The notes under the pieces: generated by a model | Database searches by the model: none | Seen by the model: only the letters and a program-made list of their open reading frames with translations | Told to the model about the DNA's origin: nothing | Position numbers and translations under genes: made by a program | Assembly (NCBI RefSeq): GCF_000143415.4 | Contig: NW_003314324.1 | Coordinates: 62,001 to 126,000 of the forward strand | Direction: 5' to 3' | Length of the DNA: 64,000 nt | From: Selaginella moellendorffii | Lineage: Eukaryota > Plantae > Lycopodiophyta | Part shown: positions 1-64,000 of the stretch, one piece after another | Numbering within the stretch: the stretch's first letter is position 1 | Layout of the letters: the number at the start of each line of letters is the position of its first letter

Positions 1-2519
1 CGAGTTTCTGACAAGTGGAAACTATTGCTTCCTCGGGCTCCTCTGGTTTCAATAGACCAATCAATCGGGTAACTTCCACAGCCTGCCGAAGTGTGAGACG
101 TAAGGACATTGCAACGTAATGAGAATGCTACCTGTTTGCCATAGTAGTCTCTTCCTTCCACATTGCCATCGAAACCCTGAATGCAACTGTATAAGCATCA
201 AAATCTACTTTATCACAGTCAGGAAATACCTGAGACTCACCAAACCAGTGCTGTCGAAGTCTTCGTCTTCAACCGCATCCACAATAGCTATAAAGTTCGT
301 TTCTCCGTTCTTATTTTCGGCTCGTTTTCGAGCCATTTTATCGTTCAGCTTCTTTACTAGAGCTGACGAGTCTCTCCCACTGTTCGGAATTGCCAGAGGA
401 GCAGGTGACTTATCTTCCTTCCGTTCAACTTTGGCAGGAAAATCTTCGAACAGATCATCGAGAATTCCATCAGCTGGAGTGTCGCTGAACTTACTCAGCT
501 CTCGAATAGTTGAAGTTACACCCTTCACAGACTAAAGCACAAATGTTAGACGAGCAAATTCAAACAGAATGAATATATAATAAAAAAACAAACCTGCGAT
601 GGCTCTGTGGGTAGATCTTTGCTGTTCATTTTCGGATGCTGCAACATTTCATCCACTTCTTGAGGGGGTGACATCAGTCTCTCGGGAGTTAAAGATCTTT
701 CAACAGCTTCAGGTCTTCCCATTGTTTCCTCTGTTCCAGGAAAGACCACAGGACGGGGAGCTTTTAGGCTCCCCTCCGGCTCGTCTTGATCCCCGGTTTG
801 TGACGACTCGTCAATAACCAGCAAGTCATTGTTCCTTTTCGTTCCATTTGCCTCACTTGTGACCGATACGCTCGCCAATTCTTGAGAACGAGATTTTGCA
901 TCATCATCCTAAACCAGCAAGACGTGTCATCAACAGAAGCGACAGAAACTCAGTACTACCAAGACAAACTCCAAGGATGTCGCTGGTTCAGGTGATGAAG
1001 ACTTCCTGTCTTCCTTTTTGCTATCTTCAATGCTTCTTTCCAAAACCGTAGAAACATCTTGCGGGATATTGCTACACAAAAAAAAAAAGCTTAAGTACAT
1101 CTCAAACTCATAAAGGTATTTACCTCAAACGAAGAGAGTTTTGCAAAGCTCGCCGTGAATTACGAATCCAGGAATGCTTCAGCAATGTCTTGGCATCTGG
1201 ACGGAGCTTCGCATCCTGAAATCAGATTTCAGTATTGCCACTATAAGACAATCGGGAGCGAACTTTTTGAAAGCATTGGTGCAGAAAATCTGTCAATCCA
1301 GGTGAGAGATGCTCAGGAATAGGAGGTCGTTCGTCCTGTAAACATGTGATTATTTTATATTTTCGCACAAGCAGAAAACAAAAAATACAGATACCTGGAC
1401 AATGCGAAAAAGTGCAGGCATTGGCTGGAGATCATAGTAAGGAGGCACACATGTCAACAGTTCTATAACAGTACACCCAACGCTCCAGATATCCGACGAA
1501 GCACTGACTCCTGACATTTCGACTACCTAACAGAAGCATCGTTCAAGATTAAACAAGGTCGCGCACAGTGAAACGCACCTCTGGTGCCATCCAATACGGA
1601 GTCCCAACAACGGAGTGAGTGTTCACGTCAGCTTCAGTTAATTTGGTGGCAACTCCAAAATCCGCAAGTTTTACGAATCCCTGAAAGCTCTACATGTTAG
1701 CAAGCAAGCCACTGGCTCAAGTAGTAAACACCTCTTTCGTCGTGAGGATGTTAGCCCCCTTAATGTCTCTATGAATAACACCTTGTTCATGAAGATATGC
1801 CAGTCCTTCCAAGACCTGTGAATATCGAGTTAGCACTCCACTTTGTAATTTATACATGCCTGAGCAATGTATACAGCAACAAGTGACTCTGGAAATGCGC
1901 CAAATTTGTTCGGCTTAACAATGCTAGCCAGAGAACCATTCTCGACATACCTGCAGAGAAAACCACACTAATCAAGGCCAACATTGACGGTTAGCTTACT
2001 CAAGAATGATATACAGATGTGTCTTGGTCTTGATAGATCCCCTGTACTTGACAATGTTTTTATGGTTTAGATTCTGAAAAGCTTGAACATTATTAGATGC
2101 GATCTTTACCAAAACAATAAACTGCATACCTTCAACAAATCGATCTCTTGCTACAAAACATACATTGACAAAGCATGAGTTCGTAATGAAAGATAGTAAC
2201 TTCCATCTTACCATGATGCTTGCGAGGTCCTCTGGCGGGATGTTCTCCAGAGAAACCTGCTTAATTGCCACAAAGTCCCCATTTTCCAGGTCCAAGCCTT
2301 TGTAAACTCTGCCATATGCACCTTTCCCGATTTCATCTCCTATTATCTGTTTGATTACACGATACAAAAGAAGAAGGAAAAACTGATCAGCACGATACAA
2401 AAGATAATGAAAATGATCACGATCTCCCTAAACCAAAAAAAGGAGAATGAAAAACTCACATATTTATCATTGAGCGTCTTTGACTTGTGGAAATGAGAAG
2501 CCGACGAATGCCGCGACAT
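1..2519 (-). CDS. MAP3KE: MAP3K epsilon (Cdc15-like) Ser/Thr kinase, multi-exon, 3' part outside window
   Basis: ATG at 2519 ([20 protein letters not shown]). Kinase exons include [29 protein letters not shown] and GTPYWMAPE. The N-terminus matches plant MAP3K-epsilon. Confidence 0.9.
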
Positions 2520-3103
2520 TTTACCCAAAAACTCTGCTGGGGCCACGGTGCGCTTGCCTTCATCGTTCACTTCATCAGCACGGAATTCCAGCTACAAAAC
2601 CTCCTTCGAACCGATCCAGCCCCTGACATCCCTCCCTGTGATCCCCGATCATCGTTTCTCGCCAATGCGAGCATTCCCGCGCTAAAACCACGCCTAAAAC
2701 CCGCGCCTCCCTCCCACATTGGCGCGCGGCTACGCCAAATCAAGCCGAATCGACCGGCACGAAGCCCCGCAGCAGCTCAAATCCGTGCTCTCGATCGATC
2801 CTGAAATCCCAGCGTACCTACGAGAGCGATGGCGATGGCGCACGACCTAGCGCCCCGGCTCACACAAACCCTAGAACGCGGCTTACGCAGCAAGGGGCTA
2901 ATCGCTAGTTTAATTTGCCTCACAGCTGTCAGCCGGTAGCTACCAAGCTAGCGCAAAAAACCAGGCTGGCCTGCGAGAATCACAGCCTGTCCGAGGTTCG
3001 ATACCAACAGTACAAAGATATTCGTCCAGGTCCGCGGCTCGAATCCCTGGACAATTATACTAATTCTTCTTTGGTTTTGTTCTTCGCGTCACTCTAGTTC
3101 TCT

Positions 3104-4122
3104 TTACTCGTTTAGACGAACTTCTTGCAAACTTAGCTGATCGAACTCCATCAATCCTCTCAAGCAGCGAATCTCGATCGCAAAGTTCTCGTTCTCCTTT
3201 GCCAGTCTCGACTTTTCCTGGTGGAGTTTCTCCATTTGCGATCTCACCTAGGGAAGAACGAAAGGAAGAAACGATGTTCTTCGTGAGCGAAAGAGAGGAA
3301 AACTCGAGAACTTGCCATCAATCACTTCTCACCAGATCGTCCTCCTCTGCCATCATCGCTATCTCGGCCTGTTGCTTGAGCTTCTCGATCAGCTTCGCGT
3401 TCTCTTGCTCGAGCTTCTCGTTGTCTTGCTCGAGCTTCTCGTTGTTCGCTTCCAGCTTCTCGATGCGTCTCAACGCGAACTCGAGCTCCTCTCGAAGAGC
3501 TTTCATCTCCTGCTGCTCCACCACCACCTGAGAAGAGAAGATCGATTAGTTCTCTTGTTCCCATGTTTCATTCCAAATTCACCTTACTTCTCGAGAATGC
3601 TGGATGTCCAGAGTCTCAAATTCTCCATCGCGACTTGGATCCAGTGGCAACACGGCGGCCTCTTTGCGCGGCTTCTGCGACGGGCTTCTCATAGACATGA
3701 GATTCGAAGCTTTCGTTTCTACTCTAGTAAAACCATCCTGCCATTAAACACGAGAGAAACTTAGCTTTGTCCAAGAATCTGCCAAATACCTCGATCGCCT
3801 TGCCGATTGAGCCGCCGAATTGCGACAGGCTCGATGCAAACGCTTCCAGCTTCTTCTGGAGCGGCGGCGCAGAGCTCTCAAATCCTGCTCTCGCCGGAAA
3901 TTCCTGCGGTATTTCACCAATCTCCACTCGATCATCACTTGCATGGGCTACCTCGCAGAGATTTTGCTCCCGCGTCTCAAGATCCCGACCGCGGTTGTGA
4001 AACCAGCTGCCGACGCGCCCGCGGCTCCGATCATCTGCAAATGCCGCCTTGGCCTTCCTCGACACCTTGCTCCAAATCTCCCTGCTCCCGATGCCGACAC
4101 CGCTGCGCTCTTCCACCGCCAT
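3104..4122 (-). CDS. Plant coiled-coil protein (At1g30050/At2g30530/At5g01970-like family), 4 exons
   Basis: Spliced translation: LEAFASSLSQFGGSIGKAIE ... LEQENAKL ... EDDLVRSQMEKLHQEKSRLAKENENFAIEIRCLRGLMEFDQL. This resembles the family motif [24 protein letters not shown]. GT-AG introns; stop at 3104-3106. Confidence 0.7.
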
Positions 4123-4478
4123 CGCTGCGCACTGAGAGAAGCACGACCTAGAAAAGCGTTCGAAATAATTCTGTGATAATCCAGGCCGCCCGTTCACGAG
4201 ACCCGTTACTTTCCACTTTGGAATGGCAACGAGATTGTCGCCATCCAACGGCTACTTGTCAATGGAATAAATCTTTCCTGTGTGTATTAAATCTGTTGTC
4301 GATGATGTTAGCTATATAACTTACACAAGCTTCACATCGTCGTCGCGCCTCCTACAAACAACAAACCTTCCTTTTTTTTCCCGTCGCAAATCTCTCGCTC
4401 TCTCTCCTCCTAGTCCGCACAAACCTTACAAACTCTCGCTCGATCGATCGAATTCTCCGCTGGTATCGCATAAGTAGC

Positions 4479-4498
4479 GTGTGTGTGTGTGTGTGTGT
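4479..4498. repeat. (GT)n microsatellite
   Basis: Direct reading of gtgtgtgtgtgtgtgtgtgt. Confidence 0.9.
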
Positions 4499-4531
4499 TG
4501 TTTCTCCTATAGAAGAGTGAACAGCGTTGTT

Positions 4532-8234
<3,703 letters not shown>

Positions 8235-8990
8235 CGCGCGCGCGCCTCCTCCGCCCCGCCCGGCGCTGTCTCGCGGATTGGAATCGCTTAGAGAATTGGA
8301 GAGGCCTTAGGGTTGGGACGAAGCGGGCGAGACCTAGGATAAAAGATCAAAGTTTCTTATTCGCTTTGCTACAAACTGGGCAGTGTGAAAACGAGGGAGA
8401 GAAGAAGCAAAGGAGACTGAGAGGGACGCCCTCGCTGCCCTCGCGAGGAGTGAGGTGGCGTCCACGTGGCGCTCATCCAGGGGCTGTTGAACACGTGGCC
8501 AATCTGAGAAAAATAATGTCAGAAATTCCTTTTTTTCCAAACGTGCTCACGAAGTTGCGTGCTCGAAACCTTTAACGTGCTAAAGGCATATGCCAGGGAT
8601 ATGCTCGGCCATGGAATCTTTAGCCCCTTTGGCAGGATATGCCTTGGCACTAGTGATCCAGCGCTTTTGCAGCTCGCGCAGCTCGAGCCAAGGCGCGGTG
8701 GAGTGGATCTTGGCGCGCACTCCACGCTTCTCTTTTCTCTGGATCAATCGATCACCGCAATCTCGCTAGTGTTCTCTGTCGTCGCGGGATGATTCCAGGC
8801 AAAATCGATAGGTCTCTTCGAGAATCCGTCACTTCCACGGCCAATCGCCAGCATTCTAGCCCTCGCTAAGCGCACAGGGTAAGGGATTTCATCGAGATAT
8901 CGGGATCTGGCGCGATCGCTCGCCAGGATGCTGGATCAGGTACTTTATTAGGTAGGGAGAATCCTCGAAATATTTTTCCAGAGCGAGAAT

Positions 8991-9998
8991 ATGAGCGTGA
9001 GCGAGGAATCTCTCAAGCGCTACGTGGAGCACGCGAGCTACAGATGCTACCAGGATTTGCTCGTGGATTCCCGGGCCGACGAGACGGAAGGGTGGAAGCC
9101 GATCAAGAGCAAGCGCGGCATTGCGATATCTTGCCGGAGAGATGGCAACAAGACGATCGTGATGCGAGGCCAGAGCGTGCTCAACATCTCCCCTTCCAAA
9201 TTCCAAGCGGTCACCAACGCGATCGACACTGCCAAGGTACTTCTTCTATTCTTTCGAGAGCACGGAAGGATCTTCTTCGAGAGGAAAAAAAAAAGCCAAA
9301 ACGAGGGAACAAACTTCCCAACTATCTGGTGTGTTTGTTTTCGCTGATGGTTTTCTTTTCCTTTACCAGCAATGGGACAAGAGCTTCATTGAAGGCCAGT
9401 GCTTGCATCGCCTGGAAGACAATCTAAACATCTTCCGGCTCGTCTTTGGGCGCAATTCCAGATCACCGCTCTTTAGAAACCGGGAGTTCATCGTTCACGA
9501 GAGGCGCGAGATCATGGACGACGGTACGGTGGTAAGCTTTCACTCCAAAACCTTTTTAACTTTTTCCCGATTGATGATCAAGTTGAGAACATGATCATGT
9601 ACGGCCGCCGTGAAGCTCACGAACTTGTGTGTTCTTGGTGGATTCAACTCCCAGGTGGTTGCCGTGACGTCTCTTCCACAGGAAATGGCTGCTGGAATCT
9701 TGCCACCCCGTGGCCAACTCGTGCGTGGCTTGCTTCTCTACTCCGGCTGGGTGGTGGAGCGGATCCAACAGAGCAATGCTTGCATGGTGACTTACATCGT
9801 CCAGGTATGTCTAAATCTCGCTGTTTCAGTGCAAGTGTTAGTGATTTTGTATGGTTTCTGCAGGTTGATCCTGCTGGCTGGCTTCCCAAGTGCATAGCAA
9901 ACATGCTTGTTGTGAAGCTGGTGTTTGTCATATACCACTTATGCAGGCTTGCGGCAGTCACGTTGTCAACTCATTCTGAGGAAATCACTATGAAATAA
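8991..9998 (+). CDS. START/StAR-related lipid-transfer domain protein, 4 exons
   Basis: Spliced translation: GWKPIKSKRGIAIS, QWDKSFIEG, PLFRNREFIVHERR, VRGLLLYSGWVVE, VTYIVQVDPAGWLPK (START signature). Confidence 0.8.
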
Positions 9999-10425
9999 CA
10001 TGCGAATGTATGTATGTGCTGTTTCAGATCTTAAATTATTCTTGATTTGCGAGCGGGTCATACAAAACTGCCTAAATCACTGAGAAGTACCGTGTGGATA
10101 TCTTGTAGCTATGTAAATTATTCTTGATTTGCCAGAGGCCATATAAAATCACTATAAGATAGATGTGTGAGGTACAGTCATGTAGTGATTTTTTATAACC
10201 TCTTTGCGAATCATGAATAATTTACATGGGTACGGAATCATTACAAGATTTGCAGCAATATAATTCTTCTTGATCTTTCTAAAGTTGATCCTCTAGGCTA
10301 GAGTTGATATAAACTGATTGATAGAGACTTCAGTGCTAGTGACTACGAATCATTGTTTAACATGTGAAAGGAACAGGAGATAAAAAGTCAACAGGAAAAA
10401 GTCAAACCACCTAGAGTCAACGCAC

Positions 10426-12465
10426 CTAGTCAACGATCACCATGTCCTCGAACATCGGGCCCGAGATGGCGTTGTGCAGCATTATCATGGGATTCACCCG
10501 GCCGTCGTAGTTGAGGAACATCTTGAGTATGTTCTTGGAGAAGCCCGAGACGAGCGCCACGCCGGGCTCGTCCTTGGTCACCGGGATGCTGTCCGAGTCC
10601 CTCAGGTTCCAGAACACGATCTGCGGCGGCTCATCGTATCCGGCAGCCTTGAACTTCTGCTTGATCAATTCATAATCCGTGAGCCATCCCTCCGAAGCGG
10701 CTGGCGGCGATGGCGAGCTTCCACCCCACCAATTCGGACTAGGATTGTATGCCGGTCCGCCCCTGGCCTCGTCGAACTCCATGTCGCTGTAGACGAAGAG
10801 CCTCTTGACCATCTTCTCGGGCGGGACGTTAAACTCGCGTGCTCGCTCCAGGATGCGATCAAACACCTTCTGGAAGTCGGTGTTCATGTTCCACGGCATC
10901 CTCGTCGTGAACTGGTACTTCTCCGCCAGCGTCTTGCCGGTGATCTCGTGGAATGCCGGCTCATTGCTGAAAGTTATCAGCCGCCCCTTCCACGGCTCAT
11001 CGCTCAGCTCCGCCGTGAGGAGTCCCAGCGCGATCGCCACCTCCAGCGGCGTCCCATTCATACTCCCGGACACGTCGCAGATCGAGACCGCGTTTTGCAA
11101 GCTCCCCTTTTGCCGCAGCTCGTCCACCATCGCCCTCCACTGCAGCTCCGCCGTCTCGCGGTGCTCCTCCACCGCGTCCCTGAGTATGTCATGCGGGAGT
11201 AAAGCCCCCGCCGCGATCTTCTTCTTCCCGGCCTCGACGTCGCTCAGGAACTGCTTGAAGCGCGCCTCGTCGTGCTTCATGAAGATCTCGGTGTAGTTCT
11301 TCATCGCCACCGATGCCACCCGGTTGTATGGCAGCTCATCCCACCTCTGCGCGCTCATGAACACCTCCGGTAGCTCCAGCGCCGTGCGCAGTGGNNNNNN
11401 NNNNNNNNNNNNNNNNNNNNNNNNNNNNNNNNNNNNNNNNNNNNNNNNNNNNNNNNNNNNNNNNNNNNNNNNNNNNNNNNNNNNNNNNNNNNNNNNNNNN
11501 NNNNNNNNNNNNNNNNNNNNNNNNNNNNNNNNNNNNNNNNNNNNNNNNNNACACCACTTCGCGGCGAGGCTGAGCCTCGCTTTCTCCTTGTCGCTGCGAA
11601 GCGCTTCCATGTCCTTGTCCAGAGCCTCGGCGAAAACACGCGCAACACCCGAGTAGATCGCCGCGAACTCGTCATCTTTCTCGTGCCGCTCGATCACGCG
11701 CTTGGCCAGCTCCAGCGCTTTCCTCCTGCGAAGCTCCGACGCCTGCTGCTTCAACAGCTTGTCCCTCTTGAGGCTGGCCGCGATCCTGTCCTCCTTGGTG
11801 CCGATCTTGAGCTTGGACGATGCTCTCGCCCACTTGTTCTTCCCCGATGGCTTCGTCCAGGAGAACAAGCTCCTCCTATAGCCCCTCGTCGAGCTCATCA
11901 GCGATTCTTTCGGTGGCTTCCTCCGCTTGTGCTGCCTTTTCTCCTCGATCCTCTGCTCGGTCACCTCCTCGCCTTCTAATATCCTCTGGACGAGCTCCAA
12001 GAGATCCTTGAAGTAGCCAACCGGGGCAACCTTGGCGATGTTTGCTGCGAGTGTGCGAGGGTGGTGCTCGTAGAGCCAGCACGCGGCGTCATAGAAGTGG
12101 AGCTTGTCCGATTTGCCCGTGCCGCGGACGCCCCGGAGCTGGAAGATGAGCTTGAGCGTGGTGAGAGGATCCTCCGCCCACGCCGCCGCGGCCAGCTCCT
12201 GGACGCGCGACTTATCGGTGGTCACCGGGACGATGTGGAAGAAGAAATCCAGGCATGCGGAGCCCGACTCGTAGAAGGTGAGGCCCAGGTTCTCGGTGGT
12301 TCCCATGAGTGGACTTTTGGGGGCCGCGGGTGGGCCGCAGAGCGAGAATTTGTGGCGATCATCGCCACCGCCGCCGCCGCTGGTGGTGGCGGTCCTGGCG
12401 GCGGTGGAGAGGAAGCGCGATCGGGGTGGAGTGACAAACCTGGCGGCAGCGATGATCCTCGACAT
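10426..12465 (-). CDS. DUF2828 family protein with C-terminal vWA domain (copy 1; N gap at 11395-11550)
   Basis: Intronless GC-rich ORF: TENLGLTFYESGSACLDFFF, QLRGVRGTGKSDK, LAAKWC, MIDAS-like DVSGSM, SDMEFD, IVFWNLR. Confidence 0.88.
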   Translation of the reverse strand: MSRIIAAARFVTPPRSRFLSTAARTATTSGGGGGDDRHKFSLCGPPAAPKSPLMGTTENLGLTFYESGSACLDFFFHIVPVTTDKSRVQELAAAAWAEDPLTTLKLIFQLRGVRGTGKSDKLHFYDAACWLYEHHPRTLAANIAKVAPVGYFKDLLELVQRILEGEEVTEQRIEEKRQHKRRKPPKESLMSSTRGYRRSLFSWTKPSGKNKWARASSKLKIGTKEDRIAASLKRDKLLKQQASELRRRKALELAKRVIERHEKDDEFAAIYSGVARVFAEALDKDMEALRSDKEKARLSLAAKWCXXXXXXXXXXXXXXXXXXXXXXXXXXXXXXXXXXXXXXXXXXXXXXXXXXXXPLRTALELPEVFMSAQRWDELPYNRVASVAMKNYTEIFMKHDEARFKQFLSDVEAGKKKIAAGALLPHDILRDAVEEHRETAELQWRAMVDELRQKGSLQNAVSICDVSGSMNGTPLEVAIALGLLTAELSDEPWKGRLITFSNEPAFHEITGKTLAEKYQFTTRMPWNMNTDFQKVFDRILERAREFNVPPEKMVKRLFVYSDMEFDEARGGPAYNPSPNWWGGSSPSPPAASEGWLTDYELIKQKFKAAGYDEPPQIVFWNLRDSDSIPVTKDEPGVALVSGFSKNILKMFLNYDGRVNPMIMLHNAISGPMFEDMVIVD

Positions 12466-14009
12466 TGGTGGAAATGTAGGGTTCTAGGGTATATTCGGTT
12501 TAATGTTGGAGATTTTTGGTTAGGCTTAGAGAATATACTCGGTATCATATGATTCCTGAGCACGCCCATTTTTTCAATAATTTAAGATTATGCATTTTTT
12601 CTAAGACTAAATAGGGTAAATGTTAATGTTTGGTGGGATGTTTATAATAATTTGATGCATGGATTAATAATATTATTAAACAAGGATAACACTACTAAAC
12701 TATATTTTTCTTTTGCCATAATGAAATTTGATAAGAGCTCCAAACTTATTGATATTATTTTATATTCCATAATTAAATCTTTGAGTAATCATACATCTAC
12801 ATCTCTTAACAAACTTATATCATATTATATAAGTGATTATAGTCCAATGCTACTGTTTAATATTTTAGAATGTTGAAGCATAAACCCATATTTAAAAATG
12901 TGTTTATGTCAATAGTTTATAATTAGTAGTTTATAAATACATGATTAATCTGATTGAAATTACTAGGAACTGTTTAGGAAAGTTATTCAAGCATATTCTA
13001 AGTATCACAAGAAATGCATAGGAGCATTATATATTTACATATGTGTGAATTTTATTTTATTTTTTAATTGCATGCAAAAATATTATGCACACAATCACTT
13101 TTCAATTGCTAAATAAAATATAATTGTGTGTATAATATTGTTGTCATGGGATATACCATATATGTATGGGGTATGAAATTTAAAAGAAACTAATGTCACA
13201 TAATCTAAAACAACATGATAGCATTGCAAATTTAATGAGGGTTTTTTTGTTTTATTCTTGTCTCATTAAGTGTAGATTTATCTCCTTTGCATATGTTCTA
13301 TTTGCCCCTCATTTTGTATGGCTATGCCTTGTTTGACGTGGCTTGAGGGCATATTTCAATTGTAGCACATACTACTATAAACATAGTACTTTGATTGCTC
13401 TTGGAAGTGCTTTTCATTTTTCACAATTTATTTGTTGTGCAACACCTTGATTTATATAGCAATTGATTGGCATAGTGGCAATTGAGGTAGAGGCATAGAG
13501 GTGAGTGTAAAGCTTTTTTTTGGATGCTTAAAATGTTGAGTGCAATAGATTTTCTGTGAACAAGTGGATTTTATTGTTGATGTAGTAAAGCTTTTAGACA
13601 TGTGTTCTAAAGGCAATGAAGTAGAACTTTGCATTCCTAATCGAATATACATATTTTTAGCATTATAGTGAATTTATTATGTTTAGGCATGTTAGTTTAT
13701 TGTGTAAAGGGCTTTTCATTACCCTCATAAAAAAAATGGCTTAAGTACACAATGGTGGCAAGTTCAACCTATAGCATCCAAAAGATATTCAAAAATTAAT
13801 ACGTGTGATGAAAAAAACCATACTCACAAACTCTAATTCAAAGTTTAAATCTTAATGATTGTGTTAAAAAATCTAACATGGAGTCAAAACTTATACAATA
13901 CAAAAACTCACACACATAATGTTAACTTGGACATTGCTATGTGGTGGGCACCAATGCATGCCCATGCATAAAAAAGAAGTTGTGTTTAAGATATTATTTT
14001 TTGAATCAC

Positions 14010-14720
14010 ATATATGTGTTATAATAATTTAAATACATGTGTTTCTTTTTAAGGTGAGAGAGCGTCAACAAATGTAATGCACATGAATTTGGAACTGAAC
14101 TCCAAGCCTATTGCATTACAAAAAGAGGGTTTGATACACATTTAACATCCTTTATGAACACTAATTCCCTAAATCCAACTCTTGCATTCAAAATCGTGTC
14201 GAAAGGTGTTTAGCACAATTTTAGCTTACTAGTGGCCTAACACAAAAAACTAGGTACTCAAACCAACTAGAGCATAAAATTTATATGATTCATATTCTAA
14301 ACACAACTTCTTTTTTATGCAACTAACCAAAGTTGTATAAAACTTGGGCTTAGGCCAAAATTAGATGCAAAACAAGGGGCAACATAGCTTAACAAATGTT
14401 ACATTAGTGTTTTAGGTGGTTGGCCATACTTTTAACTACTATCTCTATTATACATTTGGTTTTGTGTTCAACTTGGGGCTAAATCTATATGTATTATAAC
14501 AATTTAAGTACATATATTTTTTTTTTAAGGTGAGAGAGCACTAACAAATGTACTGGACCTAAATTTTGGAGTTGAACTTCAAGTTTGTTGTGTTATAAAA
14601 TGAGGGTCCAATATACACTTAATATCCCTTATGAGCATCAACTCCCTATATCTAACTTTTATATGCAAAATAGTGTCAAATAGTGTTTAGCAATATTTAA
14701 GCATACTAGTAGCTTAATAT
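14010..14720 (+). repeat. Degenerate direct repeat of ~230 bp (about 14010-14240 and 14487-14720)
   Basis: Both copies read atatgt.ttataa.aatttaa...ttttaaggtgagagagc..caacaaatg...tactagt. Confidence 0.65.
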
Positions 14721-14749
14721 GAGGAACACGTGCTTTAAGCTTTCACCAT

Positions 14750-15311
14750 AGTCCCAAGAGTGAGTATCTAAGATAAGCTTAAAAATTTATTAAATACGGA
14801 ATGGCACTAGATCAGGAATTGAGAGTTCAAGACACTTTCTACATTCCATAAATATACACTATTAATAGATCTAGATATTTATCATAATTAGCATATGGGA
14901 CTGAAATGAGACTAAGATATGGGGCATGATAATAAGGGTGTCTAATGGACATAATAAGAAGCTAGACTCAATATGTGAGGTTTTTGTCATTAACCATGAG
15001 AACTCTTTACCAAGCTAAGTATCAGAGAGACATCACTTCAGATAGTAGAAACTTCTTGACTTACAATAATGCCTTTACAATTCTTAGTGCCAAATACTAT
15101 ATTTGATTTAGTTAATAGTACGTAAGAATTTCGTATTTATGCTTATTTGGTCTAAGTACACTTGAGATGTCTAATTAACTCCAGTAGCACAAGAGGAGCT
15201 AATAAAGGAATCCAATTATAACAACTTCTTTGTGTTATAATAATAATAAAAGAGTGTCCAAAAGGATTGGTTAACAAGTACTTTTCAAAACTCAAAGTCA
15301 TATTTGAGACA
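14750..15311 (-). mobile_element. Degenerate partial LTR, same family as 15517 and 22571
   Basis: Reverse complement begins tgtctcaaatatgacttt and continues similar to the 15517 LTR, including gccattccgtatttaataa. Confidence 0.65.
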
Positions 15312-15516
15312 ATAAAAAAGCATAACTATTGATTCTCATCATCTCTCCTTCATGCCTACTTTTATATGCATCACTTATGGTGGGATTTGCATCACATCTC
15401 CTTACTTAGAGGTTATAGTAGATGTATCAACTTGAGGGTCTTGCACATAAACATATAAACAAAGAAAGAGAGGTAAAAAACCCTTTAAAACACTAGGCTT
15501 TTTTCATACCATCTTT

Positions 15517-18500
15517 TGTCGCGAATGTGACTTTAGGTATCGAAAGTTACCTATCAGCCAGTCTTTACGGACACTCCTTCCTTACTGCCACGATGGCAAA
15601 AGGTCAGTATTGCTAATTCTCTTTATCAGCTCCTTTTGTTCAAGTGTTAGTTTACTGGGCTTAGCATCTATACTTAGCCAAATGGACATAAGGTAGGAAC
15701 TCTTATGTGTTTTTAGCTGAGCATACTCGGCCTGGCTTTTAATTTTCTTTTGCTCTGTCTTGCACTAGCTTGACAAAAGCCCTTACGTATTGAGATTGGT
15801 CCCTCAATATCACTAGATGATAGCTTACCGTGTCTGCTAAACACCCTCGCTATTATGCCCTTTGTGTTAGTCTCATTTCGGTCTCAAATGCTATTTATAG
15901 AAAGTGTCTAGACTTGCTCATTTGGCATATCTACGGAATGTAGAGATTATCCTAAACACAATGAGTGTTCATCTTGTGTCCAAATTTGCAATCTAGCGCC
16001 ATTCCATATTTAATAAGTTTTGAGCTTGTCCTATAGACTAACTCTTGATACTAAATGAGGCTTGGGTGAAAGCCCAAAGCGTGTGTTCCTCTAAAGGGGG
16101 GAGGGGCNNNNNNNNNNNNNNNNNNNNNNNNNNNNNNNNNNNNNNNNNNNNNNNNNNNNNNNNNNNNNNNNNNNNNNNNNNNNNNNNNNNNNNNNNNNNN
16201 NNNNNNNNNNNNNNNNNNNNNNNNNNNNNNNNNNNNNNNNNNNNNNNNNNNNNNNNNNNNNNNNNNNNNNNNNNNNNNNNNNNNNNNNNNNNNNNNNNNN
16301 NNNNNNNNNNNNNNNNNNNNNNNNNNNNNNNNNNNNNNNNNNNNNNNNNNNNNNNNNNNNNNNNNNNNNNNNNNNNNNNNNNNNNNNNNNNNNNNNNNNN
16401 NNNNNNNNNNNNNNNNNNNNNNNNNNNNNNNNNNNNNNNNNNNNNNNNNNNNNNNNNNNNNNNNNNNNNNNNNNNNNNNNNNNNNNNNNNNNNNNNNNNN
16501 NNNNNNNNNNNNNNNNNNNNNNNNNNNNNNNNNNNNNNNNNNNNNNNNNNNNNNNNNNNNNNNNNNNNNNNNNNNNNNNNNNNNNNNNNNNNNNNNNNNN
16601 NNNNNNNNNNNNNNNNNNNNNNNNNNNNNNNNNNNNNNNNNNNNNNNNNNNNNNATGTGGAGGAACCGGGTTGTGATTCTGCGCCGCTCTCGCTGACCAA
16701 CTTGAGGTTTAGTCTAGCTCCTACTTGCGTGGTTGTCCTTGTTCTACGTTTGGCTTGGGTTTAAACCTAAGCTCCACACCATGCTAGCTGGTGGAATACC
16801 CATATTCTCGCATTAGGCCACCGGTATGCTGAAATAGCACCAAATTCCATTTGGCTTTGTTTTGTGTGCTAGTCCTAGTATTGGGATGTTAGTTGCTCTA
16901 GGACTATTCCAAATCACTCCATGCCCCTATCCCTTCGCTCCTTGGGCTGTATATTTAGGAGTTGCTCTGTGGTTCGATTTTGTCACTCTTCAACTTTATA
17001 CTTGGGAGTTTGGCATCGTTTCTTCGTTCAATGGCCTAAGGCCTTGAAAGTCGGGTTTCATACCACTGTCCTTTGGACACATGGTGTGTGACACATGGCA
17101 TATGACACGTGGCATATGGAGGGTTAGGTTCCGCTTCGTGGTTCTCCTATGGTAAATCTCCATAGAATAAAGGGTAAAAACCACATGCGCTACATTTGGT
17201 ATCAGAGAATGAGTCTTGGCGAGTACTATTTAATGAGATTAGGCAACTAGTCTTGTTGCATATGCAAAGATGAAAACAATGATCCAAGTGGGTACATGTT
17301 TGGGTGCAAAGGCTTTGCAATTGTTTCTTGGGTATAGATTTGGTTACCTTTTTGTACCATAATAATGTGAGTTTGCTCTTGGGCTCATAAGATGGATTGA
17401 GACATTCCGTTTACACAAGTTTTGGCATGGGCTCGTGAGTGAGGCACATTAACAACTTGAAGTTACACTTTAAGTTGGCAGGATTAATGTTAGCCTATCA
17501 GTGATTCTATGAGTTGTTCCATGTACCATGGGTGAAAGTAAACCTTCCTTGGGTTTGCTATAAGTGGCAAATATGCTAGTCCATAGCTATTTAGCACGGC
17601 ACTAGTGGATCCTTCCTAGGCATGATTAGGAGTGGATCAATCAAGGCTATAAAAATTAGTCTATTGGTTCAAGTAGTCATCACTGTGCTCTCTCATAAAC
17701 TTTTCTTGGATTGGACTGAAGGCAGTGTGAACGCAAGCTTGAGGTTTGGTCAAAGATGAAACCGAAAAGAGAGTGGGACAAAGGATCAAACATGTAAATC
17801 ATTTTCTTTTCTTAGAAAAATGATTTACAACAAGGTATTAACTCATTGCTTGTGTTCATATTATGCAATCAAGAATCCTTACCTTGATGCATGCTGGAAA
17901 TGATGGTCTTACAAATGTTAAGTTATGGGATGGATAGTGGTGAAGCACTAAACCATTTTGTCTAGGCTCGCTATTAGAAGATTTGGGTTACAATGATTAA
18001 TTCTTTTTCAGGGAACCTTGCTATTACTCCTTGAGTAGCTTAGTGTTCGATTAATTTTGAGTTTTGTTAGAAAGAGAGTGATATGAGATTGTCCATGTTG
18101 TGAACAAAAGTTAGTGGTGTTGGGTGTTATAAATCTCTATCGATGGAGTGTGGCATTTATATTGCATTTTATCAAATCAAGTTGGCACTTGATATTCATA
18201 TAAACATTTGAAGTAATGACATGGGCATTGCTTATAGTGTTGCTCAATGGATGATCAAGTCATTGTGATATTTATATCATATCTATGTGATAATGAGCAA
18301 TGTGTTTATAAAGTTACTTGGTTAAATGATAATCAACCCCAAAGTAGTTGATGGTGATGCTAGTCTACTTGCACGAAGTAGCATTGTAATAGCTTTGACT
18401 GGATTCTCGATAGTGATCCATTATGCTAAACTTATGTTGGTACCTTGTTTCCTTAAGTTTGCTCATTAAGTTGTTGGAAAAAGGTTGTAACATTTATTTG

Positions 18501-21500
18501 CTATAGCTCGTTAATTGATCTGTTAGCACTTGAAGTAGATTGTTGGATGGAGAAAATGTGTAGTTGGGGCATTTAGATCACTAGCACTTGTATTAGTGGA
18601 AGTGGCATTGTTATTTCAAGTGATGAGGAATTTTTCCTTAGACTTTGACTTTTTATGTCATTTTTCTTGTTAGTGTTTTGGCTTCATATTGGATCTTGAA
18701 GGTGATTAAAGAAGAGTGTTAGTGCAATGTGGATATCCGAAGATGTGGTCTTCGTGATCAAGCTTTAGGTGTTCATTTTGCATTTTACGAATGTCGGTGT
18801 TAGATGTCAGATATATGGGCAAAGATATTCGATGCTTAAACATACTATTGGGTTATGAAAATTTGTGTTAAAGTGAACCCATGTGAAGTTGTTGGTAGGA
18901 GGAAGTTAGTTGAATCTTGAAAGTTTGCATTCCTGGACTAAGAGTTTGCATTTTATGATGGAAAATTTTCCACAAATTTTCTTAGACTTCTTCAATGGTT
19001 GATTTGTTAATCACTTTGCCCAAAAACCATTTCGTTTTCGTAAGCCAATATAAACTAGTGAAGGGGTTGGAGTTGAATTTGGTTAGCTTAAACCTTAGTA
19101 GATAGTTTGTATGATGTGGCCTGAAAGGGATTTTAACTTTTGGGGATAAGGCAATTGAGTTGGATAAAGTCTGGAGTTGGTGTAGAAAAGTGGTTGTTGC
19201 GCTTTTCTAAGAAAGGTGACCCTTGTGCTTTTCTTCTATAGTGTTATGCTTGGTGGCATATTTATAAGCAACCAAAGAGAACGACTTGAGAAACGATCCA
19301 TAAGGGTTCAAATATAGAGGGAAAGGGCCCATGAACAAGATGTAAGCTCCTGGGTTTGGACTTCCCGGGAGGTCACCCAGCCCAGTATTATTCAAACCCA
19401 AGGACGCTTAACTCCAAATATCCCAAGACCCTTAACTGATTGGAAAAGGGGGTGCACTCTTGTTCATGGGCCCTTTCCCTCTATATTTGAACCCCTATGG
19501 ATCGTCTCTCGAGTCGTTCCCTTTGGTTGCTTACACAAGAGTGCACCCCCTTTTCCAATTGGTTAAGAGTCTTGGGATATTTGGAGTTAAGCGTCCTTGG
19601 GTTTGAATAGTACTGGGCTGGGTGACTTCTCGGGAAGTCCAAACTCAGAAGCTTACAATATTGCACTTTGCATTTTGTTAGACTTTATGAGAGTAGTGAG
19701 TTCTCACTGATTCTGATTTAGTCTTGGTGGCCTTGCACCTTGGTTAAGAATGGTGATGTGCAACTTAGTTATTTAAAGTTGAGATGTTGGTACCTATACT
19801 ATAGCTTTGTCTATGAGGAGGTTATGTATTGATATGAGTCCATCTCATGGTCTTCACTTTAATTTCGACTGAGTGTTGATCATGCATAGCTAGCGTCTTC
19901 AAGGCATGCTCAAAGCTATTGACTAAATGCATTAGTGAGCTTATTTCAGTTAAGTTAGATTAGAGTGGTCATTTAGTTCGTACTTGTCAATGAACCTATA
20001 TCTCGTACATAAGGTATTACTTTACTATTGGACAAGTATATAACTTAATAACATGAGTTTAGTGTTTGGGTCTTATGAAAGCAAGTTAAAAAAGTGATTG
20101 TCAGTTGTTTGGCAACCACCACAAGAGATTCCAGTATCTGCTCCTTGCAACCCCCGAAGGGGGCGTTGTGAAGCCTTTCATGAGAGTTAGTGATTGCTTG
20201 TAGACTTCGTCAAAGACTATTTAACATTTGCTTCACTTGATGATGATTTAACAGTGATGAGCTTGCTTTACCAGATGGTGATGCAGAGGATCGTGTTGTT
20301 AAACTTACATGGTTTTTCCATGTTAGCATATCAATTCCACCTCTATCGATATTATTTTTTGTTGTGTTTACTCCATAGTATTGGATTTCATTGAATCTTG
20401 GATGTGGTGATTCACTCCTTGCAAAAGTGTTATTTGTAACTGAGTATTGTTGAAAAATTGGTCTCAGATACTGACTAAAGTATCTTTGACTTTGGTTAGC
20501 TTGGTTGCTAAAGAGTTTTAGGTGGTGATTCACTCTTATTTTCTTTTAGTTTTTTTCTAATGTTAATGGCATTGAAGTGATGTTTGCCATTAACAATATT
20601 GATGTTGAGACTTGAGTGAAATGAAATGTTTCTCCGTATGATTAATATTGAGTTTCATTAGTCTCAATAAAGATAGTGTTGATGATTTGGCTTTACCTTT
20701 GTGTTGTTGGCATTCATGCATTTGTTAGTTAGCAATTGTATTGACTTTCAAATGAACTAAGTAGCAAGTTTGAGTTAGTTGTATTTTAGATGAGATTGCT
20801 TAGTCAAGGTTGAGTTTTGAGCTGTTCCTTAAAAGATGATTTAGTCATGGATTATGCTAGCCTTACAAATGAAAGAATTAGTAATTGATATTAAAGTGAT
20901 TGAATCCTTATTGGATTTGAGTTAGATATATCAATCATTAATGATTCTTCTTGTGCTTGTTATGAAGTGAGTTACGTCTTGTTATAGATGGATTTATGGA
21001 GGATCATTTAGTGTTCACTTGTTGAGCATAGCTTCATTGTGTTTAGTTTTCGGATTAATGCAGAAATGCTCTTTATTAACTTTGGCATTATGAAGTTTGG
21101 CTTATGAATTTGTTGAGGAAGATATTGTGGGCTGCACCATGATTTCTTCTTTAGCATTGAAGTTAGTTCATACAAAAACTTGTGATTATTATTAGACAAA
21201 GATTTGGCTATAAATTTCTTCAAGCTTTTGGTCCTTTGAGTTTTGTGTTCATTGTTCCATTTGTTAGAAGTTGTTGGGGAATATTGAAGTTGGCTTTTGC
21301 ATCTAGCAATCATTGGTGATAATTGATTATCATCTAGAATAGTTGATTATCCTTCTCAAAAGTTTTGCTTGATTGTTGTTGACACAGAATGATTCGTTGT
21401 TCTTCATGATGGTGGATTCCTTCTTTGACAATAATTTTGCATATCTCCTTTTGATGGGATAATTGATAATCTTTTATGATGGTTAGTTATTCTCTTTAAT

Positions 21501-23641
21501 GGCTTATGGCTTTTTGCAATACTACATGTTCTTTATGGTTTGTCTTGGATTGGTCTTTTGGGTTTGAGACATTAATAAGATGTTGCTGACATTTGCTTAA
21601 GCAACTTGAGTTTCTTAGTGTTGTTGGCTGGGATTTATTCGAATTGGCTAATGTGACAGTTGGCATGAATGAGTGTTTGTTGGTCTTGCCACATTCATTC
21701 TGTTTTGTTGATTATTGATTGGGTTAGTTTTGATAGATTGGGATGCTATTTCCTTTGGGTGATACATTCGCAAGTATTCTGCTTACCAGTCAATACTTGA
21801 GTTATCTTTAATAAGTTGTTTGGCATACTGTCTACCATCTTCGATAGTTAAGTTTCATCATTGAGTTTCCTTGATGATATAATTGATGGTCATTCCTATA
21901 ATTACCAATTATGATGATCTTAGTGGTTCCTATACTGTAATACTGGTTTATCAGATGATAACTTACTTGGAATACTTTTGTGTTCTAATCTAAGCTATAT
22001 TCAGTGATAATTAAGTATCTAAGATATCATTATTTATAACTTTGATAATGTCTATCTATTGATTTTTGAGTTTGGGATAATATAGGCAAATTGGCTTTGG
22101 CACTTTGGGGTAGCTACTGTCAACTGGTCACATCACCCGCTTCTCTATTGATGTTCCTTATTCCGTCAAAAGGGCATGACCGTGTAAACAACTCTAACTG
22201 CTTGTTTACAGTAGTCTATCTAAACCTTACCGACAGGTTTGATTTCTTTGCTTATGAGGGTTGGGGCCTTTGGCTTCTCTCTTTATGTCCCTACGGGTAG
22301 GGGCGTATCACACTTTTGTAAGCTGGGTGACACCCAAAACAACAAGAGTGGCTAACTCTATTGATCATTTTTTTGTCGGCGACGGCTGGAGGTGTCTAAG
22401 CTGGTAGCACATTTGCATTAGACAAAGAGGTTGCCCCCTAACTCATTTAAGTTGGTGCATTTCTCATATAGTATGAATTCTGTGAACTTTTTCTGGAGTT
22501 GTTTCCTTGGCGGTATTCTAGACTAGAGTATGCATCAACGAGGACATCAATCTTCCCTAGGGGGGGAGAGTGTCGCAAATGTAATTTCAGGTATTGAAAT
22601 TTACTTGTTGGCCAGTCCTTACGGACACTCCTTCCTTACTGCCACGATGGCAAAAGGTCGGTATTGCTGGTTCTTTTTATCAACCCCTCTTGTTTAAATG
22701 TTAGTTTACTAAGCTTAGCATCTGTACTTAGCCAAATGGACATAAGGTAGGAACTCCTATGTATTTTTAATTGAGCATACTCAACTTAGCTCTTGATTCT
22801 CTTTTGCTCTGTCTTGCACTGGCTGACAAAAACCCTCGTGTATTAAGATTGGTCCCTCAATATCACTGGATGATAGTTTACCGTGTCTGCTAAACACCTT
22901 CGCTATCATGCCCTTTGTGTTAGTCTCATTTCGGTCTCAAATGCTATTTATGGAAAGTGTTTAGACTTGCTCATTTGGTATATCTATGGAATGTAGAGAT
23001 TGTTCTAAAGACAATGGTGTTCATCCTGTGTCCAAATTTGCAATCTAGCGCCATTCCATATTTAATAAGTTTTGAGCTTGTCCTAGAGACTAACTCCTGA
23101 TACTAAGGGAAGCTTGAGGTGAAAGCCTAAAGCATGTGTTCCTCTAAGAGGGGGGAGGAGGTGTGGGGGTTCCAAATGTATACTAGAGATAGTAGGTAGG
23201 TCAGGCATAACCAACTAACCTAAGGTTTAGTTTAGCTCCCGCTTGCGTGCCTATCCTTGTTCTGCATCTGGCTTGGGTCTAAGCCTAAGCTCCACACCAT
23301 GCTAGTTGCTAGAGTACCCATATCCTCGTGTTAGGCCACTAATATGTTAAAATAATGCCAAACTCTGTTTGGCTCTGTTTTGCGTGTTAATCTTGGCATT
23401 GGGATGCTAGTTGCTTTAGGACTGCTCCAAGTCGCTGCACTCCATGCTTGGGAGTTTGGCACCGTTTCTTCGTTCAGTGGCCCAAGGCCCTGAAACTCGA
23501 ATTCCACACCACTATCCTTTGGACATGTGGCATGTGATATATGGCACCTGTCACATGGCACAAAGAGGGTTTAAGTTCCGCTTTGTGGTTATCCTATGGT
23601 AAATCACCATAGGATAAAGGGTCAAAACCACGTGTGCTACA
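15517..23641 (+). mobile_element. Decayed LTR retrotransposon: 5' LTR 15517-17194 (N gap inside), PBS 17197-17207, PPT 22559-22570, 3' LTR 22571-23641
   Basis: Both LTRs run TGTCGC...GCTACA and are colinear. TGGTATCAGAG (iMet PBS) follows the first LTR and agggggggagag precedes the second. The interior has no intact ORF and the flanking 5-mers do not match (tcttt/atttg). Confidence 0.8.
19263..19657 (+). mobile_element. Cassandra-like 5S-containing solo LTR with a second copy (19341-19535, opposite strand) nested inside
   Basis: Outer TSD ATATT (19258-62/19658-62) and inner TSD CAAGA (19336-40/19536-40). Ends TGTAAGC...GCTTACA. 5S-like core GAGTTAAGCGTCCTTGGG...AGTACTGGGCTGGGTGAC...GGGAAGTCC. 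Confidence 0.85.
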
Positions 23642-24619
23642 ATTTGTGACCTTGAGTGCAATTAAACAAAAGTTCCCTTTTTATAATATTGTTAAAGTGT
23701 TGAATTACCTCCAATGCTCCAAGAGTGATGTTAACATTTTCTTCAAAATCTTGCTCTAAATATGACAAGAGTGCTTGATGTAGATATGTATTATCTTCAA
23801 TGTTCTATATATTATTTTTATTTGAACAAAATAGATAGTTGTATAGGTTTGATAAATTTTCTTGAGCACTGTAGTAAATGCTCAAGAGTGGGTTTGGAAG
23901 GTGTGCACATATAAATGTACAAAAAAAATCAAGAAAGAATTAAAGACACACAATTATTATGATTTCATGGTGAAAACAATATCCCATTAGTGAACACTGC
24001 ATTAGTGAATGTTGAATATGACATATTTAGGCACCCTTTAATGTAATGTGAAAACCATACATAATTTCTTCAAAAGTTTAGTTCATTATGAGTGAAGTGG
24101 AGAATCTTATATTTTTTAGAATAATAGTATTCTAGCATATATAAATGTATTTTTATATATATAAGTGGTTCTAACATTGTTATAATTCTGAAGTCCCATT
24201 TTTGAAACTGATAATCTAAACTTTCAAGAAGCCCTAGATCTATTCTTAGTATAAAGATTGACAAAGGATGCTTTTAACATTGAAAATTTAATTTATTTAG
24301 AGTGTAGGAATGGCTAGGAAAAATATTATTGCTATTTTCACTTGGCCCCATGCATTTCATATGAATCTCTACTTCCATCAATTTTTACCAATATTCCACC
24401 CTTTTCTCCACACAACAATCATTGTAGGACTTTTTCTTTTATAGCCTCAAGTGTGACTGAACAAAAGATCCCTCTTGCAAATAATGTTCTAGATATTACT
24501 ACTAAAAATGGATTACTTTATATACTTCAAAAGTGATGCAAATTGTTTTTTCGAGATATGGCTAAAACTCTATATTGTGATTTTGATGTCCTCTCTCGAT
24601 CTTAATTTGCTTCTTTAGC

Positions 24620-25810
24620 CTCATGACATCTTCAATGGCAGTGAGGACGTTCTTGTTTGCCTCCAGGAGCTCGTCCTATTTTTGATGCAAGAGGAGCACA
24701 TCCATGATTGATTCTCCAGGTTTTTTCTGCTCACCAAGACTTTGAGAGCTCAACCAAGTAAGCCAAAGCCACCATGGTTTTACTTCTTCATGGATGCCTT
24801 GCTATAAACCTGGAAAAAACAATGCAAAATTACTGAGTTCTTCCAAAGTAGAAAACAGAGTCCATCCATGAAGATAAAACCAGAGAACACAAAATTGCAT
24901 CCTTTACCAGCTTTTGATAAAAAGGAAGAAGTAAATGAATTCAATCATGGAAGCATATCTTCTTGGAACAAAGAAAAAAATAAACTTTCAATGCTATGTA
25001 AAGCAAAAAGATCAACTTCTGAAGAAAGAAGCAAAGAATTCAATCCAATGACACCATAAGCAAATGAATTCAATCCATATGATATGCATGAAAGCAAAAA
25101 GAAAACTATGAATCCAAGGCAAACTACATAAGCAAACATTATACAATCAATGCCAAGAAAGAAGAAAATTTAAAAAGGCAAGCAAAGAAAAACAAAAAAA
25201 TACCTTCGATCTGGAGTTTGGATCCTGGAGCAGCCACAGCAAACAATCCACTGCCATAAACTGCCAATCATCCAAAGATCTAGCCACATTGCACAGCGCC
25301 TCCACAACAGAGCCGTAGCTTGCGATTGCGATCCTGCCAAGCTTGTGGTAGCGGATTGTCCTCAGCAATCCGATCCTCGGCACCAAGCTCCCATTCACGA
25401 GCCCGCCCCACATCCCCAGAAGATCCACCAAGAACTCGGGCCAGCAGATCGCCAGCAAGAATTCCTCACGCAACGCAAAGCAATTCACTACCTAGAGTGA
25501 CTAGCATTGGAGCTGGCTCGCCCATTCCTTCGCCTTACACTCCACACCCTCACCGGAGGCCAAGAGTTCCTTGTGATACCCTAATTTCCGATCAACGGTC
25601 CTCTAGGTCGTCCCATACTACGCCACCCACATCCTTGGCTCCTACACCATGAATGTTGAGCGGTATGGCATCCATGCCATGCGGTACCACGCGGTACCTG
25701 TGCTGGCCGAGCTTGCCGAGGGAACGCTAACATAGGTCGAGCAGCTCGTCGCTGTGCAGTGCCTCAGCCACCTCGCCAGCTATGACTCCACGTTCCCGGG
25801 GGTGTCCTCA
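24620..25810. pseudogene. Rearranged fragments of an ARM-repeat/TPR-like gene (At5g10200-like)
   Basis: Minus strand 25203-25490: MWGGLVNGS..IGLLRTI..LCNVARSLDDWQFMAVDCLLWLLQDPNSRSKV. Plus strand 25610-25810: VPYYATHILGSYTMN..VEQLVAVQCLSHLASYDSTFP, with stops. Confidence 0.7.
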
Positions 25811-26637
25811 GGTGGCATATTGCAGCTGGCAACATGTCATATGCCACGTGTCCAAAGGACAGTGGTGTGGAACCCGAGTTTCAAGGCCTTGGGCCACTAA
25901 ACAAAGAAACAGTGCCAAACTCCTAAAAATGAAGCCAAAAAGTGATGGAATTGGACCACGGAGCAACTCTCGAACATACAACCCAAGGAGCGAAGGGACA
26001 GGAACACAAAGCAACTTAGAACAATCCTGGAGTATTTAACATCTTAATGCCAGGACCAACATGCAAAACAGAGCCAAACGAAGTCTAGCGTTATTTCAGC
26101 GTACCAATGGCCTAACGCGAGGATATGGGTACTCCACTAGCTAGCATGGTGTAGAGCTTGGGCTTAGACGCAAGCCGAACACAGAACAAAGACAGCTACA
26201 TAAGTAGGAGCTAGACTATTCTGTAAATATGCCAAATGAGCAAATCTAAACACTTTCCATAAATACCATTTGAGACCAAAATAAGACTAACACAAAAGGC
26301 ATGATAGCGAAGGTGTTTAGCAGACATGGTAAACTATCATCTAGCATTATTGAGGGACTAATCTCAATACACGAGGGTTCTTGTCAAGCTAACACAAAAC
26401 AAAGCAAACGAGAACTAACAAGCCAAGTATGCTCAGTTAAATAGACATTTAGGAATTCTTTCCTTATGCTCATTTGGCCAAATACAGATGCTAAACCCAG
26501 TTTATTAACACTTAAACAAAAGGGACTGATAAAGGGTCTAACAATACTGACCTCCTACCGTCGTGGTAGTAAGAAAAGAGTGTCCATAAGGACTGGTTGA
26601 CAGGTAACTTTCGATACTCGAAATCATATTCGCGACA
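25811..26637 (-). mobile_element. Internally deleted LTR, same family as 15517/22571
   Basis: Reverse complement starts tgtcgcgaatatgatttcgagtatcgaaagttacctg and aligns with both halves of the 22571 LTR. Confidence 0.8.
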
Positions 26638-28928
26638 CAAATGGAAAATCATCACAACACCCCTCAAAATAAAAAGAATGATTGTTATGTAAAGATATAG
26701 GTGGATTATTAGTTAAGCTTGAAGATGGAAGTGGAGATTAATATAAGAGGCATTCAAGACCAAAAGTAAACTTCTTTTGAACCATTACAACATACACGAA
26801 GAATTAAATTTTGTAACAGTAAAATTTCTCTAATTAATATATTACATTTCAATCTCAAGAATGCATTTTATTATAACATAGTAATATATTGAATCATAAT
26901 TGTTAGTCTTGGTAATTACAACTTACTATTAGAGACAAATGGCTATAGGGTTCTAAAAGCTAAAAACTCTATATATATATATAGATATAGATATATAGTT
27001 GGTTTGTTATATATAATAATGGCAAACACACATAGACACATGAGCATGCCTTTTTGCAAGAATACCTTTCAATCATGAAAACATATATAAATTTGATTCT
27101 TTGATTCATCCATACCATATATATTATAAATTTATACTCCTTGCAAAGATACAACATATTGGATATATATATAAAAAAATTACTTATCTTTATAATATTT
27201 TAGTAAATTACAAAATCTGTGGAAAGTTTTATGAAGTGAATTTGTTAGTGCTTTCTCCTATGCTATCCATTTTTTCTTTTCTTTTACTCTAGACTATTAT
27301 TTTGAAAGTAATAGAAGTATTTCTATCAATAGTAACAATGATTTCTATATTCCCAAGTGAATAATAAAGACTAAAATTGTAATATAGAGATTGTGGTAGT
27401 GAAAATAAATTAATATTTTCACATTTTTGTAAGATAAAATTACTCATAGAGTTTTTGTCTTATTTGCTTCTTATATCTGTAAAACTCTAAAGAATGAATG
27501 AGTGAATCATTGTTTCAAATTTTTTATATATTTATAGTCAATTGTTGAAATGTTAAATTATCGAAATGTACTATAGAAATTTCAAGTTACCCATAGAATT
27601 TTTCAGGTTATTTTGGTTTCAAATAAAAATGGGAATATTGAAGTTCACATTTTGGACGAACTTCTAATTCTAGAAACTACTCAATCAATATTTTATTGTA
27701 TAGGTCACATTAGAAATTAAAATTTTTCTCCATGAATATATTTAAAAAATAAAATTTTTTCTAAACCATTGACAATTAAAAAAATGAATTTGAAATTCAC
27801 CAAAGAATAACATCTTTCTTACATAATATTTCCTTATAAGAGTTATAGTTGATTATATTGACTAACATTGACTTGAGCTAAATTGAGCTCAACTTATGAA
27901 CTCAAACTCAAGTTTAGACCATCCCCCTGATGCACAACCTCTTTGCAATAGTGCATAGACTTTGCAAGTTTAACAACGCCACCCATTCAGTCTCTAGTTT
28001 TTTTCTAGCACAAGATGAACATGGTTCCATCTAGTATCTTGTAGACGCCTTTGCCAATGTGGCCTTCACATCCAGGTGACTGATGCTGTGCAAATGTAGG
28101 TGCTTCATAGCACTGCCATGCTACAATTGCTCGGTTAGCATCTTCCCCATGAATGTCAATGCAAGGCTCTGGAGGAGTTCTCCCGCTCTACCACATGCCG
28201 CTCTACCACAGCTATTTACATCCTCCAGTCATAAGCAGTTTATGAATGAATGAATGATTCGTCTCACACAGCTCTATTTGGATGAACATCAAGACACTCT
28301 CAATGCTAACTAATCTCAAAGCTTTCCTCCTGCAGTGAGAAAATTTTGCACACCATAGCCTCTTGATATCATAGATACATACTAGTGCCAATTGGAATGC
28401 TTTACAGCATAAAAACAGCCGTAAAGTCTTTTGAAAACTTTAGCTGAAATCTCCAAAACAAAATGGAAAGAGAAGTTTTTTTCTGTCTGGAAGAACACAC
28501 TCTTGGACCATCTCCAAGTAGCGAAAAACACTTCCTACAAAATACTCATGCCTGGCACTTGCTGCTACATGTGGTGGTGCCAAGGGCCTGGCTAAATGCG
28601 TCTTGGGCTTCTAGTTTCCACCCTTGTGTGTCTACTTGGGATTTGCCAGACATGGTAACCTCGTTTCCAACTTGAAAACGTTCATTCCAAATCTTATAGC
28701 AATTCCAGTCAGTACAAATCCATCGTCGTGAGCACCATTCCGAAAATAAGAATTTCTTTGCGTTTTGTGCTTGTCAAATCCAGCCGCTTGGTTTTTTGCA
28801 TTTCAAACACGTAGCGAGCGAACCCATTAAACCCGGAGTTAATTTAAGCAAAGCGTTTACTTGGCTCCCAAGGCGCGAGCACAGTTAAATAGCGGCCAGG
28901 GATCCTCGTTTAGGGATCCTTTTCTTTC

Positions 28929-30869
28929 ATGGCGTCGATCAACGAGGAAGTACTCACGATCTGCGGCCCGCCGGAGCTCGCCCTCCAAGGTATGGCGATC
29001 GATCCTCTCCCACTCAAGGGCCTCACCGAGAATCTCGCCGACACTTACGTCGCATCCGGCTCGGCCTGCCTCGATTTCTTCTTCCACATCGTCCCCGACA
29101 CCACCGATTCCTCGCGCGTCAAGGAACTGGCCACCACGGCCTGGAAAGAAGATCCCTTGACGACTCTCAAGCTCATCTTCCAGCTCCGGGGGATCCGTGG
29201 CAGCGGCAAATCGGACAAGCTCCACTTCTATGACGCTGCATGCTGGCTCTACGATCACCATCCCCGGACGCTGGCCGCCAACATCGCCAAGGTCGCCCCG
29301 GTCGGCTACTTCAAGGATCTCCTGGAGCTCGTCCAGCGGATCCTGGAAGGCGAGGTGGTGACGGCGCAGAGAATGCGCGAGAAGGAGGAGTGGAAGAACA
29401 AGAGACATGATCGGCGGTGGCGCTCGAGGATCCGCCGGAGCGGCCGGGACAGATGCGCAAGGATCACGGACAGAGCAAGGATCGCTACGCAAGGCGACCG
29501 GGAGGAGCGAGTAGCGGCGAGCATCGCCAAGGACAAGGCCGAGAAGCAAAAGGCTTCCGAGCTGCGCAAGGAGAGATCGCTGGCGCTGGCTCGCCGCGCG
29601 ATCGACAGGCTCGCCAAGGATCCCGAGTTTGCAGCGGTGTACGCCGGCGTTGCTCGCGTCTTCGCCGACGCGCTCGCCAAGGATCTGGAGGCGTACAAGC
29701 AGCACAAGAACAATGCGAGGATCAGTCTCGCGGCGAAGTGGTGTCCATCACTCGACTCCGCCTATGACAAGCAGACGCTGCTGTGCGAGGCGATCGCGTG
29801 CAAGCTCTTCCCGAAGAACAGCACCCCCGAGTTCGCGGAGCTGGACCAGAGGCAGTACGCGTACCGAGCTCGCGACAAGCTGCGCAAGGAGGTTCTGGTT
29901 CCACTGCGCAAGGCGCTGGAGCTCCCGGAGGTGTACATGAGCGCGCAGAGGTGGGACGAGCTGCCATACAACCGGGTGGCGTCGGTGGCGATGAAGACGT
30001 ACTCGAAGATCTTCACCAAGCACGACGAGGAGCGGTTCAAGCAGTACCTCGAGGACGTCAAGTCCGGCAAGGAAAAGATCGCGGCCGGGGCGGTTCTCCC
30101 GCACGAGATCCTCCGGGCTGCTGTCACCAAGGATGGCGCGGAGAGAGGCGCGGCGGAGCTGCAGTGGAGGGCGATGGTGGACGAGCTGCGGCGGAAGGGG
30201 AGCCTGGAGAACTCGGTGTCCGTCTGCGACGTGTCGGGGAGTATGAGCGGGACGCCGATGGAGGTTTGCATCGCGCTGGGGATGATCACGGCGGAGCTGA
30301 GCGACGAGCCGTGGAAGGGTCGGCTGATAACTTTCAGCGACGAGCCGGCCTTCCACGAGATCCGGGGCGAGACGCTGGCGGAGAAGTACGAGTTCACGAC
30401 GAGGATGCCGTGGGACATGAACACCGACTTCCAGAAGGTGTTTGATCGGATCCTGGAGCGAGCCCGCGAGTTTAACGTCCCGCCGGAGAAGATGGTGAAG
30501 AGGCTCTTCGTCTACAGCGACATGGAGTTTGACGAGGCCAGGGGGAAACACTACGGCGGCGTGTACAATCCTCGGCCGGATTGGTGGGGTGGCGAACAGG
30601 CGCCAGGTTGGGAGACGGATCATATGGCGATCAAGCGCAAGTTCAAGGAGGCCGGGTACGTGGAGCCGCCGCAGATTGTCTTCTGGAACTTGAGGGACTC
30701 GGAGAGCGTCCCGGTGCTCAAGGACGAGCCCGGCGTGGCGCTCGTCTCGGGCTTCTCCAAGAACATACTCAAGATGTTCCTGGAGAACAGCGGGGCTATC
30801 GATCCCATGCTCATCCTCCGGAGTGCCATCTCGGACAAGATCTACGAGGACATGGTGGTGGTGGATTGA
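28929..30869 (+). CDS. DUF2828 family protein with C-terminal vWA domain (copy 2)
   Basis: 646-aa intronless ORF, closely paralogous to 10426-12465, with the same motifs (LAAKWCPS, DVSGSM, SDMEFD, IVFWNLR). Confidence 0.9.
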   Translation: MASINEEVLTICGPPELALQGMAIDPLPLKGLTENLADTYVASGSACLDFFFHIVPDTTDSSRVKELATTAWKEDPLTTLKLIFQLRGIRGSGKSDKLHFYDAACWLYDHHPRTLAANIAKVAPVGYFKDLLELVQRILEGEVVTAQRMREKEEWKNKRHDRRWRSRIRRSGRDRCARITDRARIATQGDREERVAASIAKDKAEKQKASELRKERSLALARRAIDRLAKDPEFAAVYAGVARVFADALAKDLEAYKQHKNNARISLAAKWCPSLDSAYDKQTLLCEAIACKLFPKNSTPEFAELDQRQYAYRARDKLRKEVLVPLRKALELPEVYMSAQRWDELPYNRVASVAMKTYSKIFTKHDEERFKQYLEDVKSGKEKIAAGAVLPHEILRAAVTKDGAERGAAELQWRAMVDELRRKGSLENSVSVCDVSGSMSGTPMEVCIALGMITAELSDEPWKGRLITFSDEPAFHEIRGETLAEKYEFTTRMPWDMNTDFQKVFDRILERAREFNVPPEKMVKRLFVYSDMEFDEARGKHYGGVYNPRPDWWGGEQAPGWETDHMAIKRKFKEAGYVEPPQIVFWNLRDSESVPVLKDEPGVALVSGFSKNILKMFLENSGAIDPMLILRSAISDKIYEDMVVVD

Positions 30870-31080
30870 GAGCAGAAACGATTATGACGAAGTTTGAAAA
30901 GTTTGGCTTTGTTTGGTTTTCTTTCTCTCAAAAGTTTTTGACTTTGATCCTAAAGCTTTCATAGAAACATCTTGGGAGTGCCGAAAAAGTTTGTAGAATG
31001 TAGCTAACTATGAGGATTTAACGATTAAAATGTAATATAAACGAACAAAAATGGTATTTTGCAAAATTTCACCAAGAGCG

Positions 31081-31583
31081 TCAGTATCTGGGAGTTTGTT
31101 TATGCTGTTTAACACTCGAAACAAACATCTTGTTTGCATCCTCTATACTGATTTGGCTCGATTCCACCTTGAGTAGCAGCGGAGTCAAGGCCTCGAGGAT
31201 GGAGTCATTGGGATTGCCATGGAAGGGCGGGACTCCACTCTTGGGATGGTAGAGATACAAGCTCGCGTTGTCATCGATCCACACCATGAGACTTTCCTGC
31301 TCCCTTTTCAGTTTCCTCAAATCCTTCACCACTTGGCCACTCACCCAATCTGTATCGCTCCCCGTGAAAATGGCAGAGACTAATTCTCCAAGCTGCTTAC
31401 AATCTTCTTCACGTACGATGCGCCCGAGGCACTGAAGACCACGACCTCGTAAACCTGTGACATATCTCTCAGGAACTTGTCCAAACCCGGTCGCTTCGTC
31501 ACGCACTGGAGGAGATTGTCATCGTCGTGGTCGGACACGCAGACAAGCGTGTTATCAAGATCCAATACCAATGTTTTCACCAT
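31081..31583 (-). pseudogene. FCP1/SCP-like (NIF) HAD phosphatase, frameshifted
   Basis: KTLVLDLDNTLV (DxDxT), KRPGLDKFL and YEVVVFSAS lie in one frame ending in a stop at 31380. VKDLRKL, WIDDN and PFHGNPND lie in another frame. Confidence 0.7.
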
Positions 31584-31675
31584 AATAGGATTAGGTATTT
31601 TCTACAACCATGATTTTTCCCACATAATACTCTAGTTAGGCTCAAATAATCAGGAATGCTTGCTTAGAGAAACTA

Positions 31676-33536
31676 TTATTCTTCATCGACTTCGCCACCT
31701 TCCTCGCCTTCTCCAGCCTCGGGCTCTGGCGGCTTTGGTATGGGCGGGAGCTCCAAGCTCTCCGGCGTGAGCCCCTCAAACTCTTTCAACACTGGAGGCG
31801 GTAGCGGTGCCACGAAAGGCGTGTGTTTCATCCCCCAGCCGATGTAGACGCTGCTAAACCCGGTTGGAGTGACCACGGTACAGGCACCCGGCCAGATTGC
31901 CGACCTCAAACCGAGAACTTGGTGCTTGAGGCTCTTGTGCGTCGAGCTGGTGATGAGAGACCACGGCTTCCAGCCTTGCTGCGGGAGATCTTTGTCTGTG
32001 TCGATGGAGGTGAGAGCTCCCGGGATCTCTTCCAGCTCCTCGGGGCTCGGTGGCTGCTCTTCCTTCTCCTCGCCTTCTTCTTCCTCGGCCTCCTCCGCCT
32101 CTTCCTTTTCCGGGACGAAGAGTGTCGTCCGGCCTTGTAAGTTGAGGTACTTGTTCTTGTGTACCCAGTTTTCTAGCGACTGGAGCTCGGCCGTGGCAAG
32201 AGGTTGATACTCCTCGTCCGGTTCCAGTGGCCCTCCTTCGCCACCTTCTTCACCTTCTTCTGGAGCCTGATGGAGAAACGAGAAAAAGAATAGAGCATTA
32301 GAATGTAAGCCATGCTTTTGAAGCTCACCTTGTAAAAACCTTTGGGAGCAATCTCGCAAGTGGCTGATATCCGTGCAATCTGTGCGCGCAAATAGTTCTC
32401 TTCGACTCCAGGAAACGGTGGATATGCCGAAACTTCAGCCTGGTCAGATTACTTGAGAAGAGAGTTTATAGAGGTGAGAAGGAAAAGCAAAAGCAAAGAG
32501 TGCACCTTCAAGTTTCCGGTGAAAAACTTCTTTATCTGTCTCGCGGTTTTGATCTGGAGTGGTGTCACGTCTGGAAGCCTGTAGAGTTCGTCGCCTGGCC
32601 GGCTGCAAACCCAGTACGTATTTGCGTTTGGTCCAATGCCTGCTTCCACTGGAATGGTTTCCACTGGCCTTCCCCACGGCCCCTTCTTAGCACCCTCTTC
32701 TCCTTCCTCGCCACCACCTTCTGGCTCTGCCGCTGGTTCGCTCGTCGTCTCAAACACGAAATAGTTGCTAGACACAAAATAGTTCAATCCGGAAAAGCTT
32801 GCTCGTAAGCTTTACCTGTTGATGCCGAAGAACTTGCCAAAGAACTTCATTTTCGAGACGATCTTGGTGCCTCCCAGCTGCCGCATCGTCAAAACAATCT
32901 GGTAGTTTTCCGCTCGGCCCAGCCCGGATCCAATCGCCTCGAAAAACGCACTGTCCGAGAGGAAGTTGTCCACTGCGTATTCGGGGCCTTCTCCTTCTTC
33001 CTCCTCCGGCTCCTCTTCTGGAGGAGGCTCCTCGGACTCGGGATCGACAGCCGCTGGGGGAGGCTTCTTTTCGGGAATGCTATGAAAGAAAAACAAGAGC
33101 AAAAGAACAAACTTTAGACCTTGCAAACAAGCACTGGAACAAAGGAAGAAACGATGAGCTCACCAATGGAAAAGTTCTTTGCAAGTTATTCTCCCCAAAG
33201 ACTAGCGGAGGAAATACCTCTGGAGGCCGATAAACTGCTTGACAAACTTCTCGTCTTTGTCATCCTTCCACGAGCGAGGGACTTTGGGGCCTTCCTCGGG
33301 GACGAATCGAGTCTGCTTGAGCAGCAAGCTCGTCTCTAAAATGTCCACGGCATTCTCTGGCTGCGTCACAACGATCTACAAAACAGAGAAAAAGAATTGG
33401 GGCAAAATCGATCCGCCCGAGCTTTACTTACCAGTTGGATCAGTTGTGCGAGATGCGCAAACACAGAATCTCCATTCGTGGCGGATTTCCTCTGCAAATA
33501 CGCCAGGCATTGCTCCGTCGTCATCTTCTTCCCCAT
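31676..33536 (-). CDS. Flagellar radial spoke head protein (RSPH4/RSPH6-like), multi-exon
   Basis: [90 protein letters not shown], plus acidic linkers. Confidence 0.88.
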
Positions 33537-33710
33537 CTCGCCACACCCAAACAAGAAAAAAATGAAGAACCCTAAATTCGAACAGTTTAAAATGAGAATA
33601 TTCTTATAGCCGACTAGAATATGCTGTTTTAAGATTCTCTTTGTTTTCCGAGCCAGGGTTTCGACCTCGCGACCATTTTTTTAGGGCTCGTCGATTGGCA
33701 GAGGTTTTTG

Positions 33711-36431
33711 ATGTCTCGGCAGCTGGCCGCGCTCCTCGCAAGAAAACGAATCCTCTCGGTAAGTCTCGCGCGGCGCAGCCATTCTCGATCTCATTTCCCT
33801 CTCCTCGGGCCAGGCATTCAGGGAGAGTCGCGGCATTCTGGTGGATAATCCGTGTCTCGGCGGCATTCTAGAGCACCGGCTGGGTTTTGATCCTATCCCG
33901 ACGCAGCGGTCTTTCGGAAGCTGGATTGGCAGCGGCGGCGCGTGCGGATTACGGCGCGGCCGTGATTTGAGAGGAGCGCACAAACAACAGCGATACCAAG
34001 GTAGCAATCTCGGCACTCGGCAATTCTATTCGAGTAAAGCATCGGAAAGAGGTTGGAATTGAGTTTGATGAAATTAATTGTTAGCAATAGCGTTAATACT
34101 CTTTGTTCTTCCAGGCTTCAGTAACTTCTATCCAAAGAACAAGGTTCCAAAAGATGGTCCCGGGGAGAAGTCAAACCAAGGTATCAAACTTCTACTCTGG
34201 ATAACTTACGTTTTGCCTTTCTTCCAGGAAAATCGAAACCCCGAGCACGGGATCTCGGAGATCTCAGAACAAGAATTGTATCCTTGGTTGCTGTCGGCTT
34301 ATCAGTGGCGGCCTTGTGGAACCTCTATACCGTTTCTAGAAGTGAAGATGTCTCGGAGGTTCTTTTCTCCTTCTCCATTTTCTTCTCTTCGTTTCTCACA
34401 GTATACACTTTTTCTTTGCAGATTACTTACCATCAATTCCGATCTGAGCTCTTGGAGCAGTGTCTCGTAGACCATGTTGTCGTGGTTAACAGGAGCTTGG
34501 TCCGCGTTTTTGTTCGGGACCCAGCTTCTAGTGACGACACTCAGAGTCATTGCCGACACTTTTTTCGAATCGGCAGTGCTGATGGTTTCGAGCAGCAACT
34601 GGAGAGGGCGCAAGCCAGCCTCGGGTGGGACTCGCACGATTACGTCCCAGTCATGTATCAAACCGAGTTGAATTGGCGGCGAGAGCTTACGAACATGGCA
34701 CCGATTCTCTTCCTCTTTGCGTGGGTTGGATTTTCCGTCTGGAAATGGAAGAGAGCTGGCACTGGGCAGGGGACGGATAGCAATGGTGGTCGCAGCATTT
34801 TTACCATGGGAAAGGCTCAGGTGGCAAGGATGGATCCAGGCGTCAAAGATAAGGCATGGTAGTATATTGTTTTACTCTGGGAGAGCTTACTGACTTTACA
34901 TTTTAACTATGCAGGTCATGTTCGCGGACGTAGCCGGATGCGACGAAGCCAAAGCAGAAGTGATGGAGTTCGTTCACTTTTTGAAGAGTCCCAAAAAGTA
35001 CCTCGACCTCGGTGCAAGAATCCCCAAAGGTGCTCTCTTGGTCGGACCTCCTGGCACCGGCAAAACGCTGCTAGCAAAGGCTACTGCAGGTGAAGCCGGT
35101 GTGCCATTTCTTTCGATCTCCGGTTCTGACTTTACAGAGATGTTCGTCGGGGTTGGACCTTCTCGAGTCAGAGACCTCTTTGCTCAAGCTCGTCGCGAAG
35201 CCCCGAGCATCATCTTTATTGACGAGATCGATGCCATCGGCCGCGCAAGAGGTGCTGGTCTTGGGTCAAACGATGAACGTGAAAACACCCTCAACCAGCT
35301 CCTGGTTGAAATGGACGGCTTTGCAACTACAGAAGGAGTAGTCATACTCGCTGGGACAAACAGGCCAGATATTCTCGACAAGGCGTTGCTCAGGCCTGGA
35401 CGCTTTGATCGTCAGATTGCTTTAGACAGGCCGGATGTGAGAGGACGAGAACAGATACTTCGGGTGCATCTCAAGAAACTGAAGCTGGACAAGGAGCCTC
35501 AGTTTTACTCACAACGAGTTGCTGGTCTCACACACGGCTTTGCTGGGGCGGAGATTGCCAGCGTGTGCAATGAAGCTGCTCTCATAGCTGCAAGGCGTGA
35601 GAAGTCAGAGATTTCCATGAAGGAGCTCGAAGCAGGAGTCGACAGAGTTATTGCCGGCATCGAGAGAAAGAACCGGGTACGTACTATGGGTTTTCTTGTC
35701 AAAGTTTTCTCGCGAGATAACACAGTTTCAACACAGGTAGTTAGCAAGGACGAACGGAGGACTGTTGCTTACCACGAAGCTGGTCATGCCGTCGCCGGGT
35801 GGTTCTTAGAGCACGCGGAGCCGCTACTCAAAGTTACAATAGTTCCACGAGGGAGTGCGGCGCTGGGCTTTGCGCAATACGTTCCCAACGAGGACTTACT
35901 CATGACCAAGCAGCAATTCAATGACATAATCTGTATGGCTCTTGGAGGGCGAGCAGCGGAGGAGGTAAGAACAAACTTGGAGGAAAAAGGTCCTGATGTG
36001 TCTCTCTCCAGGTTCTGCTGGGAAGGATCACCACGGGTGCGCAGAACGATCTGGAGAAAGTCACGCTGATGGCCTACGCGCAGGTGGCCGAGTATGGATT
36101 CAGCGACAAAGTTGGGCTTGTCTCCTTTCCCCGCAAGTCACAGACGGAGCTGCTCAAGCCTTTTAGCAACAATACGAGCAAACTCATGGACGAGGAGGCG
36201 AGGGCGATTGTGAGTGATGCCTACGCTCGCACCCGAGCACTGATTGACAAGCACAGGGACGGGGTTGCCAAGATCGCGGAGCTGCTACTTGAGAAAGAGG
36301 TCCTGCGGCAGGAGGACCTCTTAGCAGTGCTTGGCGAGCGTCCATTCGCGCAGGGAAGCCGCAATAACTATGACATATACAGGCACGGATTTAAACCAGA
36401 AGAAGCAAATGATCCAATGGTCGCATCCTAA
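33711..36431 (+). CDS. Mitochondrial m-AAA FtsH protease (FtsH3/FtsH10-like)
   Basis: [11 protein letters not shown], Walker A GPPGTGKT, Walker [28 protein letters not shown], zinc motif [16 protein letters not shown]. Arg-rich N-terminal presequence. Confidence 0.92.
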
Positions 36432-36578
36432 GCTTTTCATACCGATACATTTGTATATTAAAATCATACTATGCAAATCCTAAGAGCTCAAAGTCAACAA
36501 GAGTCAATAAAGGTCAATAAAAAATAAGACTGTACCTTTATTGACTAGCAATAACTTAGATCTATACATTGAGTATTT

Positions 36579-38106
36579 CTACTTTAACTTAATTGGCAGT
36601 CCTTTAGTCGGCATTGCAACTGGGGTATAGGAAACTGGTTCATCGGGTTCCACTAGGGTCCACTCATATCTTGTGACCAAGTGGTGAAGAAACACCATCA
36701 CCTGCATTTTCGCAAGTTGGATGCCCGGGCAGATCCGGGGTCCTCCACCGAATGGAATATATGTGTATGGAACCGGTCCCGTGCCTTCTGCAAATCGGGA
36801 TGGCTCAAACTTGAAAGGCTCGGCAAAAAACTCTGGTTTTCTGTAGCTCCGGTAGCCCGATATTAAGAGCTGCAGCAAAGAGATTACATTCTTTCCTATA
36901 GGTAAACAAAAAAGATGGTATTTACCTGCCAGCCTTTTGGGATGGTGAAACCATCCATCTCGACATCTTTGAGAGCTTTGCGAAGGATGCCAAACCCGGT
37001 CGGCATCACTCGCAGTGTCTCCTGGATAACCATCCATGTGTATTTCATCTTGCGGAGGTCGTTCTGGTTGAGTTCCTCCCCAGGCTGCTTGGCTGATAGT
37101 ATATCCATGTGTTCTGGCATAGATGATCATGGTAAGTTTCGATCAAAAATCTTCGACAAGTTTGCTTACCTCTGCGAAGCTCCTGGTAGCAGGCTGGATT
37201 TTGAGCCAGGCACTTGAGGGTCATGGCTAGCGAGCTGGAACTGGTGTCATGGCCGGCGAAGAGCAGCGATAGGATGTTGTCTTTGATCTGGTCGTCGTTC
37301 ATGAGCTTGCCATTGTCGAGCTTGGTGCTGAGAAGCAGTGACAGGAGATCTTGCTGGCAAGACGACCCATTCTCGAGCTCGATCCTTCTCCGCGCGATAT
37401 ACTTGTCAAACATCTTGTAGAGCTCCACCCGACCCTTCTTGGCGTGGTGGAAGTTCGTCCAGGGGAGATCGAGCGGCAAGGAGATGAGCCCCTTGATGAT
37501 CTTGGCCAGCGGCTCGAGCAGCTCCAGCTGTTCTTCTTCATCACTCACGCTAAGGAATGCACAACAGGTGACCGAGAAGAGAGCCTGTTTGATGAGAGAA
37601 TAAGCCAGCACGGTCTCCCCATGCTTCCAGTGCTTGTGGAGGTGATCTTGAATCATGTTGCTCGTAGGCACGACTTGGCTCTGGACGGCTTGAGCACTCA
37701 GAAAGGTCATGAGCACGTCACGGAAGCTCTTGGCCTCCTCTCCAGACATGAAGTTTATGGCGTTTGATCCAACCAGCGTCTTCATCGGGCTAGGCCACGC
37801 AGTCTCCACCAAGAGGTTGTGGTTTGAGAAGACAAGCTTGTTGCCTTGGGGAGGACTGACCATCACCATTGGGGAGCCAAACAAGGAGGTCTTGAAGATC
37901 TTACCGTACTTGGCTTCCCGCTGTTCGATAAACTCCCAGGGCCGGTTGCTCTTGGTGTATCGTATGAACTGGAGGGTCTCGCCGAGTAGCGGAAGGCCCA
38001 GGCTCCCAGGAGGCAGATCCATCGCTTTGAATCTTCTCCATCGCTGGAGATACGCGAGTGCTGCTGCCCCAATGCAAACAAGGTAAAGTACCAGCACAGG
38101 CACCAT
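36579..38106 (-). CDS. Cytochrome P450, CYP85 clan, CYP716-like; exons 38106-37170, 37113-36926, 36869-36579
   Basis: N-terminal TM helix, PPGSLGLPLLGETLQF, IFKTSLFGSP, I-helix FAGHDTS, QETLR, EPSRF, heme FGGGPRICPG. Splice junctions keep the frame. Confidence 0.9.
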
Positions 38107-38191
38107 AACTGCGCCTAAAGCTATCTTTTTGCAATTTACATATCGATAGTCGAAAGTGCTATCGCTCTGTTAAAAATGCTCAACTTCTTAG

Positions 38192-39210
38192 AGTGTAGAT
38201 CCCGATAGGACATTGTTGACTTGATTTTCGTGTTTGAGTTTCTTACCTAGCCATGACAAAATGCCATCGAATATTGTAATTTGCCAAGCCGCTTGTACGT
38301 GAAACATGGAGAACTTGGCCAAGCACATAAAAAAGCCGTGTCAAGCGCCTTTAAGTTATTAAAACAAGCAGTCAAACTTTGTCATAAGGCAATGGAGTCG
38401 CCATCCACTTGACAAGCCAAATTTGCCACCGTCGGGAAATCTCCAGTCTAATGCCTGTAGATATTGACTTGATTTTAGCCTAGCCATGACAAAATGCCAT
38501 GGAATATTGTAATTTGATTCCATAATCAAACACCATTAGGAGTCTTGAGGGAATAAAAGTCTTTTAATTTGAAAAAGAGGAAGCAAGTTCTAAGCAAAAC
38601 ATCGAAAACTTGACCAAGCAATTTCTGCGTAAAACATGGGAAACTTGGCCAAGCAACTTCTAGGAACTTGAAAAAGCGTGAAACATGGAAAACTAGCAAC
38701 ATGTCGCCTTTAAGTTAGCCAGACTTCATAAATTCTTAAAACAAGTCTTTAAAATAGTCAAACTTTGTCGTGGTAGCGAGTCGCCATCCAGTCCAGTCTA
38801 ATGACAGTGTAGATTCCGAACATTTTTGACTTGGCTTTACTTTTTATTGGGACAAAATGCCATGGAACGACTCCTTTTGGGGGGATGCCACCCAGCAGGG
38901 TCGATGCACACCCCAGCCGCCCGACGGAGTCCACCGGCGAATATTGTAATTTGACACAACAATCAAAGTCATGAACGAATAGAAGTCTTTACATTTGACA
39001 ATGAGGAAGCAAGTTCTACGCAAAACATGGAGAACTTGGCCAAGCAACTTCTATGTAAAACATGCCAAGAAACTTCTACGTAAAACATGCCAAGAAACTT
39101 CTAAGTAAAATATGGAGAACTTTAAGTTTTAGTAAACAGTCAAACTTTCTCATAAGCATGAGGTGGTAGCCGAGGAGCAACCACAGCTCGCAATGGAGTC
39201 GCCATCCAAT
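38192..39210. repeat. Three degenerate tandem units derived from the 3' end/3' UTR of the CYP71-clan gene, with ~20-35 bp sub-repeats
   Basis: agtcaaacttt...gagtcgccatcca at ~38370, ~38756 and ~39138 (the real stop region). gacaaaatgccat and aatattgtaatttg occur three times each. aaacatggagaacttggccaagc is repeated. Confidence 0.8.
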
Positions 39211-40712
39211 TGACCAAGCCGAAAGCCTCGTCCATGGAAGCATCTTTCCCACCGCCGCCGTTGGGAAAGCTCCAGTCGAAGCCATGGACGAGATTTGACA
39301 AAGCCAACTCGACCGTTTTCAGTCCCAGCTGAAGCCCAGGACACGACCGTCGCCCCGAGCCGAATGGAAGGAGCTCGAAGTCCTGGCCTCGGACGTCCAT
39401 GCCCTTCCCCGCCCCCTCGAGGAACCTCTCGGGAGAGAACCGAGTGGGATCCTCCCACACCGTTGGGTCTCTCCCAATCGCGTAGACATTGACGAGCGTG
39501 GTAGCCCCCTTTGGAACGTCGTAGCCGGCCACCTTGCATTCGTATCTTGACATGTGTGGGACGAGCAGCGCGATCGGGGGGTGGAGACGAAAGGTCTCCT
39601 TGATGATCGCGTGCAGGTAGTGGAGCTTGGGGAAATCCGATTCGTTTACCATGCGATCTTTCCCTACCACCGTGTCGAGCTCGTCTTGGGCCTTCTTCAA
39701 TGCAAGTGGGTTTCGAAGTAGCTCCGCCAGGATCCACTCCACTGTTGTGATGGATGTGTCGGTTCCCCCTGGCAGCAAATCCTGATACACAATTGTCAAG
39801 AGCTGTTCTTGAAAAACAAATACTCACTGAAAGCACAGCTTTGATGTTGTCCAAGTCGGTTCGAGAGTCTCCATGGTTGAAATAGGAGAGAAGGATGTCT
39901 ATGAAATCTCTAGGCTTGGCTAGAGCATCGTGACCAACCTTGTGTTCGTCGATGATCTCCTGGAGGAACCTGTCCTGGCGAGCATGAAGCCTCTTGAAAC
40001 GAGGGATGTTCCAGTCGATCCACTTGAATGCACTGGGAATGTACTCGCTCACGTTGAAACTCCCGGCCACCTGCAAGATCTCCTCCACAATCCCCCGAAA
40101 CTCCCGAGCCTTGCCCTGTGAGTCCGCGCCAGCCGGCCCGAAGAAGGCGCGGTCCATCAGGATTCGCGTCATGACATTGAAAGTAAAGTCGGTGAGGAAG
40201 CTCTTGATTTGCACCACCTCCTTGCTCGCCGATTTCGCCAGCAATCCAGATACCATGCCGGACAGCTCCTCCACTCTCACCCACGAGAAGGAGTCGATCC
40301 GCTTGGCCGTGAAGAGCTCGGTGGAGCACAGCTTCCTCATCATCTTCCAGTGATCGCCATAGGGGGCGAGGCCAATGTTGTGGAAGTTGTAAGCAGCGTA
40401 CTCACCGACGAGGAGGTATGGCCTCGACGCAAATGCGAGGTCGTGGGTCTTGAGAACTTCCTTGGCCATGGCTGGACTGGACGCCACAATCACTGGTACT
40501 GTGCCAAATCGGAGGTGCATGAGTGGCCCGTGGGCTTGCGACAGCTTTTGCAAGGATCGGTGTGGCAGTGTGCTCAGGAGATGGAGATGGCCGATCAAAG
40601 GCAAGCCCCGCGGACCTGGTGGTAGTCGTACCTTGAAAGAGCGGTATTGCCTCCATAGCGCTCCAGCCAGGAGGATCAAGCCCAGGTAGAGCGCAAGATC
40701 GAAGAGTTCCAT
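39140..40712 (-). CDS. Cytochrome P450, CYP71 clan; exons 40712-39828, 39781-39140
   Basis: PPGPRGLPLIGHLH, WKMMRK, GGTDTS, KETFR, FSPERF, heme FGSGRRSCPG. One 46-bp phase-0 intron just before the I-helix, typical of A-type P450s. Confidence 0.93.
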
Positions 40713-40874
40713 TCTAGCTAGAACTCGGAAGTATTGGATTCAATGTAAGACCTAGATTTATATAACGGTGGTGTACTGGAGATGGTGTTTGAAATCGATC
40801 TTTCATGAGCCTTTTGAAAGTGTTTGATTACGAAGGTCTTTATTCAAGATCAAAAGGAAAATACAGCGACGCTT

Positions 40875-42317
40875 TCACGCTTTCATGGCAACTTTCAAGG
40901 CTTTCTTACACAGACTCTTTGACCAGCTAGAGATCTCTTTGTCAGCAAAGTTGCGAGTGAAGAAGACGTCATTGAGCAGCTTTTCCTTGTGAGTTTGCGC
41001 CAGCCGGATGTGTATGTCGACGCCCCTGCTCTGATCGATCGATTTCGGCTCTGGGGCTGGAGCTGGAAACAGCGCCACAAACGAAGGCGGCAGAGCAGTC
41101 GGAAGAAGGCAAAGCTGAGCCAATGCGCCACCCCGCCAGCCAAAATCAATGCCATAGACTGGAAACCTCCCCAGAGATGTGGAGAGCAAACCTCGCTTCC
41201 AGTGAAGTGATGCTGGCAGTGCCATGGGAGAGTTTAACTCGAGCCAGTCCACGGCACTGCGCATGCAAAGGTGGTCGGAGCTAACGATCTTCTCGTGGAT
41301 CAGCTTGGCAGCAAAGCTCTTGTCACTCGCGACTTGTCCCGCAGTGGCAGCGTATGCCTGGCATGGAATGAGGGCATTGCCAAAGTAGTCTTCGGGGATC
41401 TGGGGCGCAAATCTACCTTTGCTTCGCAAGTTGATGGGCAGCATGTAGGAAGTATCAAGATGCCCGGGAATGGCTTTTGCTGCGGTTATAGACGACCAAA
41501 GCAATGCCGAGACAGTCTCAAAGGTGGTGGCTCTGCCATAGCCGAACTTGGTGGAGCTTTCGATCTCTCGGGCGCAGGAATCGATGGCCTCTTTACCCAT
41601 CCGCAGCACCATCGATTCGTGTTCTTCCGCCCTTCCAAAGTCGAAGCCGAGTGCATCTTGCTGTGCGTTTTCTACGACGAAAGGCACCGGGGCATCCACG
41701 ACTGGAGAGCTGCGAGCTTTCAGCACCGCGGTTGTGAAGTCTTGGCGAGTTCTTGGGTTGATCGGCGAGACCCCACGGTGGATCTCACTCCATCGCGTGA
41801 GAAATTTGACGAGGCTGTACCCGTCCATGACCATGTGTAGAAAGTGGAAGCCAATGGCCACTCCTCCACAGCGAAACGTTGTCACCTGGACTTGCATCAA
41901 TGACATCTGGGAGAGATCAGCATGATCACCAGAAAGCGAGAAATCGACCGAAATTGGGCACTGCCTGAGGTCCGACCACTCGTCGAGGCTCGCATCGCTC
42001 CTGGATTCAATGACGTTCACACCTTGGGAGTTGACATTCACCTCAAGCTTGAAAGGTGCCTCGCCGTGGCAAATCCGGCCAGCGAGCACAGGGAACTCGG
42101 CCAGTGCTTTGGACAGGGACGACTTGAGGCCTTGGTGGAGCTCTCGCTCGCCATGATGCGGAGAGACGCAGTCGCGGAAGAAGAACACAAGCTCATGGTA
42201 CTCCGGCCTTGGGATCCAATTGATGAGGTCGAGATTGGTGAGCTCATAGTTCCAGCCAGGGGACGATGGGATTGCTGGAGTTACCAAGTGAACCTGGGAC
42301 TTGATAGGCTTATCCAT
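40875..42317 (-). CDS. BAHD acyl-CoA acyltransferase
   Basis: Intronless ORF (first ATG at 42317): LKSSLSKALAEFPVLAGR, QVTTFRCGG, catalytic HMVMDG (HxxxD), YFGNA, DFGWR. Confidence 0.92.
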   Translation of the reverse strand: MDKPIKSQVHLVTPAIPSSPGWNYELTNLDLINWIPRPEYHELVFFFRDCVSPHHGERELHQGLKSSLSKALAEFPVLAGRICHGEAPFKLEVNVNSQGVNVIESRSDASLDEWSDLRQCPISVDFSLSGDHADLSQMSLMQVQVTTFRCGGVAIGFHFLHMVMDGYSLVKFLTRWSEIHRGVSPINPRTRQDFTTAVLKARSSPVVDAPVPFVVENAQQDALGFDFGRAEEHESMVLRMGKEAIDSCAREIESSTKFGYGRATTFETVSALLWSSITAAKAIPGHLDTSYMLPINLRSKGRFAPQIPEDYFGNALIPCQAYAATAGQVASDKSFAAKLIHEKIVSSDHLCMRSAVDWLELNSPMALPASLHWKRGLLSTSLGRFPVYGIDFGWRGGALAQLCLLPTALPPSFVALFPAPAPEPKSIDQSRGVDIHIRLAQTHKEKLLNDVFFTRNFADKEISSWSKSLCKKALKVAMKA

Positions 42318-42733
42318 CACTTGGGTACCTTCCACAGCAGTGCAAATCAGGCTGTCAGAATTTCTTATCTATCTATATGTTGTTTTGGTAGTCTCGTGGT
42401 GCCCGTCGTGAAGCATGACACCAAATTGTGATGCATGCACGAGATCGCGACAGAATTAGCTGGATATTCAAAAGTGGTCTGCAATTTTTTACGCTCCGAT
42501 TATCAGAGTCGTTCACGACTCCCAGGGATGTGCAAGTCAGTCAAACATGCCGGCCTAACCACATGCCACACGTTGCGCATTTGTGGGAAAGATTGTTGAC
42601 GAGAAAGTTTAATAGACTGGAAAGGGTGGCGAGCCTTCGCGGTCGTGTTCGTCATCGTTGCTCAAAATAAGTCCAAGTCCACATCAGATCTTTGCTTAAA
42701 ACAAAGGGATGCGCTGATTCTACAATCACTAAT

Positions 42734-45700
42734 ATGATTTCATTCAGAGCATATGGAAGCAACTTCAGTGTTCATGATGTGCCATATGCAGGCTCTTCTG
42801 ATTATGCTCGGATCAGTTGTAGATTGCAGAGCAGGGAATATAAGTTTCCATCCTGCCAATTGCAACGTTGTAAGGCTTTACCAAGCGTCACGAAGGAGAG
42901 TGCTCCTTGTCACGAATCTCTCCAGTTCTTGGAGGAGGTATTTCCCCTCGTGTTCCACTCTGATTACAATGCTTTTGACAGGAAACAGTTCCAGCATCCA
43001 CCACCGACAGTAAAGCATATATGATAGAGGAAATGAGAAAATTGCTTGCAACCTTGGACGATGGAGAAATCAGTCCCTCTGCTTATGACACAGCTTGGGT
43101 TGCTCGGATCCCCTCGCAGTCAAACGCTACTTGCCCAGAATTCCCCGAAACACTGGAGTGGATTGCTCATAACCAGCTTCCTGATGGATCTTGGGGGGAT
43201 AGGAACCACTTTCAAATTTATGATCGGGTATTGAGCACAGTCTCATGCTTAGTTGCGTTGAAAACGTGGAACCTGGGACATGACAACATCAATAAAGGTA
43301 GTTTCCATGATATAAATCAAGGTTATCTCCTAACATTTTGTGATCAGGTGAAAGATTCCTCAAGCAAAACATATACAAACTTACAAAAGATAAAGGAGAT
43401 TTACTTTGTGGTTTTGAGCTCATTTTTATGACGATGCTAGAGGAAGCCAAACAGAAGGGTCTAGACATTCCAATTGATATTCCAGCTCTAAAAATTCTTC
43501 AAGGATATCGTCAAAAGAAGTTGCAAAAGTAATTAAACTCAAATTTGCTAACATAGTCAATTGAATGCACTAATTTTTCTTTACATATCCAGGATTCCAT
43601 TGGAGATGGTTCATTCTATTCCAACAACAATTCTATATTCTTTAGAAGGATTGCAAGATCACATCAACTGGGAAAAGATTTTGCAGTTCATAGGCACTGA
43701 TGGATCGTTTCTAAGTTCCCCTTCTGCCACAGCTTGTGTATATATGCACACAAAGGACCCCAGATGCTTGGAGTATCTCAAAGGAGTGGTTAAAAAAGTG
43801 AAAAACTCAGGTAAATTTATGTTGTTTGAGTTGATACTGTCAATATTCTAAAAACTATAACTTTAGTGCCATGTCAATATGCTATCGATTTATTTGAGCG
43901 TTTATGGATTGTTGATACCTTGGAAAGGCTAGGAATTGATCGATATTTTCAACCTGAAATTAAAAACATATTAGATTATGTGTATAAGTAAGTATGAATA
44001 GTCAATAACAATTGTCCACTAACAATTTTATGATAGATATTGGAGTGATAAAAAAGGAATTGGATGGGGGAGAGAAAGCTATCTCAAAGATATTGACGAC
44101 ACATCAATGGGCTTTCGTCTGCTCAGGTTGCATGGATATAAGGTGACACCAGGTAAGGTTCTTTTATTCTGTTTATTCATGCATATACATATGGAAAAAA
44201 ATGCGTTTATGTAGATGTATTTCTAAATTTTATGTCAAGCGAAGACAAATTCTTCTGTTTCCCTGGCGAATCATATCATGGTGCTTCTGATATATTCAAT
44301 CTATACAGAGCATCCCAAGTCGCTTTTGCAAACGACAATATCTTGACAAAAGCTAAGAACTATGCTCATAAATATTTATCACAACTTGATAAAGCTTACT
44401 TAGACAAATGGTCAGCCAAGAAAAACTTTTTCCAAGAGGTACACATCTAATTAACATTGATATAGTTCATTTTCAATCTCAATTCAGGTAGAGTTTGAGT
44501 TATCGAACCAGTGGAATTCATGTCTTCCAAGGGCGTATTCTAAATCTTATATTCACAATTACGGCCCGAACGATATATGGATAGCCAAAACAATTTACAG
44601 GTGATTTTCTTTATTTGCTTTTGAAATTCCTTAAGGAATCAACTACAGGCTGCCTTTTGTAAACAATGAGCTCTTCATAAATCTGGCAAAAGAGGACTTC
44701 AACGCATGCCAGTCAATTCACCAATCAGAAATCCAGACGCTCTTGAGGTACAATATAAAGCTCAAAATCACACCTTGATTAAGTTGTGTTTGTGTAAAGG
44801 TGGTGGGCCGCGCTCAAGTTTGGAGATCTTCCATTTTTTGGTGACAAGGTCGTGACAGCCCACTTTAGCATTGCGTCTTGCATGTTTGAGCCAGAGTTCT
44901 CGGAGTTGCGGCTCTTCTACACAAAGTACGCTCTCCTCAGCTCGACGCTCGACGATTTAGCCGATTACTATGGCAGCCCTGCACAGACCAGATGTATTCT
45001 TGAGGCTATCAGGAGGTGAGCAAAGCTTTGAAAAGCGAGAAGTTCTCATCAAACAGTGTCCACAGCTGGGATCCATCTCTCGTGAGCCACTTATCCGAGG
45101 AAGTTCAAATTTGCTTCAGTGGCTTGTACCGGACTATCAACGAAATGGTTAAAAGCGCTTCGAAGGTTCAAACTGGTTCATCCATTAATATAAGGGAACA
45201 CATGCAAGAACAAGTAATGTGCAAATGCAATGTAGCATGATCTGATTTTCTGATTCGTTGATGCAGTTGGCAAAGCTCATCAGTGCTCAACTAGTTGATG
45301 CGGAATGGATGGAAAGAAAACACATCCCGAGCTTTGAAACATACTTGAGCAATGCCACCGTCAGTGTTGGGATGCAAGACTTGCTCCTGAGCTCCATCTT
45401 CTTCTGTGGCGAATCCATCTCAAAACATCTGATGCAAGAGATCAAGAACTCACGCTGCCTGCAACTGACGTGCTTGATCGCAAGGCTGTGCAATGACATT
45501 GGAACATATCAGGTGAGCTTTCCAATCTGTGATCGCTTGATCAACTCACAAGTGATGGTTTCTTTCCAGTTTGAACGAGAGAAAGGCGAAGTTGCCTCAA
45601 GCATTACATGCTACATGCGAGAAAACCGGGGCATCACTGAATCCCAGGCCATAGAACACTTGCAAGGAATCATAGATGAAAGCTGGAAGGAGCTAACTGA

Positions 45701-45863
45701 GGAGTTCTTGACACCCAGCCAGATTCCTCGAAGCATCAAGAGGCTCATGTTTGAAACAGCGCGGATATTCCAGTTCATCTATCCCAAGAAGGACAACTTC
45801 AAAGATCCCAGCAAAGCCATGGCGTCTCTCATACAAAATGTGTTGTATAAACCAGCTGAATGA
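42734..45863 (+). CDS. CPSKSL1: Bifunctional class II/class I diterpene synthase (gamma-beta-alpha), resembling SmCPSKSL1 labda-7,13E-dien-15-ol synthase
   Basis: [17 protein letters not shown], class II DIDD (44089-44100), class I DDLAD (44951-44965), [18 protein letters not shown]. The [10 protein letters not shown]...VLYKPAE sequence matches my recollection of SmCPSKSL1, so the symbol needs BLAST confirmation. Confidence 0.9.
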
Positions 45864-45922
45864 AGGCATGCAAAGATTTAACATCAATTGTTGGCAAAAA
45901 GGAATAAAAAATACCTTGAAAA

Positions 45923-47686
45923 TCAGAAGTCAGTGTGACTATTTTCATTCACCACGAAAGTCTTGGAGTCTAGAAATTGTTTCATGTAATTTAGAGTCCA
46001 CTCTCGGGGCGCACCATACTCTTCTACAAGATGGGAGACGAATGTTTGCACCTCCTTCTCCTAGAACAAGCAGTGTCTCCACTGTAAGTAACGTCACCAG
46101 AAGATCACATACCTGTTTGTCATAGCCTTGTGAGATATCAATGTACTGTGATCTAGCAGCTCTAACTTTCTCCTTTATGAAGAGCTCTTGCTCCGGCGTG
46201 AGGCCCGAATCTGATGCTCGAAGCTCCGCGACAACCTGAGAGTGTGAAAGATTTGAAGCACAGGTGAAAGATTTCTTTTCTTGCTCGCCTTTTTAAGCTG
46301 CTCCAATTCTTGGAGAGCACCGTCTCGTTCTTCGGTGAGACGCAAAGCGACGGCTTCCAGAGACTGCTTCTCTGCCTCGGATCGTTCGCTTTGGGATGCC
46401 ATTTCTTTCAACCTCGCAACCTGGAGCGCGGAGAATCAGCAAACATTAAGTGGAAAGAAGACTAAACCGATGAACCTCCTGTAAAGCCGAGTCCCTCTCG
46501 GTTGCCAGCTGACATGCTAGCACCTCCAGTGCCTCGTTTTGTTGCCTGAATTGTTGGACTTCTTGAGCTAGAGCTTTCTCCACGGAAGAGATTCTCCCCT
46601 GCATGGCCTCGACAGCTTTTCTGAGCCCCGACACCTACACTACGAGCACATCATCTCATCCACGGAAAAGAAAGAAATGGAACTGTGATCTACCTCGGAA
46701 ATTGCAGAGTCCCTCTCCTTGACAAGCTCCATTGCGACCGCTTCAAGAGCCTCCTTCTCAGCAGCCAAGCGGGCGAAATCACTAGCGGCTTGCTTCATTT
46801 CTTCCACCTGATGAAAAACTGTCGTTGAGACAACAATCGAAAAGGAACGAGTGGGAACATACTTTGTTCACTGCTGCGTCGCGTTCCTTGGCAAGTTTTT
46901 CCAGCGCTTGCACGACAGCCTCGTCCATATCCTGTAAGTTTTTTGCAAGCACTAAATCCACGTAGAAGAAAAAGAAGAATCAATTACGCGAGGAAGAACT
47001 ACCGTCGTCCGTTGGACGCGTGAATTCTCGCTACTGTCGACCAACTCACTGATGGCCTTGAACGGAGAAGTCGCAACGAGCACATTGTTCTTCCCTTTCA
47101 AAGCTCGACTACACACGAACAAAACTCCGTCAAGCTTTCAAGAAAGAAGAAACACAGGAGAATACCAAGCTTTCAAGAAAGAAGAAACACAAGAGAATAC
47201 CGAGAAAGAAATCTATCTGATCGCTTACCCAGCGATGAGGATCGAGTAGCCCACGCCCACTGCCTGGAGCGCCTCGGGAACCAGCGGCAAGACCTCCAGT
47301 GAGCTCAGCACACTGCCTCCAATCGCAAGCCCGACACCGGCAATTCCGCCATACAATGCGAGCTCTCCAGCGCTCTTGTCCTTGAGTCCTTTGCGAAATT
47401 CCTCCAAAATCCTCGTTCTGCTGGCTCCAATCTCGCCTTCTACCTCGAGCTTACGCACCTCTTCCTTCTTCTTGCCCGCCGGCTCGTCTTGCAATGAGAG
47501 CTTGAGCTCCGCCGGGCCAAGATCCAAGGGCTTGTAATCCGGAGAAGAAGAAGCCGCCGATGACACCGCTGCTCGATCCGGCGCTTTGAATCCATCATCG
47601 CCAGTGGCAGCGCACCGCGCATCGGGCTTGCGGAAGAGAGACGATGGGAAGATCAAGGCGGGGTAGCGCTGAGCCACAGAGGCCAT
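45923..47686 (-). CDS. CURT1/CAAD-domain thylakoid protein with long C-terminal coiled coil, multi-exon
   Basis: Transit-like N-terminus, then ALYGGIAGVGLAIGGSVLSSLEVLPLVPEALQAVGVGYS (CAAD two-TM motif). Three repeats of E.EALE.VA..L..ERD.A..E follow. Last exon ends NSHTDF-stop at 45923. Confidence 0.72.
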
Positions 47687-47788
47687 CGCCTCTCTCGCTT
47701 CTTTCTCCGCCAAGAGAATGTATATCTTGAAAAATATTTTATCTGGAAGCCCAAGAACCCTAAATTCCCGGATGTGGAAGAGGAGTTA

Positions 47789-49657
47789 ATGCGATTTGGG
47801 CGCCATCGCAATCGCCATCGCCATTGCTACCGCGATCGATTCTTCAGCACAGAGATCGAAGTCCAGGAAGATCCGGCATTCTTTGCGCAGCTTGTGCGGG
47901 GATTTGGCGATTCTAGGGATCTAAGCGCCGGACGAGGGGCTCACGCTCGGATTTCTAGCAGCCAGCACCATGGCAACGTCTTCTTGCTCAATCTCCTGGT
48001 GGAGATGTATGGCAAATGCGGCAGCATTGACGACGCGCGCCAGGTTTTCGATTCCATCCGGCATCCCAACGCGTACTCCTGGAATATCATGCTCACGGCG
48101 TGCGGTAGAAGCGGGGATTTACCGGCGGCCAAGCGCGTCTTTGATGCCAATCCAGAGCGTGGGATCATCACCTGGACGACCATGGTCGCAATGTATGCCA
48201 AGGAGGGGTATCTGGAGGAGTCGCGAGGGTTCTTCGAGAGGATGCCGAGCTGGAGCGTGAAATCTCTCAATGCGATCGCGCAGGCGTATTTGCAAGAGAG
48301 CGATCACGAACACGCGATCGCTCTTCTGAAGAGGATGCCGGAGAAGGATCAAATCTCCTGGAACGTTCTAGTTCAGGCAAATGCCCAGCTTGGCCATATG
48401 GATCGATCACAGTGGCTCTTCGATAGAATGCCGTTTTGGGATTTGGCGTCATGGACGTCGATGATCACTGCGTACTGCACTGCTGGGGATTATCACACTG
48501 CGAGGCTGTTCTTCGATCAGATGCCTGTGAAAGACGTGGTTTCTTTGACAACCATGGTAGCAGCGTATGCCCACAGTGGGCATATGGTTTTAGCGAGAAG
48601 GATGTTTGATGGGATTTCTCACAAGGATGCCGTGGCGTGGACGACCATGCTTGTAGCGTATGGAGAAAATGGCGATGTCGGAAAAGCTTTGAGCCTCTTT
48701 CAAGCGATGCCGAGGAGGGATATAACATCATGGAACGCGATATCGGCAGCTTATGCCCAAGCTGGGCATCAAGAGGATTCTATCAGGGTCTTTGAAACGA
48801 TGCCTTGCCGGGATTTGGTGTCTTGGAACACAGCAATTCTGGCTTGCGTGGAGTGTCACTCTGCGGAGGAAGCCAAGAGATTTTTTGATCAGATGCCTCG
48901 GAAGAATATCATCTCCTGGACGCTGCTGGCAGCGGGATATGCACAAGCCGGGTATACCAGCGATGCCAAGCTCGCGTTTTGGAGGATGCCGGTTATCACA
49001 CTCACGTCTTGGAACTCCATGATCTCTGCGTTTGGTCGGAGCAGGGAGGAGCGAGAGGCAAGGCTGCTGTTTGATGCGATGCCTTTCCAAGACACAATCT
49101 CGTGGAACGCTATGATCGGAGTGTACGCTGAGAGCGGTCACCTGGAGGAGGCTCGGAGATGTTTTGATCGAATGCCGCGACGAGCACAGATCTCCTGGAA
49201 CTCCATGATCCAGGCGTATGCTCAGAGTGGTCACCTGGATCAAGCTCTTGCGCTCAAACTCGACATGATCAACGAGGGATTCCGGCTGGACGAGCGAACG
49301 TTCACGAGCATCCTGGCGGCTCACGGCCACGCGGGTCTCTTCTACGATGTTTTGGAGAACTTTCGGTCGATGCAGGACGATCACGGCTTGCAACCGGTGG
49401 TGGAGCACTATCATTGTCTCGTCGACGTGCTCGGCCGCGTAGGGAGGCTGGGTGAGGCGGAGGAGCTCATCAAAACGATGCCTTTCCCGGCGGATGATGT
49501 CTCGTGGACGAGCTTGCTAGGGGGATGCAAAGCTCACAAGGACGGGACTCGTGGGAAGAGAGCTGCGAGAGAGATTTTGGAGCTGGATGGAGAGTGTTCC
49601 TCGGCTTATGTTCTACTGTCCAGCATCGCTGCCTCCCGAGATCTAAAGGCGCGCTAA
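47789..49657 (+). CDS. PLS-class PPR protein with E domain, no DYW (probable organellar RNA-editing factor)
   Basis: Intronless. NLLVEMYGKCGSIDDARQVFD, many ~31-aa MP.KD.ISW repeats, then HYHCLVDVLGRVGRLGEAEELI, SWTSLLGGCKAH and SSAYVLLS. Confidence 0.93.
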   Translation: MRFGRHRNRHRHCYRDRFFSTEIEVQEDPAFFAQLVRGFGDSRDLSAGRGAHARISSSQHHGNVFLLNLLVEMYGKCGSIDDARQVFDSIRHPNAYSWNIMLTACGRSGDLPAAKRVFDANPERGIITWTTMVAMYAKEGYLEESRGFFERMPSWSVKSLNAIAQAYLQESDHEHAIALLKRMPEKDQISWNVLVQANAQLGHMDRSQWLFDRMPFWDLASWTSMITAYCTAGDYHTARLFFDQMPVKDVVSLTTMVAAYAHSGHMVLARRMFDGISHKDAVAWTTMLVAYGENGDVGKALSLFQAMPRRDITSWNAISAAYAQAGHQEDSIRVFETMPCRDLVSWNTAILACVECHSAEEAKRFFDQMPRKNIISWTLLAAGYAQAGYTSDAKLAFWRMPVITLTSWNSMISAFGRSREEREARLLFDAMPFQDTISWNAMIGVYAESGHLEEARRCFDRMPRRAQISWNSMIQAYAQSGHLDQALALKLDMINEGFRLDERTFTSILAAHGHAGLFYDVLENFRSMQDDHGLQPVVEHYHCLVDVLGRVGRLGEAEELIKTMPFPADDVSWTSLLGGCKAHKDGTRGKRAAREILELDGECSSAYVLLSSIAASRDLKAR

Positions 49658-49902
49658 ACAATGCACAGAAGAGGAGAGTGATTAGTTGAGGAGGAGACAT
49701 GGCCAAACGACTTACACAACTTGGAGATGCTTAGCTCTGCCAACTTTTCATTTTGCACACTGTCACCTCTTGAAGTAGAGTTTCTTGTCATATAAACATA
49801 GAATATCATGTACTTTTGATAAGGCCGTAACCAAAGCTTCTTAACCTCTCACAAATCAAACAATCAAGTGTCGTCAAGCTAGTACCTGGAGTGTTGCAAG
49901 GT

Positions 49903-52900
49903 CTAGCCAAAGGTGACGAGCAAGGTCCGGATTTCCATGGGAGCAATGTCAATGTGGCGATCGCTCGGCTTTAAAAGTGGACCGCGAACGTGAACAGCGG
50001 CAGCATCCTCTACGTTCGGATCAAGTTGCCATTGTAGAGGTTTCATGGAAGCTCTCTCTTGGTTAGCTGAAAGATTGAGCTCCACAACACTTGCAACCTG
50101 TGCAAATCCAGTGTTTTCACTATGCAAAGTAAATGAAAACACAAAACCTGTCTCAGGCCAAAAATCTTCTGCAAATCGACGCGCACAACCGTGGACAGTT
50201 CGATATCCTCTCCAGCCTGCAAAACAGTTAGAAGGGAGAACTATAAAAACTTCAAACTAATGTTCTACCTCGTACAAATGAGCCAGTCTCAGCAGGACAT
50301 CCCCGTTTTCCAGTTCCTGGATGTATAGAAACGCGATAAAGTATAGAAGCGCGTTAGCTTTGAGCGAAATTACCTGCAGCGTGATGATAGCTATGTTCTG
50401 TGGTAGTTCGTAGCCAGACTCTGTTGCAGAGAATGTTGGATTTCCTATCTTGCCAGTGCTCGAAGACAGCTTCGAGAAAAACATTTCCAGAGGCGAATAA
50501 AGCCGCTGGCCTTGATTTCGTCGCCATCTCGCAGACTCCTGTGTTGAGTGTAAACCAAGAAGAAACTTGCCACGAACCTGAATGACAATGCAAAGATAAT
50601 AGTAATGACTACTAAAATTTGAGAAGATACAGTACCGTCAGGCCTTCACATTCGTTGCTGTCTATGCATATTGTTTCGTTTAAAGCCTCTTGAACACCTC
50701 TGTGGTCGTCGTGTAATAAGCGCCTGAAGAAAGCAAGAGGCTTCAAACTATATCGATCGACATCTATATGCATACCTTTGCACCATTAGCTCGATGTCAC
50801 CATCTTTTAGACTAGAGCCGCCAATTGCTCGGTCCACAAGCACGGAGAACTCCGTATTGTCTTGTTGCAAGTAAATGCCCAGGTTGATCTACATAAGAGG
50901 AAAGGTTTTTTACAAAGAGACCGCCACTGATCACCTCACCGGATAGTAGTTTCCCGATATTGGTTCAGTGACATTGAGCTCCCAGTCACTTCTAAAATCT
51001 CTTACCTACAGACCACGTTAAAGCCAGGACCTTCAACATGGGAATCCTTACCCGCTTAAGAAAGTCTCGACCGTTCGAATCCGTGTAAAAAATCTTTTCG
51101 CTTTCCAAGTCCGTGCTTATTCTGGTAACTATTTCTTTGCCAGCATCACTGGAGTTTACTGGAACTGGTCCGATCTGAAACACATCGAACACGTTAGAAA
51201 GCGTTATCAAAGCGAAGGCTCACTGTGTATTCAATTTCAGCATATTGCGCGTCTTTGTAAAGCCTCAGCACCTGAAAAACCAATTGATATATATCTCTTG
51301 TGACGAAGATAATCAAGTCCTTACCTGGAATACCCAGGAAGAGAACGTTTGATGTACTTCTTCAACCAAGGAACCTTTTATATAGCTCGAAACCTGTGGA
51401 TATTGTGTAAGCATACGGAAAATGTTTTCGCACATACCATCTCTTTGCTATCGACGGGGTAGCAGGACGAAGAGTTGGGACGAAACACGTAAGCTCCCGA
51501 AGACTACTATCAAGGAATTGATAACCTTTGTATGCAATTTTTAATTACCTGGCCTCGAGCTTCTTCTGTGACACCATCACTTGAATTATACCAGCAATAT
51601 GACAGCTTGACAGCAGATACAATCTGATATAAGAAATCCAAGAATGTAAATTTCTTCCAAGCTAGAATCTCACACTTACTCCAGATTTACGATCCGTAAA
51701 CTGTTGAAGCTGTCCACTGGACGAGAACTTAAGCTTGGTTTTAGATGAGGATACTTCCCTTGGGCTTTCATGATTTTTGAAAGAAGAGAGCGATGCACAA
51801 CCTACATAAACAGACTTGCAACGTGTTGTCCAACCAAAGGAAATAAGCTTACCATGTGTACCGTTTGACGCGCTGATGAAGTAGGAATTAAATCCTAATG
51901 GCGGAACAGAAGCTTTGAACACAAGAGTGTAAACGTCGTCATTGCTGGAAGAGTTGCCCGTATAGGCCTTCACATAAATCTCCTTCAGTTTTCTTGTCAC
52001 ACTGTCTAAAGGAATTAGCTGCGACGGAATTGCATTCCCAGTCGAATCTCTGACTTGCAAACGTGTACTTGAAACCTGTAAAGGAAAACGTTGGTTTTCA
52101 GAGCTGAAGCCAAAGCATGTCCTGCAACATACCGGAATTCGCACCATCTCTTTACGACTCCAGCCAAGCGTATTGTACAAAACTACTACCTGCGAGAAAT
52201 GCTAAGAATTCAGCCAACTGGCCAGGGTAACCACTTACCAGAGAAGTGCCATCCTCTAGTTTGGCTTCAGAAGGTGGGCAATAGCTAATATTCAAAAGCA
52301 GGCACTAGAGAGGTAGCGAAGACAATATCAGAAAGATACTAAAATCCTGTAAAGTGCATACCTGATCAAAGCTCAGAGCAGATCTGCCACTGATTCCTTT
52401 CGGTAAAACGGACAAGTATTTGGAGGACGTTAATCTTTCCCAGATTGGAACAAACCAATTGGTCGCAGTATTAAGCGCGGAGCTGGAGGCCGTTAGGACG
52501 GATATGGCTACCTCCATCACCTTCGCAGCCTATGAACATATTTTTCAGAGTCATTTCTTTGTAATATATGACAAGATCAAAACCTTGGAAGCCCCAGTAG
52601 CGAGTCTCTTCGCATAGTCATTTGCAACATGTTGTTGCTCGGTCCCAGTTACAGCATCGTGATGTTGGAGGATTGCGAGCGCATCCTCCAGAGAATCGGT
52701 GTTGTCTGCAGAAAAATTTCTTCCCACCACAAACTCTAGCTGACGTGCGGCCTAAAAGAAGAAAGAAACGATGAGATGATTATGGTGAATATGTTACCAT
52801 AAGGTACGCAGACAACCTCCTAACGTAGCCTTTCAGAGCGAGGCGGCTTGAGAAATAACCAGTCCAGTAGCAATGGGAGCAATTCGCGTAGCTTAAAAAA

Positions 52901-54530
52901 ATTCAACGTCGTCAACTAACGGATTCCAAGCATAGCAGACTTACGGGAAAAAGTCCTCGGTTTTCAAAGGCCAGGTGATGTTGGCAGCATTTTTCGAATC
53001 TACGTAGATAGATGGAGTAGAGTAAAACACATTAATTCTTCCATCCTGCAGCTATACTGTTAACAAAAAAAACAAAAAAAAGGCGAGAGTATACACACCT
53101 TGTTCATATAGTGCACTAGCTTGTCTAGCTGCTTGAACCAAGTATTTGCTTGCTCATAATTAAAGTCTTGACCCATAGTCCACATTATATGATTTGATCG
53201 GAACTGCTCACTCTGAAAGTATATACAAGTGTCCTTGATAAACGAAAAAAGAACTCAAATAATTGCCTGTTCTTGAGCACGCTTGACAAACAAGTCAATT
53301 CGCTCCTGAAGATTGTAGTCGTATAGAAGAGGATTGTCCTGCCAGCATACAGGTCATTCTCTGCCTTATAAACCAGCCAGCTGAACTTACTTGTATCAAA
53401 GGATCATTGGACTTAAAGTCAAAATTCATCCCCTCTGGAGGAGAGTAGTGATTTGCGAGGATACCTCCAAAGATCTGCAATTGAAACTTATAAAACACTG
53501 GATTTGGTGTAGGATTTTATACTTGTGAAGACGACGATAATGTTCTGGATCCCTGCCATACAAACTCCATGCCGCGCGTTGCTCGTCGTTTAGCAATGTC
53601 TTGGTAATCAGCCCGTGCAAAAAATAAACCATCAAAGCCGACCTGTCAGAAACAAACGGAGAGACGCTTATTTTTCTGCTAGAAGCCGACAGCTGCATCA
53701 CCTCTGCTCCGAGAAGATAAGCTTGCACAGCTGAATGGCCAAACGGGTCGATCTGCCATCCAATGCGAGGCATTTTGTTAAACTGGGATTTGATAAACCG
53801 ATGGCCAAGCGTAGTTTGATCGATCATGTCGATGTAGCTAGCACCAGCTTCGTCATGCATACACCACGCCCCGTTACTGTAGCAACAATTATAAGAAAGC
53901 TTCGAACTAAAAGAGAAGGAAAAAAAAAGGAGAGAAAAAAGGCTAGCTTACACGAACTCGAGTTGGCCGGACTCAACCATTCGATGCACGATTTTTTGCT
54001 TCGCAGGAGTTTGCTCCCTCCACCATCGCTGGAAAAAAGCCTGGGAAACGAAAGCGTTTCAATGAAAAAAAAAAATCAAACACAAAGAAAGAACTGTGCG
54101 TAGCTTCGTGAGTGACTTGCCTGTTCAACATAGATAAACTTGCGATCTGGATTGTCCTCCAGGGACTGGATGACAGAGTCGATAATATACTGGACAGCGG
54201 CAATCTACAGGAAAAAGGAACTTTACAAAGGAAAAATGCCAGAAATTTGGCCAGCTAGAGTACCTGGATGGAATTGTTGGAGCCAACATAGTACTGATCC
54301 ACAGTCTTGAGCCATCCCACATCATCGTGCGTGTGCGGCACAATGTGGACATTGATCTTGTGGGGAAGCGGCCCCCCGGAGGTGTTGTAGATCCCAGGCG
54401 CAAGGGGAAGAAGAGGCGGCGATCGCCCCAAGAATCGATCCAATCTAGCTGCATCGCGGAGCAAGGTGAGCACGAAGAGGAGGAGGAGCGCAGCGGCACA
54501 GCGCCTGGCTGCCCTAGCCCCAATCGCCAT
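49903..54530 (-). CDS. Class II alpha-mannosidase (GH38, vacuolar/lysosomal type), many exons
   Basis: Signal peptide, [68 protein letters not shown]. Confidence 0.93.
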
Positions 54531-54806
54531 CAAATATCACGCACACGCCAAGTCAGCTACATTAGAGTTTAGGGTTTAAGATAGTTTTAACGAAAGTTCC
54601 CATCTTTCTCCCCTTGTTTCAAAAGAACATCCGGAACACTATAGCCTCCAACTACAAAGCAGTCCCAAGTTCGGTTCCGCGCTCCAAATTGCCTTGGCGA
54701 TTAAAAGGAGTGAGGGTCCCTCTGGGTTCGAACCTGGGACCGACTCTACAAGAGTATCTGAACGCAATAATCTTAGTTTGGTTAAGCCTTAACCCCTGAA
54801 GAAGTA

Positions 54807-54879
54807 TGGAGATGCCGGGTATCGATCCCAGTGCCTCTCGCATGCTAAGCGAGCGCTCTACCATCTGATCTACATGCCC
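54807..54879 (-). tRNA. tRNA-Ala(AGC), with stem mismatches (possibly pseudo)
   Basis: GGGCATGTAGATCAGATGGTAGAGCGCTCGCTTAGCATGCGAGAGGCACTGGGATCGATACCCGGCATCTCCA. Retains G3:U70 and the AGC anticodon. Has C4:C69 and D-stem mismatches. Confidence 0.85.
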
Positions 54880-55012
54880 TTTTCCAAGGGTAAAAAAAGC
54901 AAGAAGCTCGTGACAATTCTTCTGACGAAGCATCCAATGAAATATAACTTCGATTGTAGTGTTCCATGGAATTTGATAGATGAAGCAAGCTACCAGGTAG
55001 AAACTTCACCCA

Positions 55013-56521
55013 ATGCCGAGAGTTTCAGAGGCGGCAACCATCGTCCTCTTCCTCTTTTTCCTGGCAGTAGTTTGGTTCCAGCACGAGAAGATTAAGTTTT
55101 TCATCTCCAGGAACGAAAGAAGCAACCACAGTGCCGCGAGCGACGCAAGTTGTTCTCGAGCAAACTTCTATAATCTGCTGCCTGCACGAGAAGACCATGG
55201 TAAGTGCAAGAGCCGGTTTGAGCAGCATCGCTACGGTAAGAGAGACTGGGAATACGTACCATCGGAGTATCTCATTGACAGGCTTCGTACTTACGAGGAG
55301 TTCCATGCTCGCTGCACGAGAGGTAATCGCCAGACCTGGTTTAACTCGAGCACGGCCACGGAGAACAGTGATTGCAAGTTCATCCTCTGGCTGGGTAACA
55401 GCGGCCTCGGGAACAAGATGGTGTCGATCGCTGCGACTTTTCTCTACGCCTTGCTTTCCCGTCGAGTTTTGTTGATCGATCCGGCCGAAGACATGGAGGC
55501 GCTCTTCTGCGAGCCGTTTCCTCGGAGTTCCTGGTTTGCTCCCCGGGACGTTCCACTCGAGTTCCTCAGGAGTGACGAGTTTAGGATCAGCTTTGATAAG
55601 TGTCACCCTGGTACTGCGAAGTTTTCGCGGCACGCATACATCGAGATTATGAACGGTTACGACAGTATCGGTGACAAGTTCTTCTGTGAGAAACAACAGC
55701 AAAACATCAGTGATCAGTTTCCATGGTTGACGATCACCACAAACCTCTACTTCGTCCCAAGCTTATACTATGTTCCAAGTTTTAGAACCGAGCTAGACAA
55801 GCTCTTTCCAAGGCAAGAGGCGGCAGTGTTCCAACACTTGGTGAAGTATCTCTTCCATCCCTCAAACGCTGCCTGGGATAGAGCGACGAGATTTTACGAT
55901 ACTTACATGGCTGGCTCGAGCAAGCTTGTCGGTGTCCAAATGAGAGTGTTGCCCAATTTCCAGGATCTATCTCGTAGAGCGCAAAATTTCTCGGATGCAA
56001 TGGTCCAGTGTCTCCTCCAGAGCAAGCTGCTCCCTGATGTTTCAGTGGCATCGAACTTAAGCGCTTCTGGCAAGATCATAGGTGTTGTTGTGGCATCACT
56101 CGACGAGCAGTACTTCGATGGTCTTCGAGAAATTTACGTCAGCTCTCCCACCGTAGATGGTTCCTTGGTCCGAGTTTTCGCTCCAAGTAAGGAGCGATGG
56201 CAGCAGACTAATGACCGTAACCACGACGAGAAGGCCCTTGCTGATATGCTTCTTCTCTCATTCTGTGCCGAGCTGGTCACGAGCCCCGGCTCCACGTTTG
56301 GATACGCCGCTCAAGGCCTGGGTGGAGTCAAGCCGTGGCTCTTGAATGAGAAAACCTGCTCCAAGTTGGACTCCACAGAGCCTTGCTTCCACGCGAAAGT
56401 GTTCTACGGCTGCAATTGTCATTCTTCAAGCGAGGCAAAGTCCGTCCAGAACAATGCCCGGAGTTGTCCAGACGTGCCATGGGGACTTCAGACCTCGCCA
56501 TCCCAGAAAACTGGTTCATAG
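55013..56521 (+). CDS. GT37 xyloglucan galactoside 2-alpha-fucosyltransferase-like
   Basis: Type II membrane anchor, SGLGNKMVSIAATFLYALLSRRVLLID, YLFHPSN, GVQMR, STFGYAAQGLGG, STEPCFH. Confidence 0.92.
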   Translation: MPRVSEAATIVLFLFFLAVVWFQHEKIKFFISRNERSNHSAASDASCSRANFYNLLPAREDHGKCKSRFEQHRYGKRDWEYVPSEYLIDRLRTYEEFHARCTRGNRQTWFNSSTATENSDCKFILWLGNSGLGNKMVSIAATFLYALLSRRVLLIDPAEDMEALFCEPFPRSSWFAPRDVPLEFLRSDEFRISFDKCHPGTAKFSRHAYIEIMNGYDSIGDKFFCEKQQQNISDQFPWLTITTNLYFVPSLYYVPSFRTELDKLFPRQEAAVFQHLVKYLFHPSNAAWDRATRFYDTYMAGSSKLVGVQMRVLPNFQDLSRRAQNFSDAMVQCLLQSKLLPDVSVASNLSASGKIIGVVVASLDEQYFDGLREIYVSSPTVDGSLVRVFAPSKERWQQTNDRNHDEKALADMLLLSFCAELVTSPGSTFGYAAQGLGGVKPWLLNEKTCSKLDSTEPCFHAKVFYGCNCHSSSEAKSVQNNARSCPDVPWGLQTSPSQKTGS

Positions 56522-58199
56522 GACCTGTGATGTTGCACAAAAATCAGGCAAGAAGGAATAATTTTGGAAGATGAGCTCACCATTTTGCTCGAGATTATCC
56601 ACCGCAGAGAAGTAAAGAACTTGAAGTGAATAACGTACCATTTCAAATAACCTTAGGTCGGGTTATTCATGATATCTCTTTGGTGTGGCTGGTTTCTTCT
56701 CGGAGAGGTTCCACTTTTCGCTGAAATCCTAGATATTTACAGTGAAGGGAAACAGGACAGTGAAATTTGGCAGCGCTCCCTGAAATGTGTTTATCGATAA
56801 AAGGGACAATTAATTCATAAAATTTGTTATATATATAGATATATATTCCGCACATCATACTCCTCTTGCACATTGACCATATACCCGCCTGCGATTGGAT
56901 GGCTATAAGCCTCCACTTCTTCTATCAAAGTAATTGAAGGAAGCATCAAATAACGTGGAAATTGACTACGAGCACTATTCATCACCACTGCTGCTCATGG
57001 ACGACGAGCTCCACCTCAATCACGGCAATAAGTTTGATAGGATTTTCGGGTCTGCACAAGTGGCTTTCGCTCACAAAGAGATCCTGCCAGCATTGCTCCA
57101 TAAGGAAGCTATGAAGGTCAAACACGTATGCATCCATGACTGGAAATTTGCAGGTCAAGCATCATGACAATCAGTATCCAAAACTGTTCAGCATTTTGGA
57201 TTGCATCTCCAATTACCAAATGGCAAAACTAGAGGTGGTAGACAAATGGCATGGTCGGGGCTGGGACACAGGTTGTAGAGCTTACTGAGCTCGGAGGCAT
57301 TGAATATCCCAGGTGTAAGATAGAAGACCTCAAGTTTCTAGGGTGCTTCAAAGGAAACTCGGGAAATAGTGCTCATAGTGATTATATATAGCGTTTCTTT
57401 AACCCTTTTAAGGGTTTTTTCTTGGGAAAATATTCCTTGTATATTCTAAAAAAGAGAATATACTTGTATATACCTTATAAAATATATAATATTTTTAAAT
57501 AAATTTTAAATTAATAATAATAATAATAATATTTAAAATATTTATAACAAAGTTACTTTTTGCCTTACACATGATAATAGAAGTATGATTTGATCAATTT
57601 GAATTTCTCACTTATCTAGCTATATGAAAGGCATGTTATAGATCAAGAGCAATATAACTGCCCTTTTACCTGGCTATAAATATCAATAGCTAATGTGTTG
57701 AGACTTTCACCCCTTTGAAAGATCTTGAACTTCTGGCCATCTCTTGGAACAGTTAGATAGCCAAGCTTTTGCCTCTCTAGCAATTCCACTCCCACTACCT
57801 AAATTGGTAATCTATTGTTATGCACCAAGTAGAAATGCTCACCCTTAGCTCAATCACAATGTCATGGATTGTGAAGGAGAAAGAATTTACAACCTCTTGC
57901 TCATCAATTTATGAGACCATTTTGGTTTAAATCTTAGTCCCTCAAATTATTCAATCTCAATTTTCTAGTTTGAAAAGTGCTAATTTAGTCCTAAATGCAA
58001 AAAACAAATGACATGGGGTAGTTGTTTTTAGCTAAAAACTGAAAAGGCAACATTTAAGACTGAATAGTCTTGTCTTATGGTAGTTGTTTTTTAATAAACA
58101 CCTTCTAAAAAGCATTTTCTGGCTGAATATGTGACATTGCCCACTTTATTATTGAGGCCTTTTGACAAAAAATGGATAATAACTTAATCCATTAGTTAA

Positions 58200-58610
58200 T
58201 GTAAGTTTTTTTTAGCAATTCAATCAAGAACTAGTATAAAAAACAATCCATAAGGGTAGGGAAAAAACCCATGAATATGATTGCACCCCGTTTTTCAATT
58301 AATTAAAAGTTGTATTCTTGGGTTCAAATAGTATTGGGTAAGATGTGGGAAATCTAAATTCAAGGATTTATATTTGGTATAAGAGGGGTTTTAAGTTTGA
58401 CTCTATTTGTCATATTAAAATTACATATAGTAGATCCAATTTACTTTTGATTGAGCTCGATCCGAGTGATAGGGTGTCAAAAGAGTGGGGCTCTCAAGAG
58501 AGTTGTAGCTTTTAACTTCCATTCACAAGGGCGTAAACTTGCATGATAAATTGTAAGTAACCAAAGAGAATGAGTCGAGAGACAATCTATAAGGGTTTAA
58601 ATATATAAAG
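58200..58610 (+). mobile_element. Degenerate Cassandra-like TRIM (LTR - PBS - short interior - partial LTR)
   Basis: The sequence up to 58372 resembles the 19263 LTR. It is followed by tggtataagag (PBS-like, 58375). At 58552 tgtaagtaaccaaagagaatgagtcgagagacaatctataaggg restarts the LTR. The left boundary is approximate. Confidence 0.6.
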
Positions 58611-59279
58611 TTTTTCATACATATCACTAATAATAGGGGGATTCAACTCTAGCCCAACTAAAAATCACTTAACTTTTGCTAAGGGATTTATGATTAGCTA
58701 GGAATTAGGTAAACTCTTTTAGTTATATCTCAATAAGTGTAATGTGTGTTACATTCCAAGGGTGAGTATTGTTGTATAAAGATTATATAGCTCTTGTATA
58801 TAGCAGCTACATTCTCATGTGAAGATGAAGAAACCCATAGAAGATGGTTCTCCTAACTATATTAACTGATCCAATTAAAGAAAAAGAGAGAAGTTTTCTG
58901 ATTTGTATAATTATAAAGATTTTAAATAATATTTATAGAATTAAATTTTCAAATATTTTTAAAATAAAATTTATATTTTCCAATTTATTATTTAGAATAA
59001 ACTGAATTATTCATTGATGTGGCTACTTGACTGAAAACCCTTAAAGTGGACAGACTCCCTTAAAATCATTACTTCTCTAGCATGTAATATTATGGACTTT
59101 GGGATTGTGAAATGCAATTGGAAAATCCTAAGTTCATTAGCTAATGCTCTTTAGAACTTGGTATGTGGCCTTTTTAGCTTGAGACTTAAGCTCTAATATA
59201 GTGTTGTGGTGGACAAATACTTCTTTGACTCCTTACTCAACTCCATATTGCAACACTTAACACTAGCCAATGTAGTAGT

Positions 59280-62200
59280 TATTTAGATAAAGAATAGAGC
59301 ACACTAAAAGCATCTCTAAGTACACTCTTTATATACTCTATAGTGTCTCATGATATTCTAGTGTCCTGTCCTTTAATGTTCTCTTGGCTGTACCCAACAC
59401 TCCCCCTCAGCCAAGAAAGCCAAAGCATAAGACACTCCTAGTCAGCCAAGATAGCTATAGTGCAAAACAAAGAATTGTAAAAATATGCTTGGCTACCCAC
59501 TTCTCCCCCTTAACCAAGTGTTTTCCTCATTCCAAGCATGTTTTTGAGTTTGTGTATGTGCACTTGTCTAGGACCTTAGTGAAAATGTCTACTAGCGGGA
59601 TGTGGTTGAGAGATATTTGTTGGCAGGTGATGTGATCTCTAATTATATGAAATCTAGCCTCAATGTGTTTTGTGTTGCTGTGAAATATAGGATTGTGAGC
59701 AAGTTGCACAGCTGAGGAATTGTCATTGTAGAGTTGAGTTGGTGTAGACTTTTCTACAATTCCTAAGCCTAAAATAATTTCCTGAGCTAGATAGCTTCCT
59801 TGGTGGCTGATGCAAGAGCCATGTACTTTGCTTCACACATTGAGGTTGCCACCATTGACTATTTCTTACTTGTCCAACTAATTGCTCCCCCAAGCATTTT
59901 AAAACACCAACTAATCAACTCCTTGAGTTTGTTTGAAACCTTTAAGTTTAGTTTAAGGTTTAAACCCTAAACCTAAACCCTAAACCCTAAAGAGTTTCGA
60001 CTTAAAAACCCATTTGTTAGCCAAAACATTCATACCTTCTTGTTGTGGAACTAGTGTGAATGTGTTGTGTTCCAAGAAAGAGCAAAACTCATAAGTCATG
60101 CTTGTTAACCATTATTCAATATTTGAGAGCTTTTTTGTAGGATGCTAGTTCTGCAACAAGCCTGGTTAAATTAGCTTGATAACACTCCAAATAACATTGT
60201 GTTAGTTGTCATGGTTAGTTTGATCGATAAGGTAAAATTGGCTCTATCTACTATTGGCAAGGCTCTACTATAACTTTTGGTGCTTCTTGAGGCATTTGTT
60301 TAAGAACAGTTTGTTAATTTAGAGGGAATTCATGATGATTATCCTCATATTTTGAATCATTCTCACTATCTGATCTGGCATCTACTCCAAACCTTAGGTC
60401 ATTGGGAGTCAGCTCCTTATATCCATCTGTGTCAATTGAGATCGCTCCCTTGTTAACTTTATAACCATTCTTTGTATCCTCTTCATATCCCATGAAGATG
60501 CAAGAGTAGGCTCAATCATCCATCTTTATTAGTCATTCATCACAAGGATATGTAGCAAAAACTTAGACTTCCAAACACTCAAAGGTGAGAAACATCAAGT
60601 TTCTTACCTGTCCATGCCTCAAAAGGAGTCCGATTATACAAGGCTTTTGTTGGTAAGTAGTAGATAAACATGTGAAGTGCTTCTCCTAAAAAATATAAGT
60701 AATATTTTTGGCTTTCATCATGGAATAAATTACATCTTTTATTGTCCTTATTTTTCTCTCAACTACTCCATTCTAGCCACATTTATATGCCATTGACTTT
60801 TGTTGAGAAATTCCCCTCTTAGCATCAAAATCCCTATTTAGGAACTCTAACCTTCCATCAGTGTGAATAGTTTTGAGCTATTTTCTAATCTTGTGCTCAA
60901 CTCTAGCCATCCAGGCTTGGAACTTTGACCAAACTTCAGCTTTATTCTTAAGTAGAATCACAAAGACATATCATCATTTGCAATAAGCAAGAAACAACTT
61001 GCTCCTCTAATGGTGTTTTTTTGAGCCATCTGTGCAACTTTAAGGTGAACAAGTTCTAAATTTCTATACTTCATTCAGCTCTTATCCTTTTTAAAAATTT
61101 CTTTATCATTTTCCTATGGGCACATCCACTACAAAATCCATACACCCATTGGGATTGAAAGCTACTCCATGAACAAGGTTGACAACCTCTTTTAGCCTTT
61201 TAGAATTTGGGTGTCCAAATCTTTGATACCATAGCTCCATTATTGAGATGTTCCTAACATGAGCCACCATGCTAGAGACACTTCTATGAAGTAAGACATA
61301 AAGACTACCATCTTGTTAGGCAAAAGTCACCAAGTTGGCCATAAAAATGAAGTCAACTATATCTTTACCAAAATTGATAAAGAAGCCCAAATCAGCTAGT
61401 TTGCTAATAAAGAGTAAACTCTTTGATAACTTTAGGACCAATAGAACACTATCAATGTTTGTGCCAAGTTAGTGAAAGCTGAGAGATCCCACACCAAAAA
61501 TCTCAAATGAAATTTCATCAGCTGTTCCCACTTGATTTTTGATGTTATAATTTCTCAGCTTATGAAACTAGGTTGCATTTGGTGACATATGATGAGATGC
61601 TCCTAAGTCAGGCCACTAGAAATTGTTCTACACATTCTCCATAGCTTACTAAGTTTACTGAGACTCACATATACCACAATTCAAATTCAGATTCTATTGG
61701 CACATCAATAGAGGTACAACTCACCTCAAGCTAAAAGCCCCATATCATTCTCAATCGTATGGCTGCCTCTCTTGCATGATGGATCTTTCCCTACCATGAT
61801 CAGGGGAATAAAAGTCTCATGGACCATGATAGTGCCTATTTTCAGGAGATCGCTCACGTTCATGGTGCTCCTTTCTCCTTCACTGGGCAGCATCTATTTC
61901 TAGACTAGACTTTTAATATGACCATATCCTCCACAATTATAGCACTTCTTGTACCAAACGTTCATGCCTGCACGGGGCCTTTTGAAGTTGGACTTCACCA
62001 AATGAGCAACTACTTGATCTCCTCTTGTCTATTGTGGAAGTTAATCCATCAATCTCTTTCTGAGCTTTTAAGATTCCCTTACGATCCCTGATGGCTTTCT
62101 CCAACTCCTTAAGCTTTGGATTGTCCTTGAATGCATTACAAATTCCATCATATGCATCTATCAGACCAATAACAATTGTTTCCATAATGTCCTCCTCACT

Positions 62201-62842
62201 TTGTGGATAGTCGATTGCAGCAAGCTTGTTCACCACGTTTTTCACTCTTGTAAGGAATTGAGAGCCTGTCTCAGATTCAAGCAATCTCATCCTATGAACC
62301 TCAGAGAAACTTTTAAGGCAAAAGTCTTCTCAAGAAAAGTATTCTTTAGCTCCTTCCAAGCATGATAAGCTGATGGTGTAGAAGTCACAAATGATTTGTC
62401 ACCATTGTCCATTCTTTTCAGCATCATGATCTTGGCTTTGGACTCACGCTGCCTGAATTTTTAAAATCTCACTCATACTAATCCAGATCCTCGTCAAAAG
62501 CCACTTCATCTAGCCATTGTGGTGTTATAATCTCCCCAAACACAACGTCCTAAACTCCACTACACCCTTGAAAACAAAGCTCCATTTCTGCAAACCAAAT
62601 GTGTGCATTTTCAACAGAAAGCTTAGCAATCCTCTCATCACTAGTGTTTCCCATTGTTGAAGAAAGCTAAGCACAAGAAACTACACAAAAATAAAGTAAG
62701 GACCCACTCCAATACCATATTGAGACAAGAAAAAGAGCACACTAAAAGTATCTCCTCTCCAACTACACTCTTTATATACTCCATGGTGTTTCATGATGTT
62801 CCAGTGTCTTGTCCTTTGACGTTCTCTTGGCTATACCCAACA
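59280..62842 (-). mobile_element. Ty1/Copia retrotransposon, decayed and internally deleted; ~120-bp LTRs 62718-62842 and 59280-59399
   Basis: TSD GTAGT on both sides, PBS tggtattggagtggg, PPT gctgagggggag. Remnants of gag, protease (GASHHM), GAG-pre-integrase, integrase (IHTDG) and RNase H (HNPIFHSNTKHIEARFH). Confidence 0.88.
59961..59991 (+). repeat. Interstitial plant telomere-type repeats (CCCTAAA)n
   Basis: taaaccctaaacctaaaccctaaaccctaaa read directly. Confidence 0.8.
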
Positions 62843-62847
62843 GTAGT

Positions 62848-63618
62848 GAACAGTTAATGATGAAAGGATTGGAAAATTTCTTGCAAGAGCCATAACAACT
62901 CGTATCACTGAGCCTCAAAAACATGGATTCAAGTTCCATAGATGTGTTCACCTCAAGGGTTACACACTTCAGTCTCAACTTGCACAATATGACTAACATT
63001 GTTTAAGAGCTTGGAGCAGCTGTTCCAGCTCTTGTCTAGGTCCCAACTCCAATACCTGGCTGTAGAAAGGTCCAATTTGGTGCCATTGAGTGAGCAGCCA
63101 AAGGTGGTTGCATTTTTTTATGATAACATCAAATGCTTGTTGGAGGTGTTGGAGCTCACTAGATGGGAATCAGCGGCATACTTGTCAGTAACATATTGCA
63201 GCTCAAGTTTTAAGCTAAGAAGGCCACATGCCAGGTTCCAAAAAGCATCAGCTAAGGGATGTAAGATTTTCCAATTGCATTTCACAATCCCGAGGTCCAC
63301 GATGTTACATGCTCGAGAAGTAATGATCTTAAAGAAATGCTTGCAGATATATGTAATTGTGAGGCTTCTCAGTGACACTAAACTTGTGGGCACTGTTTGA
63401 GCAAACTCCTCCTAGTTTCCTTTGAAGCACCCTAGAAACTCGAGCTCTTCTAGCTTGCACCTGGGATATTTCAATGTCTCAATTAACAAGCATATGCTGT
63501 CTAATGTTCCCTCATTCGAAGGAGTGGCACATTCCATAACCATGAGCTTAGTAAGTTCTGTAACCTGTGTCCGAGCATGGCCATTCGTCTACCATCTCAA
63601 GTTTCAAAGTTTCCAAGC
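62848..63618 (-). pseudogene. Decayed Leu/Cys-rich (LRR-like) coding remnant between two retroelements
   Basis: Broken minus-strand frames with LxxLxI/L periodicity (LVSLRSLTIT, LLSLKLEL, LRLKCVTLEV). Family not identifiable. Confidence 0.35.
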
Positions 63619-64000
63619 TGTCACGAATGTGACTTTGGGTATCGAAAGTTACCTGTCGACCAGTCCTTACGGACACTCTTACCTTACTGCCATGACGGTA
63701 GGAGGTTGGTATTGCTGAACCCTTTATTAGTCCCTCTTGTGCTAGTGGAGTTAACTGGGCATTTCGAGTGTACTTAAACCGGACGAGCATAAGGACGGAA
63801 TTCTTACGTGTTATTAGCTAAGCATACTTAGCCCGGTAAGGAGTTTCCGTCTCATTATGTCTTGCACTGGCTAGTGACAAGAACCCTCGCATATTGAGAT
63901 TGGTCCCTCAATATCGCTAGATGATAGCTTACCGTGTCTGCCAAACACCCTCGCTATCATGCCCTTTGTGTTAGTCTCATTTCGGTCCCAAATACTATTT
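63619..64000 (+). mobile_element. LTR of the 15517/22571 family, runs off window end
   Basis: tgtcacgaatgtgactttgggtatcgaaagttacctgtcgaccagtccttacggacactc... is colinear with 15517. Confidence 0.88.

What the first reader, a model, noticed from the sequence alone, without database searches (positions are those of the whole stretch)
36579..45863. Candidate labdane-diterpenoid biosynthetic gene cluster in a lycophyte: diTPS + two unrelated P450s + BAHD
Seen in the sequence: four intact, directly adjacent genes in ~9.3 kb with no intervening gene. They are a CYP85-clan (CYP716-like) P450, a CYP71-clan P450, a BAHD acyltransferase and a class II/I diterpene synthase, flanked by housekeeping genes (FtsH, CURT1-like). 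Established: scaffold synthase + P450s + acyltransferase from different families is the standard architecture of plant terpenoid clusters (thalianol, cucurbitacin), and both P450 clans oxidise terpenoids. Such clusters are mostly described in angiosperms. SmCPSKSL1 makes labda-7,13E-dien-15-ol. Inference: the P450s oxidise this scaffold and the BAHD acylates the C15-OH or a new hydroxyl, giving an acylated labdanoid. I know of no description of the downstream steps.
Basis: partly seen in the sequence, partly recalled or inferred. Interest (0 to 1): 0.92.

Follow-up and report, generated by a model that had tools for sequence, protein, structure and literature searches.

The report
Spikemoss labdane synthase gene cluster candidate
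In the spikemoss Selaginella moellendorffii, the gene for a known diterpene-alcohol synthase lies directly beside an acyltransferase gene and two unrelated P450 oxidase genes, all intact and transcribed, which makes a credible but untested candidate for the first diterpenoid gene cluster in a lycophyte.

Summary
Window 36579-45863 is S. moellendorffii scaffold GL377628.1, about 98.6-107.9 kb. It holds four contiguous, intact genes:
- a CYP716-like P450 (471 aa)
- a CYP71-clan P450 (508 aa)
- a BAHD acyltransferase (480 aa)
- the characterised bifunctional diterpene synthase SmCPSKSL1 (831 aa; residues 82-831 are identical to Swiss-Prot G1DGI7)

The flanking genes are unrelated. Spliced RNA contigs show all four genes transcribed in the same samples in 3 of 4 runs, with nothing transcribed between them. 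The BAHD and the synthase sit head-to-head, about 384 bp apart.

The other haplotype keeps the gene order. There the BAHD carries a stop codon and a frameshift, and the synthase has a 10-nt deletion in exon 1. Both P450s stay under purifying selection.

The nearest solved structures to the two P450s are diterpene oxidases. A Cistus BAHD is known to acetylate the same labdadienol.

A shared pathway remains inference: there is no functional data, no known end product and no quantitative co-expression. The BAHD is closest to hydroxycinnamoyl transferases but lacks the HCT arginine handle.

I found no paper describing this cluster. The scan already found it on the other haplotype (s1-419369).

Verdict: a real, well-anchored candidate and a new member of a known kind. 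I put about 0.5 on at least one neighbour acting on the synthase product.

The parts
36579..38106 (-). CYP85-clan, CYP716-like cytochrome P450. 3 exons (38106-37170, 37113-36926, 36869-36579), 471 aa. RefSeq auto-name of the allele: 'cytochrome P450 716B2'.
   Evidence: Pfam p450. Gene model. 99% identical to the other-haplotype allele P0292. 40-44% identical to named CYP716 and conifer 716B proteins. Nearest solved structure is taxadiene 5-alpha-hydroxylase, 3e-113. Transcribed. dN/dS between haplotypes 0.10.
38107..39139 (.). Intergenic spacer between the two P450 genes. It contains the promoter and 5' end of the CYP716-like gene.
   Evidence: No RNA contig cover at 38300-38900. No Rfam hit. 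Many indels between the haplotypes, and the alignment breaks at 38126-38389.
39140..40712 (-). CYP71-clan cytochrome P450. 2 exons (40712-39828, 39781-39140), 508 aa. It is SELMODRAFT_120910 (EFJ14295). The allele is ABV80347; this is not SmF5H.
   Evidence: The intron is confirmed by an RNA joint at 39781-39826 in 4 runs. Nearest solved structures are ferruginol synthase CYP76AH1 (7e-92) and sugiol synthase. SmF5H is ABV80343, 521 aa. dN/dS 0.18.
40875..42317 (-). BAHD acyltransferase. Single exon, 480 aa. HXXXD is HMVMD (residue 161); the DFGWG motif reads DFGWR (residue 391).
   Evidence: Pfam Transferase, 1.8e-49. Motifs. The exact protein is in public sets on GL377628.1. Paralog at 43% identity also has DFGWR. 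Nearest solved structures are HCT-type transferases at about 2e-34. Transcript spans about 40823-42333.
42334..42716 (.). Divergent (head-to-head) promoter region shared by the BAHD and the diTPS.
   Evidence: RNA contigs end at 42333 (BAHD) and start at 42717 (diTPS). There is zero cover in the 42500-42699 depth bin.
42734..45863 (+). SmCPSKSL1, the bifunctional class II/I (TPS-h) labda-7,13E-dien-15-ol synthase. 13 exons, 831 aa including a presumed 81-aa transit peptide.
   Evidence: 100% identical to NP_001411806.1. Residues 82-831 are 100% identical to Swiss-Prot G1DGI7, and differ at 1 residue from the characterised clone AEK75338. DIDD at 365, DDLAD at 582, NDIGTYQFE at 728. The exon 1/2 joint 42936-42979 is seen in RNA. 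dN/dS 0.26.

Best explanation
This is a genuine, intact and expressed four-gene neighbourhood anchored by the biochemically characterised synthase SmCPSKSL1. It is most likely a complete or partial biosynthetic gene cluster for a decorated labdane.

Shown:
- SmCPSKSL1 makes labda-7,13E-dien-15-ol from GGPP (literature).
- All four genes have full open reading frames and catalytic motifs.
- All four are transcribed as separate spliced mRNAs in the same samples.
- The BAHD and the synthase are transcribed divergently from a shared region of about 384 bp.

Inferred:
- The cytosolic BAHD esterifies the free primary C15 hydroxyl, or a hydroxyl added by a P450. The acyl-CoA donor could be acetyl. 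Given the enzyme's closest relatives, a hydroxycinnamoyl group is at least as likely.
- The ER-anchored CYP716-like and CYP71-clan P450s hydroxylate or further oxidise ring or methyl positions of the labdane.

The best-supported link is BAHD-synthase. The involvement of each P450 is less certain. The stated confidence is for at least one of the three neighbours acting on the SmCPSKSL1 product. I put about 0.3-0.35 on three or more genes sharing one pathway, which is the formal definition of a cluster.
For: - Gene identity and integrity.
- The four families are non-homologous and directly contiguous, with unrelated flanks.
- Spliced transcripts of all four appear in runs X5, X17 and X7, with none between the genes.
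- Transcripts are held by about 20 runs from 6-7 studies.
- Head-to-head BAHD/diTPS arrangement.
- On the other haplotype exactly these two genes are damaged: the BAHD has a stop at codon 260 plus a 1-nt deletion, and the diTPS has a 10-nt deletion in exon 1. Both P450s keep dN/dS of 0.10-0.18.
- In runs X5 and X7 the CYP71-clan contigs carry hap2 SNPs (X7's CYP716-like contig carries one as well), while the BAHD and diTPS contigs are purely hap1, as expected if the broken alleles are real.
- Nearest solved structures to the P450s are diterpene oxidases: CYP725A4 taxadiene 5-alpha-hydroxylase and CYP76AH1 ferruginol synthase.
- The BAHD lacks the arginine handle of shikimate HCTs, so a carboxylate acceptor is unlikely.
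- The BAHD's best named angiosperm relatives acylate primary aliphatic alcohols: omega-hydroxy-fatty-acid feruloyl transferases, about 31% identity.
- Precedent: Cistus CcLAT, a BAHD, acetylates labda-7,13E-dien-15-ol (PMC11156806).
- Controls are not clustered: another bifunctional diTPS locus and the closest P450 and BAHD paralogs.
Against: - No enzyme assay exists for the three neighbours.
- No oxidised or acylated labda-7,13-diene is reported from Selaginella. The 2013 review lists only GAs and enzyme products.
- Contig depths cannot measure co-expression. In run X18 both P450s are assembled while the synthase is not.
- The genome is very gene-dense, so four neighbours span only 9 kb. Many computed plant clusters turn out not to share a pathway.
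- The BAHD is only about 30% identical to any characterised enzyme and carries DFGWR instead of DFGWG.
- Only the BAHD and the synthase decayed on haplotype 2 while the P450s stayed constrained. This could mean the P450s serve another pathway.
- The nearest-structure argument is weak because few plant P450 structures exist.
Confidence: 0.5

Rival explanations
1. Neutral co-location. The four genes are real and expressed but belong to different pathways. Their adjacency reflects a compact genome and the large size of the P450 and BAHD families. None of the three neighbours uses the SmCPSKSL1 product.
For: - No functional link is shown.
- Genes in the window are packed at about one per 2-3 kb.
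- In run X18 the P450s are present without the synthase.
- The P450s stay under purifying selection on a haplotype whose synthase and BAHD are damaged.
- The scan has many TPS-P450 neighbour notes in this genome, some of them decayed copies.
- Each gene's closest paralog lies elsewhere and unclustered.
Against: - Under random gene order this combination next to one of 18 plant-type TPS genes is expected at about 1e-3 or less per genome (my estimate).
- The BAHD and the synthase share a promoter region and decayed together.
- Both P450s come from lineages with diterpene oxidases.
- The synthase product carries a free hydroxyl that a BAHD is known to acylate elsewhere.
Confidence: 0.35
2. Phenolic-ester module beside an unrelated synthase. 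The HCT-like BAHD and the CYP71-clan P450 work together on hydroxycinnamoyl esters, in the manner of HCT plus a meta-hydroxylase. The diterpene synthase and the CYP716-like P450 are not part of that chemistry.
For: - The BAHD's nearest solved and named relatives are hydroxycinnamoyl-CoA transferases.
- RefSeq auto-names are 'shikimate O-hydroxycinnamoyltransferase' and 'flavonoid 3'-monooxygenase'.
- The P450 allele ABV80347 was deposited in the same accession series as SmF5H, ABV80343. From this I infer it was cloned as a phenylpropanoid hydroxylase candidate.
Against: - The BAHD lacks the arginine handle (Ala at the position of AtHCT Arg356) and has Leu at the Trp371 position, so it is not a shikimate HCT.
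- The P450 is not SmF5H, and its best solved match is a diterpene oxidase rather than C4H or IFS.
- The BAHD shares its promoter region with the synthase, not with the P450.
Confidence: 0.1
3. A cluster in decay. The locus once encoded a pathway but is being lost in this species, so no end product is made today.
For: One of the two haplotypes of the sequenced plant carries disabling lesions in two of the four genes. No product is known from the plant.
Against: - The haplotype in this window is fully intact.
- Run X17's BAHD contigs are largely hap2-like and its diTPS contig carries a further allele; neither carries the lesions.
- dN/dS of 0.10-0.26 for the synthase and P450s indicates continuing constraint.
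- All four genes are transcribed.
Confidence: 0.05

Closest known systems
Momilactone biosynthetic gene clusters (rice Os4BGC; moss Calohypnum plumiforme)
   Same: Labdane-related diterpenoid clusters in which a diterpene synthase sits beside P450s of different families. The moss case shows such clusters exist outside seed plants and use a bifunctional class II/I synthase (PMC8201998, PMC9945934).
   Different: Those clusters are functionally validated and contain a dehydrogenase rather than a BAHD. Here nothing downstream of the synthase is shown. The P450 families differ, and the lineage (lycophyte) has no described diterpenoid cluster.
Arabidopsis thalianol/marneral-type clusters (scaffold synthase + P450s + BAHD)
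   Same: The same enzyme-class architecture: a terpene scaffold enzyme, P450s from unlike clans and a BAHD acyltransferase, tightly linked (established knowledge, from memory).
   Different: Those are triterpene clusters, using an oxidosqualene cyclase rather than a TPS. They occur in an angiosperm and have demonstrated co-expression and chemistry.
Cistus creticus labdane pathway (CcLDDS1/2 + CcLAT)
   Same: The same scaffold: labda-7,13E-dien-15-ol is acetylated at C15 by a BAHD. SmCPSKSL1 itself served as the positive control in that study (PMC11156806).
   Different: CcLAT groups with alcohol acetyltransferases (RhAAT1/SAAT type), whereas the Selaginella BAHD is nearest to hydroxycinnamoyl transferases. 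No genomic clustering is reported for Cistus, and its synthases are monofunctional class II enzymes.
Taxane oxygenases and acyltransferases (CYP725A + BAHD)
   Same: A CYP85-clan P450 lineage related to CYP716 hydroxylates a diterpene, and BAHDs then acylate the hydroxyls. The CYP716-like P450 here has taxadiene 5-alpha-hydroxylase as its best solved match (3e-113).
   Different: The similarity is at family level only (about 40%). The substrate is taxadiene rather than a labdane. No orthology is implied.
HCT, shikimate O-hydroxycinnamoyltransferase (the RefSeq auto-name of the BAHD allele)
   Same: BAHD fold, the HXXXD motif, and the best PDB hits, including the Selaginella HCT structure 6dd2.
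   Different: Identity is about 30%. The arginine handle is replaced by Ala and the Trp371 position by Leu. The C-terminal motif is DFGWR. It is therefore not an HCT orthologue.

Membership tests
[quoted passage not shown] | Three or more non-homologous enzyme genes physically contiguous | tested here: met
   TPS, BAHD, a CYP71-clan P450 and a CYP85-clan P450 lie in 9,285 bp with no gene between them.
[quoted passage not shown] | The genes contribute to a shared metabolic pathway | not testable with these tools
   This needs enzyme assays or genetics. Only SmCPSKSL1 has a known activity (literature).
[quoted passage not shown] | Co-expression of the member genes (a usual but not obligatory feature) | tested here: inconclusive
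   All four are assembled as spliced transcripts in X5, X17 and X7. In X18 the synthase is missing and the BAHD is fragmentary. The data are contigs, not reads, so expression levels cannot be compared.
Bifunctional class II/I diterpene synthase SmCPSKSL1 (TPS-h) | Sequence identity with the characterised enzyme | tested here: met
   Residues 82-831 are identical to Swiss-Prot G1DGI7. One residue differs from clone AEK75338.
Bifunctional class II/I diterpene synthase SmCPSKSL1 (TPS-h) | DxDD (class II), DDxxD and NSE/DTE (class I) motifs | tested here: met
   DIDD at 365, DDLAD at 582, NDIGTYQFE at 728.
Cytochrome P450, CYP716 family (CYP85 clan) | P450 signature motifs (heme Cys loop, I-helix, ExxR, PERF-like) | tested here: met
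   FGGGPRICPG at 415, AGHDTS at 284, ETLR at 344, PSRF at 398.
Cytochrome P450, CYP716 family (CYP85 clan) | At least 40% identity to named family members (nomenclature rule, from memory) | tested here: inconclusive
   40.1-42.0% to CYP716D22, D25 and D59, 41.6% to a beta-amyrin 28-oxidase, but 39.8% to CYP716D20 and 39.2% to Stevia KA13H. That is borderline. The official name was not found.
Cytochrome P450, CYP71 clan | P450 motifs and best similarity to A-type families | tested here: met
   FGSGRRSCPG, GGTDTS, ETFR, PERF and PPGP are present. Identity is 39-45% to CYP71AU, CYP92, CYP736, CYP93 and CYP81 proteins, and 50-53% to Selaginella paralogs. No single seed-plant family can be assigned.
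BAHD acyltransferase superfamily | Catalytic HXXXD motif | tested here: met
   HMVMD at residue 161. Pfam Transferase, 1.8e-49.
BAHD acyltransferase superfamily | Structural DFGWG motif | tested here: inconclusive
   The motif reads DFGWR at 391. The same variant occurs in the 43%-identical paralog, so it is a clade trait rather than a lesion. Variants such as NFGWG occur in active BAHDs (PMC11156806).
Shikimate O-hydroxycinnamoyltransferase (HCT) | Arginine handle (AtHCT Arg356) and Thr369/Trp371 acceptor-site residues (from memory of the HCT structural literature) | tested here: not met
   In the alignment to 5kjt and 6dd2, Arg356 aligns with Ala and Trp371 with Leu. Only the Thr is kept. 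Identity is about 30%.

The most novel reading that the evidence does not exclude
This is the first functional diterpenoid biosynthetic gene cluster of a lycophyte. It would have been assembled independently of seed-plant and moss clusters. It would make an oxidised labdadienyl ester, possibly a hydroxycinnamoyl-labdane hybrid ester formed by an HCT-derived BAHD that has lost its shikimate site. The sequenced plant would be segregating an intact haplotype and a null haplotype.
Probability: 0.3. Interest if true: 0.7.

Novelty: new member of a known kind. Interest (0 to 1): 0.55.

Why it matters
Validated plant diterpenoid clusters are known from grasses, Lamiaceae, Euphorbiaceae and one moss. 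A 2022 review from the laboratory that characterised SmCPSKSL1 lists none from lycophytes.

A working cluster here would show that the synthase/P450/acyltransferase cluster architecture arose independently in a lineage that split from seed plants about 400 million years ago. It would also give the orphan enzyme SmCPSKSL1 a pathway and a natural product.

The candidate list for a direct test is short: three genes. The scaffold is already produced in yeast, and a natural null haplotype is available.

Labdane esters are also of commercial interest (labdanum, ambrox precursors).

Tried and rejected
- **Is the CYP71-clan P450 the known lignin enzyme SmF5H (CYP788A1)?** This would have undercut the cluster reading. 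Rejected: SmF5H is ABV80343 (521 aa), while this gene's allele is ABV80347 (508 aa).
- **Is the BAHD a true HCT, as RefSeq names it?** Rejected on acceptor-site residues.
- **Do the closest paralogs sit in sister clusters?** They do not: CYP716-like P0293, BAHD P0003 and another bifunctional diTPS P0138. P0002 and P0017 could not be located.
- **Literature.** Ten full-text searches found no paper on this cluster, its gene IDs or downstream steps. The plantiSMASH 2.0 preprint ran this genome but highlights a different cluster. The Mafu 2011 and Weng 2008/2011 papers are not held. The supplement of PMC10600500 held no per-species cluster list.
- **Co-expression.** Only contigs, not raw reads, were available for the runs. 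Depths and word shares track library and assembly quality, so I do not use them as co-expression evidence.
- **Orthologues in other species.** No close orthologue of the synthase C-terminal domain (only one cluster at E<1e-30 among 1.8 billion representatives) or of the BAHD turned up outside S. moellendorffii. Synteny in other Selaginella species could not be examined with these tools.

Full report
**What is there**

The window is Selaginella moellendorffii. The CYP71-clan exon matches SELMODRAFT_120910 at 100% on a 1,151,164-bp scaffold. A look-up places the locus at GL377628.1:91,140-112,712, so the four genes lie at about 98.6-107.9 kb.

I mapped public proteins onto the DNA with a splice-aware script. 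The resulting models are:
- a 3-exon, 471-aa CYP85-clan P450 (36579-38106, minus strand)
- a 2-exon, 508-aa CYP71-clan P450 (39140-40712, minus strand)
- a single-exon, 480-aa BAHD (40875-42317, minus strand)
- a 13-exon, 831-aa diterpene synthase (42734-45863, plus strand)

All introns are GT-AG and 44-64 nt long. The public annotation of the scaffold calls products of the same lengths in the same order. All expected catalytic motifs are present. The two P450s are only 23-33% identical to each other. Rfam finds nothing in the stretch.

**Identity of the genes**

The synthase is SmCPSKSL1. [quoted passage not shown] The window's protein is identical to NP_001411806 over 831 residues and to G1DGI7 over residues 82-831. 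It differs from the cloned enzyme at one residue.

The CYP85-clan P450 is 40-44% identical over its full length to named CYP716 proteins and conifer '716B' proteins, and 53% to its closest Selaginella paralog. 'CYP716-like' is therefore fair, but family membership is borderline.

The other P450 is 39-45% identical to several CYP71-clan families and 50-53% to Selaginella paralogs. Its allele ABV80347 is not the lignin enzyme SmF5H, which is ABV80343.

The BAHD has only a handful of relatives: Selaginella paralogs at 43-53% identity and grass omega-hydroxy-acid feruloyl transferases at about 31%. Its best solved matches are HCT-type hydroxycinnamoyl transferases at about 2e-34. In the alignment to AtHCT and SmHCT, the arginine handle is Ala and the Trp371 position is Leu. 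The RefSeq auto-name 'shikimate O-hydroxycinnamoyltransferase' is therefore probably wrong. Its DFGWR motif is shared with the paralog.

The best solved matches of the P450s are diterpene oxidases. For the CYP716-like gene it is taxadiene 5-alpha-hydroxylase (3e-113). For the CYP71-clan gene they are ferruginol synthase (7e-92) and sugiol synthase. These are leads only, because few plant P450 structures exist.

**Expression**

About twenty public runs from 6-7 studies hold near-identical sequence. I laid the contigs of four runs on 37300-43299.
- The contigs are spliced. They skip exactly the predicted introns at 39781-39826 and 42936-42979.
- They leave 38300-38900 and 42500-42700 uncovered, so they derive from RNA.
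- No listed contig piece bridges two genes within the laid stretch.
- All four genes are assembled in X5, X17 and X7. In X18 both P450s are present, the BAHD is fragmentary and the synthase is absent.
- Transcript ends put the BAHD and the synthase head-to-head, 384 bp apart (42333 and 42717).

Because the data are contigs, levels cannot be compared. Co-expression is not established.

**The other haplotype**

GL377610.1:59,310-80,837 carries the same gene order and the same flanks. It is 97-99% identical in the genes and about 95% in non-coding parts.

On that haplotype the BAHD has a stop at codon 260 (41538 A>T) and a 1-nt deletion at 41259. This explains the 259-aa and 384-aa public models. 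The synthase has a 10-nt deletion at 42922-42931 in exon 1, which removes the reading frame of the presumed transit peptide.

Between haplotypes, dN/dS is 0.10 for the CYP716-like gene, 0.18 for the CYP71-clan gene, 0.26 for the synthase and 0.68 for the BAHD.

In runs X5 and X7 the CYP71-clan P450 contigs carry haplotype-2 SNPs (X7's CYP716-like contig carries one as well), but the BAHD and synthase contigs are purely haplotype 1. This fits real lesions with reduced mRNA. Run X17's BAHD contigs are largely haplotype-2-like and its synthase contig carries a further allele; neither carries the lesions.

So the window holds the intact copy of the locus. The two genes that decayed together on the other copy are the divergent BAHD-synthase pair. 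This agrees with the scan's earlier report on the other haplotype (s1-419369), whose 'partly broken' statement I verified.

**Is it more than chance?**

S. moellendorffii has 66 TPS genes, 18 of the plant type (PMC3650682). I took P450s at about 1% and BAHDs at a few per thousand of genes; these figures are from my own memory and approximate. Under random gene order, two unlike P450s plus a BAHD among the six nearest neighbours of any plant-type TPS is expected at roughly 1e-3 to 1e-4 per genome.

Three controls are unclustered: another bifunctional diTPS locus, the closest CYP716-like paralog and a BAHD paralog on the same scaffold.

Random order is a naive null for specialised-metabolism genes. 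The scan has many TPS-P450 neighbour notes in this genome.

**Interpretation**

Established:
- SmCPSKSL1 makes labda-7,13E-dien-15-ol.
- A BAHD (CcLAT) acetylates that same alcohol in Cistus (PMC11156806).
- Synthase, P450 and acyltransferase clusters are a known plant architecture.
- Validated diterpenoid clusters are listed for grasses, Lamiaceae, Euphorbiaceae and one bryophyte, with none from lycophytes (PMC9945934, PMC8201998).

Inference: the BAHD esterifies C15-OH or a hydroxyl installed by a P450, and the P450s oxidise the labdane. The BAHD's nearest relatives use hydroxycinnamoyl-CoA donors. Among the named relatives, the closest acylate primary aliphatic alcohols. A hydroxycinnamoyl ester is therefore at least as likely as an acetate.

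My odds are about 0.5 that at least one neighbour acts on the synthase product and about 0.3-0.35 that the formal three-gene criterion is met.

The main rival is neutral co-location (0.35). It is supported by the absence of any functional link, the gene-dense genome, the X18 pattern, and continued constraint on the P450s where the synthase is broken. A phenolic-ester reading for the BAHD plus CYP71-clan pair (0.1) is weakened by the missing HCT acceptor site.

**Novelty**

All four genes are already annotated and the synthase is characterised. plantiSMASH has been run on this genome and would very likely flag the locus. No paper in the searched library describes the cluster, its gene IDs or downstream steps. 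No decorated labdane is reported from Selaginella.

It is a well-anchored candidate: a new member of a known kind, and worth a direct three-gene test.

Noticed in passing
L001 (GL377610.1:59310-80837), aligned to window 40875-42317 and 42922-42931: The other haplotype of the sequenced plant carries a broken BAHD allele (stop at codon 260, plus a 1-nt deletion at the position of window 41259). It also has a 10-nt deletion in exon 1 of SmCPSKSL1. Both P450 alleles are intact. The plant is heterozygous for an intact and a damaged copy of the locus.
   Followed up: yes
window 38126-38389: The promoter and 5' end of the CYP716-like P450 is replaced or heavily indel-ridden between the two haplotypes, and the alignment breaks exactly at 38126. 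RNA contigs of runs X17 and X7 run on from 38126 into sequence not present in this window. This is presumably the haplotype-2 5' UTR.
   Followed up: partly
window 42755-43299 (run X17 contig): Run X17 carries a third SmCPSKSL1 allele. Six of its eight differences match neither reference haplotype. Laboratory S. moellendorffii stocks are therefore not all the reference genotype.
   Followed up: partly
window 40875-42317 and 39140-40712: The RefSeq automatic names for these genes or their alleles are 'shikimate O-hydroxycinnamoyltransferase' and 'flavonoid 3'-monooxygenase'. They look like misnomers: the BAHD lacks the HCT acceptor-site arginine, and the P450 is only about 40-45% identical to any seed-plant family.
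   Followed up: partly
window 10426-12465 and 28929-30869: There are two DUF2828/DUF7788 genes in the window. The upstream copy is about 84% identical at DNA level to the haplotype-2 (L001) copy of the downstream gene and is interrupted by an assembly gap (N run at 11395-11550).
   Followed up: no
window 12000-28000: A long AT-rich stretch (GC 0.30-0.41) has few long ORFs and a 547-nt assembly gap at 16108-16654. It contrasts with the gene-dense, GC 0.5 region that holds the cluster. It is probably repeat or transposon sequence.
   Followed up: no
Its 3' end lies about 59 bp from the synthase stop codon, in convergent orientation.
   Followed up: partly
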